From positions 124,001 to 188,000 of the forward strand of contig JBEWZL010000163.1 of NCBI GenBank assembly GCA_045837725.1: a DNA stretch of 64,000 bases, in the 5' to 3' direction. The translations under genes were made by a program, and so were the position numbers. This DNA comes from Vermamoeba vermiformis (lineage: Eukaryota). Positions 1-64,000 of the stretch are shown here, piece by piece; the first letter of the stretch is position 1; each line of letters begins with the position of its first letter. Under the pieces are notes generated by a model. That model saw only the letters and a list, made by a program, of their open reading frames with translations, searched no databases and was not told where the DNA came from.

Positions 1-73
1 CTAACATATTCATCGCGGATCCAACGGGCAAAATTCCTGAAAAATAAATGTCAATAATACAAATCATTTGACA

Positions 74-679
74 TCAATTATTAATACCTGTATTTAATAA
101 ATCTGATATTTCTACAGTCTCTTTATTCTTCTGCGAGTGTCTAGGACTGCGCCTGATTTTGTCTTCGGCCAGATCTAAAGGCTGCAATGATTTTTTCTCG
201 GGAGTTACTGGTTCTTTAACCGGTGATTTAGACGGTGGGATTAGTTCTGCTATAAACTCGCTCTCTGATTCGTCTATTGCGACATTATTAGGATTTTCTT
301 CCTCGTCTGCTGGCTTGGCTGAATTGCTTGACGCGGTTGATTTTGATGAATCCAGAAAAGATAGTGTTTTTGACTTCCAAAAATCAACAGGGCTCCTCTT
401 TGATATTTCTGGAATATTATCGAACGGTCTTTCGCTTTGTGATGAATTTTGTTCGCTTTTTGAGCTCGGATTTGTTACTTTTTCAATTATTTCATCGTAA
501 TCATCTTGAGAACCGTGTGATATATTTTCTACTAAAAATGATAAGCCTCCTACTGATTGGGAATGCGAATTTTTTGGCTGCGTTTGGATCGGCGGTGAGA
601 TCGAAGCAATTTTTTCTTCACTGCCCGGATTTGATTGAATATCCTCAATGCGGTTGTGAAAACTAGCTTGAGACTCCAT
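74..679 (-). CDS. 5' exon of an unknown S/E/P/K-rich (disordered) protein; probably continues through introns beyond the left edge of the window
   Basis: 201-aa low-complexity ORF. It ends in intron-like sequence (a GT donor near 87). No domain recognised. Confidence 0.5.
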   Translation of the reverse strand: MESQASFHNRIEDIQSNPGSEEKIASISPPIQTQPKNSHSQSVGGLSFLVENISHGSQDDYDEIIEKVTNPSSKSEQNSSQSERPFDNIPEISKRSPVDFWKSKTLSFLDSSKSTASSNSAKPADEEENPNNVAIDESESEFIAELIPPSKSPVKEPVTPEKKSLQPLDLAEDKIRRSPRHSQKNKETVEISDLLNTGINN

Positions 680-903
680 AATAAATAATAAAATTACAAT
701 AAATTACAACATCAAGTGTGTTATGCCGTTGAAAGTGGTTTGAAAAAGAGCGGCAAAAAAATCTGACCGAATAAATCAAGCCAACAATATACAATATTTG
801 AGCACAACAAGTCCCGCATAATATTTTAGAAGGCTCAATATTCAAAATATGGTCATAACCCTAAGCAGACTAATCAAATCTTCAACTTAATTCAACAAGC
901 GTC

Positions 904-3814
904 ATGGAGCCAGCAACCAAGAAACCAAAGTAACTATAACATTCTAATTATTAATTATTATTAATTATTATAATAATAAGCCAATGCATCTCAGGTTAAA
1001 CACATCCGGTAATGCAGCAACAGAGACTCTGCATCTGAGTACGGCCTTTCTTTTCAATCATATCTCGAACACCACTAATTTATTATTAATTATTATGAAG
1101 CGTGCGAGCATATTCACATCGATACAAGCATTTACGACGAACTGATCAGTTCTCCGAATTCACGTTTCATCATCAACAACAACAAATGGCTGATCATCAA
1201 CATGCAATACATATGGGAGTTCATACCAAGTAATTAAACACTTCATATTTCATTTTATCCTGCTGATCTTTGCCAGCTCGTGTCAAGTTCATCAAACGAA
1301 CTGAAGTTCCCTCCAGCGACGCTTTAACTCGCTTGTTTCAGGTGGTATCCGATGAAGAAAATAATCAAGTGATATTCTTGGGCCTATCTGCGTTCTACGT
1401 GCTGAGTACTGGTATGTAATAAAAGGATCCACATCCAACGACTTAACTTTTTTCGTTACAGACAGTTGGAAATGGACTCAATACGACAATATAATTAAAG
1501 CACCTATCAACGTACCGTATTGTGCTTCGGGTAGCTTCATATTCAGCTATGATAACGACAAATTGTTTCGCGGTACTTTGCCATTCAACGGAGATCTCGA
1601 AAAAATCGAAACCTTAACACGCGTTAATAATAATAATTTGAATATTAATTTTCCGTGGAGTAATAGCGCCGTTTTATATTATGGCCACTATTACTTCATC
1701 AACGCTGTTCATGAGGATAACGTGCACATCCGGTTTAATTTATTCAAACTTTGTATGACCAACAAAGGTAATTATTTAAATTATAAATAATAACATATTA
1801 ATGATATATTATACAGAATTCGTTGATCTCGGGCAAATAGCCGAATGTAGCCATGGCACTTTTGTTTTTGGATGTGTTCGAGAAAACAAACTGTACTTTG
1901 TTAGCAGCAACAACGAGTTGTTGATTATTTCCAAATTTGGTAATTGCGATGACCAAACACTCCAATACTCTGCTAACAATTCTTTTAAAGGTGCAGAAGG
2001 ACTCGACTGCAAAGTGCTGAAATTCCCTCCAACGCCATTTCTTCGGCGTGCAGTGCCGCGCTATATCGGAGATTTTCCGCCACTCCACTTGTATTTTGCA
2101 TTTGACGGCACTAATTTGGTGCTGTTCGACAAGCGTCAAATGACATTTTTGACACTTGACTTGGACACGTATTCGTGGAGCGAGCCAATCATATTCGAGG
2201 TCAGGCCTAACATTAAATTATATACCTATCGATATATATTAAATATACCTACTTAATTAGGATTATCCCCCGCCACTACTCAACCACATTAATGGAAAAT
2301 GGATCCCGTGGAAAAACACCGGTTTATTAATTACCGGAGATCTGTCCGCAGTATTCTTATTCGATTCTAGTATGCGACTATATACTCAGAATTAATTGCT
2401 TATTTAATGCGTCAAAACATAGAAACTTGGACTTGGACGACCAAACACTGTTTTCATCAACCAAATATACAATTGCTGCACGGTACTGTCATTACTCAAA
2501 TACGTACTATTCACTAATATCACTATGTATTATAGGCGCTATTCACGAAGATCGCTTGTACGTGTGCGGCAGGCCGCATGAGTCCTACACCCAAGAAAAA
2601 CCTCCGCTGGAATTTCACTGTCTAGATCTGAGTACGCGTCACAATTGCCTTATTAATATTTAAATAGTGGCATTAATCATTGCGAATAGAAACTTGGATC
2701 TGGACCAAACCACCGAGCCTTGACTACTACGGCTGGAGCGACATTGCCTCGATAGTCGTCGTAGATAATACACTCTATTTAATTGGTGCATACAACTCTT
2801 ATAAAAACAAATTATACGATTGGGCGGCATTGAATTTAGGTATTAAATTACTTGCTATTTTACCATTAATATTTCTAAATTTAGAAACTAAATCTTGGAC
2901 GAAGTCTCTCAGTGCGAGTAATACAAAAAATTTAACGCACCATATTGCTGGATACTGTTCTGCAAATGTACGTTCATGAACGCTGAAATTTTATTTAAAA
3001 AATTAACTAACCGTTTCATCCTTAGCATAGCATTTATATGATACACCGCCTGTACCTCGCGACATTATCACTGCACGACAATAAACTGAGCACCATTGAC
3101 AGTGCATTCGTTGGCGCCCAGCCAGAGACGCACTTGACCCCGTGTCACGAGGGCTTGTTGCTCATTGGTGGCACTCCCGACGGTATCAAACTGTTCAGTC
3201 GACAGGTGTCTACCAAAAAGATACGCTTCCTGGACACGAGTATGTAAAAAAACAAATTTGTTGTTGTAATTCTAATCATTACTACTCATACAGCAACAAA
3301 CAGCTTCAAAAATATTACCTGGAAAGGAGATGAACACGTGATTAATGGCCCATCATTGTCGGTGCAGCTGAACGGTGAAGTGTTTGTCCTCAACAAATAC
3401 AGCAAAACGATGTTTCGGTATTGTAAGTCAAACACGACCACGATCATATAATATATATCGTGACCACTAACAACGTATCGAGTTAAAGACGCTGTTACGG
3501 ACGTGCAAGTCAAGTCGCTGCAGCACTTAGCGACAACAGCGCTGTGTGGCTATTTAGGTGAGTGTTTTTGACACGTGATTTGATGACACTTTTGGTTTGA
3601 CACGTGTCAATTGTTTTCAGACATGGACAACGTGTTCACACTGCTCGACTACTCGGTCAATCTGCGCAACAGAGTGCTGCAACAAGGCTGCATTGTATTT
3701 TTGAAGAACAACACGCTGAAACTGATGCAGCGCATTGACGAGATCAATCAGTTGAGTCCTGAGATCAAAGACATCTTGGCTGCTACATTTACTTATCTGC
3801 CAATTGGGCAATAA
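904..3814 (+). CDS. Multi-exon beta-propeller (Kelch-like) protein with a C-terminal BC-box-like/BACK-like helical region, paralog A
   Basis: ATG at 904 (MEPATKKP). Many GT-AG introns. Exons contain Kelch-like motifs (LYVCG, WIWTK, LYLIG, LLLIGG). C-terminus reads VKSLQHLATTALCGYLDMDNVFTLLDYSVNLRNRVLQQGCIVFLKNN. Confidence 0.6.
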
Positions 3815-4035
3815 ATACGGTGTTGAATGGTCGAGATTTTTCTTGTAAAATCACCTACCAACATATGTTGCCCTTAGTGTTCTCCAGCATATCCCAACTG
3901 GAGATAGGTGATTTAGTGCTAGTCGGCAAACCGGCAAAAGGTCGGCGTTGAAATCGGACGTCGGTTTTTCAGTCTGGGATCGTATCGTTTTTCATAAACG
4001 GGACGCACTGTGCAACAAAAATACATTTTACGCAA

Positions 4036-4077
4036 ATCGAAAGGTATTGTAAAAACCCAGTTGGGTATATTTCATTT
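4036..4077 (+). repeat. Left terminal inverted repeat of the transposon
   Basis: ATCGAAAGGTATTGTAAAAACCCAGTTGGGTATATTTCATTT matches the reverse complement of 10164-10205 at 40 of 42 positions. Confidence 0.92.
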
Positions 4078-4088
4078 ATTTTAGATAA

Positions 4089-7000
4089 TCATTTGCTCAA
4101 TCTCTTCTTTTCATAGTCAGCCCATACTTCATTCTTGCTTTGGTCTGCATCTATGAAGCAATTACGTGGCTCCCAGGACTGTTGTCCTCCATCCCAAAGT
4201 ACCAGCCATTCTAACTTACGTCCAACTTTTCGGTGGTCTATAATACTTTTAACTACCCATTCTGCCTCATCTGCAAACAAAAATGAGTTACAATTAAGTA
4301 TAAACCTACGATTTACCTTCAACCTGTCGTTTACGCTTCTTTAAATTGACCATTGTTGGTTCTTTTTCTGATGAGACCACAAGCTCTGGTACTTCACGTT
4401 TAACTTGGCCAATCTGGAACAAATCTGTCACAACTTTCACTTCTTCTGTTCTCTCCAGACCTTTGTAATATTCAATGCCCTGTAATGTGTTAGTAACTGA
4501 ATACTAAAGTACAATCCTCACCTTTTCAGAAAGAAATTTAGATGTCTTTGTCACTATTGTGGCTATCAACTCCTTGGACACAGGGTTTGGTTGAAGTGCT
4601 ATAGGTTGGGCTGATGGAGAATGACTAAACACAGATTCTTCAACTTCAATCCATTGTTCATCGAGAGATTTTTGTTTGAACAGGAGTGTTGGAGTGCCAT
4701 CAAGTCCTTTCTTTAGCCAAAAAGCATATTTGTCTTTGTGACCACTCATTGATGAGCAGAATGTGAGAAACCACTTTTTCCAGGAAAGAATGGGCCATTG
4801 GAGTTCATGAATATACACATCCTTGGAATAGATTGACTTTGCAAATGTAATAGCATCATTCATAGTTTCAATAACTTTCCATTGGAAGTAAGTATGAAAT
4901 GGTTGAAATAGTCGGTCAATATCTTCATGTGTGTGGCCAGGTTGTAAATAATGAATGAAAACCTCTTCAAACCACTCATTGTGCACTAGTAATGCTGCAA
5001 ATTGAAGCAAATATTGATTTTTGCCTTCAGCTGCACTGTTATCAACTTGTAAATACAGTGTTGTTGGTCTATTTTGTGGTTGAATTGATAGCAAAGATTC
5101 TTTCAAATGATGGAACAGGAGTGAGATGTAAAAGTCTGCATCTGCAATGTAATCAGACTCCTTGAAAAACACTAACTCTTTCTTGTTCAGCCCATGGTTA
5201 ATGAAGCCTACAAAGCTTGCTTGCAAAAGATTAATATTAGCCCATTCTTTTGGCATTGGATGGTGCTGAGGAAGTTGAAAACTGCCACTTTTGTCTGTAA
5301 TGATGCTCATCTTCAAAAAGGGTTGCTTAATGGCAATATCTGTTCTTTGCCGATACATCTGCCTGTCCTTTGTTATATAATCTATGTGTTCATTCATCTG
5401 CTGTTTCAATTGCAACAGCTTATCTTCTGAAGGGCACTGTAGTCGCCGTTGTTTAATCAATAAACAGGTTGAGCACTTGCCAAGTCGAGTCTCCTTTGGT
5501 CTTTTAACATTCTAAAATCTTTAGCAAAATTGAAAGATGCACATAGTAACTTACTGCAAACCATTTGCGCTTGACCTGCTTGAAAGTTTCATAGCTTGGT
5601 GTGTCAACTCCTGGGTGAAGATTGGCAAATTCTCCAGAAAACAGATTGTACCATTCCTTCACACTTGCATTGGTTAGCAATTGCAGTATCAGAACAAGAA
5701 CTTACGTCATGTGTGATGGTAAGTGAATTTCATCTTTAGTTGGCACATAATCACCATATGTATTGCAATAGTTTTGGATCCAAGCAGCTACTGAGTCTCT
5801 CTTTGGGGAGTCATACACCCGAAAGCAATTACCATGCATATGAGCCTTTGTACCATTTAGGTATTGCTGCTTGCATTGAATAACCTTGTCGACAGACACT
5901 CCATAAACTCTGCAAAATGCAAGCTGACAAACTGATACACCTCCCACCAGGAAAACAACAGCTGGGCTATCAATGTTCATGTTTGTTTCAAAAAATTTCA
6001 TAAGCCACTTGGTTTTCTGACTGTCATTGAGCTCAGCCACCATCTTGCGGCTTTCCAGAATCTGGCTGGTACTGAAGAGTTCAGTACATCTAGCCTTACA
6101 ACAGTTTGTAGCTGCAACTGGAAAGGGTTAGTTACATCTTATATTTGCAAGTTCTAAGTACCTTTGTTAATTGAATCAGCCCCAAGTAACTTTTGTTTTT
6201 TTAATGACTTGAGTTTTTCAGATGGAATGATATTCTTTGTTAGGATTTGGAACAGATTCTGTGAGGCAATTGGGGTACCATCTGGCTGCACTTGCAAGGT
6301 AGTAAATAGGTCTTTTGCATTGATGGCTTTTGAAACAGGTACAGAATTCTAACAAGAGTTAATGCTTAGATAAAGAGCTAAACCAGGTTAAATTACCTGT
6401 CGTTTTAAGTACACAATGTGGTCATAATATATCTTAGATTTGCTTGTTTCAAGTGTTTCAGCCACTGGAGTGGCAATTCCTTCATTTTGCATGCCATCAT
6501 AGAAATACAAGACTGACTGTTGAACAAAATAGCAAGTAGTGTGGGCTCCAGTGCACATCATAACAGCTAATAGGTCATACTGACAATTGTTGACAGTTAA
6601 AACTGGCTCGATGGTTATATTTGGGTTGCTAAATTGCCTTTTGAGTCTTCCTAACTCGATAGTCAAAACTTGTGGCAGCTCCAATGTACCTACACAGTTT
6701 AATATCAAATTCGTTTTCTTCTAATTGAACTTACGATGTTCAACAGGTTGTATGCCACAATCATAGCAGTTGATGGGTAGCTGGCAGTTGTAATCTGCTA
6801 AGTGGTTGAGTGCAGCTTGGAGTGAGAGTGTACTGTCAGTCAGTTTTTCTTCAACAAAAACTGCCGCTTGATGAAATAGCTTTGTTGTTGTAGGACATTT
6901 GCAGTGACTAACAACTTTAAGAGTAGAGGCAAATAATGCTGATTCGGCAATTGACAGAGTTTTGAAAGCTGCCGTTAGTATTGCACCAATTGAGACGTAA

Positions 7001-7286
7001 GTCTTGCAAGGCACCCAACCTACAACAGGACCAAGGGCATCTATCAGATCCAATTTTAATTGGTGTAGCCTGTCACTGGATAGTGGTCCATTATTAATCC
7101 AACTGGTCAATAGTTTAAAAAAGTCACTCTCGAACTTGTGTCCAGGCAATCTTTGCAGCACTAGCCGAAGAACAAAGCCAACTGTCTCAATAGTGCATAG
7201 GTCATTCATATCTACCATTGTTAGGTTGTTCTATTAATAGTGCTTATCTTACTGTTAGAGCCCCATTGAAAGCCTTGGAATGTCAT
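4089..7286 (-). CDS. Transposase fusion protein of about 948 aa: USP-like protease domain, Cys-rich/HTH region, DDD RNase-H-fold transposase, chromodomain
   Basis: Hand-spliced exons 7286-7253, 7211-6735, 6689-6397, 6348-6162, 6117-5706, 5663-5555, 5511-4522, 4479-4317, 4270-4089. All 8 introns are GT-AG and 41-48 nt, phases agree, and there are no internal stops. Motifs: YDLLAVMMCTGAHTTCYF..LYFYDGM; CCKARC; VCQLAFCRVYGVS; RLGKCSTC; SIITDKS / LYLQVDNSAAEGKNQY / GHTHEDIDRLF; EWVVKSIIDHRKVGRKLEWLVLWDGGQQSWEP. Confidence 0.85.
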
Positions 7287-7401
7287 TTTCCTGAAGTAAC
7301 AGTATTAACGAGCTGCACATTAATAGTGATTTTTAAAATCAATACGGTTGATCAATTTTGTATCATTATATGATGATCAATAGCATAGAATAATAAGAGT
7401 T

Positions 7402-7696
7402 GTTCGGCAAAGTAGTGCTGTTTTACATCAGCAGCAAGAGGGCTGATGATACCACTGTGAGCCCCTACGATTTTAGCTAGCCATAACAGTGCCATATATA
7501 TATTAGATGCAATGAATAACAGCCAGCATTATATTTAGTTGAGTTCGGCAAAGTCGTGCTGCGCGCGCAGTTGAAGTTAAAGTCACATAACGTCAGTGTT
7601 GGGCAATCATGATTTTTCTTACCAAAATCAATTGCATATATAAACTACATGAGGTATTATAATACCATATATATACTTAATAGAGTTCGGCAAAGT
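7402..7696 (+). repeat. Three copies of the 12-bp motif GTTCGGCAAAGT spaced 141-142 bp apart, in the spacer between the two transposon genes
   Basis: Exact copies start at 7402, 7543 and 7685. Confidence 0.75.
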
Positions 7697-8544
7697 CTAG
7701 GTAAGGCACAGAAATTGTCAAAACAGATGGCCCGAGAGAACTTTACTTGCATTAACTCAATAGTCCAGCTACTGCCATTACTAATAGCATAAATAATTGT
7801 AAGCACAATGACTAGGGATAGGAGTGACTTCAATTCTCTTTTACTCATGAGTAGTGGATCTTGTCAGATCTAGATCGGCAGAACTGAACTAGCAAAACTA
7901 GCTTTAAAATATATATCAAAGCATTAGTATTGCTCATTGTATATGTACAAAGGCATATACCATGTTTGAAACAATTTGGTTAATTAGTAATGATACTATA
8001 GATTGAAAACCCTCTAACGGCAAGGATTTGACTGGTGCACGAGACAGAACAGATACTAGGCCTTTTGAATATGCAATTATCAGCCCCAAAATAATAGATA
8101 TAGGATATATATAATATAAGCAGCATACATATGTTATTATTATGTATTATGTTGATACCTAACAATTTCCGAGCTGGATATGAAATTATGCCGATCAATT
8201 TTCTCCTCAAAAATTCAAAATAGCCATTGAACTAGCATATTTAAATTATTATAAAGCATATATAATTATAAATTGATATATGGCTTCATATGTAATAATT
8301 TCCGAGCAACATGAAAAGTTAAATCCACCTTGACTTACATTAGTTTTGAATCCATTGAGTTGTCTTGATAATGATGTGTTGATTGAGGTATATAATAGGT
8401 GATCTGAACTATAGGTGTTGTTTAATGTTATTATTGGAATGAAATAATGGTCAGATAACTTCTCAGTAGCAAGAGCCCTGGTTAATTTCCTTTTATGGGT
8501 AACCAAATCCAATTGTCCTCGGAAATCATTACATGAACACCACA

Positions 8545-10001
8545 ATGAGTGAGGATACTGACAAGGTATTAATTGACAACCCTACTGCTGCATCAGTTGA
8601 CAGTGAAGCCCAGCAGCCAAAGCAAAATCCCCCGCCCAGTCCAAAATCCACTCGGGAATCATTAATAGCTGGTAATTAACTCTCTTAATTATTCTATAAT
8701 TTTCCCAACATTATGATGTCTCTTTATTTATAAGGAAACTAATTTTTAATGGCTAGAAGAAAAAATTGAGTCCCTCGATCCTGATCGGCAAACCAAAATT
8801 CCTATTGGTAATTCCAATAATGAAGGTACATATTAATTTATTATTGTAAGTATTACTCATACATAAATCAATTATAGTAAGCAATGACAGTGTCCAAGAA
8901 GAAAAATCATCCTTCGGCGGGCTGAACTCTGCCGACAACAAAGGTAAGTAATAAGGCATTGTTGGATCAACTCTGACTTGTTGCTGATTTAGAGGTATAT
9001 ACTGAGTTCTACAAGTACCACGGAGAGCCTTGGAATGGCAATTATTATTGTAAAGTGACTCGGCGGGTAGATGACTTTGCTGTCGAAGTTGGAGATACAG
9101 TGGTTGTAAAAAATGTCATTGGCTTGCACACAGTGCTATTCATCATTCGCAATAAGCAATTCAACAAGGTTCTCCTTGCAGATCCTTCCCTTAAATCTGT
9201 AATTGAAGTCAAGTTCAGTGACGTCGAGTCAGTTGAAGGCAAAGCTAGCAACAGTCAAAAGGAGTGTCTGGATGAATTGTTTAAGGCTTATTATGCAGCA
9301 AAGGTATGTCAGAAACAATATATACCTATTTATTTACATTGTCCAGACTAGAAAAGTCTCTCCAAAGCCTATTGTGAAAACAGAGCCAGCAAAAAAGGCT
9401 TCTAGGACCCAGCCAGTACGTGCCTCAAGAACACCGGTAAAGCCTGCTACACCAAGTAAAAAAGGTAGCAAATTCGTTATATCGATAGGTTTTGACAAAG
9501 ACATTTACAGGAGCAAGCAAGGGACTTGTTGCTAAAGATCAGAAGAGACCTACTGCTGTAGTAGAGCCTTCTTTGGTCAAACGACGACAATTGCAAAGTT
9601 TGTCTGCATCAGAGTCAGAAGATGAAGTTATCCCACTTAAGAACAAGACAAAGCCCATTCACAAGCCAATGTTACCAAAGCTCCAACCACCACAAGCTGC
9701 ACCCACTGCTGCCACTAACACAACTGAATTAGTTGGAGCTCCATCTGTCCACTTGAGTCCTCAAACTACAGGACTGCATAGTACAGGATTGACACCCAGC
9801 CCAGTTACCACTTCTGTGTTGAATACTGCAAATAATTCAAGCAACCAATATCTCCAAAGTATACTTGAATTGCAGCAAATGCAGCACAGACACTCTATGG
9901 CACAGCAACAGGCCCAGTTCATGACAATTCTACAACAACAGCAGCAAGCAGAGGCAGACAGCTCATTCCGTACTGCCTTCTTACTCGCAAACAAACTTTG
10001 A
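8545..10001 (+). CDS. Second transposon-borne gene (about 393 aa) with a BAH-like or other beta-barrel region and a basic/Q-rich disordered tail
   Basis: Hand-spliced exons 8545-8671, 8757-8825, 8878-8943, 8993-9303, 9347-9464, 9511-10001, in frame with GT-AG introns (an in-frame ATG at 8533 is an alternative start). Core reads YYCKVTRRVDDFAVEVGDTVVVKNVIGLHTVLFI...VEVKFSDVESVEGKA. Confidence 0.7.
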
Positions 10002-10163
10002 TATTTATTCTGGTGTTAGAAATTTAATAAACTGAAGTTCAATCTTACATCAAGACAAGCAAGCTGCACACTATGCTATTGCAAAGAACACTATGGTTGA
10101 CCTCCTAAGATCTACAATGAAAAAGAAAGATCATCTCTATCCTCAGAAGAACAATAGAAAAGC

Positions 10164-10205
10164 AAATGAAATACACCCAAATGGGTTTTTACAATACCTT
10201 TCGAT
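10164..10205 (-). repeat. Right terminal inverted repeat of the transposon
   Basis: AAATGAAATACACCCAAATGGGTTTTTACAATACCTTTCGAT is the inverted partner of 4036-4077. Confidence 0.92.
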
Positions 10206-10231
10206 GCAAACAAATTTGTCTTATCCCAACA

Positions 10232-13126
10232 ATGGCTGCCATGGAGCCTGCAACAAAGAAACCTAGGTAAAAAATAAAGATATTACTACTTAATTTTGTA
10301 CTAATTATGGTGTTTAGGATTGCTAATACCGCATCTGGGGCACCAGATCCTATCAAGCTTTGTATGATAACAGACGAAATTGATAATTTGTTAAAAATTA
10401 TTTCTAAATTATTATGAAGCGTGCGAGCATATTCACATCGATACAAGCATTTACGACGAGCTGATCAGTTCTCCGAATTCACGTTTCATCATCAACAACA
10501 ACAAATGGCTGATCATCAACATGCAATACATATGGGAGTTCATACCAAGTAATTAAACACTTCATATTTCATTTTATCCTGCTGATCTTTGCCAGCTCGT
10601 GTCAAGTTCATCAAACGAACTGAAGTGCCCTCCAGTGACGCTTCAACTCGCTTGTTTCAGGTTATATCCGACGAAGAGAACAATCAAGTGATATTCCTGG
10701 GTCTATCAGCGGTCTACGTGGTGAATATTAGTAAGTGCGTTCGATCTGCGTCCGCTTTCAATTTCATAACCGGAATATCATACCATTAGACAATTGGCAA
10801 TGGACTCAATACGACAATAAGATCAAAGCACCTATCAACGCACCGAACTATGCAGCAGAATACTTCATATTCAGCTATGATAACGACAAATTGTTTCGCG
10901 GTACTTTGCCCTTCAACGGAGATCTCGAAAAAATTGCAACTTCGCAGCCTAAAGGCGTTAAAATCAACTATCCGTGGGTTAATAATGCTATTCTATATCT
11001 TGGTGACTATTATTTCATCAACACAATACACCACGTTCACCATTATTTGATCAAGTTGTGCATGGCTCAAAATGGTAATTTAACGCACCTTAATTATAAC
11101 GAGGTTTAATTTTATTCGTAGAATTCGTTGTCGTTGGTAAATTGAACGGAAACATTAAAGGCCAGTTCACTTTCGGATTTGAACGATTCAATTGGCTGTA
11201 TTTCATCAGCGATCACAACACTATGCTTACTATCTCCGAATTCGGTAAGCATATGTACAATAAAAGCAATGCGTTAATATAATCCTGAAAAGAAACGGAG
11301 GAAATTACATTGAAAGTCATGGATCTGCCCGCGAATCCGTTCCTGCCCACATCGCTGGCGAATCAATATATCGGATCGTTTCAAGAACCACTCACATATT
11401 ATGCTTTTGATGGCAACAACTTGATCCTATTCAACAAACGGCGGCTGACTTGTGTCAAATTGGATCTTAATTTCAACACGTGGTCCCAGCCAATCATATT
11501 CGAGGTTAGTTGCTGCTATATTATCTCCTATACTCTAATATTAATTATATGTAGGATTATCCTCCGCCACTCCACAACTATTCTGGTGGAAGTTGGATCC
11601 GCTGGAACAATTCTGGTCTCTTTCTTACCGCGCAAAAGAATCTCGATACAGTGTTCTTATTCGACGCTAGTGCGTATTTTATGATTAACGATACCAATAA
11701 TCAATATTGACCTCTCATACAGAAACCTGGACTTGGACAGCAAAACAATGTTTTGTAGAGCCAAGTTATTTTGGCGAAGCGCCTAAATTGAGTTGGATGC
11801 AAGGTAATATTATTATATCGTTAATAATATTAATATTAATCCCATTACTGACGTTTACTTCGTCGAGGTGCCGTTCATGAAAATTATTTGTACGTGTGTG
11901 GCTGTCCTATTAACCTGCACTCAACTGCTGTGTTCAAAATACATCGCCTAGACCTCAGTATGTATTATATTAACAACAATATGATATTCGCTTGCTAAAT
12001 CCTTCGAGATGAGTGGATGTGGTCCAAAGTACGAAATTTTGAAGAGGAAGAATCAGGTGGTATTGTCGACAATACTGCAATGTATAACCTCAGTAGAAGG
12101 AATGATTATTCGCCCATGTTCGTAGCCAATAACAAGCTCTATTTTCTGACGATACAGATCGGGAAACAAACGCATGATTGGATCGCGTTGGATCTCGGTA
12201 AGATTTAGTCTATTATGGATTTTAACGTTAAATTAATATAACCGAACTCACGTCCATAGAAGCTAACAAATGGACGAAGAAAGAACGAGCCACAAAATCA
12301 AATCCAGAAAACATGCACCACAAAGCTGCGGATTCGACGGCAAATGTAAGCATTGCTTGCTCATGTACTTTATATTAACAGCACTTCCTATCATAGAACT
12401 GCGTGTATATACTATTAGACGGAAATCTCGAAACACTCTCGCTCGCGGACCAAAAAATTGAGAAGATGGAGCGTCGTTATGTCTCCGCGAGCAGTGTCAA
12501 AGACGTCGTTGAATGGGGCTCTAGGTTGGTGATTGTGAGCTCACTGGACGGAACTACGCCTCTCAACGACTTGCGGTTCTTTGACACGAGTAAGACCTCT
12601 ATCATTCGATCATAACAACTGACGGTCGTAGCCAGCAACAGCTATTGCGACGTCACGTGGACAGGCGATGATCCGCACTTGTATCGCCACACTAGAGCCG
12701 TTCAGCTCCACGATCAAGTGTTCGCGCTCACCACCTCGAAGACTATCACGCGCATCTGTAAGCTGAGCTCTGTTGTACTTAATATGTTCACTAACAACGT
12801 ATTCAGTCAAGGACGTGCAAGTCAAGTCACTGCAGCACTTAGCGACGACAGCACTGTGTGGCTATTTAGGTGAGTGTTTTTGACACGTGATTTGATTACA
12901 CTTTTGGTTTGACACGTGTCAATTGTTTTCAGACATGGACAACGTGTTCACACTGCTCGACTACTCGGTCAATCTGCGCAACAGAGTGCTGCAACAAGGC
13001 TGCATTGTGTTTTTGAAGAACAACACGCTGAAACTGATGCAGCGCATTGACGAGATCAATCAGTTGAGTCCTGAGATCAAAGACATCTTGGCTGCTACAT
13101 TTACTTATCTGCCCATCAGGCAATAA
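10232..13126 (+). CDS. Multi-exon beta-propeller (Kelch-like) protein with a C-terminal BC-box-like/BACK-like region, paralog B
   Basis: Starts MAAMEPATKKP. Closely similar exon layout to 904-3814. The last exon is near-identical (DMDNVFTLLDYSVNLRNRVLQQGCIVFLKNN). Confidence 0.6.
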
Positions 13127-13206
13127 ACAGAGGGTGCCAAAGTTGACCTCTACAGTGATTCCAATTGTGGTGCATAATAAATCGAATTAAGATACCGAAT
13201 GAAAAA

Positions 13207-15924
13207 CTATTCGAGCTCCCAATCAAACAATAATTCTAGTCGAATGTCTCTGCTGTCAAGCCTCTTATCGACGTACATGATCTGGCTGCGGTAGAGGAAC
13301 TCGCTCACAGTTGGAACAGCTGCCACTATCAGTTCAATGTAGTGCTCCTTAGGTCGTTTGTCCGAAGATATAGCTAGCAGCATATTAAGTATCGGAAACA
13401 GGCTCCCATCTGGCAGTCGATGCGTGATTCGCCAAGCAGTCGCTAATCGTTCCAATTGCAACATTTTGTGTATGAAATTGCAAAATGACTTTGCCAAGCT
13501 TTCACGTACGGTCTCCAAATACTTCTTAATTAACTTCAGTCGGTGAGGCCAAGGCATGTCACTTGGAGCGTCAATCCACCAAGCATCGCTAATGTGCATT
13601 GCAGTGCTTTCGTTGAGTAATACGAGATGCCTCTGCTCAGCACCAATGTCCAGCTCGTTCAAAAGTCTCGTCGCCTCTTTGTCATGAAATTGAACCCGCT
13701 CCCAGGCTTGTGTCAGATCTACCGTTATCGTGCACAGCGCATCCACTTGAACGGAAGGTACGTCGCTTGAAAGACTCTTTCGATCGTCTTCAGGCAGCAG
13801 TTCCAACAGCTCGTGGTACTTGGTCTGTCTTAGAGTAGCATCAAGTAACGCACGTTGTTCGTCGCTCAATTCGAGTAGGTGTTGCTTTGGCTGACTGAAA
13901 TCTTTGACCCATTTCAGCCGCCTTAATCTTCCTGTCAAGTCCAAGTTGCCGACCCACCCATCAATCGCTCCATGCTGCAGAATGAAGTGTTCGTATTAAA
14001 ATGACCAATGGATTGTTGACAGCGAGTACTTACGTAATTAGAGTTTAGATCTTCACGTTCTGGCATAAATTCGCCTCTCATACTCTTGTTTAATTGCTGC
14101 AATTCTATGCGCAAGCTCTTAACTTCGTTCGTCAAACTCATCAACTAACGCATCGATTAGCGTCATTGCCGAATTTAATGTTACTTACGGCTTGATAAAT
14201 AAGCATTTGTCCCGGAGTCACTAATTCGTACCTAATGGCTTCACCAACGAGTGGCTCTTTCTCTTTTGGCTGCTCATTATTTGCGTCTCCAAGGGTGTTA
14301 TCGTTGCTCAATTTTTCGTCGTGCAATACGATCTTGTGCTCTTTTCTATCAAGTACTTCCATCTCTAAACAAGGTATTGTACTAAGGCTGTTAATGTCTC
14401 CGTCAGTGCCTTTAGCCTCGCTGGGAGTCGGATCTGTTGGTTTTTCTTTTCGACGTCGAATTTTACGCTTTCGTTTTTTCTGTTCGACGGTCGGATTTGG
14501 ATCGCTCGGCTCACAGTCGCTACCTAGCTCAAGTCAAACATAAGACTGATATATGAAATTGATTCTTTGCGTGGACTTACGAGAAACTTTTTTGAACGTT
14601 CGAAAGTTTTGTTTAGGTTCCGCAGCCGACCCGACAACAAAGATCAACCCACGCGAAAGACCTTCTTCTATCGTCATCTTGGAGTCTACTGGCACGACTT
14701 CCATGGCCTCGACGAATTGGCAGTCACCCTCTTCCAGATCTTGGCAGTACATTTCATTTAAAAAAGTGCGCATGCGGGCTGCGCTAGTCTTTTGCCAGTA
14801 AGCTGACGTGAAAGTGTCCTGCTGGTTGGCCGATTGACATTGAGCACCTACATGGAAATATACTGGCACTGATGCGAGATCTGCGGTAGGAGATGTGCCG
14901 ATCGTCGGAGCTGGAGTTGACTGCCCTGAGCTTGGACTTTCTTCGGATTTATTTACTTAATGAAAATATATCGTTAATAGTTATTTTCTAATATTCGATT
15001 ATCGGATTTACCCTCAGTCCAGCCATCCAAGATCCGGTACTTGCAAGTAACGCGCGTGAATATCTTTTCTTGCTCTCGCTTTTGAATGCACCTGTCCTCG
15101 TGTAGTCGAATCAACGGAATCATTTTTAAAGTGCTTGAGCTACTCTGCTGAAGTAAGCCAGGAGCCAAAGTAGTCAGTAAGCCGCGGACTGCCACATCTA
15201 CCACGCGAGCAGTGCGAATTACAGTTGAGGGTGCGCACTCAATCTTGGACGAACACGAGTACTCTTTGTCGTTCGTGTAGAACACAACAAATCCTAATTA
15301 ACTTTTTACATATGTCCGATAACGACAACCTTTTAAACTACTTACTTGCCATTATTTGTTAGCTAATGAAGAGATTGTTGTTTCGTGCTACGAATTTAAA
15401 TTTAAATGTAACTACATTTTTTCTGTTTGTCGAAAGCTGCAAAAATAGCCAGAATAAGTTACCCCCTTGAAACAAAAGGGTCTTTAGCATTAACCGGTTA
15501 GATAAGTGGAGACGTTGATGTGTCTAAGAAATGAAATGTTATTAATTAATTCTATGCGTTTGTTGCGTACCGTGGCGCGAGTCTCGTGGCGCTGCAAGCA
15601 TCCAACACCTGAAGCCGTTTTCAAGCAATACTAATATAATTATTATTATTATTATTTTAAAGTTACTTGCTCACCCACAATCGCTACGAGAAGAGACGAT
15701 CGCACTCGTTTTGGAGAAGGAAGGGTCAACTCATCATCAAGTTCTTTAGCATAACTTTAATGTGATAATATAATTATTAAAAAGTATATTAATTTAAGCC
15801 CTATCATTCAAGGTGATTAGAGTTCACCTAAAGCATATTTGATAACCAAAATTTATTTATTTTTAATTTAATTTTATTCTAATTACGCTTTGGAGGAATT
15901 AAATATGGCTCGTGTTATTACCAT
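13207..15924 (-). CDS. Multi-exon hypothetical protein
   Basis: ORFs 14974-15285, 14534-14869, 14141-14362, 13935-14144 and 13207-13944 can be joined by GT-AG introns (for example NSNY|HGAIDGWVGNLDL). The 5' end is uncertain, with a candidate ATG at 15924. Confidence 0.5.
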
Positions 15925-16165
15925 GGCACTTGATAATTAATAAAATTGCTTTATCTTTTTTTAGTTCGCCGCATCTGATAGTTTGCTTATGTATCGTCTG
16001 TTGCTCGACAGCAAACTCTTGCTGAACCTTGGTTAATAATTACAATATAGAAGGTGCGACAATACACGTTATTTAAGATAAAGGTGCGTGTGTTGCTCGA
16101 TTGCGCCGAGACATAAAACTGCGTGTCAAATTGTCGCTTACTTTACACGAGCGAGCGGCTCCAAT

Positions 16166-16972
16166 TTAGAGGTGATAATCAAGCTTGTAATTACATGTCT
16201 ATTTACAAAATCCAAATAAAACTACATCTACGTAAGCAATTACTTGAAGTAGCTCCTCTGAAGATGCTCGGATAAATCGTACCGCAGCAGTGGCATGTCG
16301 ATCATATTTTTGACAATTTTTCGGAGTCGTCGATCGACCTTGCGCCACTTCGGATCCTTAGTTACAATTGCCGTTGGAAATGTCCTGCCGAAACACTCCA
16401 TGACCATGGTATCGGGCAGCTCATTGAGTAACTAACCAGCGTTAGTATAAGTATACGCCGACAAAAGCCTGCTATGTAAGTACGTACCAACTCGGCAAAT
16501 ATTACCCCGGCTGAATAGACGTCATGCGCGTACGACGCTAAATCTCTGTTGTGAATGAAATGCTCTGGAGGGTAATACGGGCCTGTAAATGGGGCGGGAG
16601 GAACTGGTTTGCGACCATCGCCTGGAAATTTGATTTTCACTTCAGTCAGCAGGAACAAGTTGCCAATGTAGACATCTGGTTTGCCGCTTGCATTCCATCG
16701 CCATTTGATGGACTCTGGGCATATAAACCGATGTACCAAGTCCCGGTTGTGCAACTCGCTTAAGATCTGAATATTAATTAGATCAGTTTCTTTTTGGTCG
16801 TTGAGTTACTTACAATTAATATCTGTCGCATGACTCGCTTGGCAAATTTCCTTAATACGTCTACACAAAATGGCTGGAGGTCGTTATTGTTTGGATCCAC
16901 TTCAACCATTGCGAGGTGATACTTGGAATGAGCGTTAACAAATTTGTAAACGCGAATATAAACGTTCTCCAT
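16166..16972 (-). CDS. Protein-kinase-fold protein, probably a pseudokinase consisting mainly of the C-lobe
   Basis: RQILI..LHNRDLVHRFICPESI, VYIGNL, GPYYPPE and DVYSAGVIFAEL match kinase subdomains VIa-IX. HRD is replaced by HRF and DFG by GNL. The 3' end is approximate. Confidence 0.6.
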
Positions 16973-17282
16973 CTTAGAATGAGTTGTGCTATTGTTCCTT
17001 CAGAAAAGACTCAAAAAGAACATTGCCACAACCAAAAATGTAGCGCAAACGGCTAGTTTTCGAGAATTAATTTTTGGCGGCAAAATATTTCAAATTCTAC
17101 GTACTCAATCGAACAAATAACTTGTTGTATTTATTTCAAAAGGAGCTTCGGAAGCAAATCGCCGTCAGACCAGTTGGAGCCACGATGCATCCAAATTGCG
17201 TGGTTGAATTCTTTGTCCTAGTCAGTACTGCCTATCTGTACTTTACTGGCTCAGGTAAGAACTTATTACTAGTAATAGTACT

Positions 17283-18184
17283 CTACGAGTACATCGATGA
17301 AATAGCTGACGGATTTGACTCTTCGTCCTCATCGTCATCTTCATCGTCGTATCGCACATTGATGCCATAACTCGCAAACATTCGCGCCACAGGATCGTCA
17401 GACGCAGCAGTGTTGTTGTTGTTATTCGTGCGTGGTGCGTTGTTGTTTTGCCCGTTGTTCGTTCGTTGTGCGCGACTTCGTGCTCGTTTTTGAGCCTCGT
17501 ATTCAATGTCTGCTGTTGGAAGTTCGTGTCGGCACATAGGACACGTGTTGTGCTATATAAATAAGGGATAGTTAGCAAATGTATTGGCATTATAATTATG
17601 AGTTCACGTACGCGACCGAGCCACGGCAAAATGCAATCAGTGTGGAACACGTGTTTGCAGGGCAGTTTCTTGGCCTCTTCGTCGAGTTTAAAACTGTTCG
17701 TGCAGACAGGACACTGTTCGCTGCCGTATTTGCCTAATTTGGAAGGTCAGTCAAGGCTTGTCAAGTTGACTCAATTTTACTTACGTAAATCACGTTCGTC
17801 AAAAACAATTGTATCTAATTCTTCGATGGCCATATGTGATGCTGGAGGTGTGCCACTAATTTTTGAATTTATTAATTATTATTTGAAAAATTAAGAATTT
17901 TGATATTGCCCTCACAACGAAGGAGCGACCTATTGATGTTTATTATAATTCATTTTTATCGTACTTACTCGTTAATAGTGCTGTCCAAAAATCGTGCGAA
18001 GAGTCGCTCGAACCGCTGCTGATCTGTCTCGCGTTGAGCTTCTGGACGAGTTCCAAAGTCAATCGAAAATCCGTCGTACTGTGACATAACTCCGCTGTGC
18101 TAGTATAATTCAAAAAGGTAACTTTATAACCACTTCCGCTCCGCGCTCCTTTTTTTTGTTGGGTTGTTGCACTTCATCGCCCAT
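17283..18184 (-). CDS. RING-H2 E3 ubiquitin ligase (RNF126/RNF115/RNF181-like)
   Basis: GTPPAS..IEEL; CPVCTNSFKLDEEAKKLPCKHVFHTDCILPWL..HNTCPMCRHELPT across introns. Confidence 0.85.
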
Positions 18185-18400
18185 GTGAAGCACAACAATG
18201 ATTACACATTGATATAGTAGGGACAGAGTACGTATCGGTGGCATATCTCCAGGCAATGATGATGTGACACGATACACTTCATTTCTAGTAATTTCAGATA
18301 AAGCTGTTTGGTTGGTGCAAGAGACGCGTGCCAAAATATTTAAATGGCAGATATTTATTTAAAGACAGTTGAACACCACATTTAAATAGAAGATACCGAC

Positions 18401-20437
18401 ATGTCGCTGCTCGAAGCGTTGCAACAAAAGAAAACAAATCTGCAACATGCCGAAACGAAAGTCAGGCACGTCGTTGAGGTATTCGGTAGCGAGGTTCAAA
18501 TTACTGGACCTGAAAATCAAGTGGTACTGATACTCAGCAAATATTTGAACGGTTACCATGATTGGATTCAGAAAAAAGGTAATTAGGAATATTCAACTTC
18601 AATATATACAAGCTCTATTTAATAATCGACGTCGTGTACGATTACTCACATTCGACAAACATACGTTCACGGGCAATGAACCATTTCTAATATTTTTCTG
18701 ACACGAGTTTTCTAACCGATCACATCTAGCCGTTAAAGTGCTCTTCACCACCCCTTACACCAAGTCCGTAATGAGCCTTAAAGATCAAAAATATTACGCG
18801 CACATCGAGACATTCGATGACTACGACACTACAGGCTTCATTGAATACATGGCCGTCAAGCTGCACAAACAGTTCGGATTTACTCACGTAAGCATCTCTT
18901 TGCCACATTTCTTCGTGCACTATCCGTTATTAATGTAATCAATCTATGTAAATAGGTCGTAGCATTGATTGAAGAGGACATTATTCGTGCAGCTCGAATC
19001 AGAGAGGCACTCAAGATCAAGGTCGGTCAGTCTCTCGCTAGTGCTATGAGGTACGACTCTCTCTACGTAGTGTACAATGCACCTATTCCGTTAGAGGCTG
19101 CAGACAATGCTAAGATCATTTATCAAGCGCTAAATTCCTGCGATCCATGACGATTTCCAGCTGAACTAATGCGTGCAATTTTAATCAGGTTCCGTGATAA
19201 GGTCGTTATGAAGCAAGTCCTCGCCGCGAAGGGTATTAAGGTCCCTGAATTCAGTCCTGTAGAGAGTGCAACGGATTTGGCAGTGTTCCTCGAGCACCAC
19301 GGCTATCCAGTCGTAGTTAAGCCTCGCAAGGGATATTCCTCGATAAACACATCGGTACTACGATCGAGTGAGGACCTCGAACGGTTCTTGAAGAAGAGCT
19401 TTGGCAACGGCATTGTCGATCCGTCGCTCGATCTGGAAGTCGAAGTATTCATCAAAGGACAGATGTATCATATCGATGGACTGGTCTACAATAATGAGAT
19501 CAAGCTCATATCACCCTCGAAGTATCTTGGAGTGGTCGTCGACTTCGACAGCAATCCTCTGCTCGCTGGATGTGCTCTTTCACTGGACAATCCACTCACG
19601 AGACGACTGCAACAATTCATCGCTGATTGTGTCACTGCTCTCGAGGGCCCGAGTTGTTTCGCCTTCCACGCTGAGGTATGTTATTTGAAAGCTATTCCAA
19701 ACCCGTGTCAGATTAGTTGCGGTTCAGTCAAATCTTGTGCGCTTTTACTCTTATATTAATATTATTTAATAAGGCATGGCATTCACCCGAAGATGAGATT
19801 GTTCTTTGCGAAGTAGCTTGTCGTACAGGCGGAGGTGAGATCGGCTTGCAAATGATGGAGATGTACGAGTTCAACTTTGACAAAACAGTCACACAAGCTC
19901 AGGTAACTAAAGAAATATTATTTTTATATCTACTGTTGTCTATTAAATTGTTTTTGGGTACTGTTATTTTTGATCTGATTGTTGACATCCAGTGCGAGAA
20001 CACGGTGACAAACAAGAAAATTGACGAGTTATGGACCACTAGACGACCAATCGTTGACTTTTTAGTCAGTTGGGCATGGGCCTATCCTCCTAACAAGCCA
20101 GTGGTCGTCGAGTCATTGCCTGAAGAATGCACGCTCGATTATGTGTTGTGGTATAAGAAGCTTGTCAAGTCAGGTAAGTGGCTCGTAGAAAGCAGCTAGT
20201 TCGTGCAGCATCGATTGCTTATTTACTACTTTCAGGCCACGAGTTTATTTCACGCACTGCATGTTCAGAGGCCGCGGCGTCATTTGTGTGCAAGGGCGAG
20301 ACTGAAGCACAGCTCGAGGAGAACACGAGGGCTGCAGTGAATTGGTTCAACGAGCACGTCAAGTAAGCCACTCTAATGTCATAGTGTTGAAGAATAGAGT
20401 TTGCTCATATATTTGTGGCAGGTATCTCGATGCCTAA
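18401..20437 (+). CDS. ATP-grasp domain enzyme (peptide/L-amino-acid ligase-like), multi-exon
   Basis: RFRDKVVMKQVL..GIKVPEF, GYPVVVKPRKGYSS, EVEVFIKGQMYHIDGL, FHAE, IVLCEVACRTGGG. Confidence 0.8.
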
Positions 20438-20558
20438 ATCAATTCTTCGCGGACAAAAAAGGAATAGAAAAGTCAATTTTGCGAATAATCTCTAAAAGAA
20501 TTGGCGGTGTGGAGTATTTATTCGGTCGGTCAAAATCAGTGATATCAAATGTATTAAC

Positions 20559-20798
20559 ATGGCGTCCAACGACAACATCGTCTACACGGTCGTGTTTTTG
20601 GATCTTCCTGCTGATCAGTACGTGAACTTCGCGCAACCCTACTACAAGCCTGTGACATACAGTGAGAGTCGCTTACTTATTCACGAAGAATGGACGGAGC
20701 CTACAATCGATATTATGCCTCGAATAAATAGTCGGTTCGCTTGCATTCCATACAAAGTCACCGTAAAACCTGATCTCATCCAACCTGTTGTACAATAA
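20559..20798 (+). CDS. Small single-exon hypothetical protein (79 aa)
   Basis: ATG in an ACATGG context, host-like codon usage, and an AATAAA overlapping the stop. Confidence 0.45.
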   Translation: MASNDNIVYTVVFLDLPADQYVNFAQPYYKPVTYSESRLLIHEEWTEPTIDIMPRINSRFACIPYKVTVKPDLIQPVVQ

Positions 20799-20929
20799 AT
20801 CAAGCTGTTTGCTGAAAGAATTGCCTTGCAATTAAGTAACTCGTGTATATTATTTCCCAGCGGAAATTAGTTCATTTTACTCAGTCGAAACTCGTGTTCT
20901 GCATCAAAATCAATTCCCTCGATCTGACA

Positions 20930-21676
20930 ATGGCGCAACCACAACAGCAAGGACAACAACAAAGTCCACCTACTGCACTAACAGCAGCATCAGTTCCTCA
21001 ACCAGCACCAGCGAAAGTATCATTTGCTAATTTGTTTAAGGAACACAAAGACAAACAGAAACAGATCCAAACAGACAATGGTACGTAAAATTACTAATAA
21101 AGAGACCAATAATATTGTCTATTTTGATGCCCTAATATCAGCTAAATTAAATTAAATAATCGATAGAAAGTTCCAAAAATCTTTTGAAAAGATAGCACGA
21201 CTCCTAGGTGCCTAAATTATAATTAATTAATTAATATGTTATTTTAGAAACAAGGCGGAAGGCAGTATTAAGTTCTGTCAATCGAGTATCAGATCTTATG
21301 CTAGATTCAGTCAACACCGGTGTTGCTCGCGTATTTATCAATCAATCACGTATAGAGAAGGTATTGAGTAAGTTACTTTCTATCGCCAGCACTAATTGCT
21401 TGATTGGATCAGGAAGCACAAAAGCTCGAGAGTCAAACAGCCAAATTGAACAAACAAACAGCCTCGTGGATTAAAATGATTGAAGATTTTAATGAAAGTA
21501 TTAAGGTACATCATTATCATTATAGGAGGTGTTAATTAGCACTAACAACTCGGATGTAGGAACTCGGTGATCTTGAGAATTGGGCCCAAGTTATTGAGAC
21601 TGATATGAAACAGGTCGCAATGACACTCGAAAATGTTCATCGCAAGCACGTCGAGGGCAATACTCCGAGCCAGTGA
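20930..21676 (+). CDS. BLOC1S1: BLOC-1 complex subunit 1 (BLOS1/GCN5L1)
   Basis: Spliced exons give LFKEHK...LDSVNTGVARVFINQSRIEKEAQKL...[29 protein letters not shown], the characteristic BLOS1 signature. Confidence 0.88.
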
Positions 21677-21830
21677 GGCATGACGCTCATTCTCATGTAA
21701 TATAATGCACATAAAACAGCCTGTTCAACAGAAATTTCGGACAGCACTAACCGCGAATGAAAGGAAATCTGACGAGCATTGGTTAATATAACATGAGAAC
21801 ACGAAGACCACAGTACTTCTTGTAAGTGAC

Positions 21831-22262
21831 ATTAGCTTTGTGATGGCGGTCATTTTCGAGAGGCAGTGCACCAAAGCAGGTAATAAGAGATGATTACAAT
21901 CACATTTTTGCTGCAAACAAACATTTGAATAAAGGATCTTTAAATTACAGGTTAGAGTTATGACGATTTTGGAGTTCTTGTTGGCGCAAGAAGTACGTGG
22001 CTGCCAATCGAGTCTTGTGCTCAAAGAAGACTCATCTTGAGTCTCGTTTAAAAGCGCAGATCTGTCCTTAAAACACAGACGCGTTAGAACTACGCCAATG
22101 AATACACTAAGGATAGTATTTATAGTCGATGCTAGACCACCAATTGACGCGATGAATGAGAACGCGGCGTCGTAGGTATTTTGACGCGTGATGATGGTCG
22201 TGATGAGACTGCGCAGCTGCAGCATGAACACGAATGGATAGGTCACGCCATTAGTCGTATTG
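21831..22262 (-). pseudogene. Duplicated 3' fragment (end of last exon plus 3' UTR) of the gene at 26000-27164
   Basis: About 430 bp nearly identical to roughly 25880-26291 (TTNGVTYPFVFMLQLRSLITTIITRQNTYDAAFSFIASIGGLAST). It has no 5' part and carries an indel of about 26 bp near 22030-22055. Confidence 0.8.
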
Positions 22263-22509
22263 ATGGTGTGTGCTCGATCACAAAGGGACAGGACGGCTGT
22301 GACCCAATGGGACAACACCGTCCCTTCAGTTCACGTTTCATAGAATTGCAATGAACTCGACAATGTGAGTTATAAATCTGACAACAGACTTGAACCAGCA
22401 TCAGCTGTTTTCACTTATCGCAGGTACGAGCACAGAGCATTTAAAATTGTGTCACGGTTTTAGTATCCACAACTAACTAATTGAAATAATATAGATTTAT
22501 TGCTCAAAC

Positions 22510-25500
22510 ATGCCTTGCAATATTTGGCAACTTACGATCATACTGGTTGTAATAAGCAAGACATGTTTTGCGGATGTGGCACTCAATATTTCAGCCTTGT
22601 CCTCTCCACGCGCCGGCTTTTCAGCAATCGAAGCAGGATCTAAAGTCTATTTTATTGGTGGATTTGAACATGGAGATCTGCGAGCAACGAAGACAATCGA
22701 AGTGTACGATCTGCTCACTCAGAACATGTCAACACCACTTCAACTCGACACTCCCCGTGCATATGTAACTCCAATAGTCATTGAGCCAAATATTTATTTT
22801 GTTGGTGGCCTTCAATACGACAATCCAACATTAGTTTACGATCCGGTCCCACACGAGTTCACCAATTATGGCACTGGACCGACTGTCCTGAACACAAAAG
22901 AAATATCACTTCATAACTCTCTTCTGACGATCGTTGGTACCAACGGTGTAGACATTCTTGATGTGGAAAATGGTGTTTGGCTTGATCCGTTACCCCTGCG
23001 TGATCTGCTGTCAGCCGTGGCTCAAAGTGCAATATTTGGCAGCGAAGGTCTGGTTATGGTGCTTGGAGGCGTCAATGTCACCACAGGTGTCTATTCGAGC
23101 TCAGTTTGGGTGTACAATATTTCGAGCAGCGAGATGCACGAGTACCCTGACATGTTGGCTGCTCCTTTCACACAAAGTGGTACTAGAAGCTTCGTATCTG
23201 GCGGCGTTATCGCAATACAATGCACAGAATACAATCAAGGTGTTGTGCTGGTCTATCACGTGGCACGTCGTTTGTGGCAGATAGTTTCATTGGAGAACCC
23301 GAGCGCGGTCATATCACTGCCCGACGTGACATTTATCTTCAACGACACGGCAACACTCGTCACTGTGTATTGGAATGGAACGCGTTCAACGACTAGATCT
23401 ATCGGCATGACCTTTGCACACGCCTTCATCGTCAACAATATCGCAGTGTACCTTGCAAAGCCGGTAGGTGTTGCTTCAATGGCCTTCACCATCTATGACC
23501 AGACTCGCGATGTTTGGGTAGCAACCACTCCGTTCTCGACAACACAAGTCGTTAGAAGTGTCACCCTGGCCACTTGGCACGTGATTCAAACACCTTCAAA
23601 CGTGTTGTTCGGCTACAACCCGTCGTTGAAACGTCTTCTGGCCGTAGTTGACGCTGAAATTTCGTTTGGCCCCATATTGAGCATTATCCCAGCGGAAGAT
23701 CCGGATCAAATGTACATCTTCGAGGATGGAAAGGTCACCAAAACTCAGTTCTTTAGTAACGGAACTACCAATAGTTTGATCAAGCAGCAGCCGTGCGCAA
23801 TTGTGCCACAAGCTCGTGTTGGCTCGGAATTCTTCAATGTGCAGGGCCAAGTGATGAACTTGAACAGCTGGACACAAGTCACCAATCACACGGTACCGCA
23901 GTTGGGCCAAGTCCTGTACGACAGTAACGACCAACGTTTTGTGCTCACCAATGTACCAGTGCTAGACCTCGCCAAAGTAGATTACAATCGTGTTGACATT
24001 TACAACTACGTCACTAAGCAGTGGGCCAATTCAACTGACATGCCTGAAGAACTGACAACGAGCACGACTGTGCGATGGTTCTATTCAGCGGCAGCATTGG
24101 ACAACAAGCTCGTGGTGTGGATGAACACAGTGATGGCAGTCTACGATCCAACAACGAGCCATTGGACCACGTACACGAACTACACTCAAAGCACGGGCAA
24201 CAATGCAATATCAGACATTCACATTCCTGTCCCAACAGCGCAAGGATTAGCCTTTTTGCGAACTGACAACAACACGTTGGATGTCTTTTCACCGAGCACA
24301 TTCCCTGCTTGGACCTCGACATCACCCGCACCTGAAGTCGAGCAAAGCAGCAAATACGTGTTTCAACAGTGCATCGTGCGCAACAACAGTCAGTTGTTTA
24401 TCACTAGTATCAGCATATCATCAGCTGACGTATTATACAATACGCTGTACATCTACGACGTATTGACTGGCAAGTGGAAATATGATCAGTTGCCCAATGG
24501 ACTTACCGCGACGGCAGTTCCAATCATCGTCTTTGCTGGTGACTTTTTGTTGTCGATGACCAATGGAATATTGAGCTACTTGAACTTGATCAGCAGAGAT
24601 GGACAAGATCAGATATTGCCTTTCAAATTCAGCCCCGCAATAGCACTGGAGACGAGTGCCAATGTGACGTTCATCGCTGGTGGTAGAAATCAATACGGCT
24701 CGTATTCTAATCGAATCATGATCATACCGCACAATACCATCACTATCAACCCATCTAATAGCAACATACCTACTGTACAGCCATCCGCACAAGTCGACTC
24801 GAGCCTCAGTGAAGGCGAGTTGATTGCCGCCATCCTTGTGCCGATTGGAGCAGTACTGATTGGCACAGTACTTCTCGTGTTCTTTTTGGTTCGACGAAAC
24901 AAACGAAGAAGAAGACAAGGTTCAAGCAACACAGTTGGTCTTGCAGGAAAGTACGGACAATGGTTCATTCCATTCGAGAGCGTCAAGTTCGGTGATCAAC
25001 TCGGTCAAGGAGCAAGTGGTCAAGTGTTCAAAGGCACTTGGAAAGGGACAACGGTGGCACTCAAAGTGAGCATGACACAAGCACACTCGTCAGTGATCAG
25101 TGAGCTCGAACTGATGATGCAACTCAGACCTCATCCCAATGTGATTCAGTTGTTCGGATTCAGTGTGCACCCTGAGACTGACAGCATCATCTTGGTCATC
25201 GAGTACTGCAATGGTGGATCACTCGATGACACGCTGTTTACCGACAAGCAGCCCATCTCATTGCAACAGAAGATCTCGTGGCTTGTTGGCATGGCAAAAG
25301 GTGTGGAGCACTTGCATGCAAACAATATTGTTCATCGCGACATTGCAGCACGAAACGTGTTGCTTCATCAAAACGAGCCCAAGATCACAGACTTTGGCAT
25401 GTCACGACTGATCGATGAAGACAAACAACGAGGCACAACAAAGTCAGAACTCGGACCCATTCGATGGATGGCACCTGAGTCACTCAAGAACAAAGAGTAC

Positions 25501-25801
25501 TCCAACAAGTCCGGTACGTTACTAGAGTGTCACATCCTTCAATGCTAACAGTGCCTCTGCAGACGTATGGTCGTTTGGCATCTTAATGTACGAAGTGATC
25601 GCTCGAGTTGAACCACATGCAGAAGCAGATCCAATCGAGATTGGTCGACTGATTCGCGACAACGGATTGACACCAAGTGTTCCATCTTCATGTCCTTCAG
25701 AGCTCGCACAACTGATGAAACTATGTTGGGACATGACACCTGACAAACGAGTGTCGATCGAACAGATTGTACTAAGATTAGAAGCAATGCAACGCACGTA
25801 A
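22510..25801 (+). CDS. Single-pass receptor tyrosine-kinase-like protein with a Kelch-like extracellular region
   Basis: Signal peptide, Kelch-like motifs (KVYFIGG, IYFVGG, FIAGG) and a TM helix (LIAAILVPIGAVLIGTVLLVFFLV-RRNKRRRR). Kinase motifs GQGASGQV, VALK, HRDIAARN, DFGMSR, GPIRWMAPE. One intron at about 25513-25562. Confidence 0.9.
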
Positions 25802-25999
25802 AATTCATTCAAAATCAAAGCTCTGAACAACGTAATACCTCCTGTTACTGTCCAGTAGTCGAAGCTGTTGCTGATATCAATTAGCTCTGTGATGACGGTC
25901 ATTTTCGAGAGGCAGGCAAAGTGCACCTAATGCAGGTAATTATCGGAGATGTGACAATTACATTTTTTTCAAACAAACATTTGAATAAAGGTATTTATA

Positions 26000-27164
26000 T
26001 TACAGGTTAGAGTTATGTCGATTTTGGAGTTCTTGTTGGTGCAAAAAGTACGTGGCCGCCAATCGAGTCTTGTGCTCAAAGAAGGCAGATCTGTCCTTGA
26101 AACACAGACGCGTTAGAACGACGCCAATGAATACACTAAGGATAGTATTAATAGTCGATGCTAGACCACCAATTGACGCGATGAATGAGAACGCGGCGTC
26201 GTAGGTATTTTGACGCGTGATGATGGTCGTGATGAGACTGCGCAGCTGCAGCATGAACACGAATGGATAGGTCACGCCATTGGTCGTATTGGCAGCGAGA
26301 CCTTGTGACACGGGACCAAGGTTGAGCAGTGTCGTAGGATAGCGCAACATATCGTCGCTTCGTTCTTGTGTGTAGCCCATGGAATAGAAGTAGCCTGATC
26401 GGACAACATCCATCGTGAAATTGTTCAGTGAATTGAAATCGAGAGCGGCGTGTAACATGGAGTGGTGCAGCAATTTGATCATGAATAGACGACTTTCGCT
26501 AATTGGCGGTGGTTTCACAAATTGGATCGTGAGTGTTATTAGTGGCAGCATTGTGCTCTCGACTCTCCAATTATCAAATTTTCCACCGATAGACACGCAA
26601 GCGTTGTTTAAGAACTGAATTAAGTCACCGCATGTCGATGTTTTAGCTTCTAAAGAGAAACTGCAGCTTAAAATTACTCCTGGTGGATTTACTTCCAATA
26701 CTTGTACGCTGATATAAGAAACTGATGTAGTTTGTACGTTGTCTACTGCACATATTACAAATGTTGGCGTTTGTAGTGGTTCTGGATAGAAAAGATCAGA
26801 TTCGGTTTGTTAACGTGTCAAAATTATCCTACCATTTTTGACTGCTGACGATACCGTAGGGTATGAAGTTATAGTGTTAATTAAGGTTCCAATGGTAATT
26901 GCAATCACAGAAATAACTAGTATCACCGTCAAAACTTTTTCGAACTTCTCTTTTCTTCGTCCAGTGTCATCTACAGCCTCGGGCAATGTAAATCTTTCAA
27001 TAACTGAAATCAAAATAAAATTATTAATCCAAATGCTGGCTAATGCGATCGAAGTGACACGGATCTAGTTGATCAAATCTCTTCTGAATACCTCGTGTAA
27101 TAAAGGACCTTTTCTTCGGTTTATTTTCATCTAATAAGCTGTATTTATCAACTTCCATTTCCAT
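26000..27164 (-). CDS. Two-TM membrane protein with a large extracellular or luminal loop
   Basis: TM1 VLTVILVISVIAITIGTLI, a loop of about 200 aa, then TM2 preceded by Y..AFSFIASIGGLASTI. Three exons joined by GT-AG introns. Confidence 0.6.
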
Positions 27165-27273
27165 TGTGGCCTCCGTTGAGGTCTGAAACAGATCTGGTTT
27201 TTTTTTTCTGAGTGGACTTAATGCGGAACACAACGAAACTGAAACACGCAATTTGTATTTATTGTTGTTTAAT

Positions 27274-29156
27274 ATGGACTCAGACGTACCTCCGATAGAC
27301 GAGAAGACACCATTAACAGTGAAAAGGATCAGTGGCTATGGAAGAGGATTTGGCTACCAAGTTGTTGTATTATTATGTATATCATTTTTATCGTTCGGAT
27401 CATATTTTAGCTACGATTCTATTAGTGCTTTAGAGGCTCCTCTCACTACGGTACGGCATCTGAAACTAGAAATTTATTTTTAGTTTCCAAATCGCAAATA
27501 ATTATTTTAACACTAAAATTAGACATACTTTTATAAATATCAGCTATATTCAAATATGAGAATTTTGATAAGGCGTTAATCAAAATCGAAAGAAATTCCA
27601 ATTTTCACTTACCGATTTTATTCAAATCACAGGAACTTGGCATATCTCAGTTCCAATACGGCCTGTTCTTCGCTATATATGCCTTTCCAAATATCCTTCT
27701 CGTAATCTTCGGTGGTATTTTGATCGACAAGATCGGAAACAGAAAAAGCGCGGTATTATTTTGTGCTCTGTTAGCAGTGGGCACGTTAATAGTAGCTGCT
27801 GCACCATTGCTGCGTTATTTTGGCTTTACTGCAGCTACAATATTCCCTGCTATGCTCTTTGGACGATTCATTTTTGGGTACGTCAAAATAAGATCCTTAA
27901 AACTTCCTAGTACTAATTGAGTTTATTACAGTCTAGGAGCTGAGTCATCCTATGGTACAGATATTATAGTATAGTCCTATTGTTCTAATCGAGGTTATTA
28001 GTGGTACAAAACAGCATGGCCGTGGAGTGGTTTCAAGGTCCGCATCTGAGCAAGGCGATGGCCATTACAGTCACCATCTCGCGCTTGGGGTCCATCCTCG
28101 CATTCAATGTCGAGTCTAAAATCGCGAATTATTTTGGCAATTACATTTACGCCTTGTGGTTCGGTAAGCGCCAAACTCATAATACCGAATACGAATAATA
28201 TATAATTGATTATTGTTGTTAATTATCATCATTAGCATTCATTACTTGCACGTTTTCGTTGTGTGCCGTGATCCTCTATGTGTTTTTGGATGTCTACGCG
28301 AAAAAGAAGTTCAAATTAAAGGCCAGCTATGCCTCGTTAAATGAAGCGAACAAAAGCATGACGAGTGTGATTGAGAGCGATAAGAACGCTTCGCAAGTGG
28401 ACAATTCAGTGGTGAAGGAGATTTCGTATTTTAAGAAGGTCAATCAGCTCGGACTGATGTACTGGCTCTGTTTGGCCATTGCTGTCACAATCTACACGAC
28501 TATATTTACCTTCTTGGCACAGGCGAGGTATGTCACGGCATCGCGGTGAAGAGTGTATTAACTACGACGTACTAATCACGTCATATATTTGCAGCAAATA
28601 CATTGCCCACAAGTGGGGTTACAGCGACGATGAAGCCAATGCTCGCATCAGTCTGATCGACGTTACGTCGCTGGTGATATCGCCGCTCTTTGGCTGGATC
28701 GTAGACAGCACGGGCAAGAAAGGTTGGCTCGTGCTCGTGGGCAATGTCATCGCGGTGTTGGGCTACTTTGTGATTGGTCAAACAAACTTGCCAGCTCCAT
28801 TTGGTATTGCCTTATTAGGCCTTCACTTTGCGTTGTTGCCGTCAGCCATGTGGCCAGCTGTCTCAGCCATGGCCCCGCCTGAGCTCGAAGGTCTTTCATT
28901 CGCACTCGTCAGTGCCTTCTTGAACGCCGCTCTGACTGCAGTTCAACCACTGGCTGGGTACATTGCAGACACTTCTGGCCTCGAAGGTCTTTGTACCTTC
29001 TTTGCTGGCGTTAGGTACGTTAGATACTCCGGATCTACTCACGTAAGATGACTAATAGTCTTTAGTGCCTTATCGGTAGTATTAGCGATTGTTTGGAACA
29101 TCGCTGATATGCGTCAGCGAACGCCAGTGTTGAACGTGGTAATCACGAACGATTAA
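27274..29156 (+). CDS. Major facilitator superfamily transporter, MFSD1-like
   Basis: LLCISFLSFGSYFSYDSISALE, YAFPNILLVIFGGILIDKIG, GRFIFGLGAES, SPLFGWIVDSTG. Multiple TM segments across exons. Confidence 0.85.
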
Positions 29157-29353
29157 GACCGTTGTAAATAGTTGTAAAATAGAAATTTGATCGAACACAA
29201 CACCTGATATTTTACGTTTGTTGTGAAATGAATTTTGTGAATCCTTTTGATGCATTTTTGCATCAAATTGACTTTGATCCATTGGAGGTAAGCGAGACCG
29301 GTCTCGATGCCTTTAAAAATTAAAATTGATTTAAATTTTATTTTAGGCCGAAA

Positions 29354-32139
29354 ATGCTACTCATGAAGACTATATAACAGGTACATCGTGCAAAAAATAT
29401 TTAGAGTATTTTGACAGCTGACCTATTTAATTCAGGGAAGCACATAGAGAACGAATCCGTAAACAAATTTAAATCAATGACAAACGCACCTCCAAGTCTT
29501 CTTTCATTATCAGTATTCGCAGTTTGTTCGAATTTGAATCAGAAGGCTTGTCGTACTGAACACTTTGGTGAGTCGACAAGTTACCAGATCCAATTATAAC
29601 TGCGCTACTAGAGTCAGTTCGCGAGTATTGGAACAATCATATTAAGATATTGCCTGGCAATTTGTATTCCAAAATCAAGTCTCAATGCTCTTTCTCGACA
29701 CTTTGTTGCATTTATCAAGACCAAGTTTGGGACGAGGATCCAGCCATTGTTGCCGCCAGGTAAGACTAGAGTCATTTTTAATACAATAATGAACTCACAA
29801 CACAATAGTATCAAGCAAGAAGAAGACATGTTGCGCTATTTGTACTGGAAAGATCCAACCAATCCTTTGTTGCGCCACTTTGAACAGACATTGCTCATTC
29901 AGCCATTGAAAGGAAAATACTTTGATATGTTGTGCCAACCAGCCACACCACTCACCGATACAGTACGTCACAACTCATCGAAGGAGTAGAGCGCTGCTAA
30001 CAATTCATAATTAGTTACAAAACAGCGCGGTATTTAACCCCGCAGAGCGAGAGCCATCGACTTTAGTGGATGAAAACACGTTCAAAACTAATTGGCAAAA
30101 GTTCTCGAAGGGCCTGTTGAAGGGCATGGACTGGTCTAACGTGCTCGTCGTGGGTGGCTCGGTCTTGAGCTCCATGCACAAGACACCGAACTACTCGCTA
30201 GACTCGGACATTGACGTGTATTTCTACGACATTTCACGCGAAGTAGCGCAGCAGAAGGTAATGACAGGTCGCGCGTGATGCTGTTCGCTAAAGACAATTA
30301 GGTCGAAGAGATCTATCGCCTCGCCCAGTCCAAGTGGCCCGAGCCAGTCGGCATGACTAAGACAGCCAACACTGTGACGATCATTTCACGCATTGATTGG
30401 TACAATGCAGAGAAGAACTTTGTGAACATTCAAATCATTCTGAGGTACGAAGCTACGCCCAATATACGATATTAAGTGACCAACCATTGTCGCAGCACGT
30501 ATGCCTCGCCTTTGGAAATATTGTTGTCCTCCGATATGAATTCTTGTTCTGGTAAGTGGCACAGGCATCGCCGTTCATTGATTTCTCATTCGTTGTTTTT
30601 GAAGTTGCATTTGACGGAGAGCGAGTGATTGCTATTCCTAGGTCAGTATTGAGTGACTTGTACTTTTGTCCCTGACAAATTCGACATAGATTTATCCTTG
30701 GTATGAAGTACCGCGCAAATTTCTTGGACAGCAGTACCAAGTTTGGGCCAAAACTGCGCTGGGAACGGCTGTCAAAGTACTATCAGCGAGGGTTTGACAT
30801 TGTGGCCCCTCTTCAGCTGCGCGTGCATGGTCACGGCTCATTGGGTACGCACATTTAGAGCCCGAGAACGACAACTAACTCTCGCTACTAGCCTCTGTCG
30901 ACACAATTGCCAAATCACACCCGAACACAGTGCAATTGATCGAGTTAATGAGTCTGTTGAAGTTGCGCTTGATGTGTATCACTCATGAGACTGTCACGTT
31001 TGGATTGAATCGTGAAGATGCATTTTTCAGATGGCACAGTACGGTCATATGTGTTCACGTTCAGTTCAATTGTATCTAACGACTGCTGCAGTCAAATGGA
31101 CCGCGGGAGTGCACTGCTCGACTCCGAACAACGGCCCGGCAAGAACTACCGTCGTGGATGACTTGGAACAGCTCAAAGAACAATATCCCACTCCCCCGCC
31201 ATGGGTGCTGCAATACTACGAAACGTAAGCATAATAATTACCTTGGAAATTAAACTAATCAATTATCAGGCACCAAAAGCTGCTCATGTCCACTGCGGTG
31301 CGAGAGCCTCCTCGTTACTCCGATACACGGCGAAATCTGAACGAGCTGTAAGGACGGGTCCAAGTACTTTACCTGTGGTTCTAATGTATTGTGATAGGTG
31401 GACTGGCGAGAACTTTGTCCCGCCCACCGATCCTGACAAGTGCGAGACACAGCTGAAAGAATACATTCAAAAATCTTGTCGGTTCGACTTGTACAATGAA
31501 AGTACGTCCGTGCCTCGCCCAATATGCTGTACTTATTGTATATTATCTTCAGGCTCGTTGCAGTGCTTCCATTTGAACCTGTTGGTGAACAAAGAACTCA
31601 AGTCCTCGAACCCGTATTGCGACATGAATACGAGTCTCGTCAATATGAACTATCACATGGACACCGTCATGTTTGAATTTGACAACTTCAAAGACTTTCT
31701 GTTCGGTGAGATCCAGACGCTAGAGAAGCGATTCCAACTGTTCAACCGAAATTGGTACGTTTCTTTCACCTCTTTGCAGCGACCTCGTATTGAAGTCTAA
31801 AAAAGGAAATTCACGTTGACTTACGGAAATGACGCCATCGTGTTCATGAGCTTGACGAAAGAAGAGGATGAAGCGACTACTGAGTACAATAAGGTCGCCA
31901 TGCTTGGCACTAATTTCTTGATCACATTGATCGGCCAACAAACCGTCGTATTTGGTAAGCAGTTAGCCGTGCATTGAACAACGACTGACTTCACGGCAGA
32001 TCGGTCGCATATTTTTACCGACGAGGAGCCGCATAACACATGGTTAACTTGGGTCCACAAACACTACCTGACAGAATTCACTGAATGGCACCTCACTCTG
32101 CAGATGATTGAGCCCTCGTTCGATATCACCATAATGTGA
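29354..32139 (+). CDS. Multi-exon protein with a Pol-beta-type nucleotidyltransferase-like motif
   Basis: FKTNWQKFSKGLLKGMDWSNVLVVGGSVLSSM...DSDIDVYFYD contains the hG[GS]..DxD pattern. Many short introns. Boundaries approximate. Confidence 0.6.
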
Positions 32140-32546
32140 GGCGCTGCCTGATTAAGAGGATCTAGCGCGCTCTGCATTTTTTTTCTCCGTCGTTTGATAA
32201 ACCCCTAGTCAAACCACTTCCGCGACTACATTTCATTCGTGCTGACCAACGTTGTGGAACCTGTTGCACTAATAGATGGCTCACAAACCCGAGAATATTC
32301 TACATAGCAAATCCGGCGATTTTTCGCGACAAATGACCTCTCAGGATTAATAGCCACAACTTGACATAGAATTCCCCATCTTTTCTCACAGAGAAATTTT
32401 AACGTAACCTAAAATAGTAGCATGTTATTTTTAGGTTCGTGGAACCCACGTGCTCGCCTGGTCTTGGCGAGATATAAATTTAAACGGTCGACGAATGCGT
32501 TCTATTCAATCACTAACTTTACAACAACACAACACACCTTATAACA

Positions 32547-33026
32547 ATGTCTTTGAACGGTGCTTACAAGGCTGCAGGCCACACCATCAACTCTTCGGAT
32601 GGCAACAGAACTGAACTCTCCAACATGGTTCTTCACTTCCAAAACGGCAAGGTGGCTGGTACTGGCTACTACGGTAGTGGCTCTGAATACAACGAGGCCA
32701 AGTCTACTCGGTAAGTACTCTTAACGGCTACGTGGTCTTGAAATTTAAATAATAAATTCAAATTTAATTTTCCGAAGCGAGCTAAGGCAGCTGTTATTAA
32801 TTATTCATGTCTAATATTTTTGTATTATTATAGATGGGCTGGAACCTTTGCTGGTGACCAAATCCAATTTACCGAGATTTACGGCGACAACGAAGAACAT
32901 CCCTTCTTGTACAATGGCTTCATTGATGGTCTTAAGATTTGGGGTACTTATCGCTGGACTCGCAACCACGCTGTAGGCTCGTTTGAGTTCAATCTCACTC
33001 CTGCCGCTGGCAGCAACAACTACTAA
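32547..33026 (+). CDS. Small glycine/aromatic-rich protein, probably a beta-barrel (about 118 aa, 2 exons)
   Basis: MSLNGAYKAAG...GKVAGTGYYG...|WAGTFAGDQIQFTEIYG..PFLYNGFIDGLKIWGTY..GSFEF. Strong C/T-ending codon bias. Confidence 0.7.
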
Positions 33027-33274
33027 AAGTTTTGTATTGCAGGCTGAAGCATTAAGCCTGCAATTTATGTAAAATAAATGTGATATTATCTTAACGATAG
33101 TAGTTAATGATTGTCGCAACTAGCTTTCGTTAATCACTGAATTTCATCCTGAATTCAGATCCTCGAGTGAACGGCTCCCGAACTAAAGTCTTAAGACCTG
33201 GTGATTAATTATCTTATCTAGATAGTAAGCAACTCAAGCCTAGTGGTCAACCATTTTAACAATAGTGCAACAAA

Positions 33275-33636
33275 ATGGAAACCACAACAGACCGTGAGGC
33301 TGCCTTGAGCACTTTTAGCTCTGAACACTGCAGATTAGCAGATTTAGCTGCTCAAATACACTCAGCCATCCAAGAGCACAGGAAGGCTCTCAAAGCAAAC
33401 CCTGAAGATGCAAAGTGCCGCGAAACGATAGAGCAGATGAGAGCTGAGTTTCGGCACATTCTAGAACAATCTGAAGCTGTTTTCACAAAAGTACTGGTTT
33501 AATAATTAATAAATACTGCATAAATATTTAATTAATCGTTCGACTGATCATTCTTTGCAGATTTTGGAGCTAAAGCCACTACGAAGTCCAAAATTGGAGA
33601 AGCTAAAAGCTATAGTCGAAGAAAATTGGCCCGGAA
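33275..33636 (+). CDS. Small helical/coiled-coil hypothetical protein
   Basis: ATG in an AAAATGG context, a helical ORF, a GT donor at about 33491 and an acceptor at about 33560. The 3' end is approximate. Confidence 0.45.
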
Positions 33637-33785
33637 TGAAGGTTAACTTGTGTCCGGCACACCTGCGATTCTGAAATCGATCAGGACTCATGGTTACAAA
33701 ATTAAATCGTGGACAAAATAATAAACGTTGTTTATTCTACGTCAGTCATAAAAACATACTAAGCTACAGTACCTATAGACCCACA

Positions 33786-34539
33786 ATGGCCTCGCAAATA
33801 ACACCGCAATTGTTCTTGAGCGATTACGACACGGCTACGTGCCCAGCAGTTATTGAGAGTGTAAGACAGCGTGGGGACTATATTAGTGATGCTAATCGAT
33901 GTGTAAATAGGGCAATATTACGCATATATTAACACTCGTGACTGAAGTTGAATTTAGAAAGAAAAAACGTTATGAGGACGTAAGGATCACATAAATATTT
34001 TAAAAATGTCAAAATATTTAAATTAATTCAATATTATTTAGCACATCACGCACGTATGGATTAATATTAACGACAGCGCATCTGAAGACTTACTCGCCAT
34101 TCTGGATCAATGCGTAGAGTTTATAGAGCAAGGGGTAGCGAAGGGCGGCAATGTACTCGTGCATTGGTAAGCTATACTACCATATTATAGGTCTGGTTGT
34201 TGATTATAGCTGTGTGCTGATCGGTTGTTTGGATTGGACAGCGGAGCGGGCATGAGCAGATCAGCTAGCGTGGTGCTCGCGTACATAATGAAGAGCATGA
34301 ACTACGACTATTTGACCGCACTCGACTACGTGCGCGCCAAACGGCCTATTGTGATGCCCAACTATGGATTCGAGAAACAAATTCAATTTTATCGCGAACT
34401 CGGCTTTAGCGTGAAGGGCGAAACAGAGCAGCACCAACTGTATCGCAAGTTGTGCGATGAGAATGGAAAATTCGACGTCAAGCAGTACTTCAAAGAGATT
34501 GAAGTTTACGTTTCAGATGACGATATCATGTGGTATTGA
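33786..34539 (+). CDS. Dual-specificity protein phosphatase
   Basis: SQITPQLFLSD; the spliced active site reads VLVHC|GAGMSRSASVVLAYIMK (HCxxGxSR); RAKRPIVMPNYGFEKQ. Confidence 0.9.
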
Positions 34540-35090
34540 TCGAAGTGCTTGGACTGCTTGATTAATAGCATGTTAATAATTAGCTGGCGTGTAATGTATT
34601 TTCGGAATAGTATGATGTTTAAATTGATTGAAACTAAAATACGCATTGATCGGATCGGGATCTCAAAGTATGAAACACAGAAAAAATGTTAAATATCGTA
34701 CCAGAACTAGATAATATGAATATATATCGTTATGATCGTGGCTCCGATAAATAAGCTTATTGAATTTCAAGATCGTAATAAATCGACTTGCGCGTGCTAG
34801 ATTTGTTACTAGCATTTTATTAAGCCTCACTCATACCTTATCGTATTGAAGATACTATAAAGAGGCAAATAAACTGAATTCAATTGAGTTCCATGCAGTC
34901 TTTGAATTTCAAAATCAGCTTGTGAATTTTTTATCCTTTTTGCCTTTGTTCAGGACATTTCGTCTCATTCTTGCCTTCGTCAGCACGTCAATACTACACG
35001 ACTCGTATTCTGTGCTTTGGAACCACTTTGCGCGACACATCCGCACGATACCTCTTCATTAAACAAGACGAAATCCAACTAATTTGAATC

Positions 35091-37072
35091 ATGGCCGCAA
35101 ACAGAAGATTTGCTACGCACTTAGGACGCCTTGGCACTGAGACTGCTTATGCCGTCAGTGATGAGGCTCGTACTCTCGCGGCTACAGGCAAGAAAATATA
35201 CCCGTTCCACATCGGCGATCTCAACTTTGCAACCCCGGAAGTGTTCAAAAAAGGTTCGTATTGTATTGACAATATTATAACTATGATTATCGGTGCATTA
35301 GGAATGCAAGTAACTGTGACAGTATCTTTCCCAATCCTGTGCACCTAAAATTCGAAATAATTTGAAAATTACATACAAATTTCCTTAATACCCAAACGAC
35401 TATATAGAGCTATAATTGAGTTTATATCGCTCAAAGTTATTAATACTAATTTTGTCCAGCGATGGATGAGGCGATCAAGAACGGCAAGACTGGCTACTGC
35501 CCTGCTGCTGGCATTCCTGAGCTCCGTAAAGCACTGGCTGAAGACGTAAGTACTCTTAATACAATGCGCGCACTGTATTAGCTCTCGCGCAGAGTCTCGC
35601 GCACATCCGTTAGCTCGTTGGGAGCACATTGCGATCCTAATCTTAGCGCTGAACTCACGCGTTAACGCAGGTTGGTCGACGCCGCGGTGTTGAATATACA
35701 GCTGAGAACGTCTCTATTCAAAGCGGAGGCAAGCCCGTCATCGGTAAGCATTCATTGATCAGGAGCTGGATGTGGCGCGATCCAAAACTAATCGAAACTC
35801 ACAGGCAAGTTCTTGTCGGTTACTATGGAAGAGGGTGATGAGGTCTTGTACCCCAGCCCTGGCTACCCTATCTACGAGTCCATGATTAAGTTCTTGGGCG
35901 GAGTTCCAGTGCCATACATTTTCAAAGAGACAGACAACGGATTTGAAATGGATCTCGAACACATCCGAGCCAAAATCTCTCCTAAGACGAAAGTATTCAT
36001 CTACAACAACTACTCTAACCCTATGGGTGTTATGTCCTCGGACGAAGAAATGAAACGTAAGATCCGATCAGATCTAACCACCACAAAGCCACAGAAATTA
36101 ATCAATATTAATTATGCGCAGAAATTGCTGAATTGTGCGTCAAGCATGACTTGTGGGTCCTCTCTGACGAGGCCTATTTCGATATTACCTTCTTCGGTAA
36201 GTTCAATGAAACTGACTCGTTCTAAATAAGTACTCACATTATATTTCCTAATATAGAAGGTGATGCTAAGAGCATTGTTTCATTGCCCGGCATGCTCAAC
36301 CGCACTGTCATTCTCTACACCTATTCCAAGTCATTCGCCATGGTACGTCAATTACACACTCATTCTTGTCGCTTAAAATAGCCCCACCATACTGACATTA
36401 ATTCACCAACAGACTGGCTGGCGTCTCGGTGCTGCTATTGGTCCTGCTGATGTCATCTCGAACATTACTAAGATCAACACTAACGACGAAGTGAGTGGAT
36501 CTGCTTATCTTATCATTGAACTGTTAATAACCGCTACCATATTAATATTAGGCCTGCACTACACACTTCATTCAGTTCGCAGGTCTCTCTGCATTCACGC
36601 CTGAAGCACACGCCTTCACGCGACACTTGGTTGATGTCTTGCGTGAACGACGCAATGTGGTACGTAGACTACTTGCGGGTATTGATTATAAGAGACTAAT
36701 GATGTAAATATATAGCTCGTTGAAGAATTGAACAAGGTCCCTGGCTTTGTTGCACACAAACCTGAATCAACTTTCTACGTGTTTGTTAATGTCACCAAGG
36801 CCATGGAATTGCTGCAGATCCGATCACTGGAAGAGTTCCGCAAACAATTGTTGCGCGAGACTGGTGTCAGCTTCTGCACTCGCGAACACTTTGGCGAGGC
36901 TTTGCCGTTCGAAAACCAATATTATGTTAGGTAATTATGAGATTTAAATATGCTAGTCAGATCAGGTACTTACCTCCCTCCAATCAGATTCGCCTACTCT
37001 GGCATTGATAAGGAAATGATCACCGAAGGCATTAGAAAGCTTGCTGATTATATCAAGAGCAAACAACACTAA
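35091..37072 (+). CDS. PLP-dependent aminotransferase class I/II (aspartate aminotransferase-like)
   Basis: FHIGDLNFATP, TGYCPAAGIPELR, GGKPVI, PSPGYPIYES, NNYSNPMG, LSDEAY, TYSKSFAMTGWRLG (PLP lysine), PESTFYVF, YVRFAY. Confidence 0.92.
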
Positions 37073-37321
37073 GCGCGTTGCCTTTTAATTTATTAAACTT
37101 GTTTTACTACCGACAATCTTCATTTGATTAATCTGCACTTCCATCAATCTATTTCTTTATTCAGGTTTACTATACAAATAAAACAAGTAGAGGTATCTCC
37201 AAGCTATGTACAAAATTTGACCAGATCGTGTTTTTCTCGATCTGCTCAAGACGAGGGTTACATACATGAGTGACGCTCGGTTATCACTCGCGATATTTTC
37301 TATATAAGACAATTAAGGGCA

Positions 37322-38883
37322 TTACTCCAAGCCGAAGCCTTGAGTCTCGGTGATGGCGTAGAAGAGATTCTTTTTGAGCTCGTCAATCGAGTAGTACTCC
37401 GGCAATTCTAAGCGGTTGAAACTGCGTGAGGCGATTAGTACTTGTAGCCTCATAGTCATATAGAAGACCTACCAAGAGTGAGCAGTGGGCATGCCAGTCT
37501 TGTGAGTGCGCATGATGGTGAATTTTTGAGGTCCGTTGGAGCCGTACAAGTGCGCGAATCCACCGACAGGGACTTTGAATGTGCCCGTGACAAAGTGCAG
37601 CAAGTGTTTGAGCTCGTCTTGACTCATGCCCTCGACTATCTTCCAGAACCATTGAATGACTGGCGTGTGCTCGTTGTAGTCGCCTTGGTACTCGACATTG
37701 GCACGCAGATCTTGAATGTCTATCTGCTCGACACCGCCGATAACAATAGGCAAGTCCTGAATATGATCGATTAATACTAGCCCCTGGTCTGCAGATTAAT
37801 TGACTTACCTCAGGCTCGAAGAGAGATGTCAACAGATTGAGCGGCACAAACTCGTAGATGCCGCTCTTGATGGCATTGATCTGCTTGTCTCCGCGGTGCA
37901 AATAATACTGCACGCACAGCTCCAAGTACTCTTTCTTGTTCTCTTTCGTCACGGCAATGTTGCGGCCTTTCTCTTTCAAATCGACTTCGCGCTCAGTGCC
38001 ATCGGGCAACTCCTCCACGACTGAGAACGTGAGACACAAGTCATCAATGCCCGTGTCGTTGTCTTGAATGTACTTCAAGCTCTTGTACAGCTGTTCGTCG
38101 ATCAGCTGCAAGTCATCAATGGTCAGATCGCGTTCCAGCACTGACTTGTAGAACGGCAGGTTGAAGTAGCTGTGGAACAGTTTGCCGTGATAAATCGCGA
38201 GGCCAATGATCGTGCCCACAAAATAAAATCGTTCAATGTGTTGCGCACTGTCCGCGTGATGATTGATGTGGTACTCGTTGCCCTTGCGCACAAACAATTC
38301 GAAGCGTTCAGACATCATTTCTTCTGACAGCGACAAGAACCAGTCGCGGCTCATGCCTCCGTAGTCGAGGCCTGTCTCGCCTGCAGTGCACGTGATGAGT
38401 ACTTGCCTAATAAGGAAATATCTAAGCGCTTACCATCGTATTTGATGTGCAGGGTACGTGTGAGTGTGAGCGGATCCAAATTGGCCAAGTAGGCAGCTGA
38501 GTCTTCAAAGATGTGTTCTCGGCGCACCACAATCTCCAAGATACCCTCGTCGTGCTGTTGTTGGTGCAACTTGCCGCGCAAATGTTGAATCTTGGAGTGA
38601 ATGTCCCACTTGTACTTGGGCGGACGACTCTTCACCAGCTGCGTGCTGGATCTCCTTCTTCTGCCGCATTACAGTTAGTTCTCAAGAGTGCCATATGGCT
38701 GCACACGTACCGTGGATCGAAGAAGGTCGTGGTCTTGTTGACGTGATCGATGAAGTAGGTCTGGCCCTTGGGAGTGACGGACTGTTCCCAGCCCACTGGC
38801 AGCGGGGCCTCAGAGAGACTCATGTCCACTGCCAGTCGCAGTGCATCGCGTTGTTGCACGCGTCGTGATTGTCTTGCGCCCAT
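37322..38883 (-). CDS. WW-HECT E3 ubiquitin ligase (compact NEDD4/Rsp5-like)
   Basis: WW domain [36 protein letters not shown] motifs [42 protein letters not shown]. The N-terminus is MGARQS. Confidence 0.92.
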
Positions 38884-40628
38884 GGTGATTGATGGTGTTG
38901 AAAGTGATGTACAAATGCAGGAAAAATTAAAATAAAATTGACTATACAAAGATCGCTATTGCCGGCAATGGTTGTTGTGCGAGTCAGTGAACGCGTCTAA
39001 TCTACAATGATGGTGACGGTATTATTTACAGACGAACACTAGCGAGTAACATGTCAGTCAATACGTCAAATTAATTAAATTCGAATAGAAAATTAACTAA
39101 ATTGGCTTTAAATAATGGAGTGGCTCGCGGATAGTTGGCATAAATGTAGTATATGATATTGTACGAGAATAGTACAATAGCTCGGGCTGGCCCGCAATTT
39201 TCTTCGGGATCTGATCCCGAACTAGATTTCGAAAACAAAAAGCTTTGCTGGATATTAATAACCGTCATATTAATGATATATTGTTATTTTTCTGGTATTC
39301 AATGCGTGATTACTGTTATTGGCAATGATTTTTGGTTCTAGTCTTGCATCAGAATCCAGCGCGAACGGAACCAGGTATTTGTTTAGTGTAAATTACTAAT
39401 CATTATTCTATTAACGATATTAAATACTATTATATTTCGATTAATTCGTCGTTAATGGTCGAATAAAGTCACTCGGGATCCGCTTTCAAGAGCGAACCCG
39501 AAAGTGACAGTAATAAACATATATGAGTACAATATTGAAATTATGTTATCACAATTAATATCAAATCATACGGAGGCGTTAAAATTGATTACAGCTAATA
39601 TTGAAATACTCCGCATTCAAACAAAAATTTTGCGACATTTAATCGAGCTTATTAAAAGTCGAATTCTGTCTAATTTATTTAATACATGCTAGATATGTAT
39701 TAAATAATCAATTTTCCTCCCTAGCCACTCCATAAAATAAAATTTATTTGAATTTAAAGAAGCCTACCTGAATCAAACCAAGCTCAAAACTGTACAAGAG
39801 GAACAATAACCAATGCGGCCACTTCTTACGGCACTGTACCAAAGAAATGTGTTCACAATAACAATCCACTATGATGAATCGAGTGCCGTGGATAAAAAAA
39901 ATAATTCTCCATCCACTCCGCCCTGGTAGAGCTGTCCATCAGTCGAGATTGCCGCAGATTAATTGTTAGCTAATCTCTGTCAGTTAGTAGACACAAACTC
40001 AACGACCATATCACGATAGCTGTATCGACGCATGATTAGTTATTGTTTGTTTCGCTCCGTAGATGGGTTTGATCCTGGCTGGTTAGTTATTAGCAGAGGC
40101 AAATGCGTTATATCAACGTGTATATATACATCATAATCGTTAGAAATAACGTCTCCTCTCAGTCTAGACACAGAAACTATTCACGCAACACAAATCTAAC
40201 GGTAAATGCGATAATTCATTCTGTAAGCTTTATTAGCACGATTCTAAGACCGAAAAATATATTAAAAAAGATAAATTATGTTTAAAAATTAATTTAACCA
40301 AAACACGTTCAAAACTGCCTACAGGTTGTCTTGTACCCCAGTACTGGCAATAGATGCAGTCGTAATTACAGCTGTGAACGATGACGTCATACATTACGCA
40401 ATTTGTTCGGCGTTATCGAGCTGTCTTTCCGACTTTTCAAGTGGATCTCACTTTGGCGTAATAAAAAAGTCGCGAATCACTTCGCATTTGTCAAGTAAGG
40501 TAAAACGATTTGGTACCAGACACAATAGAACCGTTTAAATAGAATCAGAAGATTGTATTCAATCACCTACACTACGTTGAGGAGTACACCACAAATCAAT
40601 CCACCCAGAGCGAATCAATCAGCTCAAC

Positions 40629-42748
40629 ATGTCTGAATCTGTACGTTATCTATGCAATCCTCGTCCTGCATTATATTATAATTTTATGGAAGTAGTTGCT
40701 TATTGCATTATTTTGCGGACTACAGGACGAAGCATATCCGCGTGACTTTACAGAACCTGCTCCAGGTCAATTGCACGGATGGCTTTCAAGAAAATCAAGA
40801 TCCATATTAAAGAAACGTTTTGTAATGGTTTGGTGCGAGCTCGACGAGGTAAGAAAGTCATGTTGTTGCGGTAAATCCAGGAGCTAATTTTAACTCCAGC
40901 TGAATCAATCATTTGCGTATTTCTCGAAAGAGTCCCATTTAGGACCTCTTAAAAGCGAGAGACTTGGCGTATTTCCTCTCGATAACTCACAGATCGCTTC
41001 GGGCATTTCAAAAAAAGGCCGATTCTTCATTACAATTCGCGACAAAACTCGTAAAAAGTAAGGAATTACTTAATGCAATGACTCTTTATTACGAAAGTAT
41101 TATTGTAACGTTGACCTTAGGCGCACATTTCTCGCATCCTCCCCTGCAGAACAAAAGGTGTGGCTCGATGCGCTTGAAAGAACAAAACACTCTACACTAA
41201 CTAGCACAAAAGTCATTAATAGTAAGTGACGATGATCTTTTCGAGTCGATTTCAGTTTTTGTTGACGAATACTCCTTATTGTAATAATAGACTGGGTCGA
41301 TGACGCATTGACCTTAGATCGACTGCAGATCAGCGCAGATGCGATGTTATCTCTCGACGACAGCAGACAAACACTCACAGACACCACTATAGACACTCCT
41401 GCTACTGAGAGGTCATTAGAAGAAGATGAAGAGTCGCCTTTAGCAGACGATGAAAAAGATCTTCAAAAAGCCTTGTACTCCAAGTACGTGTTTGATTCAG
41501 ACGGCAACTTGACCATGTTTGGTGATGTACTGCACGGCCAGCTCACATTGGTCTACTTCTTGCGCCACTTTGGTTGGTAAGGGATTTGCTTTGATTTTCA
41601 AATTCGTGACGTGACTGCCTAATTTAGTAATTATTACGAATATTAATTGTGGCTCTAGTATACTTATGAGAACATGCGTGCAAGAGATTATTGATAAGAA
41701 AGAACTACTAGAGAAGTGGTAAGTTCAAATTAAAATGTCTTTTTGTTGGATATCACTTACCATCTACCCCAGCGGTATTCGACTCGTAGCAATCGGCAAT
41801 GGTACAGTGGAAATGGCGAAAGAATTCTTGAAAGAATATACGTTCCCTGGCCGTGTGTTCGTTGACCCAGAGAAGAAACTGTACGAGGCCATGCACTGCA
41901 AACACGGCTTGAAATACGCACTCAGCGAGGAGGTGTTGCGCTACACTCGCGAAGCATGTGAGAGAGCAGCGCACAGACAGAACGGCATTCAAGGAGACCC
42001 ACTGTAAGTTGACACGTGTCATCACCGAGTGTCAAGGCTAATTAATTGTGACGTCTGACAGGCAACTCGGCGGAGTGTTTGTGATCAGTCCGACCAAGGG
42101 CATGGTGTACCGAAGACTAGAGAACTATATCGGTTCGACGACCGACATGCCCAAGTAAGTCGTGAAAAATAGAATGAAATATCGGCCACTAATTGAGCAC
42201 TAGTCTCATTCCATTCATCACTGAATACGCGCACAATCATCCCGAGACTACGTGGCAATCACGTGATCCGAGTGATCCTGAGGCCACGAGCAGTCAGAAC
42301 AAAGACTTTCAGCTGCATTATTACAAAGATCACTTCATTCACCAAGGTAATGTTAATAAGGTCTTTATTATGCAGCTACTCACAGTCCTTGTCTTCAGTG
42401 CACACAATCTACGTACTGCCGCAGAGTGAAGCAACGGGCTCGCCAGTCATTTCAGCCTCGCTGGAGCTCAAACAAGGCGACAAGAAAGCAATAGCCTTCC
42501 ACATGAAGGGCAAGACCAAGCTGTATCAGCCGTGCTATCTGACTGACAACGAGTTCTTCGATCACACCACACGGCGGCTCTTTGGTGCACCCACTGAAGG
42601 ATTCGTCAAGATACCGCGCACCCCTGCTGCCGTGGACAAGTTGTGTGACTTGGAAGAGACAATGAACCAGTATTATGCTGCTGGCGAGACTGGACCGCAG
42701 CTCGAACAGGCATTAGCAGCGACAGTTGAATTCTTACTGCGCAAATAG
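40629..42748 (+). CDS. PH domain plus peroxiredoxin-like (PRXL2/AhpC-TSA_2) domain protein
   Basis: PH-like LHGWLSRKSRSILKKRFVMVWCEL...EQKVWLDALE. PRXL2-like LVYFLRHFGC, RLVAIGNG, VFVDPEKKLYEAM, GDPLQLGGVFVI. Confidence 0.75.
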
Positions 42749-42872
42749 TATAGCTGTTCAAATTGTAAATAGTAGTAGAATGAGTTGAATAGTTAGCTTT
42801 TATTATTAACTCATTTGTTGGCCAAAGTAAATAGATACACGCAAAATTGTTTTGTTATTTCGATTGTTGTTT

Positions 42873-45450
42873 TTAGAGTGTTCGTGTTAAGCGCCAGACT
42901 TCACGGCCAAAACCTGAGCAAAGTTGATAGATGTAATCGCGTGACTTCTTGCTGATGGCTGAATAAATAAGGTTAGCGTCTGTAACCAATTAAAAATGCA
43001 TTTCTCGCTTACGATTAGTGGCACCAGAGCGGTTGTAGTGCTCGACAATTGTGTCGAATTCTTTGCGCGTGTAAGGAGGAATGTTGACCCAAGTAGTCTC
43101 GTGCTCCTTAGTGTCTTCCATAAATTGTTCAATCTTTTGTTCTTCGGTCAAGGCACCAATAAAAGCTCCGTTAATGAGTCCGTGATCAACGTGACCGTCG
43201 AAGAACAAGCGAGCAAGTGTGAAGTTACGACCAGCCAACATGTCCTTGCTGTAGCGGCGAGACTCGGGGTCAGCAAAGTTGACGCTGTGATTGTAAAGGG
43301 CGTTGTAGTCGTCGACGGCGAGGAGGACAGGGAACTCTTCCACAAGTGACAACTCGCGACGGAAGTGAACGACAGCATCGGCAGCATAGGCTTCGAGAGC
43401 TGAGCCGAATTCGACCAAGTCAAACAAAGTCTGGCCTTCAAATCTGCCCAATTGGAACTTGGTGCGCAGAGGGATTTGTCGGAGCTTATCTTGGTGAGCA
43501 TCAATCATGTTGTTGAGGAACTTCATGGCAATCTGAGGTTGATCCCAGCAGTCAGGAATCAACTTAGACTTCTCGAGGTAGTCACCAGTGTTGATTAAAT
43601 TGTGACCACTGTTAATATATACAACGAGCCAATCGTTCTTTCGGGCCCAGTAAACAATTTGACTTAAAGCACCGCTCTTGCCACAGCCCTTGAAGCCGAC
43701 TAAACGACAGTTAGTCTACGAACGATAAGAAGAGCAGCAAGTACGTACACAAGATGTGTGAAGTGTTGGAATCAGACTTGATGAACTTGTTGGCTTGAGC
43801 CTTTGTCAAGTCAGAGATCACGCGCATAGCAGGCTCACGAATCAACAAGCCTCGTTGTTTAGTAGAGGCAAATTCTTCTTTAACATATCTACCACCCATA
43901 CCCTCTGTAGTTCGATTAGTATGATTAAATGACATTCGTAATCAGGTGTTAACGCACCAGGGAAGTACTTCTTGAAGTCTTTTTCATCGAGTACCACGAC
44001 CTTGCCAGTGGATTGAGGAGTGAAAGACTGCAAGCAATGTCAGCATCAAGTTAATAACATGTCACATGCACGTACCTCGTTCTCGGAGATGTAGACGGGT
44101 TGAGCAGCACGAGAGGCTTGTTCAGAGGCAGCCAAACGTTGGACGTTCAAGTTTTGTTGAATAACGTCCCACATGGACTTGCGGATTTGAACAGACTCCT
44201 TATCTGTCAAGGTGCATATTAGAGGCTGTTGTTCAGACTTCACTTGCACTACTCACCATTGACATCAACACCAGTCATGAACGAATCGAAATCGATGGTC
44301 TCCCAGTTCAATTTGCTGGCAAACAGTTAGCATTGAACACCGTAAAATACTTGTAGCGTTACATACTCGAGGTTCAACGCCTTGCGAATAGTGGCGAGGG
44401 TGTTCAACATAACTTCAACATCAAGATTCTTCAACACGGTGGGTACGATCATTTCGGGATAGGTCTTGTTGGACTCAGCAATGGTGTGTTTCATTGCCTC
44501 GAGGAATTGTCGCTCGTCTTCAGCTGCTTGTTGTTCCAAATTCACAGCGTCGAGCAAAACACTCTTGTACAACGGGTTCTGTTCCTCGTCTGCTCGCTTT
44601 TTGAATCGTTCCAAACGAGCAGTGGCGTCATTCAACAAGTCTTGTGCCATGTTGTGAATGCTTTCGTTAAAGTCACGAACACCGTAGGGTCGTGGATCAG
44701 TGTGTTCAAACATAATCTTCAACAGCGGGTTGTCGCTGTCGAAGGCTGCAGGATACAGCTCGCGCAACTTCTTGACGTGCATGACACGTTCAGGTCCGCT
44801 GAGCTCTGTGACTTGACGTTCAGCCACCAACAACTCGTTGGGGTATTTCTCGCGAATACGAGCGAGGGTCTTGTCGTATTCAGCTTCAATGCGTGCTCTG
44901 ACATCGCTGGCCTCTGCAACGACAATAACATTAGTCTCTGGTGCGTAGTAGTTGTGATAACAGGACTGTACCCTTTGTGTAACCGAGTCTGTAATCAACC
45001 TCCTTTGCTTCTTCTTCCTTATGTTGTACTTGAACAATCTCTTCTTCAACCTTTTTAGCTACTTCTTTCTTCTTCTTTGCCAACGTCAATGAGGACGAGT
45101 GGTATTGAAATCTGTCCAATCTGGCAGACTGAAAATAATAATTAACAAACGATGCAATAATTTGTTTAAAATAAATCAATGATAATTTTAATGCGAGAAA
45201 TATTGGCGAAATAAAATGGCTAGGATAATAAATTATTAATCTGCGATCTGTTTATAAATTATCAAAACGGCTTCTGACTTGGTTGATTACTTACGATATT
45301 GTCATTCTTAATTGAGTTGATTATTGTGGTATTTTTATAATTGTTTTGGCTGAGTTTCAGTTGTTTGTGGAGTAAGATCGGTAATCCAGATCGGATGGCG
45401 CTAGAACTAGCCACTTTTCGAACGGAACGAACCAACGCCCTTTGCAACAT
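42873..45450 (-). CDS. DAP3: Mitochondrial small ribosomal subunit protein mS29 (DAP3) with a long N-terminal extension
   Basis: Mitochondrial-type presequence MLQRALVRSVRKVASSS, GLLIRE, P-loop GFKGCGKS..LSQIVYWARKNDWLVVYI, WDQP, FPVLLAVDDYNALY. Strong codon bias. Confidence 0.82.
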
Positions 45451-45652
45451 GGTACTCTAGTCTAATAAATAAAATAAACTAAAATACTTTGACAAGTGAA
45501 GTCAACAGCAAAAATTCGCACAGGAACTGGTAGAAGATGCGGCACACTCGGTACTCCTGCACTTGAAAAGTAGCATGAAGCTTTAAATAATATAATACAT
45601 CCTTTTGATTTTTCTCTTATATACACTAAACCTGCAAGTGGATCTGCTCAGT

Positions 45653-48600
45653 CTAATCAGAGCCCGAGTCGTATTCTCCAATGTGACTGTACGATGACAA
45701 GGGTCCCTCGCGCTCTTCGGGTGTGTAGCCGTCGTCAATAGACATGTGCGGCGAGGACTTGACTTTCTTCTCGTGGTTGAACGCTTTGACTTTCTCGTGC
45801 TCGTTGTCCTCTTCAGGCAGTTCAAACAGTCCAGGCGAGGACTGCGACAAGGCTGTGTCTTGAGCTGTGCGTCGCGGGGTGTGTGAGCGATGACGATTCT
45901 TCTTGACGTCTACTGTGGACTTTGATCGGCTGCAACAACGTTAGGATCTAACACCACAGGATTTAAAAACGATTCTGTACTCACCTTGGTATGCTCGATG
46001 TGTCAAAGCTGAGGGCCTGTCTGCGCTGTCGTTCAGCAGCAGCACCATTGCCAGTAATGTTGCTCGAAATCACTTTCTCTGATGTTCGTGTTTGCAAGCG
46101 CTTGTCGACTTGCGGATGTGAAGAATGTAATGGGGCAGGGCGTGAAGGTGAGGAAATGGTGGTAATGGGTGGGTAGTCGCGGGCAATATCTTTGGGTGGG
46201 GTAGTTTTTTCTGGTCGTTTATGTCTAAAACAGTACGTTAGAATTTAAACTGAGATATTTTTTAGGGCACTTACTCTGACTCTTTTGAGTTGGTGTTAGT
46301 GTTGGTATTGGTGTTGGAGTTAGTGTTGGTGTTGCTTGGAACTGGGTCGGAGTTGGGCGCATTTTCATCGATTACATTGCCGTCAGCATCTCGACGCGCA
46401 CTCATCAGCACGACAGTTGATTTTCGTCGTTCTCGCTTGTCGAGTGCTTTCGTGTGCTCTCTCTTGAACGAGGCGATCAGCTCAGAGTTCCTAGAGGCAA
46501 TGAATTAATATACTTCGTATGAGTGCGACCTACAATGGCACGTACAAAGAACTGCGGTTAGATGTCTTTGATAAGTGTTGTTTCCGCTTGTCTTTGTCTT
46601 TCGACTCTTTGTCTTTTTCAACGTGCACCATGCCGTCGCTCTTGGAGGAGTGGAGGTCTGTGGGAGTGGGACCTTCTTTGAGGATTGTGCGCATGTCAAA
46701 GACCTGACTGTTGACACGCGTGGTGTCATTTTGATGGAAACTGCGTCGTCTCTGTCGCTGACTATCACTGCTGTGACCGACCGAACGATACATGAGTGCT
46801 CGTTGTGAGGCCCTTGATTAGAGTGAGTTAGCACATAGAGCTCCGCTAACCTGAATTTACTTACGATTTGGTCGTCCTTCGCACATAGTACTCAATGCGT
46901 ACTTGTAGGGCGGTGATGATTTCGAGGAACTTTTTCGATGAAGCAGAGAAGAGCCATTTGGGTACCGTGCCCTATACACAAAGCAATTAATAACCACTTG
47001 CTTTCAGTGCGTATACCATACCTTGGGATCAAAGCTTATCGTCATCATTAATGAACTTCTGATTGGTTCGACAAGAGCTGTGCGCACCGTGATGCCGAGA
47101 GCTAGAAAATCATTAGCAATGTGCGCAGTAATGCTTTGCAATACATACTCATATGTGCCCGGACAACACCTTTGGACGGGTGGACATCAGGTCGCTCAAT
47201 CGAATAGCATACGAGATACCCTTCGTGCGAAGACTTGGTGCCAATCACTCGCTGAAACAGTACCTCTCTGTCTTGGAACGGAAATGGGAATTTGACTCGC
47301 ATGATCCAATCGTCTTTGTCTTCATCGATTTTCTCCACTAAAAATAGATTAGAACGGACGTTACAGTACTTGATTACGTACGCTTTCGAGTATTTTCTTG
47401 GCTGACACTGTTCTCTAGCAGGATCCAATCAGAGATTGGCATAGAGCGGAAATACTCTAACACCTGTTCAACACTGGCGCCAATCTGTCCTTCGCCTTTG
47501 AAATTGAATACAGACACCAAAAAGTCCTTGGTAGTCTATGGATTTCGTTAATAAAAGCAACATCGTGGTTTAGAACTCGTACCTTCTTCTTTTCTTTCTT
47601 AACCAATAATCGAAAGTTGTTCTTTTCGCGGTCAACACGCCAGTTCTCGTAAGCCTGATCTAAAATTGATTGTACAATATCCGAAGACTGCAAGAGAAGT
47701 TAGCGGACGAAAGTAATGTGCGGCTCAGACGTACCTTGGCAGTGTTGGGTGGACTGTTTTGATTGGTGTTGGTGCCGCTGCTGCTGCGCCTCAACTCCGA
47801 CTCGCTCGATGATTTCTCTTCCTTCACGGACTCAACTTTAATTTCCTCGTCTGAGGAGGGCTCTGACTCGATCTTGCACAAATCGGTCAGGTACGCGTGA
47901 ACACGCTGTAGGGCCTCTTGTTTTTCTTTTTCGCTGACTATTTTTTTCTTGATTTTCAGCGTTGATCCTTGAATCTTATCGCAGTATTTAATGTGTTTTT
48001 TATCCTAAACGTGCCGTTAGAGTCACTTATATTGGTAAGGAGTACTTACGACAAAGATATCGCAGAATTCTTTAACGGTCTCCATGTGCGTTGTAATGAA
48101 CGATATAATCTTCGCGCTGTGCGCTGGAATCACTGAAATGTTGTTCTTTGCTATTCGGTTGGCGCAGTTTTGCAATAATTTAGTCACAACAACGAGAGCT
48201 TTGAAAGCCTCCGGGCTCGGGACAGCTAAGCAGCAGTTAGCAATAGTAAGTCAATATATCTATTAACATACAGTTCATCAATCCGTAAGCGTGGGGCTGT
48301 AGAATTGTCGGACACAAATAGCGCAAAAACAGAATCACTGACACCACCGAGTCTGCACTGGGAAATTTCTGTAGGACCTCTTCGTGCAAATAGGAAAATC
48401 CCAGCCGAATATTACTGTAATTATGTTAAAAATACAGGGAATGTATCAATTACTCAATGAGACTCACATTGGGCATTTGAAAATATCTTCACTAAGCCTT
48501 TCAATTAATTTGGAGGTCTTTTCCAGCAAGAAGTTAAGGTTCTTGTCAACTTGGTCTGGCTTCATTTTGAGTTCGATTTCAGGTTCAATCTAAACGTGGT

Positions 48601-49354
48601 TCAGAAAGAATTAGTTATTGCGGTTGGTTGACACATTGACACAATGAAATTTACCTCAAGTTCATTCGGAGACATTTCGCTTATCTCTGCAACTAAAGGC
48701 AGTACCGTTGACTTGAGGTATTTGAGCCCTGCGTCTTTATCGGAGAACTGCCTGAACATTAACTGCGTGACAAAACTACCCTTCCGAAACAGCTGATCTG
48801 GCTCGTCTATTGACAACAGTTAGACATCGAGCTTTAAAAGGTTAATGGTAATCAATACCTGTTCGATTCACTTCATTTTGAATGGCCCATTGCATGAAAA
48901 TACGATCTTTATCGTGCGCTTCGTAATACCGGGCTAGCACTTCCGCTAATTCATTTTCTTTGCCCTGGATTAATCGACCGTAAGACCGTTGCCTTGATAA
49001 AATGCTACGTCGTTATTATCGTAATGTTCTTACTTGTTCTCCTGACACCAGCTCCACGAGTTGACCAATTAAATCGAAATTGGTTTGTAATTTCTGTTCG
49101 TGAAATGAATCATTAAATGTATGGCTTAAGTGTTTTATGAATCGACTTTTAAGCTGTATTTGTTCCATTATTTGATATTATAAAGAGGAATATTTTTAAC
49201 ACATCCGGATTCAATCCACTGTGGTTCTGCGGTTAAACGGGAATTACAAATTAGTACTTACCCCTTCTAGTATATCCTGAGAGGTAGTCAAATATTCGTT
49301 AATACTGCGCTTGATTGATCGTGGACTAAGAGCTTCCAACTTTCTTTCCGTCAT
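45653..49354 (-). CDS. RasGAP domain plus START domain protein
   Basis: RasGAP motifs QLFRKGS, GLKYLKSTVLPLV, ILFLRYLCPTILQP. START motifs KFPFPFQDREVLF, HPSKGVVRAH, FDPKGTVPKW. S/K-rich tail. Confidence 0.8.
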
Positions 49355-49871
49355 CTGCGTCGTATATTTGTTCTATCTGATCATAGAGAAAAAAATTGAA
49401 TACTCGTACTTAAATATCACTGTTGTAATATTTCTTGTTGCGGAGTAAAAGAAATAATTAACGCTGGATCGAAATTTTATTCTTGCAAGTAATTTTAGCC
49501 GTTTGGCAACTTAAACTTCGGCTATTGTTCCGTGAATAGAGTATATGATAATAATACCATTTGTAAATTTAACTAAACGGTAGATAATTTATAAATTGAT
49601 CCTTGGCTTACCAATTTAGGATGTCCACTACAACCATCGCCGCAGGCAAACTGAATATAAATATATGTTCCACTCGTGTCAGCAATACAACTTCGTGAAT
49701 AAGAACTAACACCCTCTCCTCCGAGACCCAAAACAACGTGGGAAAAAAAAAATCTCCCAGCGAGGTTTTGCGAGTATTTCAGCCAAATCAGGACAAAAGG
49801 ACAAAAGGACACATCGCATTGAATCATTTATATACCAAGCGTATTGATACGCACTCTCGCTCGGAGTTGCA

Positions 49872-51426
49872 TTAGTTCAAAACCTCAGGGTTGACGCAGC
49901 TGGGCAACTTCTCACCGCGCAGACGAGCGAGAATGTTGCGAGCAGCCAAGAGACCCATCTCAGTACGTGTATCCTTGGTAGCAGAGCCAATGTGGGGCAC
50001 GATCACGGCATTGTGGCACTCAGCCAAGCCAGGGGCTAAAAACAATCTCGCAGTTAGTATCTCGGGTAGATCCGCGATGTTAAAGCAACAGCTGTTACGT
50101 ACCGAGCTCGGGCTCGTCTTCGAAGACATCGAGACCAGCACCACCGATCCAACCCTCCTTCAAGGCACGAACTAAGGCCTTCTCGTTGATAACGGGACCT
50201 TAAATACCTTGATTAGCAACGGAAATGAGCGCAATGCAGTGCAGATATGACCTCGTGAGCAGGTAACACGTGCTAAATACACGCGATGGTGCTGTGAGGT
50301 CCGCTACACGATCGATAGTTACCTCTGGCGGCGTTCAACAAAATAGCGTTCTTCTTCATCATCTTGAGTTGAGGCTCGTCAATCATGTGGTGAGTCTTGG
50401 GATCCAAAAATGGGTGCAAGGTGATAAAATCAGATTCCTAATCGGTAAAAACTATTAATAAAATACAAATTTTTTTTCTTCTCTTTCCTATTAAGGTAAA
50501 ATTGTCCGTAAAAATAGCTCTTACTCACCTTCAACAAAGTTTCCATAGAAACCAACTTAGCGCCCAACTCCTTAGCATAAGGCTTCTCGTCAATGTCGTG
50601 GTAAATGATGTTCATGTCGAAACCCTTGGCGCGCTTGGCAACAGCGTAACCGATGCGGCCAAATCCAACGATACCGATGGTCTTGTGGTGAACGTCATTG
50701 CCCAACAACAACAAAGGCTCCCAACCCTTGTAGTTGCCGTTGCGGAGCTAGTGATAGAGTTAAAGAAAAATTTTTGTACGATCTGGATCTCAAAATGTGC
50801 TAAGAAGGAATAATTAAGGATACGAAAGTGTCGGACTCTACGATGCGGCGAGCAGTGGCAAGCAACAAAGCGAAAGTAAGATCGGCGGTAGTGTCGGTGA
50901 GCACATCAGGAGTGTTAGAAATAGGAACCTTGCGTTCAGTAGCAGCCTATTAATTATGAATTAATATCAATATTATTAAATAGCGAGCTCGAAAATTAAG
51001 CACTACAATTTAGAAAACTGAAATATCAATATTTAGTGCTTCTAATTGAGGTAGAAAATTGCAAAGAATTTTAGCGTGCCCTCGCAGTAATTAAATTTCC
51101 ATTGCCTACCTTAACATCAATATTGTTGTAGCCGACAGCATAGTTAGCCACGATCTTAAGTTTAGGATTTTGATCCAAAAGAGCTCCGTCGACCTTATCA
51201 GTCAATTGAGACAAGACTGCATCAGCCCAACGAACACCTTCTTCCAATTCTAGCAATATTACGCATTAGCAACGATAAGAGAATCTTTTTTCCGAAGATC
51301 GAGCCTACCTTGACGAGTGAGCACGCGATTATCGGGGTTGACTTTAACTTCAGCAACCTCAGGGGCGTTCTTCAAGAGTTCAATAGCCTCTTCAGGGATT
51401 CTGCGAGTGATAAATACTTTAGCCAT
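49872..51426 (-). CDS. D-isomer-specific 2-hydroxyacid dehydrogenase (glyoxylate/hydroxypyruvate reductase-like)
   Basis: [73 protein letters not shown]. Confidence 0.93.
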
Positions 51427-51654
51427 GGTGGTGTTTGTGTTCGAGCTGATCAGCAAAACTAATTTCACCAAGGGACGCGAAGAAGGTCTCAAAAAATCTG
51501 GAGAATGCCACTTCAAACTTATTCTGGAACGAAGTAACAGCGACAATCACAGAATAGGCAATAGAATAGGCTATTTACTGCAAGCTCGTGTTCTGATCGC
51601 GACTCACAAAACGTATTTACAACTGTACAGGGATACTAACCAAGTACTACAGTT

Positions 51655-54354
51655 CTAATAGATATCAATCACCGCACCTGCCCATTTGAGCTTGAGTCTG
51701 GTCATGAACGACACTCCCACGCCCTCAAAGGTTGCGTCTTTCAATATCGCGTTGGGCAGGCTGACAGTGCCACTCAGATCCGCTCCTTTAATATTAGCTG
51801 AGGACAAATCTGCCTTATTGAATGATGTCTTGTCCATAGCATTGTCTACTAGCTCACACTTCTTCATATTAGCGTTGGAGAAGTCGCAGCCACTCAGATC
51901 TGTGTTGTGCAGTTTGGACTCGCTCAAATCAGCTCCGTCAAACATTGTGCCTTTCAGCTGAGCATTGGACAGCTCTGCTCCGTGTAAGTTCGTGCCAGAC
52001 ATGTCTGCATAGTGAACAACAGCATTCTTCAGCATGGCACGTTCTAGCTTGCTATTGGTCCAGCGTGTTTGACTGAGCTGCACGCCCTCAAGATTAGCGT
52101 CGGTCATGTTGACCTCTGAGAACACTGTCTGAGGGAATGAACACGTGGTCAAGTTGAAGCCTGAGAACGACGTGTCATTGACAGCGGCGCCATCGAACTG
52201 ACAGCCCTGCAGTGAGGTGTCTAAGAACTGCACTTTGCGCAGCTCAGCACGGTGGAACTTTGCAGAGACGAGGGCGGAAGAAACGAGACTTGTGTTGATC
52301 AATCGAGCTCGTGTTAAGTCCATATTTGAGGCCTCTTTCATGAGCGAGAGTGTTGTGTTATCAATCGCCGCGGCTATCAGCACTGCAGAACACATTGTGC
52401 AGCCCTCTGACACGACATTGGTCAAGCTATAACAAGGGTCATGAGCAACTACTCAACAAAAAGGGCTTGTAACTTACGTAGCTCCTTCGAAAATTGCCGC
52501 CGTCAAGTCGCAGTCACGCATCGTAGCCCCTGTGAATGTTGCACCGGTGAAGCTACAGTTTTGTGCCGCTGAGAACAAGAACGCGGCGTCGGTGAATATT
52601 GCCCTGGAGAAGTCCGCGCCGAGTAGCGAGCACTTCTTTAGCGTCGATTTACTGAGGTCAGCGCCGATGAACTTGGCTGTAGGGACACAAATCAGTCAGA
52701 ACACGATTGCTTCTTTCGAGTGAAAAGACGTACCCAAAGAGCACTCCGCAGCGGTGAGTTTTGCGCCAATCAACTTCGCGTCTGACAATAGTGCATCGGC
52801 CATTTTAGTGTTGTCCAAATCAGCGCCAGACAAATCAGCGCTTGTCAGATTAGTGCCCTTCAACTCGGTGCCAAACATCTTCACGCCACACAACTTGGCG
52901 CCAAAGAAGTTGAGTCCTGAGAGCATTTTCAAGCTGAGATCCAGTCCACTCATGTCCACGCCTTGCATGTCCGTGTCGTGCCACGTAGTACCTGCGACTA
53001 GTGCACCTACGAGCACAGCATGCTTCAAGTCAGTCTTGTTGAACGAGGTGCGAGTCAGATCTGCTTGGTGCATGTTCAGCTGAGTGGTGTTGCAGTTGTC
53101 AAACTTGGCTTCTTTGAGCAGTGCACGTGTCATGTTGCAATTGGTCAATGTAGTGCCGCTGAACTCACAATCTAAAGCATGTCAGTACGACAATATGAAA
53201 TGTATTAGCTTGCATACTCGACAAAATAGCGCCAGTGAAATCAACATTGATGAGAGTGGCATTGGTGAAGTTAGCTGCGCGCAGATCTGCTCCTGCAAAT
53301 GTGACTGCCGTGAGTTCGGAGCCAGTGAAGTTGACTCCTGCTAGTCTGGCCTCACTGAAGTCAGCATCGGACACGGTGAGACTGTTGAGCTGACTGGCCT
53401 GCATCACTGCTTTGACAAATGAAGCACGTGTCAAGTCTGCGCCAGTCAATATCACGCGGTACATTTGAGCCTCGAGACAATGCGCGTCAGTCAAATTCAC
53501 TTTGGTCAGTGTGCTGCCGTCAAATTTGCTCTTTGACAGGTCACTCTTGCTCAAGTCTGCTCGATCAAGTCTCGCTTCGCAGACATTGGCTCCCACAAAA
53601 GAACTGCCTTCGAGTGCAGCTTCAGACAAGTCACAGCCCTGTCACGTGTCAACAACCGGTCTTTTTGACGTGTAGATGTCACTTACTGATAAATCTGCGC
53701 CGATAAATTTGCATGACTTGGCATTGACCTTGAACAACTTGCTGCCAATCAGTTGACATTGCGTGAAGTCAGAGTTCGAGCACAGTGCCTCAGTCAAGTC
53801 TGCTTGATTCAGATTGGCCGCTGTGAAGTTGCACGAGGGCAAATTGCTGCCTAAGCGATGTTAGACAAGTGTTAATAATGCTGAAGAGAACGCGTTACCT
53901 TTCAAACTAGCGCCACTCAGATCAGCTTTCTGAAAGTAGGATCTACAAAATAACGTTGAATAATAGTAAATTAATGTCGATTTTGATTGCTATGCGCGGT
54001 TTTATTGAAATGTTGCCCTAATTTGCTCAATTTCAAGCTAAATTTCACTTTTACCCAAAAATAAAGGAAATAATTTTATTGTAATGATTAATATCGATAA
54101 TTATTAATCGACGATAATTTAAATAAAACGACGTACTTGGTGAAGTCGATGCCATCTAAGTTTTTAGACGGGAACTTAAAATTTTCAAAGTCGCACCACG
54201 AGAATCTTTTCTGAGCCTGTGTCAAGCGTACAATCACATCATCTTCGCTATAATGCACAAGTCTGGCCTTTTTCTTCGCTGGTGAGTCGATGTCATCGTT
54301 GGAACCAAACTGAGAATTAAAAGCTTCGCTCGCTGATCTTTTTCTGGATTCCAT
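51655..54354 (-). CDS. Long pentapeptide-repeat protein
   Basis: Hundreds of residues of A(D/N)LxX repeats across several exons. The N-terminus has basic NLS-like segments (SRKRS, PAKKKAR). Confidence 0.9.
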
Positions 54355-54742
54355 TGCTGCCTGTGGACTTGCTGACAAAATTACAGAATAATTTTTGGCG
54401 CATCAAGGTCCGGAATACTCGCAGCTTATTCTTGCGCAGAAATGAGTCAGCACTTCTTGTGGCGCAATTCTTCAACAAAAAGATGTTCATTTGGTGATTG
54501 CGTGGGAAATCTATTGTACGATGGCAATCGTAGTGCGGTATGCTCGCTAATTAACTCGTTGTGATGTCTGCTTCCGCTGGATCCGGATTAGGTAATCCGT
54601 TTGAGTCGTTTTTGCAGCACGCTGCTATTGCATTTCGGAGCTATCCACAATTGTCCTTTCATAACATTGCAAAATATGTGAATGAGGCGCGTGTTCATTA
54701 TTTGATGTGCTGAACTAAAAAATTCACTTTACATTTCTCGCG

Positions 54743-57604
54743 ATGATCGAGAGCACCAATCGCGGAACATTCACTCAAAGATTAGAAACTCGAGAATTAT
54801 CGAAAATATAGATAATTAATATCGACTTGAACTATAGAGGAAGTTGTCGAGTAATTTGTAACAGATGTGGGCAATATCGAATTTATTCAAGAACCTGCTA
54901 TCAGGACGAGAAGAGATCAGGTAACTATCATTAAATTACTCGAAAATTAATTCATTTAATTACAGCTCCATATTCTTAGCGTTCGTATTCGCCAAATTCC
55001 AACCAATTTTCTAATTTCAATTAATTTAATTAACCGCAATCTAGTGTGCCCTATGACAAAGCTGAAGAGCGAACTAAGCAAGAGAAGGTCACTCGCATGT
55101 TTAATACACCTCGCGCGAGAGCTAAAAGAGCAGAGGACAGCAAATTGTTCGATCACTTTATTGTAGTCGGATGTGAACAGAACGAAGACGTGACGCAAGC
55201 GAAGCCAAAGATATTATATCGATACCCCGATGATGCCAAGTAAGTACTCAACAATCTGCTGGCAATTTTGCTGTTTGATGAAAAGACGTCGTATTAGATC
55301 TGCATTTTTCGAATTTCATTCCGCAAATATTACTTAAATAAGCAAAGAGTAATTATTTTCACAATAATAGGCTTGAATTCCAATCCTTAGAAGACTTTTG
55401 CTTTCCGACGGGCTTCAATTCATCACACGTGCCCAAGATCGACATTGACGACAAGTACTTGAAAGATCTCGCTGCGCAGAAGATGCCAGTGCGTAACTTG
55501 CATATTAAGAACCAACAGAACTCGTTCATATTCACGCTGACCTCCGAGAAGAAAGAGATTCGTTACGGCATTTGTGTGATCGACGACGTCATTCAATCGC
55601 CGTCCTTTCTGAGCGTGACTGACAGCGACACACCGCACAAACAGCCCAGTCCGAGCACCAGCACACCGCGCAACACGAAGAGCTCGAATATATTCACACG
55701 ACTGCGACTGACTGGCAAGCAGAATCACAATGCTATGCGCTCGTACGCCTATTTGTTCATTACTTCTTATCCCTTCTTCAACTTGTACTTCGATCTCATT
55801 TACAACATTCTCGGTGCGTATATGACACTTCATATTGCCTTATTTGGACTAGACTAATGCTGACATCTACTGCAGAACTGGACTATTGCACGGGCATTGT
55901 CGCGACAGAGGTCACAGTGGCGCAGCAATTCACGTCAGAGACGCATCCTGTCCTCAAAGTATTGCACAAATTTCACGAGACAGCAGTCCCAGTCTCGGGC
56001 AAGGCATTCAAGTTTCAAATTGGCAATGGCATTGAGTTCCGTCGACCAGCCATTGAACTCGCGGAAGAAGACGAGCTCTTGGCCGAGTACTGCCTGCCGA
56101 TATTGTTTCACGTGCTCTCTGAAGCCAACATCTTGTGGATCTTGTCGGCCATTCTCTTGGAGAAGAAAATTGTCTTTGTCTCCAACAACCTGCGCGTGCT
56201 CTCATCGTGCGTGTAAGTACTAACCAGCTCTTTTACCATCGACTGATGGCAGTACTGACAACACCTGACAGATTGAGCTACGTGCCGCTCGTGCGGCCCT
56301 TCAGACTGCAGAGCGTGGTCATTCCAATCTTGCCTGACAAATTGCTGGGCTTTCTCGAGGCACCAGTGCCTGTGATGATTGGTGTGCCCAATGCTGACCT
56401 TGTTCGCCGCATTCGAGACCAGTTCACAGATGTTATTATTGTGGACATTGATCGCAACAGGATCGCGTGTCCCAGTGACATTAAAGTGCCCAACATCTCC
56501 AAGGCCACGCGTCTTGTCTCGCGCATTGCCCCGTACTATTCACAGTTCCAAAAGGTCACAAAGAAGATGCCATACTTCCCACAGCCTGATCAAACAGCGC
56601 TTGTTGAGTGCATTGCCAGCGAGACGAGCAAACACTTTGAATATCTGTTCAACGATTTTCAGCGCCACTGTGTCACTAACTTGACGAGTGGCATCAGCGT
56701 GTTCATGCGCGAGAGTTTCTTGTCTGAAACGAGCAGTCAGTTCTTGCGCGCGTTCATCGAGACTCAGACATTCGACGATTACGCAGGCAAGAAGCTTGCT
56801 GTCATTGACGCAGAAAAGAGACGCGAGTTCATGGAACTAATGCGACAACAAAAGCTGCAAGCGGAGCTCGAACAACAGCGCAAGGCAGAAGAAGCTAGCA
56901 AGAGAGGCACTGACGAGGAGTCAAGCGAAGAACAGCACGATGAGCACCAGTGTGATGACAAAAAGGACGAAAAGTCTGAAGAGCCATGCAAAACAGAGCG
57001 TGAACCAACCGAAGAGAAAGACAAAAGCCCCACAGAAGACAAAAAGTCAGAGGTCGAAAACAAACCAGACGAGGGCGAGAACAGCGAGCCAGTGCCAGAA
57101 TCACCGCGCAAGAAGACCCTGGTCGATCAGTCCCCGCGCCTGTCTCCCGGTGAAACTAAGCGCAAGTCACGCTCTGAAACACCACGCACCGAGAGTGGTC
57201 GCAGTACACCAAAACACAGCGGCTCTCGCACTCCAGCACGAGACAAGGAAGATCTTGACCCGAGCAGTGTCGTGAAACTGCTGACCCGCCTTGATTTGAG
57301 CGTGTTGATGCAGCTCGTGGAGGTCAAGAAAGCAATGGAAGACGGAAAGATCAATCAAGATCAACTGGAACGCGCGCTGTTAGTGCACGAGCAAACTCAC
57401 GCTGATCCGTCCTTGCTACTCAACAACAACAACAACAGCACCAACGCACCTGTAAATAATGTGAATAACGATCCACAGCAATCCGACGACACTGTGCAGC
57501 ACACGAGTGACAACAGCGATGACGAGGACATTCAAACAGCGATCGCTGAAGGTCAATCGAAGAGCCAACTCGTCAACTCAGATGAAGAGCACGGAGACGC
57601 GTAA
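54743..57604 (+). CDS. DENN domain protein (Rab GEF family)
   Basis: uDENN LFDHFIVVG..PKILYRYP..EDFCFPTG; DENN AILLEKKIVFVS, IPILPDKLLGFLEAPVPVMIG; dDENN FLRAFIETQTF. Start uncertain. Confidence 0.88.
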
Positions 57605-57873
57605 ATCATTCGAAAGTGATCGTTTACTGTATAACTGTACATAGAATGTAAATAAATGTATTCTAGATTCGAGGACCCTGTCAGTCCACAATTTAAGCAG
57701 TGAGATTTCACTCGCTCAATTTCTTCAATTCTACGCAGTTGTTGTTAGGCATCGCTTGGTGGTCATTCCGCACCACCGCCTGATCACTGGTTCATGAGCC
57801 GGTTAGCTTGCAATTCTGTGCACAGAATTGTTACGGCGTTCTTGTTCAATTGACCCATCAAGTCTTGTTCCAC

Positions 57874-59418
57874 TTAGATCCAGACTTTGTTCGAGTCAAA
57901 ATTGGGTCCGCCAAAGTAGTTCTCAAGCGTCTCCATGCAGTCCTTGACAGTCAACAAGGACATCAACATCTTGGTCAAGTAGTACGGAGTCATAGGCAGA
58001 CTCAACAGCGTGCCCAATCGACTGAAAGCAGCGGGGTCAAAGAACACTTCGTCCTTGTCAGTGCGCAGCGAGAACAAGGTCACTTCATTCGGCCACAACT
58101 CCCTCTCGCGCTGACCATGCTTCAAGAAGCGGGGCTTGGCTTTCTGTGGTAGATCTGGTTAATATCACCGTACACTAGTGAAAGGGAGCACAATACTCAC
58201 ATTGCAACCAGTCTTGCAGCGGCCATTGAGCAGACAATCAAAGCCAGACTTGGGCACAAAGCTGAGAAATATCGCCATTTCAGTCTTGCCCTCCACAGAC
58301 GCGTCTTCAATCAACAGCCGCAGACCCACACAGGTGCCGTCCTCGCAGAACACAATGACATCGGTCTTGACGAATTCAGGATTGAAGTAGGGGTACTTGT
58401 AGAAGTAGTTGAACTTGCTGCAGTGGCGGTGACAGATCACAAATGCGTGGTCTTGGTACCAGTGCAGAGTGCGCGCCAGGGCCTGAAAGGTGTCTTCGGG
58501 TGTCTCGCACTCCTCGTCCTCGCTCTCCTCAGCGGGGGCTGTCCATGTCTCTTTAATCGCCTCGCGCACGCCGTTCATGAAGTTCTGCATGCCGGTCTTC
58601 AGCGTCAGACTCGCGCCTTGACGACTCTTCTCGCGCTTCAGTTCCTTCAGCAGATCGCGTGAGGTGCCAGTGCCGAGGTCCGCAGCTTCGTATTTGTTAG
58701 CTAATTGGCGCAGTATTCTGTGGCTGGTAAAGTTGAGTTCAGTTCGCTTGCGATCCATCACGAATTTCTGCCACGTGATGTTGTGCTCTTGGATCTGCTC
58801 GCAACGCACTCGGGGAAAGAAGTGGATTGCGTGCATGCGCCATAAACAATGTGCACTATCTGATATGGCCTAATGAAGGAATCGGGTTAATTTTCTGGCA
58901 CAATTTCCTGATTTGGTAAATCCATTCGAATTTTATTTCTGCGCTGAATGATAAGCGCCTAAATATTGAATATGATGACGTTGTGTTATTGTATTGTTAT
59001 TGTCGGTTTTAGTGATATTTGAACGGTTTTGCAACACAATTTTCAAAAGAAACTAGAAGCTTCCAATAGATTCGAAATCACTGTTAATTTGTATTTAGCA
59101 AAATTAACGTTATATTACCTTCCACCGCTTAGAAACTACTCCAATTTTAACAAACCATTTGAATTCTAGCCACGAGAATATGTTAATCATCATATCCACG
59201 CATAAACACTCGATCGGAGTTCCTAATACACAAGCATTGTTCATCTCTAGCTGCATAATAAAGCTCTGATTTAATTCCTCCATGCTCATCGAATAATTGT
59301 TATTCGGGCCACATGTGCCTGTGTTGCACGTCGATAAACTCTGCGGCGCATCTTCCTCTACACGCCGTCGTTTCAACGGTGGTAACCCTTCATAGAGGGG
59401 TGAATAGTGTGTGGACAT
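57874..59418 (-). CDS. F-box protein
   Basis: F-box-like IECLCVDMMINIFSWLEFKWFVKIGVVSKRWK, followed by spliced exons 58165-58836 and 57874-58125. Confidence 0.65.
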
Positions 59419-60366
59419 TATAGGTGGGTATTGTGTATATGTACAGCGGGTCAGAATTAAAACTGTTTTTGACACGGGACACGAAGTCGTTGCAGTGTTT
59501 TTTTCAGGTATTCGAACACACAGGAGTTAGCACTAACTCCGAGGCCCGAGGACATTCTAGACGCTCTAGAATGCGCGAAAAAGAATTGCAGCAATGAATG
59601 GTCCGTGGCTTCGGTCGAACAGAACTGGAACCTTCGGAGAAGATCAATGCGAATTGTCGAACGAATTCTTTGGTACATTAACGAGTGAGGTGTTGTTTTG
59701 TGTTGATGGAGACAGTGGAGTGAACACGGAGATAACTCCGAGACCATGCAACGCACGTTAGGACATCTGCAATTTTTTTTGTATTTTTCAAACTATCTGA
59801 TCGAACCAAAAAAGACTGACTGCGAGCTGATTATTGGCTAATTAGTTAAATATCACCTGATTAATTAATTTGGCAATAATTTTCTGGTTTTAAACTAATC
59901 AATATCGTACCGATCTGCAGTCAGTCACTGGACAGAGCAATGCTAAGAACCCAAACAAGTTCGAAGTACTTCGACTGATCGAATGTGGCAATGAATCGTG
60001 CTTTATTGCGAGACACCTGCATCTGTTCACAGGTTTTATATGCCCTACACCCTCTGTTGCAGTGCTCTGACACTCAGCTCAGCGCTAGACTAGTGTATGA
60101 CTGACAATGTTCGAGTATACTTTGCTGTCACCACGATGGTGTCAAATTGCTGCCACTACACCGGGAGTTCTGATTTTCGGACAAGCAGATATTAGAGAAG
60201 TGCACAGACCACCACAACTAGTGATATCGTTAGGCCACGCGACTATATCGCTGCAGCTAAACTTGATAAGATTCGAATCTTCGCTGGCACACTTTAAATT
60301 CAGATAATGCGTCGTGTCATCATTCAAATACAACCAATAACACCACCAATCAACTACTATTCGACT

Positions 60367-61242
60367 ATGACTTCAGTGACGGTGCTCGGACTAGGACTCA
60401 TGGGATTCGCTCTCGCGCGCACTCTGTTGCAGCGCGGTCATCGCGTCACGGTGTGGAATCGCACGCTGGAGAAAGGTCGTGCCTTGGTCAGTGAGGGCGC
60501 AGTGCTCGCTGAGAGTGTGCTCGAGGCTGTCACAGCCAATCACGTGATCATCATCTGCGTGCACGACAGCACTGTCACTCGCAACATTCTCGAGAGTTCA
60601 GTCCAATTGTCCGCGGCCCTCAAAGGTCGTGTGCTCGTCGAACTCAGCACGCGCACACCACTCGACGCGAAAGAGGCTGAGCAGTGGGCCCAGACACTCG
60701 GCGCGGACTACTTGGCCGGGGCTATATTAGCAGTGCCCAGTCAGATCGGACAAGCAGGCAGCACTATTCTCGTATCGGGTTCAGCGACAGCGTACCACGC
60801 CAGTGAGAGCTACTTGCAACACCTCGCACAACACGTCTCATTTGTCGGGCCTGCAGTCGGTGCTGCAGCGACACTTGACTTGGCCTTTCTGTCCTATCTC
60901 TTTGCCGCCATGATCGGATTCGTGCACTCAGCACGTCTGTGTCAAGTGGAGGGCGTGCCAGTCACAGCACTCAGTGCCATGTTAACAGCTGCTATTCCTG
61001 CAACAGGTGTGATGATCACTGACCAGGCCCAGGCTATTGCCAGCGAGGACTATTCTCGGCCTGAGAGCACACTGGAGATCTGTGCGCAAGCCATGCAACT
61101 GCTGCTGCAACAAGCACGTGACACGCGCATGGACGAGTCATTCCCGCTGTTTGCGACTGATCTGTTCAAACGTGCCCTGGACGCTGGGCTCGGCGAAGAG
61201 AAAGTAGCCGCACTGATCAAAGTGCTGCGCGGCACCAAGTAA
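60367..61242 (+). CDS. Intronless NAD(P)-dependent oxidoreductase, imine reductase (IRED)/beta-hydroxyacid dehydrogenase family
   Basis: VTVLGLGLMG...VTVWNRT Rossmann motif, YLAGAILAVP, GAAATLDLAFLS. No introns. Confidence 0.88.
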   Translation: MTSVTVLGLGLMGFALARTLLQRGHRVTVWNRTLEKGRALVSEGAVLAESVLEAVTANHVIIICVHDSTVTRNILESSVQLSAALKGRVLVELSTRTPLDAKEAEQWAQTLGADYLAGAILAVPSQIGQAGSTILVSGSATAYHASESYLQHLAQHVSFVGPAVGAAATLDLAFLSYLFAAMIGFVHSARLCQVEGVPVTALSAMLTAAIPATGVMITDQAQAIASEDYSRPESTLEICAQAMQLLLQQARDTRMDESFPLFATDLFKRALDAGLGEEKVAALIKVLRGTK

Positions 61243-61403
61243 TCACTCTCATAATCATTAATAATAAATGACACGTAATTCTGATCTTGTGGGGTGTGTT
61301 CGACTGCTACGGCTTTATATTTAACAAAAATCGCGTACGAGGGGATATTAATTACACTAATAAGGCTGTACTAGACGAGTGTTCTATATTCACATAGGGA
61401 GAA

Positions 61404-62665
61404 TTATTCTTTTTCAGGTGCGGGCTTTTCAATATTGTTGTTGTTGTTGCTGTCTTTGGGTGTCTCGTGCGGTGTGGAGGGCGCTGACTTGTCTTTTTTG
61501 ACCTCTTTCTCTTTGCCCTTGGGTGTGCGCGGACTGGCTGCTTTCTTCTTCAAGTAGTCGGGATATTTCTTGTAATTGGACTTGGCTTTCTTCAAGAAGC
61601 TCTTGCAGCCAGTCGAGGTCGCCCAATTGATGACAAAGTTCGGGATCTGACCTCCCGGATCGAGCGGAGTGACGTAACACATCATCAGCTCCATGTTCTG
61701 TGCCTCGGCGCTATGAGGTCTGTACACCAAGTAGCGGTGATAGTTGGTCACGCGCACGACATTCTTGACAGGCGGGGCCTTGGAGTGCTCCACAGTCTTG
61801 TCCCACACGACCCACGCGCCGTGATCGAAGCGCTTGGCGTGTCGTGCAAAGACAAAGTCGCGGTCATTGAACAGCGGCAGGGGCAGTCCAAATCGCCACC
61901 AAATGATCGCGGGACTACCCTCGGGCAAGGCATCGATCACTTGCAGATTCGTCGTGCCACTGTCCCATTGTTTGCGGAACTCTAAGTCCTAGGACAAGCG
62001 ACGGGTTAGTACGATCTGAACTGATCCGGAGAAATTACGGAGTGTCGAGCACTTTGATTCAGCATATACAAAATATGAACCAGTTGGGGTATTTGCATTT
62101 CATATCATGCACTTATATTTAAAGATAAAATGCGAAAGAGAATTCAAGGCCGGCACAATGGATTCGTAACAGAAGCTACGGAAGTTTCTGATGTAGATAG
62201 ATATACATGACTTACGTTAAAGAATGTGTGGAAGGCATCAGTATCAACGCCGCGAAGTATTCCCCAAACTTTCCATCTGTTAAGAAATTTGATTAGTACA
62301 GTGTGGATGGTTTTAATTAAACAATTGATTGCCTTGATAATTACAAATATTGTCAAAAATAGTGCAAAAGCTATCTATTTTTCAAAATCTGAAATTTGTT
62401 GGATTTTAGAAAGTAGTTGAAAAAACTTCCGAAAAATAACGCACTTGTAGAGGCCACTCTCTTTATCAAGTTGTCTCCATATTTTCAGGTGATCTTTTGC
62501 TGGATCCTTTGGCGTGTAAGAAAGAAAACTCTCCCAAGCCGGATCTACACTTTGCACGTTCTCAGCAAAGGACAAGAACTCATTGAATGCGTCCTCGAAG
62601 TCCTTCTCGACAATAATATTCGCCAAGTCGATGGCTTGAGGGGTCGGCTGTTCTTGTTTCTCCAT
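61404..62665 (-). CDS. START domain lipid-transfer protein (PCTP/STARD2-like)
   Basis: DLEFRKQWD, IIWWRFGLPLPLFNDRDFVFAR, PPVKNVVRV, LDPGGQIPNFVINW. Confidence 0.85.
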
Positions 62666-62895
62666 TGCCTTCGTAAAATTACAATAACTTGTCGCACGAC
62701 CAACTTACTATGCACTTGCCTTTTTTGGTAATAAGCATTATTTTCGCAAACTACATCTGTCTCATCGTTCAATGGTACGCAGCAGATCGTGTTTGAGTTC
62801 GAGTTCATTTGACAGTATTTTACAAAATTACAAGCGAGAGATGGCCGTTGACTGCGCACCAGCGCTCTCCCAAATTAGGCAAGGGGTAGTTGCCA

Positions 62896-63867
62896 TTAAA
62901 GGAAGGCAATTTCACCTTCAGGACTCAGTGATTCGGGCAATGATTGTCGCCGCCGAGGGTCTTTTTTGCCCTGCAGTGTGAAGTTCTTAAAGCCCTCTGG
63001 CAGCGCAGTGCCTTCACTCGCTGCATCGGCCTGTGCCACTCCATTCACGTGCGTGGTACTCGCGGTGTTGTTGATGTTCGTGTTGTTCATATTCACACCT
63101 TTCATCCGCGCAGCATTCTTCAGTCGAATGTCGTTGTACTTCTGAAATGCATTCGCGTTCCACGAGCGTTGTTGCACGAGGACTTTGGCACCCGTGACAG
63201 CGTGTGAGGGCGGCACTTGACCCTGCTGATAGTGCGGGTTGTTGAAGCTGTACGGTGTGGCGCCATTGAGATCGCTGTCGGACTGTGAGCGGAACATGCC
63301 TTTGCCTCCGCGCTCGAACAGTCGCAGCACGCGTATTGACGAGGCATTTGTTCGCTTCGCAGCCACGACTACGAGGGGCTGATCACCGTCCATCGGCTCA
63401 GCTTCAGGTGAGGGCTCAATAGCGACTGGTACGAGAGGCATTGAAGTCGGGCCTTGTGAAATCTCAATGCGCGGACTCTGCGGTGTGATGCGCGGTGAGC
63501 TGGAGCTCTCTTTGTGCGGTGACTTGGTGGGCAAGTGTACGTCCAACACTTCAAACGCCGCGAGTTTCTTGAAGTCTTGCAGCTGCGAGGCATTCAACTT
63601 GAGCACACTGAACTCGCGCTCTCGTGAGGACGATCGATTGCGACTGTGCATGTTGAGCGACTTGAGCCCTGGTTGAAGGGACTCGAGATCATCGCGCGAG
63701 GTCTCTTCGGCCACTTGTTCGAGCGGCTCTTCTTCTGCACCCTCGGCAATGGCTTCAAAACTGCTCGAGGTCTTGTTCCTCTTGCGCGCTGATCGCTTGG
63801 TCTTCCGCTTGGGCAGATTGTTCTTGCCGCCTGGCGTGACAGGATTGGCTGATCGAGGATGAGTCAC
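62896..63867 (-). CDS. 3' part of a low-complexity S/P/R-rich protein; the 5' part probably lies beyond the right edge of the window
   Basis: 323-aa ORF with host-like codon usage and no recognised domain. Confidence 0.55.
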   Translation of the reverse strand: MTHPRSANPVTPGGKNNLPKRKTKRSARKRNKTSSSFEAIAEGAEEEPLEQVAEETSRDDLESLQPGLKSLNMHSRNRSSSREREFSVLKLNASQLQDFKKLAAFEVLDVHLPTKSPHKESSSSPRITPQSPRIEISQGPTSMPLVPVAIEPSPEAEPMDGDQPLVVVAAKRTNASSIRVLRLFERGGKGMFRSQSDSDLNGATPYSFNNPHYQQGQVPPSHAVTGAKVLVQQRSWNANAFQKYNDIRLKNAARMKGVNMNNTNINNTASTTHVNGVAQADAASEGTALPEGFKNFTLQGKKDPRRRQSLPESLSPEGEIAFL

Positions 63868-64000
63868 GTGATCTCAATGTGCGCGATCAATTACCATGTT
63901 TACCTGAGCTGCTCTGACTCGGACTCGTGTTCGTCACGGTGTTACTTCGCTCACGACCCTTCACGACTGGGCCTGGCGTGTGCGCCTGTTCGACGTTAAT

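Follow-up and report, generated by a model that had tools for sequence, protein, structure and literature searches.

Sola transposons (Sola1–3), found in protists and animals, are reportedly cut-and-paste elements that are bounded by terminal inverted repeats (TIRs), encode a transposase with a DDD triad and generate 4-bp target site duplications (TSDs). The element described here likewise shows all of these features. Neither a chromodomain nor a USP-like domain is, to our knowledge, carried by any Sola element, and a search covering part of the literature found none. Protease-carrying DNA transposons include Mutator-like elements with Ulp1/C48 and Ginger/Helitron-type elements with OTU domains. 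Like these, the present element has a candidate cysteine protease of the ubiquitin/SUMO system, but the candidate is USP/C19-like, is fused to the N-terminus of the transposase and is suggested by a feature search alone. PIF/Harbinger elements have two genes, encoding a transposase and a Myb-like DNA-binding protein, and PIF leaves a 3-bp TSD. Here too a second protein is conserved alongside the transposase and is plausibly a DNA-binding or nuclear-import cofactor; however, the transposase is of another superfamily, the TSD is 4 bp and gene 2 encodes no Myb/SANT domain.

Sola1-1_Ec32 of Ectocarpus is described as a 21.5-kb element with an accessory ParB-like/DNA-methyltransferase fusion on the strand opposite the transposase (PMC12477816). 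The accessory gene of the present element also lies opposite the transposase, but the element is 6.2 kb long and its accessory protein has no recognisable domain. In Ty3/gypsy chromoviruses, a C-terminal chromodomain of the integrase is described as directing integration to heterochromatin (Gao et al., 2008, cited in PMC6839031). In both cases the recombinase has an RNase H fold and carries its chromodomain C-terminally, but chromovirus integrases are DDE enzymes of LTR retrotransposons, whereas the present element is a TIR-bounded cut-and-paste transposon with a DDD transposase.

We interpret the locus as a class II cut-and-paste DNA transposon of a eukaryote, apparently a free-living, water-borne protist; the element would be autonomous and recently active, with genes for a DDD transposase with a chromodomain and for a second protein (probability roughly 0.8). 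It represents an unusual variant within a family of transposons that is poorly described, not a new type of element.

Boundaries and Gene Models

The element spans 6,170 bp, at positions 4036–10205 of the window (the whole 64-kb stretch of DNA analysed), with a TIR at either end (Table 1). A self-BLAST reproduces the 42-bp TIRs originally predicted (4036–4077 against 10205–10164, 40/42 or 95.2%), and a repeat search of the window extends the imperfect arms to 47 nt, with 43/47 positions matching (91% complementarity). The pair is the sole inverted repeat of at least 40 nt in the window. Its terminal 19-mer occurs exactly twice there, once per end and on opposite strands, against an expectation of 0.01 in shuffled sequences (0/100 shuffles reached two copies). 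The predicted ACCCA..TGGGT palindrome is present in both arms, and the predicted 4-bp flanking duplication is GCAA, abutting both TIRs. Since the bases just outside the two GCAA copies are not the same, the duplication has a length of exactly 4 bp; it is known from one complete copy, and two 4-mers agree by chance in 1/256 of cases. Related metagenome copies give independent confirmation of the boundary at 4036, since the alignments of L002, L003 and L004 (3/3 related loci reaching that end) stop exactly there and continue into unrelated flanks. Identity to L003 is 94% in the TIR vs. 64% in intergenic DNA.

Two divergent genes lie between the TIRs. The predicted splicing uses canonical GT..AG introns of 42–48 nt in gene 1 (8 exons, minus strand) and 43–85 nt in gene 2 (6 exons, plus strand), and leaves both frames open with one terminal stop each, giving a transposase of 939 aa and a second product of 397 aa. 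The exon/intron model is supported by the comparison with L003, in which exons (68–90% identical) are conserved above introns (46–67%). The original prediction of a complete two-gene transposon bounded by TIRs and a TSD therefore holds, with both frames intact in the predicted splicing.

Table 1. Features of the element, in window coordinates.
Feature	Position	Strand	Basis
TSD, left copy, GCAA	4032..4035	.	Identical to 10206-10209
Left TIR, ACCCA-GT-TGGGT; end nearest transposase 3' end	4036..4082	.	Repeat search, self-BLAST, L002/L003/L004
AATAAA, candidate poly(A) signal of transposase gene	4075..4080	-	In TIR, 9-14 nt past stop
Transposase exon 8, aa 880-939 + stop, chromodomain	4089..4270	-	Pfam, PDB profile matches
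Transposase exon 7, aa 826-879, charged linker; KKRK (aa 872), candidate NLS	4317..4479	-	
Transposase exon 6, aa 496-825, CxxC (C508, C511) + RNase H-like DDD core	4522..5511	-	Pfam DUF7869, AlphaFold
Transposase exon 5, aa 459-495	5555..5663	-	Within family-conserved region
Transposase exon 4, aa 322-458, CCxxxC + G..VC..A....GIS region; putatively DNA-binding	5706..6117	-	Family consensus
Transposase exon 3, aa 260-321, basic linker, poorly conserved	6162..6348	-	42-56% aa identity to related loci
Transposase exon 2, aa 162-259, second half of N-terminal module; candidate H211, D226	6397..6689	-	Gene model, ESM Atlas
Transposase exon 1, aa 1-161, first half of N-terminal module	6735..7218	-	Gene model
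AT-rich intergenic region between divergent genes; presumed bidirectional promoter	7219..8532	.	
Gene 2 exon 1, aa 1-46, acidic, Ser-rich	8533..8671	+	Same divergent position in L006
Gene 2 exon 2	8757..8825	+	Gene model
Gene 2 exon 3	8878..8943	+	Gene model
Gene 2 exon 4, aa 92-195, conserved orphan domain	8993..9303	+	Database relatives
Gene 2 exon 5, begins basic Ser/Thr/Pro/Lys-rich stretch	9347..9464	+	Gene model, composition
Gene 2 exon 6, Gln-rich C-terminus + stop	9511..10001	+	Gene model, composition
AATAAA, candidate poly(A) signal of gene 2	10026..10031	+	Read from sequence
Right TIR, ACCCA-AA-TGGGT	10159..10205	.	Repeat search, self-BLAST, contigs of runs X2, X5
TSD, right copy, GCAA	10206..10209	.	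Read from sequence

Transposase Core and Chromodomain

The transposase matches Pfam DUF7869 (PF25273) over nearly the whole profile (positions 2–190 of 192, E 3.9e-39, 134.7 bits against a gathering cut-off of 26), a family of 2,248 representative clusters at E ≤ 1e-3. Among 121 aligned relatives, D568 and D652 are conserved in 120/120 and D694 in 115/118; the CxxC cysteines (C508 and C511) are kept in 105/105, and N653, K659, N660 and GHTH are also invariant, whereas the Glu of HTHE falls below 85%. The DN..GKN and GHTH..D core, initially read as resembling DUF7869, is thus borne out. The region common to 155 database relatives begins at aa 279 or later, and the upstream CCxxxC and VC..A..GIS motifs, likewise noticed from the start, occur family-wide in the consensus; a PDB sequence search with this upstream region returned no match. 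The AlphaFold model of the core exon (pLDDT 96.2) has an RNase H-like fold with strands at exon positions 67–74, 96–105, 110–117, 151–156 and 183–188. In it the Asp residues (D73, D157 and D199 in exon numbering, i.e., D568, D652 and D694) lie where strands 1 and 4 end and where the helix following strand 5 begins. Fold comparison (VIA) matches the model to Metnase (Z 10.4, rmsd 3.3, 168 aa), Mos1 (Z 10.2), SIV integrase (Z 10.1), IstA (Z 9.0) and further integrases (Z 8–10), and Foldseek also retrieves IstA (E 1.8e-4). As modeled, the core is an RNase H-like fold of the DDE/D transposase/integrase type, nearest to mariner transposases and retroviral integrases. Relative to L003, dN/dS is 0.039 in the core, 0.113 in exon 2 of the N-terminal module and 0.071 in the chromodomain; to judge from these ratios, every transposase module is under purifying selection.

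The chromodomain foreseen in the original prediction is supported by sequence similarity. The Pfam Chromo match (PF00385) in exon 8 covers profile positions 1–36 of 53 with 16 bits, below the 25.1 gathering cut-off (E 0.012). A single-sequence phmmer search of the PDB finds CBX1 as the top match (E 4.6e-4); among 30 matches at E ≤ 1 the majority are CBX/HP1/CDY/cpSRP43 chromodomains and 4 are Ycf48-like. With a three-sequence profile, 9/9 PDB matches at E ≤ 0.01 are chromodomain proteins. The domain is also present in a relative just 38% identical in the core, and the C-terminus of P0036 is homologous to exon 8 (pairwise E 9e-12). In the CBX1 alignment, the first two of what we take to be the methyl-lysine cage positions are W and W, and the third aligns with a Gly of WDGG. 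Two of the three aromatic cage positions of HP1 are thus presumably present, and compared with the chromovirus chromodomain the cage appears incomplete.

The Second Gene

For the product of gene 2, the original BAH-like reading is not supported: at E ≤ 1 a Pfam search yields just two chance-level families and neither BAH nor Myb/SANT, and the AlphaFold model (pLDDT 43.9) is unusable. The exon 4 domain has 8 database relatives of 66–97% identity, none more distant, with 33 invariant columns. It is followed by a basic stretch (aa 196–300, pI 11.0) that contains TPVK and TPSK. That gene 2 belongs to the element family follows from these relatives, from its sequencing depth, which in the isolate DNA run X5 is as high as in the remainder of the element, and from exon 1, which in L006 sits at the corresponding place, transcribed divergently from the transposase (59% aa identity over 44 aa). 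By sequence comparison, gene 2 is conserved in related elements and falls into no recognisable family.

The N-Terminal Module

The first 259 aa of the transposase are lineage-specific. Here one type of search points towards the protease originally predicted. In the ESM Atlas, the first named match of exon 2 scores 0.95 (192/256 features), a cluster composed entirely of UCH members follows at 0.87, and the ten best family-bearing matches all belong to this family or clan. The candidate residues H211 and D226 are invariant in 4/4 copies (context Y.LLAV..C.G.H and YFYDG). The exon 1 cysteines C8, C71, C106/C108 and C151/C154 are conserved (L005 exon 1 has 68% aa identity), and a candidate triad of C8 or C71, H211 and D226 is kept in all intact copies. 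This layout, an early Cys and two Cys pairs 45 aa apart followed by H211 and D226, presumably fits that of USP domains. On such sequence features, the reading as a USP/UCH deubiquitinase (peptidase C19) is only a lead.

The module may instead be a non-catalytic zinc-binding or protein-interaction domain, new or too diverged to be named, whose short motifs were misread as those of a protease, an alternative to which we give somewhat less than an even chance. It would account for the absence of any Pfam family at E ≤ 1 in exons 1 and 2, for PDB searches by single sequence and by profile in which the 259 aa retrieve neither a USP nor any other sequence match, for an exon 1 without a match in the Atlas feature search, and for the presence of PF00443 (UCH) in just 11% of members of the best exon 2 cluster. 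It is harder to reconcile with the concordant Atlas matches and the presumably USP-like Cys/His/Asp layout, and with the strong purifying selection on exon 2. Among long DUF7869 relatives, Peptidase_C48 is found in 1/56 and UCH or Chromo in 0/56.

Superfamily Placement

The element combines a 4-bp TSD (seen in one copy) with a DDD triad, the two features said to mark Sola, and the original prediction had noted the same resemblance independently. Sola membership is plausible, as an assignment from shared TSD length and DDD triad. These shared features speak against a second placement, in which DUF7869 transposases form a separate DDD superfamily or another group with 4-bp TSDs, carrying a Pfam number while undescribed as a transposon family. 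That placement, which we regard as somewhat unlikely, would agree with the lack of any mention of DUF7869 or PF25273 in the literature collection searched. It would also agree with a 2017 survey, which states that the RNase H-like domains of Sola elements match no Pfam family (PMC5751038); the survey predates DUF7869.

Copies and Activity

In run X5, summed contig depth, which is not equivalent to copy number, amounts to about 497 on either flank and reaches 4,200–12,600 inside the element (8–25x). This run places 668 contig pieces on the window, 378 of them at least 99% identical, 214 at 95–99% and 76 at 90–95%; variant letters and indels are numerous among them. In run X2, contigs pass from the element into unrelated sequence at both of its ends (4035 and 10205), and a contig of run X5 spans 10176–10436 with 0 differences. 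The element was initially proposed to be young, and the multiple, often nearly identical copies agree with this. Of the other copies and empty sites that were then to be sought, variant copies and different flanks were found, but two DNA runs showed no empty-site allele. Other metagenomes contain 6 related loci of 73–78% DNA identity; exon 1 has a common frameshift in L001, L003 and L006, and L004, L005 and P0002 have HTHK instead of HTHE, so many relatives are defective.

An intact but immobile element, silenced or belonging to a family moved in trans only, would make "young and active" an overstatement. Defective relatives, the 4/47 mismatched TIR positions and the missing empty-site joint would fit such an element, as would its near absence from two RNA runs labelled Vermamoeba vermiformis (7 reads each on the window). 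However, these RNA runs barely cover the neighbouring host genes either and hence say little on the element; both genes are intact in the studied copy, and the share of pieces at or above 99% and the excess of depth over the flanks point to recent movement. We therefore consider immobility unlikely. Co-option of the gene pair by the host would suit the strong purifying selection and a chromodomain and ubiquitin-system-like domains typical of host chromatin proteins, but is hardly credible given intact TIRs and TSD, copies in differing flanks, depth far above the flanks with many sequence variants, and a terminus better conserved than intergenic DNA.

Proposed Mechanism

In a recently active cut-and-paste transposon of this composition, the conserved Cys-rich, helix-turn-helix-like region (aa ~320–495) and the CxxC would bind the TIRs, and the DDD core would cut the element out and reinsert it via 4-bp staggered cuts. 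By analogy with Ty3/gypsy integrases, the chromodomain may tether the transpososome to particular chromatin. The N-terminal module (aa 1–259) would most likely fold as a compact papain-like domain of the USP type, either hydrolysing or binding ubiquitin, and could act on ubiquitinated chromatin or shield the transposase. The gene 2 product, with its orphan domain, histone-H1-like S/TPxK stretch and Gln-rich tail, may serve as a cofactor, probably one that either binds to DNA or chromatin or has a regulatory part in transposition.

The transposase has gained a chromatin-reading domain and perhaps also a deubiquitinase-like domain; chromatin targeting or counter-silencing by the element is speculation. 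In its fullest form, the idea is that the element brings a chromatin toolkit of its own, in which a DDD transposase fused to both a USP-type deubiquitinase and a chromodomain acts together with a basic, H1-like cofactor. Such a toolkit would recognise methylated histones, and for histone ubiquitin it would serve as reader or eraser. We judge this improbable. If true, the toolkit would select safe insertion sites or reverse host silencing, and the combination would be without precedent on a TIR transposase.

In the intergenic region a GAGTTCGGCAAAGT-type motif occurs three times, at 7389, 7530 and 7672, with a spacing of about 141 bp.

Element boundaries and gene models

A complete structure bounded by terminal inverted repeats (TIRs) and a target site duplication (TSD) is present at window 4036-10205, as originally predicted. 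A repeat search of the entire window finds a single long inverted repeat, with arms at 4036-4082 and 10159-10205 (47 nt, 91% complementary), and self-BLAST reproduces the predicted 40/42 match between 4036-4077 and 10205-10164. The terminal 19-mer occurs twice in the window, once per end, against a shuffle expectation of 0.01; 0/100 shuffles reach two. Each arm carries the 5+5 palindrome previously described (left ACCCA-GT-TGGGT, right ACCCA-AA-TGGGT). The flanking duplication, GCAA at 4032-4035 and 10206-10209, adjoins both ends and is 4 bp long, as proposed, because the next outward bases differ. The termini read ATCG...CGAT, so that TCGA or CG would formally be alternative TSD parsings; both are rejected, since ATCG/CGAT is retained inside the element in related copies and in other insertions.

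The window's DNA is eukaryotic and comes from a water metagenome. Computational models bear out two divergent spliced genes with intact frames, each product having one terminal stop. The transposase gene comprises eight exons with canonical GT..AG introns of 42-48 nt (939 aa), and gene 2 comprises six exons encoding 397 aa. The models are supported by the different identities of exons (68-90%) and introns (46-67%) to L003, a related locus from another metagenome. Exon gaps relative to this locus fall at two positions, both in exon 1, and none in other exons. The transposase reading frame ends 7 nt from the left TIR (inner edge), which itself contains an AATAAA on that strand; in gene 2, AATAAA occurs 25 nt past the stop. 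The intergenic region contains a GAGTTCGGCAAAGT-type motif three times (7389-7697, spaced by ~141 bp), and a AATTTCCGAG motif twice in direct orientation and once in inverted orientation, immediately upstream of the gene 2 start (8152-8534). These motifs could be promoter or transposase-binding sites.

Exon coordinates of the two genes (window positions)
Feature	Coordinates	Strand	Basis
Transposase exons 1-8	7218-6735, 6689-6397, 6348-6162, 6117-5706, 5663-5555, 5511-4522, 4479-4317, 4270-4089	minus	computed
Gene 2 exons 1-6	8533-8671, 8757-8825, 8878-8943, 8993-9303, 9347-9464, 9511-10001	plus	computed

The transposase core

Pfam assigns exon 6 to DUF7869 (E 3.9e-39). An exhaustive HMMER search recovers 2,248 representative clusters at E<=1e-3, of which 594 reach 1e-10 and 21 reach 1e-30. 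The source names looked up all read "hypothetical protein," except for the Trinity transcript labels of one cluster, whose members derive from an amoebozoan transcriptome (Thecamoeba quadrilineata). In an alignment of 121 relatives, D568 and D652 never vary (120/120 each) and D694 hardly does (115/118); N653, K659, N660, G687-H-T-H690 and the CxxC pair C508 and C511 (105/105) are further conserved. Since the HTHE glutamate varies, the triad is DDD. A sublineage comprising the related loci L004 and L005 and the database relative P0002 has PRHTHKDID in place of the PGHTHEDID of the window copy, which fits with this Glu not being a catalytic residue.

The AlphaFold model of the core (111-row alignment) has a pLDDT of 96.2 and a pTM of 0.92. 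It displays the RNase H order of strands and helices, with the first Asp of the triad past strand 1, the second past strand 4 and the third on the helix following strand 5. The best Foldseek matches are IstA (E 1.8e-4), Metnase, retroviral integrases and Mos1. An independent fold search returns Metnase (Z 10.4, rmsd 3.3 Å over 168 aa), Mos1 (Z 10.2), SIV integrase (Z 10.1), IstA (Z 9.0), Sleeping Beauty (Z 8.2) and Hermes (Z 6.7); for the predicted structure all of these matches are at fold level only, and no solved structure is a close relative.

The region common to 155 database relatives starts at aa 279 at the earliest and ends by aa 838, except in P0036 and P0148. It includes the CC..C and VC..A..GIS motifs noted in the original prediction. 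The exon 4 region has no match in a PDB sequence search. A further DUF7869 relative (L007:5114-5671, 25% identical, E 1e-10) lies on a 9.4-kb contig that a viral collection assigns to a giant-virus MAG; either a viral copy or mis-binning of a eukaryotic contig could explain this.

Modules flanking the core

Transposase aa 880-939 score 16 bits against Pfam Chromo, under the 25.1-bit cut-off. The best PDB sequence matches of this segment are CBX/HP1 chromodomains (best E 4.6e-4), and all matches of a three-sequence profile at E<=0.01 (9/9) are chromodomain proteins. A homologous C-terminus is found in P0036 (36% over 56 aa, pairwise E 9e-12), whose core is only 38% identical, implying that the chromodomain fusion is older than the element's own family. 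Judged by these similarities, the predicted chromodomain is present in at least two divergent lineages; a Pfam scan of the 56 longest relatives at E<=0.001 did not find Chromo.

The N-terminal module (aa 1-259), originally predicted to be a protease, is conserved across the six related loci (52-76% aa identity), and none of the 155 database relatives aligns to it. Pfam, PDB phmmer and PDB profile searches return no matches, and an ESM Atlas search with exon 1 gives no result, but the Atlas feature search with exon 2 points to the USP/UCH proteases. Its first named match (0.95, 192/256 features common) belongs to a cluster with PF00443 UCH in 11% of members, a 100%-UCH cluster scores 0.87, and the ten best family-bearing matches all agree. 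The conserved residues C8 or C71, C106/C108, C151/C154, H211 and D226 would fit the layout of a USP domain. The USP/UCH resemblance is treated as a lead rather than as an assignment to the family. A Ulp1 (C48) protease domain in 1 of the 56 longest DUF7869 relatives indicates that protease fusions do occur in the family. Among the long relatives, the Ulp1 (C48) domain and a protein-kinase domain are found in one each (P0074 and one other); the kinase fusion may be a merged gene model.

Gene 2 belongs to the element because it lies inside the TIRs, has the read depth of the rest of the element, and has its first exon at the same divergent position in the related locus L006 (59% aa identity). 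Eight database relatives of the central exon, at 66-97% identity, share 33 invariant columns, and the database search yields none more distant. The "BAH-like" description of the product is unsupported: it has no Pfam family, and the AlphaFold model (9-sequence alignment) is unusable at pLDDT 43.9. Past the central exon, a basic stretch (aa 196-300, pI 11.0) with TPVK and TPSK is followed by a Gln-rich tail.

Copies, selection and activity

In an isolate DNA run (X5, "organism A"), contigs match the flanks and the right junction exactly. Depth in this run rises from ~497 on either side to 4,200-12,600 within the element. Of 668 aligned contig pieces, 378 are at >=99% identity; variant letters and indels are numerous. 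The element is present in several to many copies, a conclusion limited to this range because summed contig depth is not a copy number. The copies also vary structurally: in some of those in X5, 20 other letters replace 126 nt of the gene 2 3' region (10019-10146). Another metagenome DNA run (X2) has contigs that exit the element at 4035 and 10205 into unrelated sequence.

At the DNA level, identity to the six related loci, which come from other metagenomes, is 73-78%. Three of them extend to the transposase-proximal end, where all three alignments terminate at window 4036, with near-identical termini and flanks unlike those of the window. L002 and L003 have a common flank, with a few differences. 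Measured against L003, dN/dS is 0.039 in the core, 0.113 in exon 2 and 0.071 in the chromodomain; against L004 and L005, synonymous sites are saturated.

Several observations weigh against the reading of the element as active. L001, L003 and L006, from different assemblies, have the same frameshift at ~aa 73, just past a conserved PCKT motif. This frameshift breaks exon 1, and in L003 and L006 stop codons also block read-through of intron 1; members of this sublineage are probably defective or mobilized in trans. HTHK replaces HTHE in the other sublineage (L004, L005, P0002). An empty-site joint skipping 4036-10205 is not seen in X5 or X2. Two RNA runs of the same species label, with 7 aligned reads each, mostly partial 90-95% matches near 11.5 kb, contain none that is informative on the element or its neighbors, and they say nothing on expression.

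Proposed mechanism and relation to known elements

The element combines TIRs, a TSD and a DDD RNase H-like transposase with additional conserved modules, and occurs in several copies. TIR binding would fall to the Cys-rich part at the N-terminal end of the conserved region, and the DDD core would cut and rejoin DNA with a 4-bp stagger. The N-terminal module may act on or bind ubiquitin, and the gene 2 product may be a DNA- or chromatin-binding cofactor. Chromatin-guided targeting has so far been documented mainly for retrotransposon integrases. By analogy to the integrases of chromoviruses (Gao et al., 2008, cited in PMC6839031), the chromodomain could serve to tether integration at marked chromatin.

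In this intact copy, DUF7869 goes together with a DDD RNase H-like core, TIRs and a 4-bp TSD, which makes the "domain of unknown function" readable as a transposase; a literature search found no paper naming DUF7869 (PF25273), despite its 2,248 clusters. By description, the 4-bp TSD and DDD triad resemble those of Sola elements, for which Bao et al. (2009) reportedly described both features. According to PMC12477816, an Ectocarpus Sola1 element carries an accessory gene, a ParB-methyltransferase, on the strand opposite the transposase, as in the present element, and the two-gene layout is thus not new in itself. A literature search for a transposase with a chromodomain and a deubiquitinase, ubiquitin-specific protease or Ulp1 found no description of the present domain combination. 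The chromodomain and possible USP-like domain make the element a testable case of chromatin-guided targeting by a cut-and-paste transposase, and its intact two-gene structure with short introns is a practical start for transposition assays.

Neighboring sequence

The transposon sits between the two ~3.1 kb units of an old tandem duplication. The unit ends align at 1077-1703 with 10396-11022 (83% identity) and at 3499-3815 with 12811-13127 (97.5%), and the middles align only weakly at the protein level. The 97.5% segment suggests gene conversion. Further downstream, a 1,017-codon open frame (22495-25548) encoding Kelch repeats and a tyrosine-kinase-like kinase domain lies between direct repeats of ~430 bp (21831-22262 and 25880-26291, 87% identical).

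Follow-up and report, generated by a model that had tools for sequence, protein, structure and literature searches.

Does a transposon gene of Vermamoeba vermiformis carry a deubiquitinase in front of its transposase? The question is raised by positions 6397 to 7286 of a 64,000-nt stretch of genomic DNA (the window), where a preliminary description had pointed to a USP-like domain on the basis of a handful of short motifs. This interval holds the first three exons of an apparently intact nine-exon transposon gene that encodes 948 aa. The rare N-terminal module written there may be a compact and highly divergent USP-like (peptidase C19-like) domain, whose fold and activity are predicted from the sequence. 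The USP reading is partly supported, and we treat it as a lead, not a result.

A nine-exon gene inside a probable mobile element

Spliced by script, the minus strand yields a nine-exon gene of 948 aa that has no internal stop and stays open to a stop codon at 4091-4089. Its eight GT..AG introns are 41-48 nt long and have CTAAC-like branch sites, and the frame is kept across every one of them. The exons, and the two introns that interrupt the module, are as follows.

Exon 1: 7253..7286, minus strand; aa 1-11 (MTFQGFQWGSN) and the first base of codon 12, with the ATG at 7286-7284.
Intron 1: 7212..7252, minus strand; 41 nt, GTAAG...CCTAAC...TAG, like the other seven introns in size class and in type of branch site.
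Exon 2: 6735..7211, minus strand; aa 12-170, with Cys17, a predicted helical region of ~100 aa, a CxC and a CxxC.
Intron 2: 6690..6734, minus strand; 45 nt, in frame and with a TAG stop.
Exon 3: 6397..6689, minus strand; aa 171-268, with LPQVLTIEL, YDLLAVMMCTGAH, FYDGM and a C-terminal YYDHIVYLKRQ; candidate USP 'palm'.
Exon 4: 6162..6348, minus strand; aa 269-330, a linker without Met, with a basic stretch (KLKSLKKQK) at 6216-6190.
Exon 5: 5706..6117, minus strand; aa 331-467, where the Cys-rich N-terminal region of the transposase-like part begins (CCKARC at 6103-6086).
Exon 6: 5555..5663, minus strand; aa 468-504.
Exon 7: 4522..5511, minus strand; aa 505-834, the DUF7869 domain.
Exon 8: 4317..4479, minus strand; aa 835-888, a linker with KKRKR at 4341-4327.
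Exon 9: 4089..4270, minus strand; aa 889-948 and the stop codon (4091-4089), a predicted HP1-like chromodomain.

The protein thus runs from a Cys/His-rich N-terminal module (aa 1-268) through a basic linker, the Cys-rich region with DUF7869 and a second basic linker to a predicted C-terminal chromodomain. The two ends of the flagged interval are landmarks of this gene: 7286 is the A of the ATG and 6397 the final base of exon 3. Splicing exons 1-3 (7286-7253, 7211-6735, 6689-6397) takes out two short introns and gives 268 aa of minus-strand translation, in which every motif quoted in the preliminary description can be read. The stretch is true coding sequence and not a chance frame, as indicated by the nine-exon open frame together with independent database proteins that are 53-80% identical to exons 2 and 3 (and in one more case 99%). 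For exon 1 (34 nt), the support consists of splice signals only (GTAAG donor, CCTAAC branch site, TAG acceptor and intron size).

The module had also been placed at the N-terminus of the transposase, and the gene model agrees. One frame joins all nine exons, and since no Met stands before the conserved CCKARC motif in exons 4 and 5, translation of the DUF7869 part must start in the upstream exons. In a different account, exons 1-3 would not belong to the transposase, and would be a small gene of their own, a piece captured from the host or the product of a faulty splice model. Exon 1 and all splice junctions are indeed predictions; the relatives of the module are exon-sized fragments of at most 163 aa, so none spans the junction with the transposase; and no longer protein with the module occurs among 2669 candidates. 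Yet the eight introns through which the frame is kept share their size and signals, Met is absent from exon 4 and from exon 5 before the conserved region, and the module lies inside the inverted repeats described below. Moreover, the open reading frames of the relatives terminate exactly at the starts of introns 2 and 3. In particular, those of P0003 and P0005 stop just past the same ...VEHRK, which fits a conserved position of intron 2. We consider a separate origin of exons 1-3 most improbable, and read them as part of the transposase gene.

The gene is enclosed in an element of 6,170 bp with 47-nt inverted ends that are 91% complementary.

Left terminal inverted repeat: 4036..4082, no strand assigned; AATAAA just past the transposase stop codon.
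Right terminal inverted repeat: 10159..10205, no strand assigned; 91% complementary to the left one.
Second element gene (part): 8993..10003, plus strand; divergent, at least three exons, start not found, Q/P/T-rich C-terminus.

GCAA stands directly outside both ends (4032-4035 and 10206-10209) and is a candidate 4-bp target-site duplication. The window contains one copy of the element. The second gene had no Pfam match, and its sole PDB match was weak and non-significant (Csm6, E=0.81). Direct repeats spaced 9.3 kb apart were considered as parts of the element and rejected: they represent a tandem pair of paralogous host genes, with 68-97% identity between pieces. The element sits between these two genes.

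Transposase-like part, predicted chromodomain and relatives of the module

The protein matches DUF7869 (PF25273; E=3.9e-39, 134.7 bits against a gathering cut-off of 26), over profile positions 2-190 of 192. The DUF7869 core is probably a DDE-type transposase, a chemistry that we infer, and its acidic triad may be D577, D661 (in LQVDN) and E700 (in GHTHEDID), as read from the alignment with the database protein P0002. The DUF7869 exon had 0 matches in the PDB, and our literature search found no paper naming DUF7869.

P0002 (708 aa) is the only longer relative of the transposase part. In a blastp comparison, aa 311-825 of the spliced protein align with its residues 24-542 (E=4e-50), with 26% identity over 536 aligned positions, and the similarity starts at aa 311, in exon 4. 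The two proteins have the transposase-like part in common, including the CC..C region, LYLQVDN and GHTHE(D/N)ID. Unlike the protein described here, P0002 lacks the N-terminal module and appears to lack a chromodomain (no Chromo match is reported for it). Since P0002 has only 23 residues ahead of the aligned region, the module is an addition.

At the other end of the protein, exon 9 encodes a chromodomain-like region of ~55 aa with the pattern E-[WY]-x-V-x-x-I...W-L-V-x-W...WEP. It resembles the chromodomains of HP1/CBX proteins. In a phmmer search of the PDB, 26 of the 30 matches at E<=1 were named chromodomain proteins (CBX/HP1, cpSRP43, CDY), the best being CBX1 (4.6e-4). It differs from them in scoring under the gathering cut-off of Pfam Chromo (PF00385; E=0.0065, 16.8 bits against 25.1). 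Chromoviruses have integrases with a chromodomain; here, the predicted chromodomain is on a cut-and-paste-type transposase and not on a retroelement integrase.

The N-terminal module itself is a near-orphan. An exhaustive phmmer search with its read-through form (P0001) against 1.84 billion representative proteins returned 5 matches, all of them fragments of 47-163 aa, and the only shorter proteins with the module are P0008 (99%) and P0004-P0006. Exon 2 has relatives in P0003 (58% identity), P0005 and P0006, and exon 3 in P0004 (79%), P0007 (51-53%) and P0008 (99%). Pattern scans of the genome contigs gave 96 matches for exon 3 and 59 for exon 2, none of them confirmed.

How far the module resembles a USP

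The motifs on which the USP reading was built are located as follows.

GFQWGSNNMNDLCTIET: spans intron 1 (7252-7212), minus strand; the 'Cys box' string, in the spliced translation.
DLCTIET: 7203-7183, minus strand; aa 15-21, with Cys17 at 7197-7195.
HCKC: 6906-6895, minus strand; aa 114-117, a CxC (Cys115, Cys117).
NCYDC: 6771-6757, minus strand; aa 159-163, a CxxC (Cys160, Cys163).
LPQVLTIEL: 6678-6652, minus strand; aa 175-183, directly after intron 2.
YDLLAVMMCTGAHTTCYF: 6579-6526, minus strand; aa 208-225, the 'His box' string, with His220 at 6543-6541.
FYDGM: 6504-6490, minus strand; aa 233-237, with Asp235 at 6498-6496.

In USPs, the boxes follow the order Cys box, zinc CxxC pair, LPxvLxixLxR, YxLxAVxx.xG..H, aromatic-x-[FY]-D and a final YxxY.[KR]. 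The module is collinear with this series, with six or seven motifs arranged as in USPs and plausibly spaced. Specifically, the order Cys, candidate zinc Cys pairs, His, Asp is the same as in the C19 families (PF00443, PF13423); LPxVLxIxLxR-like, YxLxAV-like and terminal YxxYxKR-like motifs are present; and the module has a predicted helical first half and a predicted strand-rich last third. The 15 residues from His220 to Asp235 fit the spacing of USPs, in which the Asp or Asn lies ~15-20 residues after the catalytic His. Such a spacing is generic to papain-like folds.

The details agree less well. In the PROSITE definitions, the catalytic Cys of the USP Cys box begins a helix and lies within G-[LIVMFY]-x(1,3)-[AGC]-[NASM]-x-C-[FYW]-..., and the His box reads Y-x-L-x-[SAG]-[LIVMFT]-x(2)-H-x-G-x(4,5)-G-H-Y. 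Applied as strict patterns in a regex scan of all six frames, the two gave zero matches. The 'Cys box' reading hangs on exon 1. Asn11, Asn12 and Asn14 stand upstream of Cys17, whose position is shifted with respect to the GFQWGS start and after which comes Thr instead of an aromatic residue. In the His box, the first half (Y-D-L-L-A-V) is the only part that matches (a 'loose' pattern, 6562-6579). Beyond it, Cys216 replaces the first His, the loop of 4-5 residues is absent, and A-H-T stands for G-H-Y. In addition, the first of the two Cys pairs, which lie between the predicted thumb and the LPxVL strand, is a CxC and not a CxxC. USP cores measure ~300 aa or more, and the module, at 268 aa, is smaller. 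Candidates for the Cys/His/Asp triad and for the zinc pairs do exist, as had been proposed, and are kept in the few relatives available.

Conservation can be counted in 6 fragmentary relatives of 51-99% identity. Within this small set, DLCTIET is kept in 3/3 relatives that cover the site, the CxC and CxxC in 3/3 covering sequences, His220 in 3/3 covering relatives (one being the 99% copy) and the YDG of Asp235 in 4/4 covering sequences. In the comparison with P0003, few windows are as well conserved as the Cys17 block (9/10 residues identical against 91/158 overall). All ten covered Cys of the module are conserved, so that Cys conservation is not specific to the proposed zinc ligands.

With exon 2, exon 3, P0001, P0003 and P0004 as queries, hmmscan against Pfam-A at E<=1 and E<=10 (a setting at which HMMER filters remove most matches above ~0.1) reported no UCH, UCH_1 or other family. 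A search of NCBIfam at E<=10 gave a single match, to a model of branched-chain amino acid transporters, whose 12-15 bits (cut-off 690) are noise. PDB searches with single exons and with the profiles A1, A2 and A3 returned no USP or other papain-like family; the module matched capsid proteins, an uncharacterised archaeal protein and an iron hydrogenase, at E ~1. The window contains no canonical host USP gene for comparison.

The positive signal comes from a protein-language-model search, into which exons 2 and 3 were entered separately. The best match of exon 3, at a score of 0.95, has 193 of 256 features in common with it and belongs to a cluster with UCH on 11% of its members; shuffled proteins reach this score in ~1 of 100 cases, and 193 shared features lie in the same-family range given by the tool. 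At rank 23 stands a cluster in which 100% of members carry UCH (PF00443; score 0.87). Among the 30 matches, seven fall in the UCH family set and 20 are clusters without a family. The ten best family-bearing matches agree on one family or clan (10/10), as they do for one third of shuffled proteins, and a family share below one half counts as a lead only. Exon 2, which holds the proposed catalytic Cys, had zero usable matches.

Predicted structures count neither way. AlphaFold2 reached a pLDDT of 38.1 from the single sequence and 40.1 from a seven-row alignment, which is too poor. Both low-confidence models have Cys17 preceding a predicted helix and, just past the His, two adjacent strands (P0001 residues 225-230 and 233-238), with Asp235 directly after the second. 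Foldseek against the PDB with the model of pLDDT 40.1, again too poor to judge by, found 0 matches at E<=0.001 (top E=0.11, with TM values of 0.07-0.16 for the top three).

Could the resemblance be due to chance? The module might be an orphan accessory domain of another fold, such as a helical bundle with a small zinc-binding beta unit, that serves in DNA-end recognition, multimerisation or host-factor binding, and whose Cys- and aromatic-rich sequence mimics a USP. The HMM, profile and structure-library tests were all negative or uninformative, the language model found no neighbour for exon 2, the strict patterns fail, and the family agreement seen for exon 3 is shared by a third of shuffled proteins. 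DDE transposases, moreover, usually have N-terminal zinc-binding DNA-binding domains. Against an orphan domain speak the rarity of the first-match score among shuffled proteins, the number of shared features, and the order and spacing of the motifs. In addition, a second DNA-binding region is not needed, because the part shared with P0002 already holds a Cys-rich candidate (CCKARC onward). On balance, we think an unrelated fold somewhat unlikely.

The module could also have a USP-like fold and do something other than deubiquitination, either as a pseudo-enzyme that binds ubiquitin or a ubiquitin-like protein (UBL), or as a cis-acting protease that frees the transposase from its N-terminal part. 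The non-canonical Cys box, the loop missing before the catalytic His, 'AHT' for 'GHY' and the compact size would suit such a role. Precedents exist, as the USP domain of PAN2 is inactive, and viral papain-like proteases with a USP-like fold carry out both polyprotein processing and ubiquitin removal. However, none of Cys17, His220 and Asp235 is missing, and diverged copies keep all three. Self-cleavage at a Gly-Gly of the linker was also weighed and rejected. The whole protein has only two GG dipeptides, at aa 389 (in the transposase-like region, conserved with P0002) and at aa 916 (in the chromodomain), and the linker has none. We judge a USP-like fold in such a role to be unlikely.

A modular transposon protein with a USP-like N-terminal module remains our best overall explanation, held tentatively and at slightly below even confidence. 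Since diverged copies keep each of the three triad candidates, its working model has the transposase accompanied by an active isopeptidase. Cys17 would lie at the start of a predicted helix, and the ~100 predicted helical residues after it would form the 'thumb'. The CxC (115, 117) and CxxC (160, 163) would form the zinc knuckle pair of the 'fingers', and the strand-rich C-terminal third, with His220 and Asp235 on a predicted hairpin, the 'palm'.

Protease-bearing elements and a possible role

A USP-type domain fused to a transposase had been called less familiar, which is fair, and it is not unprecedented. A fusion of peptidase C19 and transposase is already published. Bao, Kapitonov and Jurka 2010 (PMC2836005) cite the Trichomonas vaginalis protein XP_001314237.1, which combines transposase_11 (PF01609) with Peptidase C19. 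As in our candidate, a ubiquitin-hydrolase-type domain and a DDE transposase share one polypeptide. The comparison, which is one of descriptions only, also reveals differences. The transposase there is IS4/IS5-like instead of DUF7869; its C19 domain, in contrast to the module here, is recognized by a standard domain model; and no chromodomain is mentioned for it in the passages available (PMC2836005).

Other protease families occur on mobile elements as well. PMC2836005 describes Ulp1 and OTU protease domains on Ginger1, Mutator and Helitron proteins, and PMC9741609 describes VTD/OTU deubiquitinases on Helentrons, with deubiquitinase activity shown for VTD domains, which have an Asp-x-His motif. 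Mobile elements have repeatedly acquired proteases of ubiquitin and UBLs (Ulp1, OTU, VTD and at least one C19 case; PMC2836005, PMC9741609). What the Vermamoeba candidate would share with them is a papain-like ubiquitin/UBL protease on a mobile element, and a proposed logic of protecting transposition proteins or modulating repair and chromatin. The protease families, the orders of catalytic residues and the transposition enzymes differ, and the protease domains of Ginger1 are C-terminal whereas the module here is N-terminal (PMC2836005, PMC9741609). Judged by titles and abstracts, none of the papers returned by our searches appeared to describe a USP/C19 domain on a DUF7869-type transposase or alongside a chromodomain. 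Nothing on proteases of such kind is contained in the available portions of PMC12730594 and PMC12062965, and our search found no literature pairing Kyakuja with Ulp1.

If the module is active, the putative isopeptidase might clear the transposase of ubiquitin or a ubiquitin-like modifier, or do the same for chromatin and repair factors where the protein acts, and the chromodomain could steer the protein to chromatin with methylated histones. The preliminary description had already named histones or the transposase as targets, which is pure inference. A more specific proposal would see here a minimal, sequence-orphan and hitherto unrecognized branch of USP-like deubiquitinases, recruited by a DUF7869 transposon and acting with an HP1-like chromodomain as an anti-silencing or anti-degradation device. 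The transposase would then dock on methylated heterochromatin and strip ubiquitin or UBLs from histones, repair factors or itself. We regard this proposal as unlikely. If true, it would add a further class of deubiquitinase on eukaryotic mobile elements, with an active site that lacks the canonical loop before the catalytic His.

The value of the locus depends on how the USP reading fares. Should it be false, the module would still be a near-orphan conserved domain, and would teach in practice that a likeness to USPs at the level of motifs does not suffice. Should it be true, the element would be a compact and apparently intact case in which a protease-like module, a member of the little-studied putative transposase family DUF7869 and a predicted chromatin reader are united in one polypeptide, which would offer a convenient single-protein system to ask what such proteases do for a transposon.

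Gene model and the N-terminal module

The window is eukaryotic in character (GC about 0.36-0.52, numerous spliced genes), and the stretch under study forms the first three exons of a nine-exon gene on the minus strand. Its eight introns (41-48 nt) are GT..AG throughout with CTAAC-like branch sites, and its product of 948 codons has no internal stops. When exons 1-3 are spliced by script from the window sequence they yield 268 aa containing all the strings quoted in the preliminary description, whose motifs and span (6397-7286) are thus borne out, with the exon 1 part of the 'Cys box' placed by splice signals alone.

Features of the putative transposase gene
7286-7284, minus strand: start codon ATG of exon 1 (34 nt), from splice signals
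7252-7212, minus strand: intron 1 (41 nt), GTAAG...CCTAAC...TAG
7211-6735, minus strand: exon 2, spliced model
6734-6690, minus strand: intron 2 (45 nt), spliced model
6689-6397, minus strand: exon 3, spliced model
directly after exon 3, minus strand: intron 3 (48 nt), spliced model
6348-6162, 6117-5706, 5663-5555, 5511-4522, 4479-4317, 4270-4089, minus strand: exons 4-9, open frame
Motifs in the spliced translation
7197-7195, minus strand: Cys17 in GFQWGSNNMNDLCTIET, the 'Cys box', straddling intron 1
aa 114-117, minus strand: HCKC
aa 159-163, minus strand: NCYDC
aa 175-183, minus strand: LPQVLTIEL
aa 208-225, minus strand: YDLLAVMMCTGAHTTCYF, with His220 at 6543-6541
6498-6496, minus strand: Asp235 in FYDGM

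Neither exon 4 nor the start of exon 5, upstream of a conserved CCKARC block, contains a Met, and the DUF7869 part therefore depends on exons 1-3 for its start codon. The earlier placing of the module N-terminal to a transposase-like part holds in this single frame; that the module is a mis-joined or separate gene is very improbable.

The putative transposon and its surroundings

The gene is enclosed between inverted repeats in an element of 6,170 bp, present once in the window, with GCAA immediately outside each end. A second, divergent gene combines a beta-rich N-terminal exon with a tail rich in P, T and Q that ends at 10001; it has no Pfam match, and its sole PDB match is weak and non-significant (Csm6, E=0.81).

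Other features of the element
4036-4082, no strand: left inverted repeat (47 nt), 91% complementary to 10159-10205
10159-10205, no strand: right inverted repeat (47 nt), 91% complementary to 4036-4082
about 8993-10003, plus strand: second gene (part), multi-exon, introns about 46-48 nt, start not found

In the 4060-4091 region, the left inverted repeat has its inner edge 7 nt from the transposase stop codon (4091-4089). AATAAA occurs inside this repeat, and so the element end may double as its own polyadenylation signal. Upstream of the transposase ATG (116-409 bp), CTTTGCCGAAC occurs in three exact copies on the minus strand (7402-7412, 7543-7553, 7685-7695); their regular 141-142 bp spacing points to either a decayed 142-bp repeat or an array for regulation or binding, and three matches with one mismatch were also reached in 8/100 shuffles.

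Direct repeats spaced 9.3 kb apart were considered as part of the element and rejected, being two tandem paralogous host genes (1077-3815 and 10396-13127) with the element in the intergenic gap. Identity between these paralogues is uneven (83% at 1077-1703, 68% at 2174-2371, 97.5% at 3499-3815), a pattern that recent 3'-end gene conversion may explain. Elsewhere, an 87%-identical direct repeat (21831-22262 and 25880-26291), encoding on the minus strand the same membrane-protein-like ORF segment, lies either side of a single-exon Kelch-repeat receptor-like protein kinase gene (22495-25548; PK_Tyr_Ser-Thr, E=8e-48). Some 730 bp at 44327-45058 are open on both strands (243 aa minus, 233 aa plus), with no Pfam match for the minus-strand ORF. 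Host genes assigned by Pfam at 19151-63873 comprise ATP-grasp, an MFS transporter, a HECT ubiquitin ligase (37383-38429), mitochondrial DAP3, a pentapeptide-repeat protein, DENN, an NAD-binding dehydrogenase and START. A canonical USP gene is absent from the window.

Within the transposon protein, exon 7 matches DUF7869 (PF25273, E=3.9e-39), a family for which we found no paper and, by sequence search, no PDB relative. The only longer relative found for this part, a 708-aa protein (P0002), aligns to aa 311-825 (26% identity, E=4e-50) and shares a conserved D577/D661/E700 pattern; together with the inverted-repeat context, this leads us to infer that DUF7869 is a transposase. Because only 23 residues precede the aligned region in P0002, the N-terminal module and linker are an accretion on the present lineage. 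Exon 9, at the C-terminus, encodes a probable HP1-like chromodomain: its Pfam score (16.8 bits) is under the cut-off of 25.1, and 26 of 30 PDB matches (E<=1) bear the name of a chromodomain protein (best CBX1, 4.6e-4). Cys/His-rich module, DUF7869 core and HP1-like chromodomain are shown in one polypeptide within a terminal-inverted-repeat element.

The module itself is sparsely represented. An exhaustive phmmer search against 1.84 billion representative proteins, using P0001 (exon 2, intron 2 and exon 3 translated through, with X at the intron stop), returned five relatives, all of them exon-sized fragments (47-163 aa, 53-80% identity). In word-based searches no longer protein with the module turned up and, among shorter ones, only a 99% copy (P0008) and three of the phmmer fragments; two scans of a bacterial and archaeal genome collection gave no confirmed match. 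The relatives' ORF ends coincide with the window starts of introns 2 and 3 (P0003 and P0005 terminate just past ...VEHRK, P0004 and P0008 at ...KRQVI), which fits conserved intron positions.

Evidence on a USP-like fold

USPs, the peptidase C19 deubiquitinases, carry their boxes in a set order: Cys before a helix, zinc Cys pairs, LPxVLxIxLxR, YxLxAV..G..H, aromatic-x-[FY]-D and a terminal Y..Y.KR. The module follows the same order: its Cys precedes a predicted helix, roughly 100 residues of predicted helical character come next, then two Cys pairs of zinc-binding type separated by about 40 residues, and then all four C-terminal motifs, the aromatic-x-[FY]-D lying 15 residues past the His. Among relatives covering each site, DLCTIET is conserved in 3/3, CxC and CxxC in 3/3, YDG in 4/4 and the His in 3/3 (one being the 99% copy). 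The Cys17 block is identical at 9/10 positions in the 58% relative (P0003), against 91/158 overall. Every covered Cys is kept, however, and the proposed ligands therefore do not stand out by their conservation. An accessory zinc-binding fold unrelated to USPs is an unlikely but serious alternative.

A protein-language-model search with exon 3 (97 aa) points the same way as the motif order. The nearest cluster scores 0.95 (193/256 shared features), a value shuffled proteins reach about 1 time in 100, and carries UCH (PF00443) on 11% of members, where a family on fewer than half counts as a lead only. Seven of 30 matches fall in the UCH family set, including at rank 23 (score 0.87) a cluster whose members all carry UCH (100%); the best ten family-bearing matches agree 10/10, as they also do in a third of shuffled proteins. 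Exon 2, which carries Cys17, gave no usable match.

Against a USP stand several results. Pfam assigned no family to exon 2, exon 3, P0001, P0003 or P0004 (E<=1 and E<=10), and no USP appeared among PDB matches of single sequences or of three profiles (A1, A2, A3). The strict PROSITE Cys-box and His-box patterns of USPs are unmatched: Thr replaces the aromatic residue after Cys17, Cys216 stands for the first His, AHT for GHY, and the preceding 4-5-residue loop is missing. The first zinc knuckle is CxC, and at 268 aa the module is short, USP cores being longer. AlphaFold2 models were of low confidence (mean pLDDT 38.1 with no alignment, 40.1 with a 7-row alignment), and the absence of Foldseek matches to PDB at E<=0.001 from such a model is uninformative rather than negative.

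Of the original proposal of a USP-type domain fused to a transposase, the fusion and candidate residues are real, and the fold stands as a lead. We favour, with some confidence, a compact, highly divergent USP-like domain. Because all three triad candidates are intact, isopeptidase activity seems probable for such a domain; overall, that the module is an active ubiquitin or ubiquitin-like (UBL) isopeptidase falls just short of an even call. A USP-like pseudo-enzyme or self-processing protease is improbable, and the linker contains no Gly-Gly site for self-cleavage. Since neither a profile match nor either signature pattern was found, we do not file the module under peptidase C19 and keep 'USP-like' as a working hypothesis.

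Known fusions and a possible role

There is ample documentation of mobile elements that carry ubiquitin/UBL proteases: Ulp1 and OTU proteases on Ginger1, Mutator and Helitron proteins (PMC2836005), and VTD and OTU on Helentrons, with demonstrated deubiquitinase activity of VTD (PMC9741609). A Trichomonas vaginalis protein with transposase_11 and Peptidase C19 is cited in the Ginger paper as well (PMC2836005), and USP-type fusion to a DDE transposase therefore has a precedent. Among the papers listed by our literature searches, none appeared by title and abstract to describe a USP-type domain with a DUF7869-type transposase or a chromodomain. In the mechanism we propose, the protease-like module would travel along with the transposase, the chromodomain would guide the protein to methylated chromatin, and ubiquitin or a UBL would be stripped either from the transposase itself or from proteins of chromatin and repair. 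If the USP fold is true, what is new here would be the DUF7869 partner, the presence of a chromodomain as well, and how extremely the protease-like module has diverged.
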